DNA of 32,000 bases from Acaryochloris marina MBIC11017 (GTDB lineage: Bacteria; Cyanobacteriota; Cyanobacteriia; Thermosynechococcales; Thermosynechococcaceae), in NCBI RefSeq assembly GCF_000018105.1, contig NC_009925.1, positions 270,001-302,000 of the forward strand, in the 5' to 3' direction. The notes below the pieces were generated by a model that did not search any database, was not told the origin of the DNA, and was given only the letters and a program-made list of their open reading frames with translations. Position numbers and translations under genes: made by a program. The stretch's first letter is position 1; every line of letters starts with the position of its first letter. Below, piece by piece: positions 1-32,000 of this stretch.

Positions 1-2
1 GC

Positions 3-1343
3 CGACCTTCCTTAAAATTTAGCCTTAAACTACCTGAAGATTCAGGGGATGCTCCTGCACTCCCCTCTGGTGATGCCCGCATACAAGTGGCTATCTTTGA
101 GAGCACGCCCAAGCCAGTGGACGACGATGAAGAGCCCCCTCTCAACTCTGGTGAATTCTTTACCGTTGTCGTGCGGCAAGGAGAAGAACAGCTGGAGATG
201 TATGAACATCTGACCATGAATCCTGACGTTGACACGGCTGTTGCAGACTACGTCGTTACAGCTTTGGAAGAGTCTGAATTCGTTGCAGTTGCGAACCTCT
301 CCCAATCTGGCCAAGCCCTATCTCGTCGCCCAGCCAATGGCGCTTTTGAAATAACCCCTCCACCCCAAATCTCCACCCCTGAAAGATTCCCTCGTGATCT
401 GCAAGGCCAGCGGGATGACCGAACTGGGATGCAAGGGATATTCGAGATTGATGAAGTGGCGATGATTGCCTGTCCTGACCTAATGCGTGCCTACCAAAAT
501 GGTCTGCTCGATCTGGACCAGGTTCATGGGGTCATGGAAATGATGGTCAGTCTATGTGAGAATTCCTTCCCTGGACCTGCTTACCGGATGGCTGTCCTAG
601 ATCCCCCTCCTGTCAAAATTGGTAAAAATGACAACACCGCGGTTCCCCCAGAGCAACAGCGCCCCCAGCATGTCGCTCAGTGGCTCAATGAGTTTAATCG
701 CCGCTCGATGTTTGGGGCCATCTATTATCCCTGGATCAAAGTCGCAAATCCACGCAATGGTGGACGCCCCATCATGGTGCCACCCTGCGGGCATATGATG
801 GGAATTTGGTGCCGGACAGATGAGTCCAGAGGAGTGTTTAAAGCGCCTGCAAATGATACCCCAAGAGGCGTTATTGGCTTAGCCTACGAAACCAATATGC
901 GGGAGCAGGAACTCTTAAACCCCAAAGGGATCAACTGTATTCGCAACTTTGCCAATTACAATCGTGGCTTTAAAGTTTGGGGAGCACGCACTCTGGTGGA
1001 ACCAGATAACGTCCAATGGCGTTATATCAGTGTCCGTCGTCTGATCAGCTATATCGAAAAATCCATTGAAATTGGCACCCAGTGGGTCGTTTTTGAACCC
1101 AATGATCAGGACCTATGGGCACGGATTACTCGAACCGTTAGTAACTTCCTAGAGCGGCTTTGGCGCGAAGGAGCATTGTTCGGAGCCTCTCCCTCCGAAG
1201 CATTCTATGTCAAATGCGATGGTGAATTAAATACCAATGAAACCATTATGTTAGGTCGGCTCTATGTCGAAGTGGGCGTCTGTCCAGTACGACCAGCAGA
1301 ATTCGTGATCTTCCGCATTAGCCAGTGGGCTCCGAATCAATAA
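3..1343 (+). CDS. Contractile tail sheath protein (phage-tail-like / contractile injection system), 5'-truncated by the window edge
   Basis: The frame is open from nt 3, so the GTG at 87 in the ORF track is not the real start. The C-terminal half carries the sheath C-terminal signature: NCIRNF..RGFKVWGARTL, WRYISVRRLISYIEKSIE, WVVFEPNDQDLW, LWREGALFG, EAFYVKCD, LYVEVGVCPVRPAEFVIFRISQ. Confidence 0.85.
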   Translation, partial: RPSLKFSLKLPEDSGDAPALPSGDARIQVAIFESTPKPVDDDEEPPLNSGEFFTVVVRQGEEQLEMYEHLTMNPDVDTAVADYVVTALEESEFVAVANLSQSGQALSRRPANGAFEITPPPQISTPERFPRDLQGQRDDRTGMQGIFEIDEVAMIACPDLMRAYQNGLLDLDQVHGVMEMMVSLCENSFPGPAYRMAVLDPPPVKIGKNDNTAVPPEQQRPQHVAQWLNEFNRRSMFGAIYYPWIKVANPRNGGRPIMVPPCGHMMGIWCRTDESRGVFKAPANDTPRGVIGLAYETNMREQELLNPKGINCIRNFANYNRGFKVWGARTLVEPDNVQWRYISVRRLISYIEKSIEIGTQWVVFEPNDQDLWARITRTVSNFLERLWREGALFGASPSEAFYVKCDGELNTNETIMLGRLYVEVGVCPVRPAEFVIFRISQWAPNQ

Positions 1344-1346
1344 ATA

Positions 1347-1387
1347 CTTTAGGGCAGAAAGCGGTGCTCCTGCTTTCTGCCCTAAAG
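1347..1387 (+). promoter_or_regulatory. Perfect 16-bp hairpin between the sheath and tube genes (attenuator or mRNA-stability element)
   Basis: CTTTAGGGCAGAAAGC (1347-1362) pairs with GCTTTCTGCCCTAAAG (1372-1387) around a 9-nt loop. There is no U-tract after it. Confidence 0.5.
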
Positions 1388-1462
1388 CATATCCATTGGG
1401 ATTGATAGCCCCTTTGAAGCTCCATCGTTAATTTCATCGATCACTGAACAAGGAGAATAGCT

Positions 1463-1963
1463 GTGCCGAGTGAACTGAATAAACCCATTGCCCCCAGCAG
1501 TTTCTATCTAGAGATTTCTGGTGTTGCAGATGGCGAAAAATCTGTATTCAAAAGCGTAAATATTCCCGATTACTCGCCTAAAGTCCAGGGGGGACAACAG
1601 GCAGTGGGGACCACGAAAGGGGGAAAAACGGTTTGGCAAGTCAACTCCGCAGGTTTTGAAGGGTTATTCTCCTTCGACTGCATATGCATTGCCAGTGGAG
1701 ATGGCGATAGTACCAGTATGAATATGTATAAATGGTTTGAGCAATGTCTGCCCTCCTCCAGTGGTGGCAAAGGCAAGTGGGCCGATAACCAGAAAGAAGG
1801 CAGTATTACGGCCTACAACACAGATGGTGAAGAAGTGGCCAAATGGCAGTTTAGTGAAGCTTGGCCGTCTAAGTACAAATGTGCAGACTTAGATGTTACT
1901 GCCGATAGCTATATAGAAGAAACCTACACCATCACTTGCGAGAAGTTTAACCGGACAAAATAG
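1463..1963 (+). CDS. Tail tube protein, T4 gp19-like family (paralogue 1)
   Basis: GTG start 6 nt after AAGGAGA. N-terminus SSFYLEISGV...FKSV is typical of gp19-like tube proteins of CIS/phage-tail-like loci. It sits directly after the sheath gene. Confidence 0.8.
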   Translation: MPSELNKPIAPSSFYLEISGVADGEKSVFKSVNIPDYSPKVQGGQQAVGTTKGGKTVWQVNSAGFEGLFSFDCICIASGDGDSTSMNMYKWFEQCLPSSSGGKGKWADNQKEGSITAYNTDGEEVAKWQFSEAWPSKYKCADLDVTADSYIEETYTITCEKFNRTK

Positions 1964-2030
1964 TGCCGCTTGCTTCTCGTTAGATCTAGCACAATAGTGT
2001 AATTATCAGGGATAAATTCGGAGACCCAAA

Positions 2031-2513
2031 ATGGTTCAGTATCTAGCCAATTCCAAGTTTTATTTTGAGATAGATGGAGTCACTTCTTTAACCCTTAAAT
2101 CAATCAGTGGCCCTGAAATTGAACTGGAAGTGGCAGGGGGGGATTCAGCCATTGGCGTGACCAAAGATGCTAAAACCCAGACTCAAGCGACGATTGGTGG
2201 TGTCAAATACAATAGCACCATCGCCCTCACCTATGTTGCAGGTAACGAGGGAGAGCAAAAGAAGCTTTCAGATTGGTACGATGACTGCCACCCAGACACA
2301 TTTTCAGGAGGAGGTTCAAAAGCCATGGAAGGCCGTAAAACCGGGTCTTTAGTGATTTATAACCCGGATGGCAAAGAAGCCATGCGCTTTAACTTCACGG
2401 ATCTATTCCCTGGGGCGAAAAAGCAGGTGGGTAGTCTATCAGTGGATAGTGGTGGACAACTAGCGGAAGACAATATTGATCTGTATTTCACTCAGGTCAT
2501 CCGCAAAGTCTAA
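2031..2513 (+). CDS. Tail tube protein, T4 gp19-like family (paralogue 2)
   Basis: N-terminus SKFYFEIDGVTSLTLKSISG matches the tube motif. Size and layout match 1463-1963. Confidence 0.8.
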   Translation: MVQYLANSKFYFEIDGVTSLTLKSISGPEIELEVAGGDSAIGVTKDAKTQTQATIGGVKYNSTIALTYVAGNEGEQKKLSDWYDDCHPDTFSGGGSKAMEGRKTGSLVIYNPDGKEAMRFNFTDLFPGAKKQVGSLSVDSGGQLAEDNIDLYFTQVIRKV

Positions 2514-2548
2514 GTTCTATTCACAGTTCACTAAGGTGAACCGCTCCA

Positions 2549-3043
2549 ATGCCTGATCTACCAGAAATCCTTACACGGTCAAGATTTTATCTAGAACTGA
2601 AACTCGAGGGAAGTCAAGATTCAGTGGATGGAATATTTATGGAATGTAGTGGATTTCAATCCTCTCAGGAAGTGATTGAAGTGGTAGAGGTGACCCCCCA
2701 ACTCTGGGGAAAACAGGGAAAAACCAAAGGTCGCAACATCCGCACCAAGATCCCTGGCAATGCCACTTACTCTAACCTCACTTTAAAGCGGGGTTTGATG
2801 TCTTCCATGACTTTATGGAACTGGTTACAAAAGGTGCAAGAAGGGGACTGGGCCGAGCAGCGCCGGGAAGGTGCGCTGGTGATTTATAACCAAGCGGCGA
2901 AAGAACAGTGCCGGTTGGAATTTCAGGGAGCCTGGCCTGTCAGCTACAAAATTTCTGATCTAGATGTCAAAAGTGGGGAACATAACATCGAAGAGGTGGA
3001 GATTACGGTTGAATCCGTCAAGCGAGTAGAGGTAACGGCGTAA
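2549..3043 (+). CDS. Tail tube protein, T4 gp19-like family (paralogue 3, more divergent)
   Basis: SRFYLELKLEG....FMECSGF and a C-terminal LEFQGAWPVSYKISDLD parallel WQFSEAWPSKYKCADLD of paralogue 1. Confidence 0.7.
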   Translation: MPDLPEILTRSRFYLELKLEGSQDSVDGIFMECSGFQSSQEVIEVVEVTPQLWGKQGKTKGRNIRTKIPGNATYSNLTLKRGLMSSMTLWNWLQKVQEGDWAEQRREGALVIYNQAAKEQCRLEFQGAWPVSYKISDLDVKSGEHNIEEVEITVESVKRVEVTA

Positions 3044-3044
3044 T

Positions 3045-3464
3045 ATGCAACTGAGTAATAATTTAGGGCTAGCACCTCCCCCTGAGGCTCCTCAACCTAT
3101 AACAGAGCCTCAAACAATTTTAGGTTCGGTGCAAACAGAGTTTGAATTTGAGTTGCCCAAAGGCTACCTCGATACGGCAGGGAATTTACATCGAAAGGGA
3201 ATTATGCGCTTATCCAGGGCCATGGATGAGATTGTGCCCATGCGCGATCCACGGGTAAAAGCCAATCCAGCCTATGCTACGGTCATTATTCTGTCTCGGG
3301 TGATCACTCGTTTGGGGGCCCTAGACTCAATCAGCCCCAATATTATCGAAGGTCTGTTTGCCTGTGACCTCAGCTATCTTCAGAAGTTCTATCGACTCAT
3401 CAATGAACTTGAAGATGGCGCAGAAGCTGAAGCACCTTCGTCTCCTGAACCCCAAGGATCCTAA
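3045..3464 (+). CDS. Phage-tail-assembly-like protein (paralogue A)
   Basis: The ATG lies 1 nt after the upstream stop. Core ELPKGYLDTAGNLHRKGIMRLSRAMDEI..MRDPRVKANPAYATVIILSRVITRLG......IEGLFACDLSYLQKFY has the pattern I associate with the small tail-assembly protein of CIS loci. It is a clear paralogue of 3485-3817. Confidence 0.6.
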   Translation: MQLSNNLGLAPPPEAPQPITEPQTILGSVQTEFEFELPKGYLDTAGNLHRKGIMRLSRAMDEIVPMRDPRVKANPAYATVIILSRVITRLGALDSISPNIIEGLFACDLSYLQKFYRLINELEDGAEAEAPSSPEPQGS

Positions 3465-3484
3465 CCCTTACTAATCTATTCAGA

Positions 3485-3817
3485 ATGAACGACTCTTCAA
3501 CCTACGTGTTTACTTTGCCCAAAGGGTTACTGGATGATCAAGGAACCCTCCATCGTCAAGGAGGGCTACGTCTGGCCACGGGGCATGATGAGATCAAAAG
3601 TCAGCGAGATCCACGAGTTCAAGACAATCCCCACTATGGGGCTTTGGTTCTGCTAACCCAGGCCATTACTTTTTTAGGACACTTTCAGACCGTTACCCCC
3701 CTTCATTTAGAGCAATTATTTCTAACGGACTTTCTTTACCTGCAAGAGGTTTACGTCGATCTCACCCATTCTTACGGAGGCCCGATTGAACTGGGGGAGC
3801 ACTGGGCTACCCCCTAG
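3485..3817 (+). CDS. Phage-tail-assembly-like protein (paralogue B); candidate zero-frame product of a frameshift pair
   Basis: TLPKGLLDDQGTLHRQGGLRLATGHDEIKSQRDPRVQDNPHYGALVLLTQAITFLG......LEQLFLTDFLYLQEVY aligns along its length with paralogue A. It ends at TAG 3815-3817, directly after a C5 run. Confidence 0.6.
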   Translation: MNDSSTYVFTLPKGLLDDQGTLHRQGGLRLATGHDEIKSQRDPRVQDNPHYGALVLLTQAITFLGHFQTVTPLHLEQLFLTDFLYLQEVYVDLTHSYGGPIELGEHWATP

Positions 3818-3942
3818 ATAAACTCTATGAGGAGGTAGCCTATATCGCTTATCACTTTCACTGGTCCCGGAATGACATTCTGCTCATGGACCATGGAGAA
3901 CGGTTGCAGTGGATTCGAGAGATTGAGCGGTTAGTTGGCTAG
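3790..3942 (+). CDS. Conserved mini-ORF without a start codon (..LYEEVAYIAYHFHWSRNDILLMDHGERLQWIREIERLVG*), probably a -1 frameshift extension of 3485-3817
   Basis: The frame is open from 3790 to TAG 3940-3942. There is no ATG, GTG or TTG before the LYEEVAYIAYHFHW motif. That motif resembles the short conserved protein I recall just downstream of tail-assembly genes in CIS loci. The ORF overlaps the end of the upstream ORF in the -1 frame. Confidence 0.5.
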   Translation, partial: TGGALGYPLDKLYEEVAYIAYHFHWSRNDILLMDHGERLQWIREIERLVG

Positions 3943-3971
3943 GTTTCTTCAGCGTATGGTCAATATGAATC

Positions 3972-6167
3972 ATGATCCCTAAGCCCCCCTACCCTCAATA
4001 TGCCTGCCCACAAGGAAACCCTTTAACCTGCACTGAAGATTCAGGAAAGGGAAGTTGCTCAGTTTGTCATTTTCCAGGAGTTCTCTCGGCCAAAACCAAA
4101 ATAAACGGCCAAAATCAATATGAAATTGTTGATTTTTTAGGCCAGCGAGGAAACGGCCGCTTATATAAGGCAACCAATCTTTCCGATCAAAGCGCCTGTG
4201 TCTTGAAAGAATATGTGCTTCCACAGCAGACTTTTAATTCTAGTCAAATGGCTGAGCGGAGAGAAGCATTCATCCAACGATCAGGCATTAGCTTAGCGGA
4301 TGGTCGCGCCCAGAACTTTCGGTTGGTGATGCCTGTAGAGGCCATCCCATCTCCGCTGCCTTCATCTGAACGGTATTTCCTGGTATACGGCGGTGAGTAT
4401 ACCCATACCACTTCTCTAAAACAGTTTCTTGATCACCAATCTCCTCTATCAGTTGCAACAATACGAAATATTTTGTCCCAGATTCTGCAAAGTTTGGAAT
4501 TTATGCACCAACAGCAATTCCGATGGATCTCAGGTCAGGTGCAAGCGGGTCTTCTCCATGGCAATCTCAATCTAGATAGCGTGTTGGTTGCTGAGAAAAA
4601 TCCAGGACTACTGGTATATCTCTGCGATTTTTATTTTTGGGAGTCTCTGTTTACGTCCCCTTTCGCGCCGCAATCCCGACCTGCGATCGCACAGGATTTA
4701 CAGGCCGTTGGAACAATAGCTGAGTATTTAACCACAGCATCCCAAGACATACAGCCACCTTTAGACGCAACTCAAATAGAGAGCCAGAGTAGATCTGACC
4801 TTCCCCTGGCTGATCAACAGTTTATTCAGCGCTTAACTGGAGAGTCAGCCCCTCCCTTTGAAACTTCTGAACAGGCACGGCAAGCGCTTTTGAGCTTACC
4901 TCCTGTTCCTCTGTTGGACAGGCCATTTTCTCCAGTCACGGCGCAAAAATCGATCCCCACTCATCCATTTCGCTGGTGGATGGGATTAGTCTTTGCTTAC
5001 ATTTTCATAGGCAGTGTAGGTATAGGGTGGCTATACCTCAGAAATCAAACTAAACACTCACTTGTTACAGAGCATATCCCTTGCTGTATCGATCAAGTTG
5101 CCAATGTGCCGACAGGACCAGTTCAATTCTTAGCTGAGAAACAAGGGACCTGGGATTTCCTTTATACTCAACCCCACCTGCTAAAACGGAATACAACCCT
5201 GCAGCGGGAATTAAATCAGGCTCAAGCCCTACTTCAATCTTGGCAATATCAGCCCATGTCCGTATCCCAAGATATGTTGGCTGATAATCCACCTGGAGCC
5301 TACGGGCAGAAAGTGATGGACTTGCTCAATGGAGATTCAGCAAACTTTATAATTACCAACCATGCAGATAACATTGATCCATCCTTCGGTGTTAAACCCT
5401 TTGCCTATAATGGCATCGCTGTCTTTGTCGCCTTTGGTTATGCCCAGCGAGAGAATAGCCTTCCTCGAAGATTAAAGGGCAAAATTACCTTGCAACAGTT
5501 ACGAGGTTTATATACTGGCAAAATCAAGAATTGGCGGGAGTTAGGCGGCCCTAATCGTCCAGTTAAAGTATATTTCCCCAATCAGGATGGACTGCTGCGT
5601 ATCTTTGAGCGAAAAGTTCTGGTGGACGAATCTAGCATTGCAGCTTTCCGAAAACAGATAGCCACTCAGGTTCGAACATCTAGGCGTATACCGGACCAAA
5701 CCTGTGTGGGTTCCTTTTGCGGTTTTGCCAGCACCACTTTGCAACTCCGAGCCGTGATTAAAGACTTCGAAGATCGAGACTCCTTCAGCATTGGGTTCGA
5801 TGAGTTAAACAAAGTCATTAATCAATGTTCTGTTTATCCCTTAGCTCTTGCAGACAAAGGGAAGGTTGCTATTTCCCCATTTCGGTTAAATAATCACCGT
5901 CCCATTACACCTACAACGGACTTATGCAATTCCAAAGCCAGTTATTCCGTCAATAATCAGGCACTTCAAAACCAAACGTATCCCCTCGCTTTTTCCCTAA
6001 ATGTGGTTTTTGCTCGCGATAATCGGCGCCAACCGGCTGGACAAACCTTTGCCAATATTCTCAAAACCCAAGAAACCCAATGTTGGCTCCAGCAACTTGG
6101 ACTAGTTCCCCTCCGCAAGATTTCTGCAAAATCTGCATGTCAGGCAAAACCCAAGACAAAACCCTAG
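3972..6167 (+). CDS. Membrane protein: Cys4 zinc-ribbon-like N-terminus, Ser/Thr-kinase-like (probably pseudokinase) domain, one TM helix, periplasmic PstS-like substrate-binding domain
   Basis: CPQG..C....C.VC at the N-terminus. Kinase-like LGQRGNGRLYKA...CVLKEY. The catalytic loop is LHGNLNLDSVLV (HRD replaced by HGN) and the DFG position reads DFY. TM helix FRWWMGLVFAYIFIGSVGIGWLYL. The C-terminus has LRGLYTGKIKNWRELGGPNRPVKVY, typical of PstS-type binding proteins. Confidence 0.7.
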   Translation: MIPKPPYPQYACPQGNPLTCTEDSGKGSCSVCHFPGVLSAKTKINGQNQYEIVDFLGQRGNGRLYKATNLSDQSACVLKEYVLPQQTFNSSQMAERREAFIQRSGISLADGRAQNFRLVMPVEAIPSPLPSSERYFLVYGGEYTHTTSLKQFLDHQSPLSVATIRNILSQILQSLEFMHQQQFRWISGQVQAGLLHGNLNLDSVLVAEKNPGLLVYLCDFYFWESLFTSPFAPQSRPAIAQDLQAVGTIAEYLTTASQDIQPPLDATQIESQSRSDLPLADQQFIQRLTGESAPPFETSEQARQALLSLPPVPLLDRPFSPVTAQKSIPTHPFRWWMGLVFAYIFIGSVGIGWLYLRNQTKHSLVTEHIPCCIDQVANVPTGPVQFLAEKQGTWDFLYTQPHLLKRNTTLQRELNQAQALLQSWQYQPMSVSQDMLADNPPGAYGQKVMDLLNGDSANFIITNHADNIDPSFGVKPFAYNGIAVFVAFGYAQRENSLPRRLKGKITLQQLRGLYTGKIKNWRELGGPNRPVKVYFPNQDGLLRIFERKVLVDESSIAAFRKQIATQVRTSRRIPDQTCVGSFCGFASTTLQLRAVIKDFEDRDSFSIGFDELNKVINQCSVYPLALADKGKVAISPFRLNNHRPITPTTDLCNSKASYSVNNQALQNQTYPLAFSLNVVFARDNRRQPAGQTFANILKTQETQCWLQQLGLVPLRKISAKSACQAKPKTKP

Positions 6168-6198
6168 CGTTTTGCGGTGACAAAGCAAATCGCTAGGG
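6162..6198. terminator. Hairpin between convergent genes
   Basis: CCCTAGCG (6162-6169) pairs with CGCTAGGG (6191-6198). An inner TTTGC/GCAAA stem is present. TTT follows on the + strand. Confidence 0.5.
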
Positions 6199-6214
6199 TT
6201 TAAGAGAGAGGATT

Positions 6215-6424
6215 TTAAATCCCAGGAATTTCAGAAAGCTCGCACTGAAGCTCTTCGACGTTAAAACCAATCATTTCTTGCCACTCATCTACTGTGAAGT
6301 GATAGCCATGCATCTGGGCCATGCTGACAAACTCTTCTTGATTTGAGGCTGTATTCAATTGCTGCCGCAGTATAGGATTCTCCTGTGTTGCTCTAAATAA
6401 TCTTGCAAATTCTGTTTTTGCCAT
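6215..6424 (-). CDS. Nif11-like domain small protein
   Basis: The 69-aa sequence MAKTEFARLFRATQENPILRQQLNTASNQEEFVSMAQMHGYHFTVDEWQEM follows the Nif11 N-terminal pattern (L..L....S.EEFV..A...GY.FT..E). I see no Gly-Gly cleavage motif or core peptide. Confidence 0.55.
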   Translation of the reverse strand: MAKTEFARLFRATQENPILRQQLNTASNQEEFVSMAQMHGYHFTVDEWQEMIGFNVEELQCELSEIPGI

Positions 6425-7210
6425 CGTTCCACCCTAATTAGACAATGGTTCATGCCCCTCACTTATAGAGCACTGGCTCAGGTTTCTCCATTAGCCAAAA
6501 GTTGAGGGTGCAGACCATGGAAAGGATTGGAAGATCAGATTTGTAGCCAATAGACAAGTCAACTCGGCTGGATGTGAACCTTAGTTCAAGGGCTATAGGC
6601 TTGGATCGATGCTCTAGTGGAGAGACCTAACTCATGGCATATGGGGGACAATATAAAATTTATTTTAAAGAAATATGAGATTTCCCTGAATTTAACCTTA
6701 GAATAATGCTACAAGTAATAAGAATTGCGCGGGGACAGAGGAAGTCTATCCTACGGAGTATTACATACTAATGAACACAAAATAAGTTATTCTGGATTCG
6801 CGAAAAAGATAAGCGCCTCAGCTAATCAACACTAAGCACTCACTTCTTTTTTGTTGTTAATAGCCTCCTTGTAACCCAGTTTTCTGGACCAACTGTCTTT
6901 CAGTAGAAACTTGGGCTGTCGTGCATAACCGGTTACATAAAGCTTAATTGGCCTTGGTTATGTAGCTAAGGGGTCAGAATCAGTTCCCTGCTGAATCAAT
7001 AGAATATTCAAGCTATTTTTGGCTCTTGAGATTGCTAAAGCTTTTTTGCTTTGGCTCATTTTTCCAGACTTAAATTTGGTTTGAAGAGTTATTAAATCTA
7101 TAGACCTTCTCTGGGTTTAGACCTAGTGAAGGGAAAGTTCTGTAGGGCAATTTCTTCAATAAAAGCTTGAATAGATTTTTTAATTGTTGGATTTTTCTGA
7201 GGTTTAAATC

Positions 7211-9577
7211 ATGAACGATAACGAAATGACACCTAATTTTTTAGAGCCGACCGCCAATCCGCTCTATGGTTCTCGAATATTCGATATAGATCAAGAAGAG
7301 GGTAGCGTTCCAGGCAATACGACCTCTTTATTTCAATATCGTTCGATTGATGGAACAGGCAATAACCCTTATTTCAACGATGCGGGTTCAACGGGAACTC
7401 AGCTTTTAAGGCTTTTAACCCCAGCTTATGCTGACGGCATCAGTACTCCTCGTGGAAGGGCGATCACTTTCAATTCGCCACGAGGCCCTTACAGTATTCC
7501 TGATCCAGCTGGATTGCCTAATCCCAGAACGATCAGTAATACTGTGGCTAGCCAAACTGAGTCGGTACCCAATTTTCTGGGAGCGAGCGATTGGTTGTGG
7601 CAGTGGGGACAATTTATTGATCACGACTTGGATTTGAATGAAGGTGGACATGAAGCCTTTTTTATCCCAGTTTCTCCATCTGATCCTCTCTATAATCAGC
7701 AATTTCCCTTCCTGCCGTTTACCCGTGTGCCAGCTGCCTACGGGACGGGGACTAGCACTGATAACCCCCGCGAACAAAGTAATGAGATTACCTCATTTAT
7801 TGACGGTTCTGGCGTGTATGGTTCGGATACGGAACGCGCAAACTTTCTCCGATCCTATGCAAACGGTAAGCTGAAAACCACTGTTGCTGAGAATGGCGAA
7901 CAACTCTTACCGTATAATCGCGCAATTGACCCATTTGGTAATGCTGACGGTGGAGAAGATATCGCAGCTGCGGATCTTTACTTAGCAGGGGATGTTCGTG
8001 CCAATGAACAAATCGGGCTGACTGCCAATCATGTTTTGTTTGTACGTGAACATAACCGTCTAGCTGCCGACATTTTAAATCGGCTAGAGGCAGGTGAATC
8101 AGAACTTGTCGCTCAATATCAATCCTTCAAAGGTGAGTATCTCAACAAGAATGGAGCCACCGATGAAGATACGGTGAAGGATGAATACCTTTACCAAGCT
8201 GCCCGTAAGGTCATTGGGGCTCAGATTCAAATCATTACCTATAAAGAGTTTCTGCCGATTCTGATTGGAGATACCCTGTTAGATGACTATGAGGGGTACA
8301 AGCCCTATATCAATCCAGCTGTTAGCAATGAATTTGCAAATGCGGCTTATCGTTTGGGCCATACTCTCCTCAATAATCAAATCCACCGTTTTGATGACAA
8401 TGGTTTAGAGTCGATTGCCCTAAAAGACGCCTTCTTTAAACCAGAAGAAGTGTCTGCCAATGGGGTTGATTCCCTTTTGCGAGGGCTGGTATTACAAGAA
8501 GCTCAGGAACTAGATAACTTTATTGTGGACGGCGTCCGAAACTTCCTTTTTGGCGCGGGTACTGGAGGATTGGACCTTGCCTCTGTCAATATTCAACGAG
8601 GCCGGGAAGTAGGTCTCCCTAGTTATGTTGATGCTCATAAGCAACTTTTTGGCGTCGAAATTACCTCTTTTAAGGAGTTGCCGTTTGCCCCTGCTGTGAT
8701 TGAGTTATTTGAGACAGCTTACGATCATGTGGGTCAGATCGATTTATGGCTTGGTGGTATTTCGGAGTTATCGGCGAATCATGGTGGCCTGCTGGGACCG
8801 ACCTTTAGCTTTTTCATCAAAGACCAATTTGCTCGGGCAGCCGCTGGCGATCGCTTTTTCTTCTTGAATGATCTGGATGAATTAAAGGTGCTCGATGATG
8901 ACATAACTCAAACCAACCTAGCGGATATCATCCGTCTAAACACGACTCAGGATTATCTGGTTCAAGACAATGTGTTCCAGGTCCCCTATGAGAGCAAAAT
9001 ATTGGGAGATGATGGCCAAAATTCATTACGGGGAACTCGGCAGAACGATCTGATTGATGGATTAGAGGGCAATGACTTTATCCGTGGGAATTTTGGAGCT
9101 GATATCCTGATCGGTAATCTTGGTGATGACTACTTAGTCGGTGGTGCAGGAGACGATACCGTTATTGGCGGTGATGGGAATGACGTGTTGACTGGATCTG
9201 CTGACAACGATGTCTTAGTTGCAGGCAATGGCAACGATATGGTCAGAGGGGGTAACGGCAATGATATTATCAATGGTGTTGGCGATCAGTTTGGTCAACG
9301 AGACTTTGACCTCTTAAAAGGCGGTAGAGGTGAAGATGTTTTTATCCTAGGAGATGAGCGTTCTGTCTTTTATAAAGGTCAGGGGCTTGCTATTATTCAA
9401 CGGTTTGAACTCAATCGAGATACGATTGAGCTTGCAGGTAGTGCTGCAGACTATACGTTGATGACCTTCGGCAGTCGAACGAGTCTTAGTCTAGCTGGGA
9501 GTAACGATTTGATTGCGATTCTGGAAGGAAGAGTTGAAAATTTCAACACTGGCTTTAAATTCATTCAGAATCAGTAA
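7211..9577 (+). CDS. Animal-type haem peroxidase family protein with C-terminal RTX (haemolysin-type Ca-binding) repeats
   Basis: Distal-His motif WGQFIDHDL. Proximal region GDVRANEQIGLTANHVLFVREHNRLA. The C-terminus has more than 8 nonapeptide GGxGxD-type repeats (GNLGDDYLVGGAGDDTVIGGDGNDVLTGSADNDVLVAGNGNDMVRGGNGNDII). Confidence 0.9.
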   Translation: MNDNEMTPNFLEPTANPLYGSRIFDIDQEEGSVPGNTTSLFQYRSIDGTGNNPYFNDAGSTGTQLLRLLTPAYADGISTPRGRAITFNSPRGPYSIPDPAGLPNPRTISNTVASQTESVPNFLGASDWLWQWGQFIDHDLDLNEGGHEAFFIPVSPSDPLYNQQFPFLPFTRVPAAYGTGTSTDNPREQSNEITSFIDGSGVYGSDTERANFLRSYANGKLKTTVAENGEQLLPYNRAIDPFGNADGGEDIAAADLYLAGDVRANEQIGLTANHVLFVREHNRLAADILNRLEAGESELVAQYQSFKGEYLNKNGATDEDTVKDEYLYQAARKVIGAQIQIITYKEFLPILIGDTLLDDYEGYKPYINPAVSNEFANAAYRLGHTLLNNQIHRFDDNGLESIALKDAFFKPEEVSANGVDSLLRGLVLQEAQELDNFIVDGVRNFLFGAGTGGLDLASVNIQRGREVGLPSYVDAHKQLFGVEITSFKELPFAPAVIELFETAYDHVGQIDLWLGGISELSANHGGLLGPTFSFFIKDQFARAAAGDRFFFLNDLDELKVLDDDITQTNLADIIRLNTTQDYLVQDNVFQVPYESKILGDDGQNSLRGTRQNDLIDGLEGNDFIRGNFGADILIGNLGDDYLVGGAGDDTVIGGDGNDVLTGSADNDVLVAGNGNDMVRGGNGNDIINGVGDQFGQRDFDLLKGGRGEDVFILGDERSVFYKGQGLAIIQRFELNRDTIELAGSAADYTLMTFGSRTSLSLAGSNDLIAILEGRVENFNTGFKFIQNQ

Positions 9578-9615
9578 ATCGCTTTTCTATCTCACTAGCG
9601 TTCAATAGCCTCTAC

Positions 9616-9644
9616 GACCTCTAGGGAGTCCAACTCTAGAGGTC
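9616..9644 (+). terminator. Hairpin downstream of the peroxidase gene
   Basis: GACCTCTAG (9616-9624) pairs with CTAGAGGTC (9636-9644) around an 11-nt loop. It is followed by TCTCGTTT. Confidence 0.45.
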
Positions 9645-9699
9645 TCTCGTTTGGGGAATAGATTGAACGGGATGATGATTGCCGGGGTAGGGAGGACAG

Positions 9700-10194
9700 A
9701 TGATCACCATTGGCAATGAGCGGTCAGGAGCGGCCTTTTCCCCTTGCCGGACCTGGCGATATCAATTGTGGCGTCGGTGGAATGGAACCCCTCTGATTAT
9801 CATCATTGGTCTCAATCCCAGTACGGCTGATGAATCTTATAACGATCCAACGATTACTCGCTGTATGGGCTTTGCTCAGCGTGAAGGTTATGGTGGCTTA
9901 TTAATGCTCAATTTATTTGCTTTTCGAGCGACTGCTCCTGCTGACTTGAAAGAAGCCCAGGATCCGATTGGCCCGGAAAATGATGGGGTGATCTTGTCAA
10001 AGTGCCAGAACCAAGATCGAGTAATTGTCGCCTGGGGCAATCATGGGGGGTTTTGTGGGCGCGATCGCATCATCAGTACCCTATTGAATTCATCTGCAAC
10101 CAAGGTGGAGTGCTTTGGGGTCACTCAATCGGGATGTCCGCGTCATCCCCTCTACCTTAAAAAAGACACTCCTCTAGTGCAGTGGTCTGGTTAA
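9700..10194 (+). CDS. DUF1643 domain protein
   Basis: RYQLWRRW....PLIIIIGLNPSTADESYNDPTITRCMGFAQREGYGGLLMLNLFAFRAT.P..L....DPIGPEND.....C.....VIVAWG......R........CFG.T..GCPRHPLYL matches the DUF1643 pattern as I remember it. Confidence 0.8.
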   Translation: MITIGNERSGAAFSPCRTWRYQLWRRWNGTPLIIIIGLNPSTADESYNDPTITRCMGFAQREGYGGLLMLNLFAFRATAPADLKEAQDPIGPENDGVILSKCQNQDRVIVAWGNHGGFCGRDRIISTLLNSSATKVECFGVTQSGCPRHPLYLKKDTPLVQWSG

Positions 10195-11186
10195 GGGGAT
10201 AGATAAGATCGACAAAAGTAATGCTTTCATCTTGCCCAGGAATCGATCCCAAATGCCTGGGTGGATTTTATTTCACAGTGCGCTGTAAGTACTGCTATAA
10301 AAACATTTCAGGAAGCCTATGAATTGCTATTCACCTTTTCATCGAGACAGAACTGAAACAATAAATCAGGCTCGGCAATCAATGATGTGGCCATGCCATA
10401 GGCAAATTGAATGGGCAATGTAAGAAACACAGACCGTATTGAATTCTAGAAATAGCTCAGTCTGCTCATTTCATCAGAGGCTAGGATATATAGCAGCCAT
10501 ATATTTATTTTTAATTCGATTTAGAGCTAAATTATCTCATTTATACTTATTTTTATACATAAATATCTTTTTTTTATATTTTTAAGCTCAATATCTACCA
10601 ATAAAGATCTTCTTGTTTATTTCTTTAAGAAAAGATAAAATAGGGTTTCATGGCTTTTTTAAAGATGTTTTTATTTATACAGAAGAGATAAAGATGAAAA
10701 AAATACAATCAGAATGTTTTCAATCTTCTTGAAGACAGAGTCGCCTTATCTACTCCTAAACTGGATCAATTTTTGGTAGTTCAATCACGCTTATTTGGGA
10801 AATTCTCATCCTGTTTTATTGGTTTTTATCTTGAAGATTACTATTTTCATCTTTTCGTTTATAAGCATTGAATAGGTAAAGAAATTACCTGAGAACAACC
10901 TTCTATAGGATTGTCTGACATCTGAAAGGCCTTTGTACGGTTAGAGGCCTTCCCATTAACTTCCATCTATTGGAGATGTAATGAGTGGCAATGGATCAAC
11001 GCTTTTATGTGCGCTCGATCACTGCACCCAAGGGTATCAGGGCCGATTATAAGGTCATCGGGAAGAGAATCAAATCTGTTTGGTACGGCTTATTGGTTCT
11101 TGTCTCCCTCCTAAATTAGATGGCAGACAATCTGCAACCACATCTTCTTTTATTCATACAAGTCCAGCCTGCCCTGAGCTAACTGC

Positions 11187-12101
11187 GTGACCGCCATGAA
11201 AACGACTCTGCCAAAGCCAACCAAAGTAAGCCCAAACTTCATTGCAGACAAAGTCCTCATGTCTCTGCCTCAACCTAAGGTCTTATTAAAACCAACCAGC
11301 GCGGCCCAAATGAACAAGTCATTGCCAGAGCAGCAAGTTCTGAACTCTTCTATCACTGCTCTTCGATTGAACAAATCAATGCGCACCATTATGCAGTGGG
11401 CACATGGCGGAGAAAGCAAATCAGTCTGTGTTGCCAATGTCCATATGTTGATGGAAGCCTATTGGCATGATAAGTTTTCTCAGGTTCTGCAAAACGCTGA
11501 CATGGTCACCCCTGATGGCATGCCTTTAGTTTGGATGATGAAATTGCTCGGGCGTAAAGGGCAAGACCGCGTAGCAGGTATGGACATCCTGCAAAGCCTT
11601 TGCCAAAAAGCTTCAGAGGAGAAGGTTAGAGTATTTTTCCTAGGGTCTCAGAAATCTATTTTGGACCGGATGCGTGCTCGTTTAGAAAAGGAATATCCCA
11701 ATCTCGAAATTGCGGCGATGAAGCCTTTACCCTTCCGTCCGCTGACCGCGGCTGAGGATCAAGAGCTGATTGAAGAAATCCATGAATCCGGTGCTGGAAT
11801 CGTCTTTTTGTCTCTAGGTTGTCCCAAGCAAGAGAAATGGATGGCCGAACATCAAGGTCGCGTCCAAGCGGTGATGATTGGACTCGGCGGTGCCTTTCCA
11901 GTCTATGCAGGCTTGAAAAAGTGGGCTCCTCGCTGGGTCAGACAAGCCGGGCTTGAGTGGCTATATCGCTTAGTTCAAGAGCCTAAGCGCCTTATTGGTC
12001 GCTATACCCAAACGATTCCACCTTTTATCTTTCTCGCCTCTGTGCAGTTAGTGGCCCATCACTTGGCACCGAAAAGATTGCTTAACGCTTTCAATCTCTA
12101 A
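11187..12101 (+). CDS. WecB/TagA/CpsF family glycosyltransferase
   Basis: VANVHMLMEA.....VLQNADMVTPDGMPLVWMMKLLG, RVAGMDIL, RVFFLGS, IVFLSLGCPKQEKWMAEH, MIGLGGAFPVYAG..K.AP.W....GLEWLYRLVQEPKRL..RY. The start is uncertain: GTG at 11187 or ATG at 11197. Confidence 0.85.
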   Translation: MTAMKTTLPKPTKVSPNFIADKVLMSLPQPKVLLKPTSAAQMNKSLPEQQVLNSSITALRLNKSMRTIMQWAHGGESKSVCVANVHMLMEAYWHDKFSQVLQNADMVTPDGMPLVWMMKLLGRKGQDRVAGMDILQSLCQKASEEKVRVFFLGSQKSILDRMRARLEKEYPNLEIAAMKPLPFRPLTAAEDQELIEEIHESGAGIVFLSLGCPKQEKWMAEHQGRVQAVMIGLGGAFPVYAGLKKWAPRWVRQAGLEWLYRLVQEPKRLIGRYTQTIPPFIFLASVQLVAHHLAPKRLLNAFNL

Positions 12102-12132
12102 ACACTGTCTCACATCAGTATTAGAGGCTTAT

Positions 12133-12176
12133 CTCAACCGAAAAGCGCATCTTCAAGGGTGCGCTTTTCGGTTGAG
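12133..12176. terminator. Bidirectional intrinsic terminator between convergent genes
   Basis: Perfect 17-bp stem: CTCAACCGAAAAGCGCA (12133-12149) pairs with TGCGCTTTTCGGTTGAG (12160-12176) around a 10-nt loop. Confidence 0.7.
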
Positions 12177-12185
12177 GCTGCATTC

Positions 12186-14675
12186 TTATAGGAGTTTGAG
12201 TGGATCAACATCCACTTGGAGACGAATATTCTGTGGACATCGTCGTTGGCATCCCTGCATAGGGAAGGGCCAAAGTTCGGTTTGCCCCATTTCCGTTTGG
12301 GGCCGTTTGATTAATACATGCCAATAATAACGACGAGCTACCCTCAAAATATTGGCAGGTGCAGGACCTAGTATGGTGCCCTGATAGCAGTGAGTATGGA
12401 TATAAGCGTGCAAATAATTGGCAATCTCTAGAGCAGTCTTCTCCACCATCATTTCATTTAGACCACTAATCCGTAAGAGAATGAGCTGATGAAACGGCGG
12501 ATAATTAGCTTCCTGACGCTGTTTGAGTTCAGCGAACAGAAAGCTATCCATTTCATATTTTTGAACAGCTTGGATAACAGGATGTTCTGGAGCATAGGTT
12601 TGGAGCAGCACTTGCCCCGGATGCTCCCCTCGGCCAGCCCGTCCTGCAACTTGCAACAGGGTCTGAAAGGTGCGTTCACTGGCTCGAAAATCGGGGATGT
12701 TGAGCAAACTATCCGCAGCCAAAACACCAATGAGCTGAACTTGAGGGAGATCAATCCCTTTCGTCAGCATTTGGGTGCCAACCATTAGATCAGCCTCCCC
12801 GCGGGCAAACTGATTGAGGAGCTGACGATGAGCACCTTTGCGGCGGGTGGTGTCACTATCAAAGCGAATCACCCGTAGTTCAGGAAAGGTTTTGGCAAGT
12901 TCCTCCATGACCCGTTGCGTACCGCTACCAAAAAAGCGGAAATAAGAGGATTTGCAGACAGGACATACTTCTGGTTGAGGCTGAGCATAATTGCAGTAAT
13001 GGCACCGCAACAGGGTTTGACGGGAATCGGGGCTATGGTGATAGGTCAGAGAAACGCTGCAGTGGGGACATTCGGAGACATAACCACAGCTCCGACAGGA
13101 GACAAAAGTACTATGCCCCCGACGAGGCATAAATAATAGCCCCTGCTGTCGATTTTGCTGCAGACTATGTAAGCGTTTTTGTAGGAGTCGACTAAAGATG
13201 GAATGGTTCCGATCCGCTAGCTCCAGACGCATATCCACGATTTCGATGGGAGGCATGGGACGAGCATGTACTCGCCGAGGAAGCCGGAGGTAATGAATGC
13301 TGGCCTGAGATGGCTTGGGATTGGCGGGGGGAGTTTGGGACCAACTCTCTAAGCAAGGGGTTGCAGAACCTAGAATTAGGGGACAATCTGCTTGTTGGGC
13401 ACGCCACCGAGCGACGGTGCGGGCATGGTAGCAAGGGGCGGGTTGATCTTGTTTGTAGCCCGTATCATGCTCTTCATCTAAGATGACTAAGCCAATATTG
13501 GCGATAGGAGCGAAAATAGCTGACCGGGTCCCTATCACTACTTGGGGAGTACTAGTCAGAAACTGCCGCCAGGTGTCATAGCGTTCCCCATCGGAGAGGG
13601 CGCTGTGATAGACCCGAATGCGATCGCCAAATCGAGACCGAAATCGATCTGTTAGTTGGGGGGTAAGCCCAATTTCTGGTACTAGGACAATCACCGACTG
13701 TTTTCGCGCTAAGACAGGGGTGATGGCCTGTAAATAGACTTCTGTTTTTCCAGACCCCGTAACGCCATGGAGTAAGACTTCAGCGTAATCCTGGAGCCGG
13801 TGAATCTGGGCGAGAACCCCAGCCTGGTCTGGGGTCAGGGTTCTAGGTTGATCGGGCTGTATGGGGGAAGTTTCTAAGCGGAGTCGCTCCTGTTGGTGCA
13901 GGGTGATACAGCCTTTACTGGCTAATTTCTTGAGGGTGGTGCTGCTTGTGTGGGCCAGCCTCAAGAGATCTTGGGCCCATAATTCCCCGCCCTCATGTTT
14001 GAGAAGGGTCAAAATTTCCTGTTGACGCACGGTGAGGTCCGGCGCACTAGGGTCAGTCAGAGTAACGGCCTGCTGTTGCCTCGGTTTGGTGGGGGCTTGG
14101 GTTTGCAGATAGCTTTCGACAAGGCCTTGCTGCTGAAGTTCCCTTAAGCCCACCTGGGCTTTTTTGATCTGGCGACGCAGATATTGCCAGGTGTAGTCTT
14201 GACTGGGACTTTGCTGCAATAACGCTAGAATACCTTGGGCCGCAGCTCCTAAACCGTTGATGTCATGGGGATGAAGGGTCGTGTTTAAGCGGATACGGCG
14301 TTGCGATCGCTGCAACAAACCCGGCGGCAATGCCACTCGAATCACCGCCATCAAAGAGGTGTGATAATAGGCCGCTACTTTTTCTAAGAGTTGCCAATAG
14401 CCAGGGGGAAATAACGTGCGGCAAGCCACATCCACCACCTTCAGAATGCGAGTGGTAGCTAACTCCGGGGGCAAATCGGCCAGAAACCGAATGGCAATGG
14501 CTCCAACTTGCTGAGCACCAAAGGGCACGCTGAGAATATCTCCAGGTTGAATACTCAGATCGGAGGGGACGCGATAGGTAAAGAGCTTGTCAGTGCCAGG
14601 ACAGTCAACCAGGACTTCCACAAAAGGGGCAGCTGTAGTGCGGTCTAGAGAAGGAGAGGCTTTGGGTGTCGACAT
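12186..14675 (-). CDS. priA: Primosomal protein N' (replication-restart helicase PriA)
   Basis: Walker A LLHGVTGSGKTEVYL, DEEHD box, Cys-rich zinc-binding insert (CRSCGY..CPHC...CHYC....CPVC), GTQMLTKGIDLP, and PDFRASERTFQTLLQVAGRAGRG. Confidence 0.93.
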   Translation of the reverse strand: MSTPKASPSLDRTTAAPFVEVLVDCPGTDKLFTYRVPSDLSIQPGDILSVPFGAQQVGAIAIRFLADLPPELATTRILKVVDVACRTLFPPGYWQLLEKVAAYYHTSLMAVIRVALPPGLLQRSQRRIRLNTTLHPHDINGLGAAAQGILALLQQSPSQDYTWQYLRRQIKKAQVGLRELQQQGLVESYLQTQAPTKPRQQQAVTLTDPSAPDLTVRQQEILTLLKHEGGELWAQDLLRLAHTSSTTLKKLASKGCITLHQQERLRLETSPIQPDQPRTLTPDQAGVLAQIHRLQDYAEVLLHGVTGSGKTEVYLQAITPVLARKQSVIVLVPEIGLTPQLTDRFRSRFGDRIRVYHSALSDGERYDTWRQFLTSTPQVVIGTRSAIFAPIANIGLVILDEEHDTGYKQDQPAPCYHARTVARWRAQQADCPLILGSATPCLESWSQTPPANPKPSQASIHYLRLPRRVHARPMPPIEIVDMRLELADRNHSIFSRLLQKRLHSLQQNRQQGLLFMPRRGHSTFVSCRSCGYVSECPHCSVSLTYHHSPDSRQTLLRCHYCNYAQPQPEVCPVCKSSYFRFFGSGTQRVMEELAKTFPELRVIRFDSDTTRRKGAHRQLLNQFARGEADLMVGTQMLTKGIDLPQVQLIGVLAADSLLNIPDFRASERTFQTLLQVAGRAGRGEHPGQVLLQTYAPEHPVIQAVQKYEMDSFLFAELKQRQEANYPPFHQLILLRISGLNEMMVEKTALEIANYLHAYIHTHCYQGTILGPAPANILRVARRYYWHVLIKRPQTEMGQTELWPFPMQGCQRRCPQNIRLQVDVDPLKLL

Positions 14676-14693
14676 ATAGGCGCACCCTGGAGT

Positions 14694-15965
14694 TTATTGT
14701 TTGTAAGCCAGGGTCCAATAAAATGTAGCACCTTGATTTACCACTGCATCAAACCAAATTTGCCCACCATGGCAGTGGATGATGCGTTGCACCGTTGAGA
14801 GGCCAATCCCACTACCCGAAAAGTCTTCAGAATTGGTAAGTCGTTGGAAGGGCAAAAAGATCCGTTCCGCATGGCTCATATCAAATCCGGCCCCATTGTC
14901 CTTAACAAAATAGATAGGCTGATTGGGAGCAATGGTTTCAGCCGCGTTCAAGGGCTGTCGGCTGACATGGGTTAAGGTGGTTTTGCCAAATTCAATTTGG
15001 GCATGTTCCAGTGCCCCAGTATACTTCCAGGCGTTCCCCAATAAGTTTTCTAGGGCCACCCAGAGCAGATGGGTATCCCCCTCTACATTCACTTGGGGTT
15101 CGATAACAAATTTGACGTTCCGCTTGGGCTCTTGCTGCAAGAGCTGTCTGGCAATGGTTTGTACTGTAGAGCTTAAATTCACCACCTGGGCCTGGATCGG
15201 GTTGCGACCAATATTCGATAGCTGCAAGAGCCCTTCCAGTAAGGTGGCCATGTGCCGGGTGTAGTCTTGGATTGTGCCCAGATATTTTTGTAATCGGGGA
15301 TCTTCATCCCCCATATAGGCCGTCAGTAAGGCACAGCCTGTTTTAATCCCAGTTAAAGGATTGCGCAGATCATGGGAGACGGTGTAGTTAAAGGCTTCCA
15401 GTTCAGTATTGGCTGCTTCTAACTCCAAGGACCGTTTACGGAGTTCTTTATTGAGGCGCTCCAATTCAATGGTTTTTTGCTTGAGGGCCAGCTCATTTTG
15501 TTGACGCTCAATGGAATATCGAATGGCATGGATTAAGGAGCCTGGTGTCACTTGGCCTTTCACTAAGAAATCTTGGGCCCCTTGTTGAACGGCCTGCATG
15601 GCCACCGTCTCGTCATCTAAGCCTGTGAACACCACAATCGGGAGAACGGGACTTTGAGCAACCACCTTCTCTAAGGTGGTTAACCCATGACTATCTGGTA
15701 ACGACAAATCCAGCAAAACGACATTAAAGTCTTTTTTGGCCAGGGTTTGCAAAGCATCCTCAAGTTTATCGACGTGGGTGATTTCGTATTGAACGGCGTC
15801 TTCGCTCCGCTTGACTCCCAGCATGCCCTGAATCAAGAAGGCATCCCCAGGATTATCCTCAACCAGCAACACGCGGATAATCTCACCTTCCTGCGGTAAG
15901 GCGGTGGAGGAACGTTCTCCCTCTTGTTCGGGTTTTGTTTGCTTTGATTTGAGTGACTTGGCCAT
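14694..15965 (-). CDS. Hybrid response-regulator receiver / histidine kinase (REC-coiled coil-HisKA-HATPase)
   Basis: REC domain IRVLLVEDNPGDAFLI...VVLLDLSLPD. H-box FNYTVSHDLRNPL. ATPase N and G boxes NLLGNAWKY, DNGAGF and GSGIGLSTV. Confidence 0.88.
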   Translation of the reverse strand: MAKSLKSKQTKPEQEGERSSTALPQEGEIIRVLLVEDNPGDAFLIQGMLGVKRSEDAVQYEITHVDKLEDALQTLAKKDFNVVLLDLSLPDSHGLTTLEKVVAQSPVLPIVVFTGLDDETVAMQAVQQGAQDFLVKGQVTPGSLIHAIRYSIERQQNELALKQKTIELERLNKELRKRSLELEAANTELEAFNYTVSHDLRNPLTGIKTGCALLTAYMGDEDPRLQKYLGTIQDYTRHMATLLEGLLQLSNIGRNPIQAQVVNLSSTVQTIARQLLQQEPKRNVKFVIEPQVNVEGDTHLLWVALENLLGNAWKYTGALEHAQIEFGKTTLTHVSRQPLNAAETIAPNQPIYFVKDNGAGFDMSHAERIFLPFQRLTNSEDFSGSGIGLSTVQRIIHCHGGQIWFDAVVNQGATFYWTLAYKQ

Positions 15966-16015
15966 TATTTCCTAAGAGGGGGTAGACATTCCTTTATGCA
16001 GTTTGAATAGGTTCA

Positions 16016-16444
16016 TTAATTACGCCCTTGCCATTGCAACCAAAAATCTTGAATATCCTGTGCTTTTCCAGCAAATTCGTGAAAACTACTGGGCTTAGTG
16101 ACATAATAATCTGCTTTGAGCCGATAGCTTTCTTCAATATCTTCAGGGGCATTGGAAGTAGAAAGCACAATAACAGGGATATGTTTTAGTTTCTGGTCAG
16201 TTTTTATGTCTGCCAAGACCTCTTTCCCGTTCATAATCGGTAGGTTTAAATCGAGCAAAATCAATTGAGGGAAGGGAGCCTGCTCATAGGAACGTAGATT
16301 CCGCAGAAAGTCTGTAGCAGACTTACCGTTGTCAACGCGGTGCAGCGTATAGCTGAGGGAACTTTCCTCCAACATCCGTGTGATTAAAAACACATCGCCG
16401 GGGTTATCTTCAACAAGGAGAATGTCAATGGGATCCGTTTCCAT
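16016..16444 (-). CDS. Single-domain response regulator (Rcp1/CheY-like)
   Basis: I place the start at ATG 16444 (METDPIDILLVEDNPGDVFLI...) rather than the track's 16537. ILLDLNLPIMNGKEVL and IPVIVLSTS are receiver motifs. Confidence 0.85.
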   Translation of the reverse strand: METDPIDILLVEDNPGDVFLITRMLEESSLSYTLHRVDNGKSATDFLRNLRSYEQAPFPQLILLDLNLPIMNGKEVLADIKTDQKLKHIPVIVLSTSNAPEDIEESYRLKADYYVTKPSSFHEFAGKAQDIQDFWLQWQGRN

Positions 16445-16669
16445 CGAAACAACGGTTCTAGAATTGATAGACGATTGCCTTTTTGGTTGTATATAGGTTG
16501 CACAATTCCCACCGAAATTTGCACAGTTGGTAAACAAAATCCTACTTTTGTCAGTCGCTTTCTCTGTAAAAAAGAATTTTCTGCCTCAACAGTAACAACC
16601 GTTAGACAGGGCATTAATCTTCACACAAGCGCAAGGCCAATATTCGTCTACCTTCTAGAATACTGCGCT

Positions 16670-18244
16670 TCAACTGGCAGATTCCATAGGCAATGTGAAG
16701 AAAAATGTTGAGCCTTGATCGACTTCTGATTCCACCCAGATTTTGCCCCCTTGCTGATCAATTATTTTCTTGCAAATGGCTAAACCAATGCCGGTACCGG
16801 AATACTCTTGGCGAGTATGTAAGCGCTGAAACACCATAAATACCCGATCTGCATGTTTTGGATCGATGCCAATGCCATTGTCTTTCACCCAAAAGAGATA
16901 GTCTTTTCTCTGTTGCTTGTAGTTGATTTCAATATGGGGGACTTGTTCTCCACGATATTTAAGGGCATTGCCGATCAAATTTTGAAAGAGTTGAGTGAGT
17001 TGACGAGGATTGGCTTGTAGGGTGGGTAACGGCGATCGTTCTAAGGTTGCCCCACTTTCTTGGATGGAGAGTTGGAGGTTGGAGATAGCGCTCTCTACAA
17101 TTTCATTACAGTCAACGGTTTCCAGAACTTTGGCCTGGGTCCCTACTCGGGAATAGCTGAGTAGATCTTGGATCAGCTGCTGCATGCGGGTCGCTCCGTC
17201 CACTGCAAAGCCAATAATTTGGTCGGCCTGCCCATCGAGTTGCCCCGCATAGTTTTGCCCCAACAACTGGGTAAAACTAATCACCATGCGAAGGGGCTCC
17301 TGTAAATCGTGGGAGGCAACGTAGGCAAACTGTTCTAACTCTCTATTGGATCGTTCCAGCTCTTCATTCAGCTGTTGCAGTTCATGTTCGAAATGCTTTC
17401 GCTCGGTGATGTTGCGAGCCACCCAGACCACGGAGTCTTTTTGTTCAGTGACGTTACGGGCCACCCAGACCACGGAGCTATCTAAGAGAGGAGAAACATT
17501 AGCCGTAAACCAGACCGGTTCTTCGTCAATCATCAATTGGTAATCAAAGTTGACGGTCTGTTGGGTTTCAATAGCTTCTTGAATAATGTGGGACCATTGC
17601 TGATCGGGATCTTGCCACAGCTCATTAATCGTGTAACTGATCAACTCTGCATCGGGTTCGCTACCTTCACTAGAATTCGTGGGAGCCACTTCGATATTGC
17701 TAATTTCACCTTTATCCACATCACAAACAAAGACCAAGTCCTTCATCGCTTCAAATACTGCTCGGATTTTGCCTTCAGAACTTCTTAGCTTGGCTTCTAA
17801 TAATTGGCGATCACTGACCTGATTCTCTAATTCCTTGATTCGCTTTTGAAGTGAAACGACATTATCGGAAGGCGTGGAGGCTGAGGATTGCTGGATTAAG
17901 GTATCTGATGTGATCAGTCCTTGGAGATGGGAAGCTTCATCGACAATGGCAACAAAGGAACTACCTTCGGTTTGCATGACTTGGGTAACGGCGGGTAAGT
18001 CGTCGGCCTGTTCTAAAGGCAAGGTCGGTAGCGGAGCCATTACGGATTGGACGGGGGTGATGGACAAATCAAGTTGGGTGGCTAGGGTGGTTACTAGGGT
18101 GCGATCGCAAACCACCCCCACAGGAATTTGATCTTCAACCACCACTAAGTAGTTGGCTTCCGCTTGATATAAAATTGCCACCGCATCTGCTACAGAAGTA
18201 TCTGGCTGAGTGACTAAAGGCTCACGAATCATCACTTGCTTCAT
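16670..18244 (-). CDS. Sensor histidine kinase: CBS pair, coiled coil, PAS, HisKA, HATPase
   Basis: The N-terminal roughly 120 aa are CBS-like. PAS ends in W.ARNITERK. H-box FAYVASHDLQEPLRMV. NLIGNALKY, DNGIGI and GTGIGLAICKKI are ATPase boxes. It contains an in-frame 14-codon tandem duplication. Confidence 0.88.
   Translation of the reverse strand: MKQVMIREPLVTQPDTSVADAVAILYQAEANYLVVVEDQIPVGVVCDRTLVTTLATQLDLSITPVQSVMAPLPTLPLEQADDLPAVTQVMQTEGSSFVAIVDEASHLQGLITSDTLIQQSSASTPSDNVVSLQKRIKELENQVSDRQLLEAKLRSSEGKIRAVFEAMKDLVFVCDVDKGEISNIEVAPTNSSEGSEPDAELISYTINELWQDPDQQWSHIIQEAIETQQTVNFDYQLMIDEEPVWFTANVSPLLDSSVVWVARNVTEQKDSVVWVARNITERKHFEHELQQLNEELERSNRELEQFAYVASHDLQEPLRMVISFTQLLGQNYAGQLDGQADQIIGFAVDGATRMQQLIQDLLSYSRVGTQAKVLETVDCNEIVESAISNLQLSIQESGATLERSPLPTLQANPRQLTQLFQNLIGNALKYRGEQVPHIEINYKQQRKDYLFWVKDNGIGIDPKHADRVFMVFQRLHTRQEYSGTGIGLAICKKIIDQQGGKIWVESEVDQGSTFFFTLPMESAS
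17400..17485 (-). repeat. In-frame 42-bp tandem duplication inside the kinase gene
   Basis: GTTGCGAGCCACCCAGACCACGGAG (17411-17435) and GTTACGGGCCACCCAGACCACGGAG (17453-17477) lie 42 nt apart. The protein reads SVVWVARNVTEQKD-SVVWVARNITERKH. Confidence 0.85.
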
Positions 18245-18416
18245 TGGAATACGTCAATACCATGTGCCATCTAGCTTTGTCTAAATGCGATGCCAAAGGC
18301 AATCCGCATCGATACTAGCGTGAATCACAAGGCCAAGGCTTCCTTTTCTCCACCAAAAATAGAAAATTTTGCCAAAACCCTTGACGAAGCCAAAAACCTG
18401 TGCGAGATTTGGTACT

Positions 18417-18720
18417 ACAAACGTAGTATTTCATCCGCTTTGGATCGAAACCTTCAAATGAAACGCAGACAAACCTCAGCCAACCTCCATCGTCCGTCGC
18501 AACGACCCGTTGTTGACGTAGCGATGCAATTTGGCTTTGAGGCCTTGACAAGAATAGTCTGCAGTCTCTCCGAAGGCAAAAATTGGGAAACCATTTTAGG
18601 TGGACTATATCCAGATCCAATCATCCAGAGCGGCAGGTGCGCCCAGGCACCGACATAACAGCAAGCCTTACCCAAACTTTGCTGAACCCCCGCTCTGACA
18701 CCCAGAGCGGGGGTTCTTTT
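18417..18720 (+). ncRNA. Candidate structured (rod-like, possibly 6S-like) RNA ending at an intrinsic terminator
   Basis: Long-range pairings: CCGCT 18435-39 with AGCGG 18628-32; TTGGATC 18440-46 with GATCCAA 18614-20; CCT..AAATG 18451-60 with CATTT.AGG 18592-600; CCTCAGCCAA 18474-83 with TTGGCT(TT)GAGG 18531-42. The apical hairpin is CATCG..CGTC.CAAC[GACCC]GTTG..GACG...CGATG. The ORFs here are mutually overlapping and poorly supported. The 5' end is not defined. Confidence 0.3.
18684..18720 (+). terminator. Rho-independent terminator
   Basis: GAACCCCCGCTCTG (18684-97) pairs with CAGAGCGGGGGTTC (18703-16) around a 5-nt loop, followed by TTTT (18717-20). It ends 15 nt before the HNH start codon. 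Confidence 0.8.
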
Positions 18721-18735
18721 ATTGAGGAGTGATCC

Positions 18736-19254
18736 ATGACCGTTATCCAACCTATTCTCCAAAACACCGTGGTCGTCTTTTCTAAGGCCTACTTGCCGTT
18801 GGCCCGGATCAATATCAAGCGGGCCATTGTGCTTCTGATCACGGGTCAAGCGGAATCTCTCGATTTTGGCAATACCCAGGTATGGGAAGTGCGATCGCCC
18901 AATCAAGTCTTGCGGGTATCAGAGCATATCCGCTTGTTGATGGGCAACCCAGAGCGGATGTGGAAAATACCTCCCGTTAACCGCCGCGAGGTCCTCAAAC
19001 GCGATCAGCACCGCTGCCAATACTGCGGTAGCCATCGCCGACTGACGTTGGATCACGTGATTCCCCGATCAAAAGGGGGATTGCACACTTGGGATAACGT
19101 GGTTGCTGCCTGTGAGCCTTGTAATTCCACCAAAAGCGACCGAACGCCCACCCAAGCAGGGATGACGTTACAGTCCAAACCCAAGGCACCGATCCATCCG
19201 GCTGTGGCCTTTGCCGACCAGTTTTGGAAAAGCCAAGAAAACCTAACCCATTAA
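18736..19254 (+). CDS. HNH endonuclease
   Basis: RDQHRCQYCGSHRRLTLDHVIPRSKGGLHTWDNVVAACEPCNSTKSDRTP is the HNH/zinc-finger core. A GAGGAG RBS lies upstream. Confidence 0.88.
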   Translation: MTVIQPILQNTVVVFSKAYLPLARINIKRAIVLLITGQAESLDFGNTQVWEVRSPNQVLRVSEHIRLLMGNPERMWKIPPVNRREVLKRDQHRCQYCGSHRRLTLDHVIPRSKGGLHTWDNVVAACEPCNSTKSDRTPTQAGMTLQSKPKAPIHPAVAFADQFWKSQENLTH

Positions 19255-19312
19255 GGGCTGGGCCGTCCCAGTTCTCCGACTTTAACTCAGAAATTTTTGG
19301 AGACAGTCCACC

Positions 19313-19696
19313 ATGCTGAAACTGATCTATACCGAATTGGGACTGCATATGGAATATGTAGGGGATTCCCTAGAAACCGTTGTGTCTCAACATGTTGTGC
19401 TTACCGTTCGTACTAGCCAAACCCTCCATTTAGAACTGGGGCAGGCCTCATTCTTACTCCCAGTGTTGACCCCTGGCTTAGGGGCTTTAGAAACGGCACT
19501 TCGCCAATATGACCAAACCCTAGAAATCACTCGTGTGGATGCGGAATATGTCGAAGTTTGCCTCGCTGGGACCTGGATAGCCCAAACGGCCCAAGCCCAT
19601 GAGGGGATGTTCTTAGCCGCCTATGACTATGAGACTGAGTTAATTCTTCGTCGTCTCTGGCAAGCTTCTGATCAGGCCCTAACCTCTGTTGTTTAG
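19313..19696 (+). CDS. Hypothetical protein (127 aa)
   Basis: Clean ORF with an ATG start and composition like the flanking genes. I recognise no motif. Confidence 0.55.
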   Translation: MLKLIYTELGLHMEYVGDSLETVVSQHVVLTVRTSQTLHLELGQASFLLPVLTPGLGALETALRQYDQTLEITRVDAEYVEVCLAGTWIAQTAQAHEGMFLAAYDYETELILRRLWQASDQALTSVV

Positions 19697-19700
19697 TAAG

Positions 19701-19732
19701 CAAGTGCAAAACTCATAACAGTTTTGCACTTG
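19701..19732 (+). terminator. Hairpin after 19313-19696
   Basis: CAAGTGCAAAAC (19701-12) pairs with GTTTTGCACTTG (19721-32) around an 8-nt loop. There is no clear U-tract. Confidence 0.45.
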
Positions 19733-19806
19733 TCCCCATTCCCTAATTTCAGGAAGAGGGTTCCAAATCCTTTTGGAAATATTTAAAAAGGTTATTACGG
19801 CTCTTC

Positions 19807-20640
19807 TTGCTAAATTCAATACCTGGAATTTCTGCAATTAGTGCATATAGAAGAAAGCATAAATCTTGTAAGCCTTCTAGTCATTCTCTATCAACTGATA
19901 TGCGTCGAATTATTGGACTTGCAATTCTAGAAGATGAAGTAATTATTACTTCTGGATTACAGCCTCCTCTGCATCGAGAGCGATCGTTCTATTCTCACCA
20001 AGGGACTAGCTACTGGTCTTACTTTCGTGCAGTTGTGAAGCGACCTCGCCTGCCAGGTTTATTCCTGCTCTCTCCTAGAATAGTGGCCGTCAGCGACATC
20101 CGTTATCACGATTCTCCCTTCAGCCACCTATCTCTAGAAACGTCCTCATCACTCACTACTATTGATCCTGGCATCATCATTACAGCTGGCTGTGGTGTGG
20201 ATATTGGCCAAGAACAGCGTACTTTATTCCTGGTTATATGTAGGAATCGGATTAAATTTTTTATCCACTTCTGTGGAGGTCTATTTCACCCGATCACCCT
20301 AGAACTAAAACAACGGGGGAAGTCTCTGGCTGGTCGATTGAGGAATCTCTTACAGGAACTCCATTTCTCAGAGTTACCAACTTCCCTCTCTCTCTCTTCC
20401 AACTTTAATTGGTCTCAGCAAGAGCTATCGAGACTTGAGCGTAGTTGGAAGAAACCTATCTCACAGGAGGTTCATATTGTGAATGCTCAAATGGACAACC
20501 ACCTTCAAGAAATATCGAAGGATATTTCTGAAGACTTTAATTTCGTGATCCATCAAAATTACTACACTGTTTATGAGCAGGGATTGCAAGTACTTTGCAC
20601 TGATACATCCTTGACTCAGCTCATAAGAATCGCGAGTTGA
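19807..20640 (+). CDS. Hypothetical protein, lower-GC, at the left edge of the tRNA island
   Basis: An 834-nt ORF with no recognisable motif. The track start is TTG 19807. An in-frame ATG at 19900 (MRRIIGLAILEDE...) is the more likely start. Confidence 0.45.
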   Translation: MLNSIPGISAISAYRRKHKSCKPSSHSLSTDMRRIIGLAILEDEVIITSGLQPPLHRERSFYSHQGTSYWSYFRAVVKRPRLPGLFLLSPRIVAVSDIRYHDSPFSHLSLETSSSLTTIDPGIIITAGCGVDIGQEQRTLFLVICRNRIKFFIHFCGGLFHPITLELKQRGKSLAGRLRNLLQELHFSELPTSLSLSSNFNWSQQELSRLERSWKKPISQEVHIVNAQMDNHLQEISKDISEDFNFVIHQNYYTVYEQGLQVLCTDTSLTQLIRIAS

Positions 20641-20835
20641 AGATAGATTTCCCTCTTTTTTCCTATAGTTCTTTACTGCCAGAGTTACTCCTTTTCCTGG
20701 GTAATTGCCGTATTGAATTAAGTGCCATTACTTTTACCTTGATATTTGTGATTTAGATATCCAAATCATTCTTTGTTGAAGTGTCTAGCACCACGAAATA
20801 AGTATTTCAGTTCATTTTGAAAAAGACAAAAAAAC

Positions 20836-20888
20836 TTGTAGTATGCTCTTGACATTTTTGTAGTATATTTGTAGTATTAATGTAGTGC
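20836..20888 (+). repeat. Four phased copies of T(T)GTAGTAT overlapping the array promoter
   Basis: TTGTAGTAT occurs at 20836-44, 20858-66 and 20869-77, with a degenerate ATGTAGTGC at 20880-88. Spacings are 22, 11 and 11 nt. Confidence 0.7.
20849..20877 (+). promoter_or_regulatory. Sigma70-type promoter of the tRNA array
   Basis: -35 TTGACA (20849-54), a 17-nt spacer, and -10 TAGTAT (20872-77). It lies about 75 nt upstream of the first tRNA. Confidence 0.65.
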
Positions 20889-20953
20889 AGTTGAAACGAG
20901 CTTCTACAGCCAATCAACTTCTGAACCTTGAAAACTGAATATTTGCCACATTT

Positions 20954-21028
20954 GGGGGTGTAGCTCAGTCGGTCTAGAGCAGTCGCCTGTCGAGCGAAAG
21001 GTCGCGGGTTCAAATCCCGTCTCCCCCG
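20954..21028 (+). tRNA. tRNA-Asp(GTC)
   Basis: Acceptor GGGGGTG/CTCCCCC with a T-T mismatch at 6-67. D arm GCTC-AGTCGGTCTA-GAGC. Anticodon loop CTGTCGA. T arm GCGGG-TTCAAAT-CCCGT. Discriminator G. No encoded CCA. Confidence 0.85.
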
Positions 21029-21031
21029 TAT

Positions 21032-21105
21032 AGTCTCGTGGACGATTAGATAAGTCGCTTTGGTTCTCAGTCAAGGAGAAGCGGGTGCAACTCCCGTCGA
21101 GACTT
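21032..21105 (+). tRNA. tRNA-Glu(CTC)-like, atypical
   Basis: Perfect acceptor AGTCTCG/CGAGACT. 3-bp D stem GAC/GTC with a D loop lacking GG. Anticodon stem TTTGG/TCAAG and loop TTCTCAG. T arm GCGGG-TGCAACT-CCCGT has G at position 55. Confidence 0.6.
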
Positions 21106-21113
21106 CTTTACCT

Positions 21114-21186
21114 GTCCAGGTCGCCAAGGGGTCGAAGGCGTCGGTCTGCAAAATCGATATCGTGGGTTCAACTCCCACCCTGGACT
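21114..21186 (+). tRNA. tRNA-Cys(GCA)
   Basis: Acceptor GTCCAGG/CCTGGAC. D stem GCC(A)/(A)GGC with the A13-A22 mismatch typical of tRNA-Cys. Anticodon loop CTGCAAA. T arm GTGGG-TTCAACT-CCCAC. Discriminator T (the Cys identity base). Confidence 0.9.
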
Positions 21187-21195
21187 CCAACCCTT

Positions 21196-21266
21196 GCGGG
21201 GATGGTGTAATGGCAACACCTCAGTCTCCAAAGCTGATGTTCTGGGTTCAAATCCTAGTCTCCGCG
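21196..21266 (+). tRNA. tRNA-Trp(CCA)
   Basis: Acceptor GCGGGGA/TCTCCGC. D arm GTGT-AATGGCA-ACAC. Anticodon arm TCAGT-CTCCAAA-GCTGA. T arm CTGGG-TTCAAAT-CCTAG. Discriminator G. Confidence 0.9.
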
Positions 21267-21299
21267 TTTCCTGAATCCAACGGTTCAGGCAAATACCAA

Positions 21300-21373
21300 A
21301 GTGGTGTACGCAAATGGTTTAAGCGACTTGATTTTCAACCAAGTGATTGCGGGTTCAAATCCCGTCACCACTC
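21300..21373 (+). tRNA. tRNA-Glu(TTC), atypical
   Basis: Perfect acceptor AGTGGTG/CACCACT. 3-bp D stem CGC/GCG. Anticodon stem CTTG(A)/(C)CAAG and loop TTTTCAA. T arm GCGGG-TTCAAAT-CCCGT. Discriminator C. Confidence 0.65.
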
Positions 21374-21381
21374 CCAAACAT

Positions 21382-21466
21382 AGGTCGGCTCGCCTACTGG
21401 CGTGGGCAACTGCCTGTAAAGCAGCCGCTTAATGCGTTGCAGGTTCAATTCCTGCCCGGCCTACCA
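21382..21466 (+). tRNA. tRNA-Tyr(GTA), class II, CCA encoded
   Basis: Acceptor AGGTCGG/CCGGCCT. Anticodon loop CTGTAAA. Variable arm CGC-TTAAT-GCG. T arm GCAGG-TTCAATT-CCTGC. Discriminator A, then CCA (21464-66). The acceptor-to-D junction is irregular. Confidence 0.75.
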
Positions 21467-21519
21467 ATCTGTATTACAAGTTGGCAGTTTGTAGTATTTA
21501 TCACTCAGCAATAGCTTTT

Positions 21520-21605
21520 GGAGAGGTGGCTGAGTGGGGAAAAGCGCTCCCCTGCTAAGGGAGTACGGTTTCTGACCGTTGCAGGTTCAAATCCTGTCCT
21601 CTCCG
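21520..21605 (+). tRNA. tRNA-Ser(GCT), class II
   Basis: Acceptor GGAGAGG/CCTCTCC. Anticodon arm CTCCC-CTGCTAA-GGGAG. Variable arm ACGGT-TTCTG-ACCGT. T arm GCAGG-TTCAAAT-CCTGT. Discriminator G. Confidence 0.9.
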
Positions 21606-21609
21606 TTTT

Positions 21610-21683
21610 GAGAACGTGGTGTAACTGGATAACATCTCAGGCTACGAACTTGAAGATTGAGGGTTCAAGTCCTTCCGTTCTCG
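21610..21683 (+). tRNA. tRNA-Arg(ACG)
   Basis: Acceptor GAGAACG/CGTTCTC. D arm GTGT-AACTGGATA-ACAT. Anticodon arm TCAGG-CTACGAA-CTTGA. T arm GAGGG-TTCAAGT-CCTTC. Confidence 0.9.
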
Positions 21684-21710
21684 CTTTAGACAACCTATAG
21701 GTTGTCTTAT

Positions 21711-21783
21711 CCCCCGGTAGCTCAGAGGTAGTAGCGCTTGTCTGAAGAGCAAGAGGTCGCCAGCTCAAAACTGGTTCGGGGGG
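21711..21783 (+). tRNA. tRNA-Phe(GAA), atypical
   Basis: Acceptor CCCCCGG/TCGGGGG (C1-G72). D arm GCTC-AGAGGTAG-TAGC with a C-T mismatch. Anticodon arm CTTGT-CTGAAGA-GCAAG. T arm GCCAG-CTCAAAA-CTGGT has a non-canonical T loop. Discriminator G. Confidence 0.7.
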
Positions 21784-21789
21784 CTTTGT

Positions 21790-21862
21790 TGCCCTGTAGC
21801 TCAGTGGTAGTAGCGGTCGCCTGTTAAGCGAACGGTCGCAGGTTCAATCCCTGCCGGGGCAG
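21790..21862 (+). tRNA. tRNA-Asn(GTT)
   Basis: Acceptor TGCCCTG/CGGGGCA. The anticodon arm GTCGC-CTGTTAA-GCGAA has the same stem as the Asp gene at 20954. T arm GCAGG-TTCAATC-CCTGC. Discriminator G. Confidence 0.85.
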
Positions 21863-21871
21863 CCAATTCTT

Positions 21872-21943
21872 TGCCGAGTGGACGAATAGCAAGTCGCCTG
21901 ACTCTGAATCAGGAGGTTGTAGGTGCGAATCCTACCTCGGCAT
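21872..21943 (+). tRNA. tRNA-Gln(CTG), atypical
   Basis: Acceptor TGCCGAG/CTCGGCA (U1-A72). D arm GAC-GAATAGCAA-GTC without GG, a paralogue of 21032. Anticodon arm CCTGA-CTCTGAA-TCAGG. T arm GTAGG-TGCGAAT-CCTAC has G55. Confidence 0.65.
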
Positions 21944-21954
21944 CTGTCTGACCT

Positions 21955-22026
21955 TGTCCTGTGGTGTAACTGGCAACATTTCGCTCTTTGAAAGCGAAGT
22001 CCTAGGTTCGAATCCTGGCGGGACAG
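21955..22026 (+). tRNA. tRNA-Gln(TTG)
   Basis: Acceptor TGTCCTG/CGGGACA (U1-A72). D arm GTGT-AACTGGCA-ACAT. Anticodon arm TCGCT-CTTTGAA-AGCGA. T arm CTAGG-TTCGAAT-CCTGG. Discriminator G. Confidence 0.9.
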
Positions 22027-22082
22027 TTGGAGGCCGTTGAAACAAAACCTATCGCCTGGGTCTATTCACGCCTCCTTTTCCT

Positions 22083-22156
22083 ACTCCTGTGGCGCAATTG
22101 GCAGACGCAACTGTCTTAAACACAGTTTGTTGTGGGTTCGACTCCCACCAGGAGTA
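22083..22156 (+). tRNA. tRNA-Leu(TAA) lacking the long variable arm (class-I-like)
   Basis: Acceptor ACTCCTG/CAGGAGT. Leu-type D arm TG-GCG-CAATTGGCAGA-CGC. Anticodon arm ACTGT-CTTAAAC-ACAGT. The variable loop is only TTGTT. T arm GTGGG-TTCGACT-CCCAC. Discriminator A. No intron. Confidence 0.7.
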
Positions 22157-22237
22157 TAGGAGTTTAGAGTTCAGAATTGAGGTACTTCCTAAAGAGGAGC
22201 TTCACTGACAGAGTTACATCTTGAAAGTCGCTTTTTT

Positions 22238-22311
22238 ACTCCTGTAGCCCAATGGGAAGAGGCGCTGGTTTCAAACTCCAGAGGTTGTGGGTTCGACTCC
22301 CACCAGGAGTA
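22238..22311 (+). tRNA. tRNA-Leu(CAA) lacking the long variable arm
   Basis: Same acceptor and T arm as 22083. D arm GCC-CAATGGGAAGA-GGC. Anticodon stem CTGG(T)/(T)CCAG and loop TTCAAAC. 5-nt variable loop. Discriminator A. Confidence 0.65.
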
Positions 22312-22348
22312 CTGGATTCAACTAAAAAAACTCCGAACTCTTTTATTC

Positions 22349-22422
<74 letters not shown>

Positions 22423-22426
22423 TTGT

Positions 22427-22504
22427 GCTCCCGTGGCGAAATTGGCAAACGCCTCTGTTTGAGAGACAGAGTTTTTACAGGTTCAACTCCTGTCGGGAGT
22501 ACCA
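22427..22504 (+). tRNA. tRNA-Leu(GAG) lacking the long variable arm, CCA encoded
   Basis: Acceptor GCTCCCG/CGGGAGT. Leu-type D arm TG-GCG-AAATTGGCAAA-CGC. Anticodon arm TCTGT-TTGAGAG-ACAGA. 6-nt variable loop. T arm ACAGG-TTCAACT-CCTGT. Discriminator A, then CCA (22502-04). Confidence 0.7.
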
Positions 22505-22509
22505 GGTAT

Positions 22510-22583
22510 CCGGGTGTAGCGCAGTTTGGTAGCGCGCCTGGTTTGGGACCAGGATGTCGCAGGTTCAAATCCTGCCACTCGGA
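22510..22583 (+). tRNA. tRNA-Pro(TGG)
   Basis: Acceptor CCGGGTG/CACTCGG (C1-G72). D arm GCGC-AGTTTGGTA-GCGC. Anticodon arm CCTGG-TTTGGGA-CCAGG (G37). T arm GCAGG-TTCAAAT-CCTGC. Discriminator A. Confidence 0.92.
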
Positions 22584-22589
22584 CTGAGC

Positions 22590-22636
22590 CCCTAACTGAT
22601 CGTGGAGGGGCCTTCCTCTCCATCGATCAGTTAGGG
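22590..22636. terminator. Very stable 21-bp hairpin closing the 17-tRNA array
   Basis: CCCTAACTGATCG (22590-602) pairs with CGATCAGTTAGGG (22624-36). The inner stem is TGGAGGGG/CCTCTCCA with loop CCTT. No U-tract on either strand. Confidence 0.55.
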
Positions 22637-22637
22637 A

Positions 22638-22898
22638 CTAAAAATAACTGTTAGCTTTTGATTTTTCTTGGATCTGCCATCGAAAGCACGGTTTCCCTTC
22701 TTCTCCAGGTTCGGGATATTCATAAATTTGAGTCAAGAAAAAACAAGAGCCAATAGCTCTTAAATGGGCCGGAATAATTTGAGTTGGGATCTCTAGCTGC
22801 CTACGAAACTGAAGAGACTTCAGGCGTGTAAAACTTCCATTTAGATGAAAGTCAATACGTACAGGTTCAGTATCCACAAGTACTTTTCTTTTCACCAT
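22638..22898 (-). CDS. Hypothetical small protein (86 aa), weak call
   Basis: Only an ORF of moderate length between tRNA groups, with no motif. It is one of only two ORFs in the island on the minus strand, the other being 27926-28171. Confidence 0.25.
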   Translation of the reverse strand: MVKRKVLVDTEPVRIDFHLNGSFTRLKSLQFRRQLEIPTQIIPAHLRAIGSCFFLTQIYEYPEPGEEGKPCFRWQIQEKSKANSYF

Positions 22899-23006
22899 TT
22901 AATAAGATGTTCCTGATGACTCAAAGCCTTCAATTCGATTATATCTATCGGAAAAAGAAAAATATTGAAGTTCAATATTTCTAAATGCAAGGTTGGTAAA
23001 ATTTAT

Positions 23007-23102
23007 GGGCCGTTGGCAGAGCGGATATGCAGCCGCCTTTTAAGCGGATAGATCTAGGTAGCTCCTTCGGAGCCGCTTCGCGTACATCCCCTAGGCGGCC
23101 CA
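23007..23102 (+). tRNA. tRNA-Lys(TTT)-like with a 31-nt expanded T loop
   Basis: Acceptor GGGCCGT/GCGGCCC. D arm GCA-GAGCGGATA-TGC. Anticodon arm GCCGC-CTTTTAA-GCGGA. The T stem CTAGG/CCTAG encloses TA-[GCTCC TTC GGAGC]-[CGC TTC GCG]-TACATCC instead of a 7-nt loop. Discriminator A. Confidence 0.5.
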
Positions 23103-23108
23103 CTTCTC

Positions 23109-23181
23109 GGGTTGTTAGCTCAGTTGGTAGAGCAGCCGCCTCTTAAGCGGAAGCGCGTAGGTTCGAAGCCTACACAGCCCA
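23109..23181 (+). tRNA. tRNA-Lys(CTT)
   Basis: Acceptor GGGTTGT/ACAGCCC. D arm GCTC-AGTTGGTA-GAGC. The anticodon arm GCCGC-CTCTTAA-GCGGA has the same stem as 23007. T arm GTAGG-TTCGAAG-CCTAC. Discriminator A. Confidence 0.9.
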
Positions 23182-23485
23182 TCATCCCCATCGAGATGAG
23201 TATTCCTGATTGCTGATATTTCATTGAGACTATGTGTAAAAGGAGATATAAGATGACTAAATTAATTTTGAGAATTCAAGAGGTGGACATAAGCTTGGAA
23301 CCCACACATCAGGATTCCGTCACAGGAAAATGCCAGAAATAAGGATTTTCGCTTTCCAATTTATGGCTGCATATAGCAACTGATTTCAGCTTGTCCAATA
23401 TTTTACTGATACGGGCAATACTTCTAATAAGGCTTCAATCATCTGATCCTCTATCCGTTAATTCATATTTCTCTGATCCATATCT

Positions 23486-24106
23486 ATGAAGATCAAAACA
23501 ATTTCCATCTTGGCATTGCTGATGATTGGAATGACGGTTAATATGCCGAGCATCGCCCAGTATTCTAGAACAAGATATGGTGTGGACGTTGAACTATATA
23601 CCTTCGTTGATTCTTATAATCCAAGGCAAAATCAAGAATCTGGTGATATCGAAATAAAAATCACGAATAAAACAGATAAGAAAATCGAGTTGCCAAGCCA
23701 ATATGATGGTTCTGCTATTAGCTTATTTGCTCTTCAAGAGACTGAAGACCCCCGAGCTAGAGTAATGGATCAACATCTAATCGTAAGGAATGCTACCAGC
23801 CGCCCGAAAAAAAAGTTTTTGTCTCCAGGGGAAACCTACTCATATGGCAAGCTGCCTTTAAACAGGATATTCGATAAAGAAATAATCGGAAGTGAAGGGA
23901 AGTACTATTGGAACTGGCTTTTACATGCTCCGCCAAAGGCAACACCCATCTATGACAATAAATGGGAGTTTGAGGCAGATAAATTGGTTGATACAGTCGT
24001 TCTTTGGGCAGAAGTCAAGATTGGCGATCAAATTACACGATCTACCCCGAAAATCATCAGTATTCAGAATCAAGAGTTCAATGAACCTGAAGTAGAAGCT
24101 GATTAA
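23486..24106 (+). CDS. Secreted/exported hypothetical protein, AT-rich gene
   Basis: Signal-peptide-like N-terminus MKIKTISILALLMIGMTVNMPSIAQ. No other motif. Its composition differs from the core genes. Confidence 0.55.
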   Translation: MKIKTISILALLMIGMTVNMPSIAQYSRTRYGVDVELYTFVDSYNPRQNQESGDIEIKITNKTDKKIELPSQYDGSAISLFALQETEDPRARVMDQHLIVRNATSRPKKKFLSPGETYSYGKLPLNRIFDKEIIGSEGKYYWNWLLHAPPKATPIYDNKWEFEADKLVDTVVLWAEVKIGDQITRSTPKIISIQNQEFNEPEVEAD

Positions 24107-24349
24107 TAGACTATTTCCTTTTGCTCCTAGAAAAACCCATAAATATCATAATCTTCCTGGTTATTTCGACACCTTCTGCTGTCAATTTTTACTTAAAGAG
24201 ACTGAAATTTTTATCTAGTTCAGGATAGTTTTTTTATCAAATCGTGGATTTAGGATAGTTCAAATCTACGTATTTTATATTCCTCACCGGAGTGAATATA
24301 TCGTTACTTCCAAGTTTTCGTTCATATTGCAAGTCAAAGGAGGTGTGAA

Positions 24350-25651
24350 ATGACTGTCATTGTGATGGAAGTGATTAAGGTTGCGCGGCATCCCAATGCT
24401 GACTCGCTTAATGTGTACGAGATGCAAGTACCTGGCCACCCTTCTGTGCAGGTGATAGGAAATTTGGAGCGGATTTATGGGGTTGGTGAACATGTCCTGG
24501 TTGCCCAGGTCAATTCTGTTCTCAAAGACGGCACCAAAATCAAAGCAACCAAATTGCGTGGCATCATCTCCTACGGGATGGCACTGGAGAAAACGGAATT
24601 ACCGGTTGGTGAAGATGTATCTCAAACCTATTGCCAGCAGTCCGTTGTGCAGTCGGTACAAATGCAGCGATGGCCCAGTGTGGAACTCCTGCATAATGTT
24701 CGTCGGAGTTTAATGGCCCTGGAAGCCACTCCAATGGTAACCTATCGAGCAAAAATCAAACTGGATGGAACCAATGCCGGGGTGCAAATCTTCTCAGATG
24801 GCCGCGTGGCAGCCCAAAGCCGTTCCCAAATCATCACACCTGATGATGACAATATGGGATTTGCCCAATGGGTCAGTCAACAGATGGATTACTTTGCTCC
24901 GTTGGCGGGTCACGAACACATCACAATCTTTGGAGAATGGTGTGGTCGGGGGATTCAGAAGCGGACTTCTATTTCCAAAATCGATCGCAGAATCTTTACG
25001 GTGTTTGCGGTCCAGTATGGCGGAGTAGAAAATGAAGTCGCCAAGCTGGAAATCGATCCAGATAAGATATCCCAGCTACTCCCATCTCACCCGGACATTT
25101 TTGTCCTGCCGTTTATGGGAGAGCCATTGACCTTGGATTTTGGCAACCGAGACCAATTGGAATCCGTCGCCAATGCCATCAACCAGCTCGTCTCCGAAGT
25201 TGAGCAAATTGACCCTTGGGTTAAAGCCACTTTCGGGATTGAAGGGTTGGGAGAAGGGTTGGTTCTCTATCCCCAAACCCAAACTCGAGTTGATCGACTG
25301 ACATACCCTGAGCTGATGTTTAAGGCGAAAGGCGAAAAGCATCAGGTAGTCAAAACCAAACAGCCCGTGCAGCTAGACCCTGAATTCGTTAAGAGTATTG
25401 ATGAATTTGTAGCGTTGATGGTAACTCCTGCTCGACTGGAGCAAGGGTTATCTGAGAGCTGCCAGGGGCCATTGGAGATGAAGCAGTTGGGGGGCTTCCT
25501 GAAGTGGCTAGCTCAGGATGTGCAAAAAGAAAGCGAAGCTGAATTAGAAGCAGCCAAACTTTCTTGGAAGGATGTCAATAAAGCGGTTACCCATTCTGGG
25601 AAGTCTTGGTTTCGCGATCGCATCCTCTCCCTCACTGACATTGCGCAGTAA
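24350..25651 (+). CDS. tRNA-binding (CsaA/Trbp111/EMAPII-type OB) domain fused to an ATP-dependent RNA ligase nucleotidyltransferase domain
   Basis: AGGAGG RBS. The N-terminus VIKVARHPNADSLNVYEM......VIGN.....G..VLVAQV.S......KI.ATKLRGIISYGMAL matches the tRNA-binding OB fold. It is followed by ligase motif I KIKLDGTNAG, a motif-III-like IFGEWCGRGIQ, and a motif-V-like LMFKAKGEKH. Confidence 0.75.
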   Translation: MTVIVMEVIKVARHPNADSLNVYEMQVPGHPSVQVIGNLERIYGVGEHVLVAQVNSVLKDGTKIKATKLRGIISYGMALEKTELPVGEDVSQTYCQQSVVQSVQMQRWPSVELLHNVRRSLMALEATPMVTYRAKIKLDGTNAGVQIFSDGRVAAQSRSQIITPDDDNMGFAQWVSQQMDYFAPLAGHEHITIFGEWCGRGIQKRTSISKIDRRIFTVFAVQYGGVENEVAKLEIDPDKISQLLPSHPDIFVLPFMGEPLTLDFGNRDQLESVANAINQLVSEVEQIDPWVKATFGIEGLGEGLVLYPQTQTRVDRLTYPELMFKAKGEKHQVVKTKQPVQLDPEFVKSIDEFVALMVTPARLEQGLSESCQGPLEMKQLGGFLKWLAQDVQKESEAELEAAKLSWKDVNKAVTHSGKSWFRDRILSLTDIAQ

Positions 25652-25654
25652 ATG

Positions 25655-25697
25655 GGTGGTCACTGTTCGCTTCTGTGGGAGTTTAACAGTGGCCACC
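25655..25697 (+). promoter_or_regulatory. 13-bp hairpin just after the ligase stop codon
   Basis: GGTGGTCACTGTT (25655-67) pairs with AACAGTGGCCACC (25685-97) with one G-U pair and a 17-nt loop. No U-tract, so it may be a processing or stability element rather than a terminator. Confidence 0.45.
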
Positions 25698-25716
25698 GCC
25701 CAACCTCGATTGCCTG

Positions 25717-26184
25717 GTGAACACCAGCTCAGAATTGCTTGCGAGTCAAAATGGAAGTCTTATGGTCAAATCCAGTACGAGTTCAATCGCCCAAGAATTT
25801 TGTGATTGCACGCTACCTAAATCAGCGTGGACTCATAAAGCTCACCTACGGGTCGGACTCTGGCATCTGATGAGCTACTCTCCACCAACGGCGTTGAATC
25901 TAATGCGGGAGCGAATTCAAAGGTACAACATTGTCTGCGGTGTAGTGAATTCTGAGACATCGGGCTATCACGAAACCATCACACAGTTTTATCTGAAAGT
26001 GATTGTTTACTTCCTTGAACAGCACGATGTTTCCCAATCTATCGACCAACTGGCTGAGTCTTTGATACAGGCTTGGGGCAATCGCAATCTCCCCTTGAGT
26101 TACTACTCCAAGGATCGGTTGATGTCGAAGGAGGCCAGGCAACATTGGGTGGAGCCAGATTTGGCTCGAATGCCTGGAGCATAA
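25717..26184 (+). CDS. Hypothetical protein (155 aa)
   Basis: GTG start at 25717, with an alternative in-frame ATG at 25762. Contains WTHKAHLRVGLWHL....AL..MRERIQRYN......SGYHETITQFY. I cannot name the family. Confidence 0.5.
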   Translation: MNTSSELLASQNGSLMVKSSTSSIAQEFCDCTLPKSAWTHKAHLRVGLWHLMSYSPPTALNLMRERIQRYNIVCGVVNSETSGYHETITQFYLKVIVYFLEQHDVSQSIDQLAESLIQAWGNRNLPLSYYSKDRLMSKEARQHWVEPDLARMPGA

Positions 26185-26191
26185 GTTCAGA

Positions 26192-26221
26192 GGTGATGAG
26201 TTGCGATCGCAACTCATCACC
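26192..26221. promoter_or_regulatory. Perfect 30-nt palindrome centred on a HIP1 site
   Basis: GGTGATGAGTTGCGATCGCAACTCATCACC, lying 8 nt after the stop codon of 25717-26184. Confidence 0.6.
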
Positions 26222-26285
26222 CATACCCTGAAACAACTCCAAAATTTGCAACCACTCAAGAACAATGCAGTATCCCAACCCTCAT

Positions 26286-26362
26286 AGCGGAGATGGAGCA
26301 AGAGGGGCTCGGCAGTTTCATACGCTGCACATCCGTGAGTGCAACTCTCACCTCCGCTACCA
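26286..26362 (+). tRNA. tRNA with anticodon CAT (elongator Met or Ile2), atypical, CCA encoded
   Basis: Acceptor AGCGGAG/CTCCGCT. D arm GAGC-AAGAGGG-GCTC with a 3-nt 8-9 linker. Anticodon arm GCAGT-TTCATAC-GCTGC. T arm GTGAG-TGCAACT-CTCAC has G55. Discriminator A, then CCA (26360-62). It lacks the three G-C pairs of initiator anticodon stems. Confidence 0.65.
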
Positions 26363-26370
26363 AATCTTGA

Positions 26371-26443
26371 GCTGGTGTAGCTCAATGGCCAGAGCAATTG
26401 TCCTGTAAACAATAGGCTGCAGGTTCGACTCCTGTCACCAGCT
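26371..26443 (+). tRNA. tRNA-Thr(TGT), C at position 33
   Basis: Acceptor GCTGGTG/CACCAGC. D arm GCTC-AATGGCCA-GAGC. Anticodon arm ATTGT-CCTGTAA-ACAAT. T arm GCAGG-TTCGACT-CCTGT. Discriminator T. Confidence 0.75.
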
Positions 26444-26508
26444 TGTCCCATTATTTAGGTACAGAACGATGATTCTTCTCACTAGGCGATTCCGAAAGGA
26501 GCGAATCC

Positions 26509-27024
26509 ATGGATACCCGAACCGAAATAGTCCAAACTGATATCACAACCCTAAAGGTAGATGCAATCGTCAATGCGGCGAATGAGTCCTTACTCGGCGG
26601 GGGTGGCGTCGACGGAGCGATTCATCGTACAGCCGGCCCCCAACTCCTAGCAGAATGCCGAACCCTTAAAGGCTGTAAAACGGGCCATGCCAAACTCACA
26701 AAAGGATATCAACTTCCAGCTAAGTATGTCATTCACACTGTTGGTCCGATTTGGCGAGGCGGGGGAGCCAATGAAGCGATTTTATTGCAAGCCTGCTATC
26801 AACGCAGTTTAGCGTTAGCCGTTGACAATGGGATTCAAACCATAGCCTTTCCTGCCATTAGTTGCGGAGTCTATGGATATCCGATAGATCAAGCCTGTCA
26901 AATCGCCTTTGAAACGACCCTCAATTTCTTGCAGATGAATCAATCCATAACCCAGGTTATCTTTGCCTGCTTTGGCGACTTGATTTATCACACCTACCTA
27001 AAAATAGGGGAGCAGGTGAATTAA
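26509..27024 (+). CDS. Macro domain protein (YmdB/O-acetyl-ADP-ribose deacetylase-like)
   Basis: [69 protein letters not shown]...E..LL..CY..SL.LA...[17 protein letters not shown] is the canonical macro-domain signature. Confidence 0.92.
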
Positions 27025-27072
27025 TAGGTGCAAAATTAGTAAGGTCCACAAAACTTAGGTGCATAAAACCTA

Positions 27073-27168
27073 ACGGATATAAACTCTTGCTGATATGGTG
27101 TGCCAGCATGAGAGGCTTCCAACCTCTTGATGCGAAGAGACGCTTTGCGAACAAATCTCGTTATCCGC
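27073..27168 (+). pseudogene. Degenerate tRNA-like element carrying the same hairpin-2 plus tail module as the expanded-T-loop tRNAs
   Basis: Stem CGGATA (27074-79) / TATCCG (27162-67). D-like hairpin GCTG-ATATGGTGTGC-CAGC. Hairpin AGAGG-CTTCCAA-CCTCT is a Gly UCC-like anticodon arm. CGC-TTT-GCG followed by AACAAATCT (27141-58) matches CGC-TAT-GCG CACAAATCT of 27570-87. I could not fold a complete cloverleaf. Confidence 0.3.
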
Positions 27169-27173
27169 TTTGG

Positions 27174-27244
27174 GCGAGTGTGATGTAGCAGTAGCATCTG
27201 GCGGTGCCAACGCCAGCGCGTGAGTGCGAATCTCACCACTCGCT
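27174..27244 (+). tRNA. tRNA-Gly(GCC), atypical
   Basis: Perfect acceptor GCGAGTG/CACTCGC. D arm ATGT-AGCAGTA-GCAT with no GG. Anticodon arm TGGCG-GTGCCAA-CGCCA. T arm GTGAG-TGCGAAT-CTCAC has G55. Discriminator T. Confidence 0.75.
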
Positions 27245-27248
27245 TTGT

Positions 27249-27322
27249 GGTCCTGTAACTCAGCCTGGGAGAGTGCCTTTCTTACAAAAAGGTGGCCGTA
27301 GGTTCGAATCCTACCGGGACCA
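27249..27322 (+). tRNA. tRNA-Val(TAC)
   Basis: Acceptor GGTCCTG/CGGGACC. D arm ACTC-AGCCTGGGA-GAGT. Anticodon arm CCTTT-CTTACAA-AAAGG. T arm GTAGG-TTCGAAT-CCTAC. Discriminator A. Confidence 0.92.
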
Positions 27323-27327
27323 TCAGT

Positions 27328-27417
27328 GGGGGATAGCTCTGGTGAGCGGCTTCGCCTTATAAGCGAGGGGACCAGATTAGTCTAGACGGCTGGGATCATA
27401 ACCCAGATCCCCTACCA
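27328..27417 (+). tRNA. tRNA-like, anticodon TAT (Ile), 21-nt variable region, aberrant D and T loops, CCA encoded
   Basis: Acceptor GGGGGAT/ATCCCCT. D arm GCTC-TGGT-GAGC has a 4-nt loop. Anticodon arm CTTCGC-CTTATAA-GCGAGG. The variable region is 21 nt. T arm CTGGG-ATCATAA-CCCAG. Discriminator A, then CCA (27415-17). Confidence 0.45.
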
Positions 27418-27422
27418 AACCT

Positions 27423-27498
27423 GGGAGTGTCGCCTAAGGGATGGGGCACCGATCTTCTAAATCGGTCTGTGTAGGTTCGAATCCTACCACTCCTGCCA
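27423..27498 (+). tRNA. tRNA-Arg(TCT), CCA encoded
   Basis: Acceptor GGGAGTG/CACTCCT. D arm GCCT-AAGGGATG-GGGC. Anticodon arm CCGAT-CTTCTAA-ATCGG. T arm GTAGG-TTCGAAT-CCTAC. Discriminator G, then CCA (27496-98). Confidence 0.9.
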
Positions 27499-27501
27499 AA
27501 T

Positions 27502-27598
27502 GAGTCTGTAGCTTAATTAGAAAGCATCAGCCTTGCAAGCAGAAAGATGTCAGTATCTCCTATCGGAGACGCTATGCGCACAAATCTGAACAGAATCA
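27502..27598 (+). tRNA. tRNA-Ala(TGC)-like with a 32-nt expanded T loop
   Basis: Acceptor GAGTCTG/CAGAATC with G3-A70 instead of G3-U70. D arm GCTT-AATTAGA-AAGC. Anticodon stem TCAGC/GCAGA has one A-A mismatch and loop CTTGCAA. The T stem (G)TCAG/CTGA(A) encloses TA-[TCTCC TATC GGAGA]-[CGC TAT GCG]-CACAAAT. Discriminator A. Confidence 0.5.
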
Positions 27599-27603
27599 AC
27601 TAT

Positions 27604-27678
27604 GTTGGCCGAATCCAAAGCGGACGAGGAGCTAGATTGTGATCCTAGTGTTAGCGGGTTCAAGTCCCGTCGGCCACC
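27604..27678 (+). tRNA. tRNA-His(GTG) with encoded G-1
   Basis: G-1 (27604) is opposite C73 (27678). Acceptor TTGGCCG/CGGCCAC has a U1-C72 mismatch. Anticodon stem CTAG(A)/(C)CTAG and loop TTGTGAT. T arm GCGGG-TTCAAGT-CCCGT. Confidence 0.85.
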
Positions 27679-27696
27679 CCAATTCACACCTTATGG

Positions 27697-27779
27697 AAGG
27701 TGCCGCCGAATGGTCGGCAACTGGTCTTGAAAATCAGGGTACGGTTCGCTGTAGGGGTTCGATTCCTCCACCTTCCTTT
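27697..27779 (+). tRNA. tRNA-Ser(TGA), class II
   Basis: Perfect acceptor GGAAGGT/ACCTTCC. Anticodon arm CTGGT-CTTGAAA-ATCAG. Variable arm TACGG-TTCG-CTGTA. T arm (A)GGGG-TTCGATT-CCTC(C). Discriminator T. Confidence 0.85.
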
Positions 27780-27925
27780 CTCTTCCCATATGGTGTTGTC
27801 GAAGAGCGGATAAAGATTAGCTCTATACCAAGAATTCCACCAGAAGGGTTCGGTCCGCTGTAGGGGTAATTCCTTAGGAAATGCTATGCGAGCGCTTAGT
27901 GAGGATTATTTTGGTCCAGCTCTAC
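27780..27925 (+). pseudogene. tRNA-derived degenerate sequence
   Basis: GGGTTCGGTCCGCTGTAGGGGTAATTCC (27846-73) copies the variable/T region GGGTACGGTTCGCTGTAGGGGTTCGATTCC of the Ser gene. GCTATGCG (27882-89) echoes hairpin 2 of the expanded T loops. No complete cloverleaf was found. Confidence 0.3.
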
Positions 27926-28171
27926 TCAATGACGGGATGTCTTAAAATTTTGCAATGCCCTAAAAGCTTTGGAAAAAAAGTGTTTTAGGAGGCTTATGAT
28001 AGGCAATTTATCCCTAGACTGACCAACTCTCAAGAACCCGTAGAATCTATGTCCGCAGGACTTACAGCGATAGGGGTGAATGTTAAAAAGTAAAAGCACC
28101 TTTTCATGGAATCCTCTAAGGCGAGAATGTATGAGATAACGGCTCTTACATCTGCGACAACTTTTAGCCAC
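27926..28171 (-). CDS. Small zinc-ribbon protein (81 aa), tentative
   Basis: Two CxxC pairs (CRRCKS ... CKSCGHRF), basic composition, no other motif. Confidence 0.35.
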   Translation of the reverse strand: MAKSCRRCKSRYLIHSRLRGFHEKVLLLFNIHPYRCKSCGHRFYGFLRVGQSRDKLPIISLLKHFFSKAFRALQNFKTSRH

Positions 28172-28890
28172 GGCTTTTACTTTGCTTCCTAGGACTGAGC
28201 TTTATCTACAGATATCCTGGCCTATTTCAATAAAAAATGTAGTGATTTTTGAGACAATCTTGCATGTTTAATCGATGATTTTTTGATTCAATCATATTGT
28301 TTAAACTCACTAATAAGTTTTATATATATAGGTCGATTTATTTTTTTAGAATTTTAAATACGGTCAGAGACCCCAGAGGTTCAGTTTCCACTGAAAATTA
28401 ATTTCTCTCTTATCGATATATATTTCGCCTTTACTAGAGGCTTAAAACCAGTTCGAATAAATAGTAAATAAGCAAAACTCGTATTAAATATTACTTCACT
28501 TGAAGCCTGAAAACTCTGTCTGGCATGGCTTACAGACACATTTAACTGCAAGGCTTCAGATCAGGAAAATTATCCGATTGAACACACTAAAACTCATGTG
28601 GATGAAGCATTCTCAAGGAAATACTCCCAGGTGAATATGCCCATTCAGAAAGGTAATATAATCACAGCTTGCAGCATATACTACAAGCATGCTACAACTA
28701 ATTTAACGCGCGTTTGCAAGGGTTAAAACGATGAGTGATAAAGGTACATCTGAAGTCATTTACTAGCAGAAAGGTTCGTATATCTGCCTCTCTGTATGCA
28801 CTAAGGGCTTCTATTTAATTAAATCCCTCCTCTCTCTAGCATTCACAAGCTTTATTAACTGAAACGTTGGCAATACCACATCTCAATAAG

Positions 28891-29504
<614 letters not shown>

Positions 29505-29511
29505 ATAACTC

Positions 29512-29688
29512 CCGTGCCCCAATCGAGAAAGCTTACACACGAATAACGGTCCTAAGGTAGCAATGTGCGAGCGATCGCACTAGCGAAGCATCCAATATCT
29601 CTCGCAGATAGAAGATGCGGGCCCACTGCCAAGGTTGATTTGGTAAGAGCGGCCGTAAGTTGATGAACTGCTTTCTAAACTTGCACGG
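29512..29688 (+). ncRNA. Y-RNA-like scaffold, copy 1 (large variable module)
   Basis: Helix 1 CCGTGC (29512-17) / GCACGG (29683-88). Conserved asymmetric loop 5' CCCAATCG and 3' AAACTT. Helix 2 AGAAAGC (29526-32) / GCTTTCT (29670-76). Conserved TTACACAC follows. Confidence 0.45.
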
Positions 29689-29712
29689 AAGTATTGTTAT
29701 TGCCCAAAACTC

Positions 29713-29840
29713 GCGTTCGCACCCTAACGAAAAAAGCATACATACTCGCCAAATGGTAAGGCACTTGATTTGTAGATCAAGCACATACAGGTTCAACTCC
29801 TGTGTATGACACAACCGCTTTCTTGACTTGTGCGAAGCGC
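29713..29840 (+). ncRNA. Y-RNA-like scaffold, copy 2, carrying a tRNA-like cloverleaf (YrlA-like architecture)
   Basis: Helix 1 GCGTTCGCAC / GTGCGAA(G)CGC. Loop 5' CCTAACG and 3' (T)GACTT. Helix 2 AAAAAAGC / GCTTTCTT. Then ATACAT. The inner module is a 5-bp acceptor-like CATAC/GTATG, D arm GCC-AAATGGTAA-GGC, stem CTTGAT-TTGTAG-ATCAAG (6-nt loop, no canonical anticodon loop), and T arm ACAGG-TTCAACT-CCTGT. A T-run follows the 3' end. Confidence 0.5.
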
Positions 29841-29956
29841 TATTTTTAACGCAATAGCGTTCTGGATTTCTGGTATTGGCAACGTTCGTTCCCCTCCACT
29901 CCCCATTTCTGAGGGGAGTGTCGCCAAAACATTTACAGATTATCTAGAACCACACT

Positions 29957-30697
29957 ATGAGCGAACATCGATTAAGCGAAATCACCATTGAACGACCTCG
30001 TGGGGGAATGAGGCGTAGCCTCAGAAAGGTCAAGGGAGCAAGAAAACAGTTAGATCGCCTCACTGAAGTGGCTACCGAGGATGGGTTACTCAGCCCGTAT
30101 CTCATCAAACCGAGAGGTAAAACAAAGTGGCTTTCAGATCATTTGGGACCGCTGCGGCGATTTTTAAAGTCCCATGTGGGTCAACCCTGGGATGACGTTT
30201 ACAGCAAACTCTGTCGACGGCTTAAAACCAACACCATGGCGGGACAACATGTACTAAGCCATGTATGGGACTTTGTTGAACTCCATGTTGAAATCATGGA
30301 TGGTGTGCTGTACCACAAACCCTACTGGGGCTCTTTTCAGCCTTTAGACTATCGTTGTTATCGGGACAAATTCTATGTGCATCCTGAGACTAGAATTCTA
30401 TGTGCAGTTGAAAAGAAACCTCGTAAGCGACAGCGACAAAGGCCGCCATCCGATAGGGTTGTTATCGATGCCTATCATGAATATCAGCAACTAAACGAGC
30501 TTTGGTATCTGATTACCTATGAGGACTTTCCCCCTTTCCCTGTGATGACCGTGAGAGATGTGCTGCGGGGCGAAATCCCTCGGCAGACTCGATATGGCAA
30601 TATCAATACCCGTTATGCAGTCAAGAAAAAACAGTGTAACAAGAAGGAGATCCGATTTATTTTAAGTCAGATTAAAGCAGTTAAACCTACCTCCTGA
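29957..30697 (+). CDS. Hypothetical basic protein (246 aa)
   Basis: Clean ATG ORF, Arg/Lys-rich at both ends, no motif recognised. Confidence 0.55.
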   Translation: MSEHRLSEITIERPRGGMRRSLRKVKGARKQLDRLTEVATEDGLLSPYLIKPRGKTKWLSDHLGPLRRFLKSHVGQPWDDVYSKLCRRLKTNTMAGQHVLSHVWDFVELHVEIMDGVLYHKPYWGSFQPLDYRCYRDKFYVHPETRILCAVEKKPRKRQRQRPPSDRVVIDAYHEYQQLNELWYLITYEDFPPFPVMTVRDVLRGEIPRQTRYGNINTRYAVKKKQCNKKEIRFILSQIKAVKPTS

Positions 30698-30735
30698 GAG
30701 GGGTTGAAAGTCCTAGCTCTCTGTAGGAGATTGTT

Positions 30736-31416
30736 ATGCCCCACAAACATCACTTTAACCAGATGAAAAATCCTGAATCGGCCTTTGCCCTTCAGGAAAA
30801 ACTGCGGCACCAAGTCATCCGAGAGGACGATTTTGGTCCCCTTGAAACGGTGGCAGGAGTGGATGTTGGATTTGAGGATAAGGATCAAATTGCCTGTGCT
30901 GTAGTTGCAGTACTGAGACTATCTGATCTCAAGGTGCAGGAATCTGTGGCGATTCGTCTTCCGGTTACCTTCCCCTATGTACCGGGATTGCTAGCATTCC
31001 GAGAGGTTCCTATCGTCATGGAAGCCTTGGCAAGTCTGAAAACTCGGCCTGGACTCCTAATCTGTGATGGCAATGGCACCATCCATCCTCGTCGGTGTGG
31101 ATTTGCTTGCCATTTAGGAATTGTTAGTGGACTGCCGTCTATCGGAGTAGCCAAAACTCCTTTCATTGGGGAATTTCAACCTCTAGCCGATGATCGTGGG
31201 GCATGGCAGCCGATCACAGATGGGGGAGAGGTTATTGGGGCAGCCCTGCGGACACAAACAAAGGTTAAACCTATCTTTGTGTCCATTGGCCATCGCATTA
31301 GTTTGCAAAGTGCTATTGATTTGGTGCTCCAATGCGCTCCCGCATATCGTTTACCTGAAACCACTCGCCAAGCCGATCAGTTATCCAAGGGCAATGCCCA
31401 ACCTGTCATCTTATAA
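30736..31416 (+). CDS. nfi: Endonuclease V (inosine-specific endonuclease)
   Basis: VAGVDVGFED......AVVAVL.......E.......TFPYVPGLLAFREVP....AL..L...P.LLICDGNG..HPRRCGFACHLG.....PSIGVAK is the EndoV signature, including the catalytic D in GVDV and the PYIPG-like loop. Confidence 0.9.
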   Translation: MPHKHHFNQMKNPESAFALQEKLRHQVIREDDFGPLETVAGVDVGFEDKDQIACAVVAVLRLSDLKVQESVAIRLPVTFPYVPGLLAFREVPIVMEALASLKTRPGLLICDGNGTIHPRRCGFACHLGIVSGLPSIGVAKTPFIGEFQPLADDRGAWQPITDGGEVIGAALRTQTKVKPIFVSIGHRISLQSAIDLVLQCAPAYRLPETTRQADQLSKGNAQPVIL

Positions 31417-31419
31417 ACA

Positions 31420-31541
31420 ATCCGCACCCCAACAAGAAAAGCTTACATACTTGGTTGAGTCCTTACTTTATAGGGAGGGCTGCAGGTTCAAATCCTGCTT
31501 TGCTTCGCGCAAAAATGCTTTTCATACTTGTGTGGATTTTT
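31420..31541 (+). ncRNA. Y-RNA-like scaffold, copy 3 (module with a T-arm-like hairpin)
   Basis: Helix 1 ATCCGCAC (31420-27) / GTGTGGAT (31530-37), followed by TTTT. Loop 5' CCCAACAAG and 3' CATACTT. Helix 2 AAAAGC/GCTTTT. Then TTACATAC. The module contains GCAGG-TTCAAAT-CCTGC. Confidence 0.45.
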
Positions 31542-31603
31542 CAATTGGATATCGTGCTCTTCACCAGGTCGATGTCCTTCATTTTTTACTAATGGCAGTA
31601 TTG

Positions 31604-32000
<397 letters not shown>

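Follow-up and report, generated by a model that had tools for sequence, protein, structure and literature searches.

Very small two-hairpin repeats, probably mobile, interrupt T loops of tRNA genes in a long tRNA array of Acaryochloris marina

In Nostoc punctiforme and its relatives, Elhai and colleagues reportedly described in 2008 a set of 'very small mobile repeated elements', SDR4-6, which are said to be 21-27 nt in length, to form hairpins, to lie nested in one another and to be found at some orthologous sites but not at others. Among short elements of tRNA genes, the non-canonical introns of archaea and red algae occupy the D and T loops, can move from one tRNA gene to another, and are defined by a bulge-helix-bulge, two 3-nt bulges 4 bp apart, that is cut by EndA. 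The known tRNA intron of bacteria is the group I intron, a ribozyme that exceeds 200 nt, has helices P1-P9 and lies in the anticodon loop. Long tRNA arrays (L-arrays) of cyanobacteria carry supernumerary tRNAs, have spread by horizontal transfer and are switched on by translational stress (PMC8421152; PMC4758250), and A. marina MBIC11017 is among their carriers (Santamaria-Gomez et al. 2021, PMC8421152). The function of one such array, that of Anabaena 7120, has been shown experimentally, with northern and charging data for each tRNA (PMC8421152). Chloramphenicol or tetracycline induces this array. L-arrays are known to have insertions, duplications, deletions and pseudogenes, T-loop inserts being absent from that account (PMC8421152).

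The window analysed here, a 32,000-nt stretch of the A. marina MBIC11017 chromosome, contains 25 co-oriented tRNA genes at positions 20953-29812 (ARAGORN), and this island is a cyanobacterial L-array. Dozens of cyanobacterial loci, which were collected for comparison through homologues of the RNA ligase encoded in the array, have their tRNA genes in the same order as this island (Asp, Glu, Cys, [Met], Trp, Glu, Tyr, Ser, Arg, Phe, Asn, Gln...). The island shares with the described L-arrays this order, an upstream HNH gene and embedded RNA-processing genes. The genes beside the array encode PriA and histidine kinases (Pfam scan); a phage origin of the island was rejected on the basis of these neighbours, of the lack of any matching phage record and of the 100% identity of the ligase to an A. 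marina protein. Relative to the L-array literature (PMC8421152), the window differs in its T-loop inserts. No T-loop insert was found in the array sequence of Anabaena 7120, and the northern data from that array are therefore no direct test of the fate of an insert.

In the window the T loop, normally of 7 nt, is expanded to 31 nt in tRNA-Lys(UUU) and to 32 nt in tRNA-Ala(UGC). The Lys(UUU) gene (23007-23102, plus strand), whose cloverleaf is legible by hand and which is orthologous to normal Lys(UUU) genes, has a T stem (23054-58/23090-94) that encloses UA, hairpin 1 (GCUCC-UUC-GGAGC, 23061-23073), hairpin 2 (CGC-UUC-GCG, 23074-23082), UA and CAUCC. Alignment with uninterrupted orthologues showed the tRNA to be colinear except for one 25-nt block in the place of U55, and the same pattern of a single block inserted into a colinear tRNA was seen in every case with a close insert-free relative. 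This block is an A-type mini-insert (23060-23084, plus strand, net +24 nt), composed of A, the two hairpins and UA, and scores 55.2 bits with CM R1, a covariance model built on the T arm together with the insert. The Ala(UGC) gene (27502-27598, plus strand) has its T stem at 27549-53/27586-90, enclosing UA, hairpin 1 (UCUCC-UAUC-GGAGA, 27556-27569), hairpin 2 (CGC-UAU-GCG, 27570-27578), CA and CAAAU; its A-type mini-insert (27555-27580, plus strand, net +25 nt, 60.7 bits with CM R1) runs from the A before hairpin 1 through CA and has a core nearly identical to dispersed copies outside tRNA genes, CTCCTATCGGAGACGCTACGCGAA. A tRNA-Gly(UCC) pseudogene (27089-27169, plus strand) was delimited against other Gly(UCC) genes, that of the sister-strain locus L209 (8673-8767), which is intact and bears an insert, and the normal 72-nt genes of loci L206 and L207. 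The pseudogene carries an acceptor mismatch, its D arm has a deletion and the 5' half of hairpin 1 is missing. What remains of its insert, GAGA CGC-UUU-GCG AA (27137-27151, plus strand), was identified by pattern match, a weak CM R1 score of 20.9 bits and alignment with L209, and is immediately followed by C56 at 27152, the remnant together with the adjoining CAAAU occupying 27137-27156. The window contains three occurrences of the core common to the inserts, GAGNCGCNNNGCGNACA, where 0.03 would be expected.

The Rfam tRNA model (RF00005) matched Ala(UGC) at 32.1 bits, against a gathering score of 29, with a 31-nt T-loop insertion, and Lys(UUU) only partially, at 13.5 bits, while ARAGORN called neither gene as it stands and both after in-silico removal of the insert (Lys at 73 nt). 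Neither ARAGORN nor Rfam found a further Ala or Lys(UUU) gene in the island, and Rfam reported no family other than tRNA at the interrupted genes; a group I intron was rejected on this result and on the size (24-26 nt) and T-loop location of the inserts. An earlier note on this DNA, made from the sequence alone, had described two tRNAs with 31-32-nt T loops of the same two-hairpin layout, a truncated third copy, an RNA ligase with a tRNA-binding domain 1.2 kb away, and Lys(UUU) and Ala as the sole such genes of the island, and these observations were all confirmed, the ligase by Pfam and the gene content by ARAGORN and Rfam. Its description of both cloverleaves as otherwise complete holds in that Ala passes the Rfam threshold and both genes are called after excision, but Ala has G3.A70 and a G49.A65 mismatch at the base of the T stem. 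Other details require revision: the host of the third copy, placed from 27073, has its real 5' end (GCTGATA) at 27089 and is the Gly(UCC) pseudogene; the insert does not replace the T loop, but replaces or follows U55, with C56, R57, A58, N59 and N60 retained in orthologue alignments; and the supposed distinct tail, YACAWNY, is N-A followed by these ordinary T-loop residues, as in Lys(UUU), where the five 'tail' residues align with C56-N60.

A covariance-model search of other genomes, as the earlier note had suggested, recovered homologous inserts. In total, approximately 42 were found in the T loops of 23 arrays, in at least 17 isoacceptors and always between nucleotide 54 or 55 and C56, so that about 5% of array tRNA genes are interrupted, against approximately 750 uninterrupted array tRNAs in the same comparison. 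CM R1 and a strict two-hairpin grammar gave 34 matches in 1.25 Mb versus 1-3 in shuffled sequence, and a scan for expanded T loops of any sequence recovered this insert family only. A looser cloverleaf scanner was dropped, as its 2947 matches compared with about 3000 in shuffles, and a search of viral contigs with a 14-base pattern yielded only chance matches in coding DNA. The interrupted hosts comprise Met, Asn, Leu (three anticodons), Gly (two), Arg, Ala (two), Lys, Gln, Cys, Trp, Pro, Val, Glu, His and an Ile-like gene, in arrays of Acaryochloris, Oscillatoriales (Microcoleus, Tychonema, Microseira), Oculatellaceae, Spirulina-like and Nostocales genomes. The net length of the T-loop inserts is 19-26 nt, and their excision in silico left a normal tRNA of 71-79 nt by ARAGORN at 29 of 31 sites.

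The insert variants form a continuum. Copies begin with CTCC, TA-CCGC or TA-CCC; hairpin 1 occurs as NCUCC/GGAGN, UUCCC/GGGAA, UUUCC/GGAAA, CCC/GGG, CUC/GAG, CCGC/GCGG, CUGC/GCAG or CCGU/ACGG, and hairpin 2 as CGC/GCG, GGC/GCC, a GCAAGC block or GNCGC/GCGUC. In an alignment of 13 A-type copies (MAFFT, with N as a filler in the hairpin-1 loop wherever this has only 3 nt), compensatory double changes occurred at four of the five hairpin-1 pairs and 97% of cells were paired, a level reached in none of 500 shuffles. The covariation of the outermost pair of hairpin 1, previously noted between the two genes of the window, is real, and the covariation of the hairpins is a property of the repeat family. 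Folding stability is modest, with a mean z of -0.86 over 26 copies.

Comparison of orthologous genes revealed both empty and occupied sites. The Lys(UUU), Ala(UGC) and Gly(UCC) orthologues are normal in Acaryochloris thomasi and in a syntenic metagenome-assembled genome (L206, L207), where inserts are found instead in Gln, Pro and Cys. Normal Lys(UUU) orthologues of 73-75 nt are present in four loci (L002, L003, L206 and L207), and normal 73-nt Ala(UGC) orthologues follow Arg(UCU) in L206 and L207, while the Ala(UGC) orthologue of L204 holds a different insert variant. In the sister strain (L209), whose ligase is 97% identical, the Lys insert is identical and the tRNA body differs by two neutral substitutions; the same locus has an intact Gly(UCC) with a complete insert, and further inserts in Val(UAC) and Glu(UUC), both of which are normal in the window. 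The insert-bearing alleles of Arg(UCU) are each closest to a different insert-free allele. Conversely, identical inserts are found in non-orthologous hosts, the C-type across Arg, Met and Ile-like genes and the B-type across Ala(UGC) and Ala(GGC), and there is in addition a chimeric insert in Gly(GCC) and a nested copy in Met of L203, in which one element lies within the hairpin-1 loop of another.

Copies were also found away from T loops. A metagenome pattern search returned five loci, of which two were in T loops, one was antisense in the anticodon loop of a tRNA-Phe and two were not in tRNA genes. The antisense copy lies between nucleotides 34 and 35, at a TT^CAA junction (L203; also in Nostoc sp. 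MS1), and in L202 a copy of 24 nt interrupts, in frame, the NPVEDIW motif of an IS630 transposase, again at TT^CAA, as read on the strand of the element, and without target duplication. BLAST against PLSDB matched 46 plasmid records with the A-type and 48 with the C-type, almost all from Nostocales and Chroococcidiopsis and including N. punctiforme PCC 73102 and PCC 7120; Acaryochloris was not among the plasmid matches listed (40 rows, ten organism names). These plasmid copies are mostly intergenic and outside tRNA genes, with some under annotated coding sequences, and the A-type copies inspected are flanked by TT^C(A/G). A TA target duplication, considered for the 'TA...TA' types, was rejected because the orthologous empty sites read TTC. 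Since the same 24-nt sequence is dispersed in coding genes, intergenic DNA and an antisense anticodon loop, the likeness of the Lys, Ala and Gly inserts reflects common descent from a mobile family rather than a conserved T-loop RNA device. The earlier argument from conservation across isoacceptors to a selected T-loop RNA is not supported, the orthologues being normal and the repeat not confined to tRNA genes.

The location of the inserts within arrays is partly a matter of the target motif. T-loop DNA has the form GG-TTCRA-NN-CC, and a TT^CR target is present on the sense strand of every tRNA gene. All 42 T-loop copies are in the sense orientation; this was considered as a sign of selection at the RNA level and rejected, as it is expected from the motif, only 6.5% of T-loop targets being antisense (P=0.06 for 0/42). 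The 4-nt motif alone is nonetheless insufficient to explain the location, because T loops hold 42 of 45 array insertions while containing 39% of array TTCR sites (P ~3e-14), a count somewhat inflated by copies inherited by descent. Possible explanations for this excess are a hairpin-loop or extended target, copying from T loop to T loop, or better tolerance of insertions in T loops, and all four well-defined insertion sites outside T loops can be drawn inside a loop. In addition, T-loop copies have one or two extra 5' residues (A/U-N) relative to the dispersed 24-mer, and position 55 is A in about 80% of insert-bearing loops, whereas normal array tRNAs have U55 in 94.5% of cases and A55 in less than 1%. 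Neither the extra residues nor A55 is accounted for by simple insertion. Residues U54, C56, R57 and A58 are as in the orthologues, and the insert would sit at the outermost tip of the tRNA elbow.

The reading that we favour, with a probability of roughly 0.7, is that the inserts in the window are copies of a very small (19-26 nt) two-hairpin mobile repeat that has invaded array tRNA genes. Repeats of this kind, dispersed in cyanobacterial DNA, would insert at TT^C(A/G) without target duplication, and the long tRNA arrays would present dense fields of targets, since every T loop carries the motif. The Lys(UUU) and Ala(UGC) genes of A. marina would then be insertion alleles of ordinary array genes, and Gly(UCC) an older insertion allele that later decayed. 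The hairpins may be recognised by a mobilising enzyme, probably on single-stranded DNA; among the open reading frames of the window, searched against Pfam, PHROGs and NCBIfam, there was no transposase candidate. Once transcribed, the insert would be retained and protrude from the tip of the elbow, giving a poorly functional and dispensable tRNA, which could be tolerated since array tRNAs are supernumerary, such genes then drifting to pseudogenes. Judged from sequence, retention in a largely non-functional RNA is the most likely fate. Consistent with decay of the hosts are the Gly(UCC) pseudogene of the window, the decayed insert-bearing remnants in L209 and the lost T stem of Ala(GGC) in L017, and hairpins have decayed in Pro of L207, Trp of L026 and Cys of L002; arrays also tolerate the loss of the sole gene copy for an isoacceptor. 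The T stems of insert hosts are not clearly worse than those of normal array tRNAs, however, and this integrity, together with the 29 of 31 hosts that are intact after excision, would also fit hosts that are still functional.

A further reading is that the T-loop copies, with their extra A/U-N, A at position 55 and 42 of the 45 array insertions, are a T-loop-adapted lineage of the repeat, whose RNA would be either excised at 55/56 and resealed by the array ligases or kept as an elbow extension that lets back-up tRNAs evade elbow-directed nucleases in translational stress. We consider this unlikely. If the insert were kept and selected in the mature tRNA, it could bind a protein, or it could make back-up tRNAs resistant or invisible to T-loop nucleases and other factors that read the T-loop/D-loop corner. 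The position of the insert at the elbow tip, where the flanking T-loop residues are unchanged, the retained cloverleaves, the strong excess of T loops over other TTCR sites, the linkage of arrays to MazF/PemK, PIN, RtcB and Rnl genes, and the conservation of Lys(UUU) with its insert between two strains, with only structure-neutral substitutions, are all compatible with such a role. Against it, the same sequences occur at non-tRNA and antisense sites, the presence of inserts is patchy even from one sister strain to the next, both hairpins and hosts decay in the cases given above, the experimentally functional array of Anabaena 7120 has none, and an addition of 25 nt at the elbow should, from established ribosome structures, clash with ribosomal contacts to the elbow. 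Selection for an expanded elbow is distinctly unlikely.

Excision in the manner of an intron, with cleavage at the 55/56 junctions and rejoining of the halves by the array Rnl or RtcB, so that hosts would remain functional while the element spreads, had been raised in the earlier note on account of the neighbouring ligase. This protein (24350-25651, plus strand; Pfam RNA_ligase 2.6e-12, tRNA_bind 5.2e-9) has an N-terminal tRNA-binding domain of the Trbp111/PheRS-beta type, an OB domain whose PDB matches are only PheRS-beta and Trbp-like chains and which belongs to a family known from work on Trbp111 to bind the tRNA elbow. Further points in favour of excision are the RtcB genes that adjoin related arrays, the exact restoration of UUCAAGU or UUCAAAU by removal of 25 nt from copies that keep U55, the intact host tRNAs and the archaeal precedent of mobile introns in T loops. 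However, inspection of the junctions, U54-A/U55|hairpin 1 and N-A|C56, showed neither a bulge-helix-bulge nor another known splice motif, at most two base pairs being available (54:A and 55:N, the second in 7 of 13 copies), and the open reading frames of the window include no endonuclease candidate and no EndA-like protein. Approximately 80% of copies would leave A55, and with it an abnormal T loop, even after exact removal, antisense copies and those in protein genes could not be spliced in this way, and hosts and hairpins decay in several cases. The ligase, which has more than 1200 homologues, mostly cyanobacterial, gives no positive evidence for splicing, being just as frequent in the many arrays that lack inserts as in interrupted ones and occurring also at loci that have no tRNA genes. 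Excision and resealing is likewise distinctly unlikely. The ligase and the RtcB, MazF/PemK and PIN genes of related arrays occur regardless of inserts and are more simply read as serving in tRNA repair and as toxins, a proposal already made for Anabaena (PMC8421152). Hammerhead and other small ribozymes, and P-nucleotide-like palindromic repair scars, were excluded by inspection, and MazF cleavage (ACA) at the 3' junction was set aside as speculative and as failing for CGA-type loops. Chance similarity or random decay, with the regions as mere spacer between tRNA fragments, has next to no probability, since although the folding energies of individual loops are unexceptional, the core is found three times against 0.03 expected, dozens of homologues occupy the same tRNA position, base pairs covary and the insert is a discrete block in otherwise colinear orthologues.

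Several consequences follow for the annotation and biology of these loci. Owing to such inserts, about one gene in twenty of the cyanobacterial tRNA arrays escapes tRNA finders, and the corresponding gaps in arrays should be read as interrupted tRNA genes, not spacers. An element of 24 nt with a TT^CR target and no target duplication lends itself to the study of very small mobile DNA, for which the arrays provide dozens of dated insertion events, and the 42 insertions at nt 55/56, independent or inherited and in hosts that still look intact, amount to a natural experiment on the tRNA elbow. Should any interrupted tRNA be charged, or repaired to normal size, this would be new tRNA biology, and should none be functional, the inserts would measure the dispensability of array tRNAs. 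If excision with resealing by the ligase were true, bacteria would have their first tRNA intron that depends on proteins.

Among known systems, archaeal introns resemble the inserts in being short, in occupying non-canonical positions including the T loop, in being common to non-orthologous tRNAs and in leaving cloverleaves intact, but the inserts are bacterial, have no bulge-helix-bulge or EndA, and are found outside tRNAs and in antisense. REP/RAYT (TnpA-REP) elements and the PATEs of IS200/IS605 are likewise short, non-coding hairpin repeats with no target duplication and a short fixed motif adjoining, and a mechanism based on hairpins in single-stranded DNA would suit both the insert hairpins and the location of targets in loops. 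The conserved 5' GT[AG]G tetranucleotide of REPs (PMC6006769) is absent from the inserts, however, the inserts are much shorter than a two-ended PATE, and no Y1/HUH transposase was found among the window open reading frames in the profile searches above. The searchable literature on tRNA arrays and on tRNA gene structure does not mention occupation of the T loop at nt 55/56 or T-loop inserts in bacteria, and the phenomenon is genuine and, as far as was searched, undescribed. The small dispersed repeats of Nostoc are the closest known kind, a match made by description. Both are short inverted repeats or hairpins that lie within genes and within each other and encode no protein; the insert is 24 nt at the clean L202 site, has no coding capacity, is dispersed in many copies, intergenic and intragenic, in cyanobacterial replicons, and has orthologous empty sites and nested copies. 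The existence of small dispersed repeats is confirmed in PMC5861425, where they are described as limited to Nostocaceae. The A-type and C-type inserts are present in N. punctiforme, PCC 7120 and many Nostocales plasmids, and extend beyond that reported range to Acaryochloris, Oscillatoriales, Oculatellaceae and Chroococcidiopsis.

Array tRNAs carrying two elements were found at two of the cyanobacterial array loci used for comparison. At L204 (195-221, minus strand), the T loop of the tRNA-His was interrupted by an insert in sense orientation, and the stretch joining the acceptor and D stems of this gene held a second, related two-hairpin element that runs antisense (GCCCC-AAA-GGGGC GGC-TTC-GCC AA). 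At L003, a tRNA with a T-loop insert (7579-7693) carried its second element in sense orientation within the anticodon loop (UGCC-UCC-GGCA CGC-UGC-GCG AA), and at least six element copies were present within about 2.4 kb of this locus (5322-7679). At non-tRNA sites on plasmids of Nostoc punctiforme, Trichormus variabilis and Nostoc ATCC 53789 (L221-L223), the C-type element GTACCACTTCGTGGAAGCAAGCTACG adjoined another recurring sequence, CGCAGCGTCTCGTAGAGAAG, which suggests that different mini-repeats cluster together. Across the arrays of L001-L080 and related loci, position 55 was G rather than U in about 5% of the tRNAs that were normal in other respects, with T loops reading TGCAA or TGCGA, as in the tRNA-Met of array L002. 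These G55 loops lack the TT^C target and therefore might represent insertion-resistant alleles or scars.

Several further tRNA genes of the window array were unusual in structure or were missed or oddly called by ARAGORN. A long variable arm is the defining feature of bacterial tRNA-Leu; the four tRNA-Leu genes that the array contains (22082-22504) were all only 74-78 nt long and had no such arm, and short-arm tRNA-Leu genes were also present in related arrays. A 90-nt tRNA-Ile(UAU)-like gene (27328-27417) had a variable region of approximately 20 nt containing the palindrome GTCTAGAC, as well as a non-canonical T loop, ATCATAA, and its counterpart is kept in the sister strain (L209, 8954-9043). 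ARAGORN made no call for a tRNA-His(GUG) at 27605-27678, which scored 32.3 bits with Rfam and whose anticodon stem contains an A.C mismatch, nor for an 82-nt Ser/Sec-like gene at 27695-27776, which scored 39.1 bits against the tRNA-Sec model, below the threshold of 47. A tRNA-like gene at 29739-29812 (38.3 bits, Rfam tRNA) was assigned by ARAGORN an 8-nt anticodon loop and a four-base anticodon, 'tgta'.

Protein-coding genes were annotated both within and around the arrays. At the start of the window, the product of an ORF (87-1343) contains a contractile tail-sheath domain (PHROG 'tail sheath', 4.6e-50). The surroundings of this ORF are otherwise chromosomal, and it may be left over from a prophage or form part of a contractile injection system. 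A Macro-domain protein is encoded within the array (26509-27024) and endonuclease V just 3' of it (30736-31416), both being enzymes with links to RNA processing or repair by-products. Downstream of two related Acaryochloris arrays, those of Acaryochloris thomasi (L206) and of a syntenic MAG (L207), come a toxin-antitoxin pair of the MazE/PemK or PIN type and RtcB, at 13959-15929 and 12195-14292, respectively, an arrangement consistent with a connection between arrays and the cleavage and repair of tRNAs. An HNH endonuclease and an alr0857-family gene (18736-19696) are encoded where the window array begins on its 5' side, and this pair is common to the 5' edges of the arrays in the window, in A. 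thomasi, in the syntenic MAG, in the sister strain and in Anabaena 7120. Both genes are candidate contributors to the dynamics of the array or of the element, and the HNH domain of the endonuclease shows its closest likeness to the HNH domains of IscB and Cas9.
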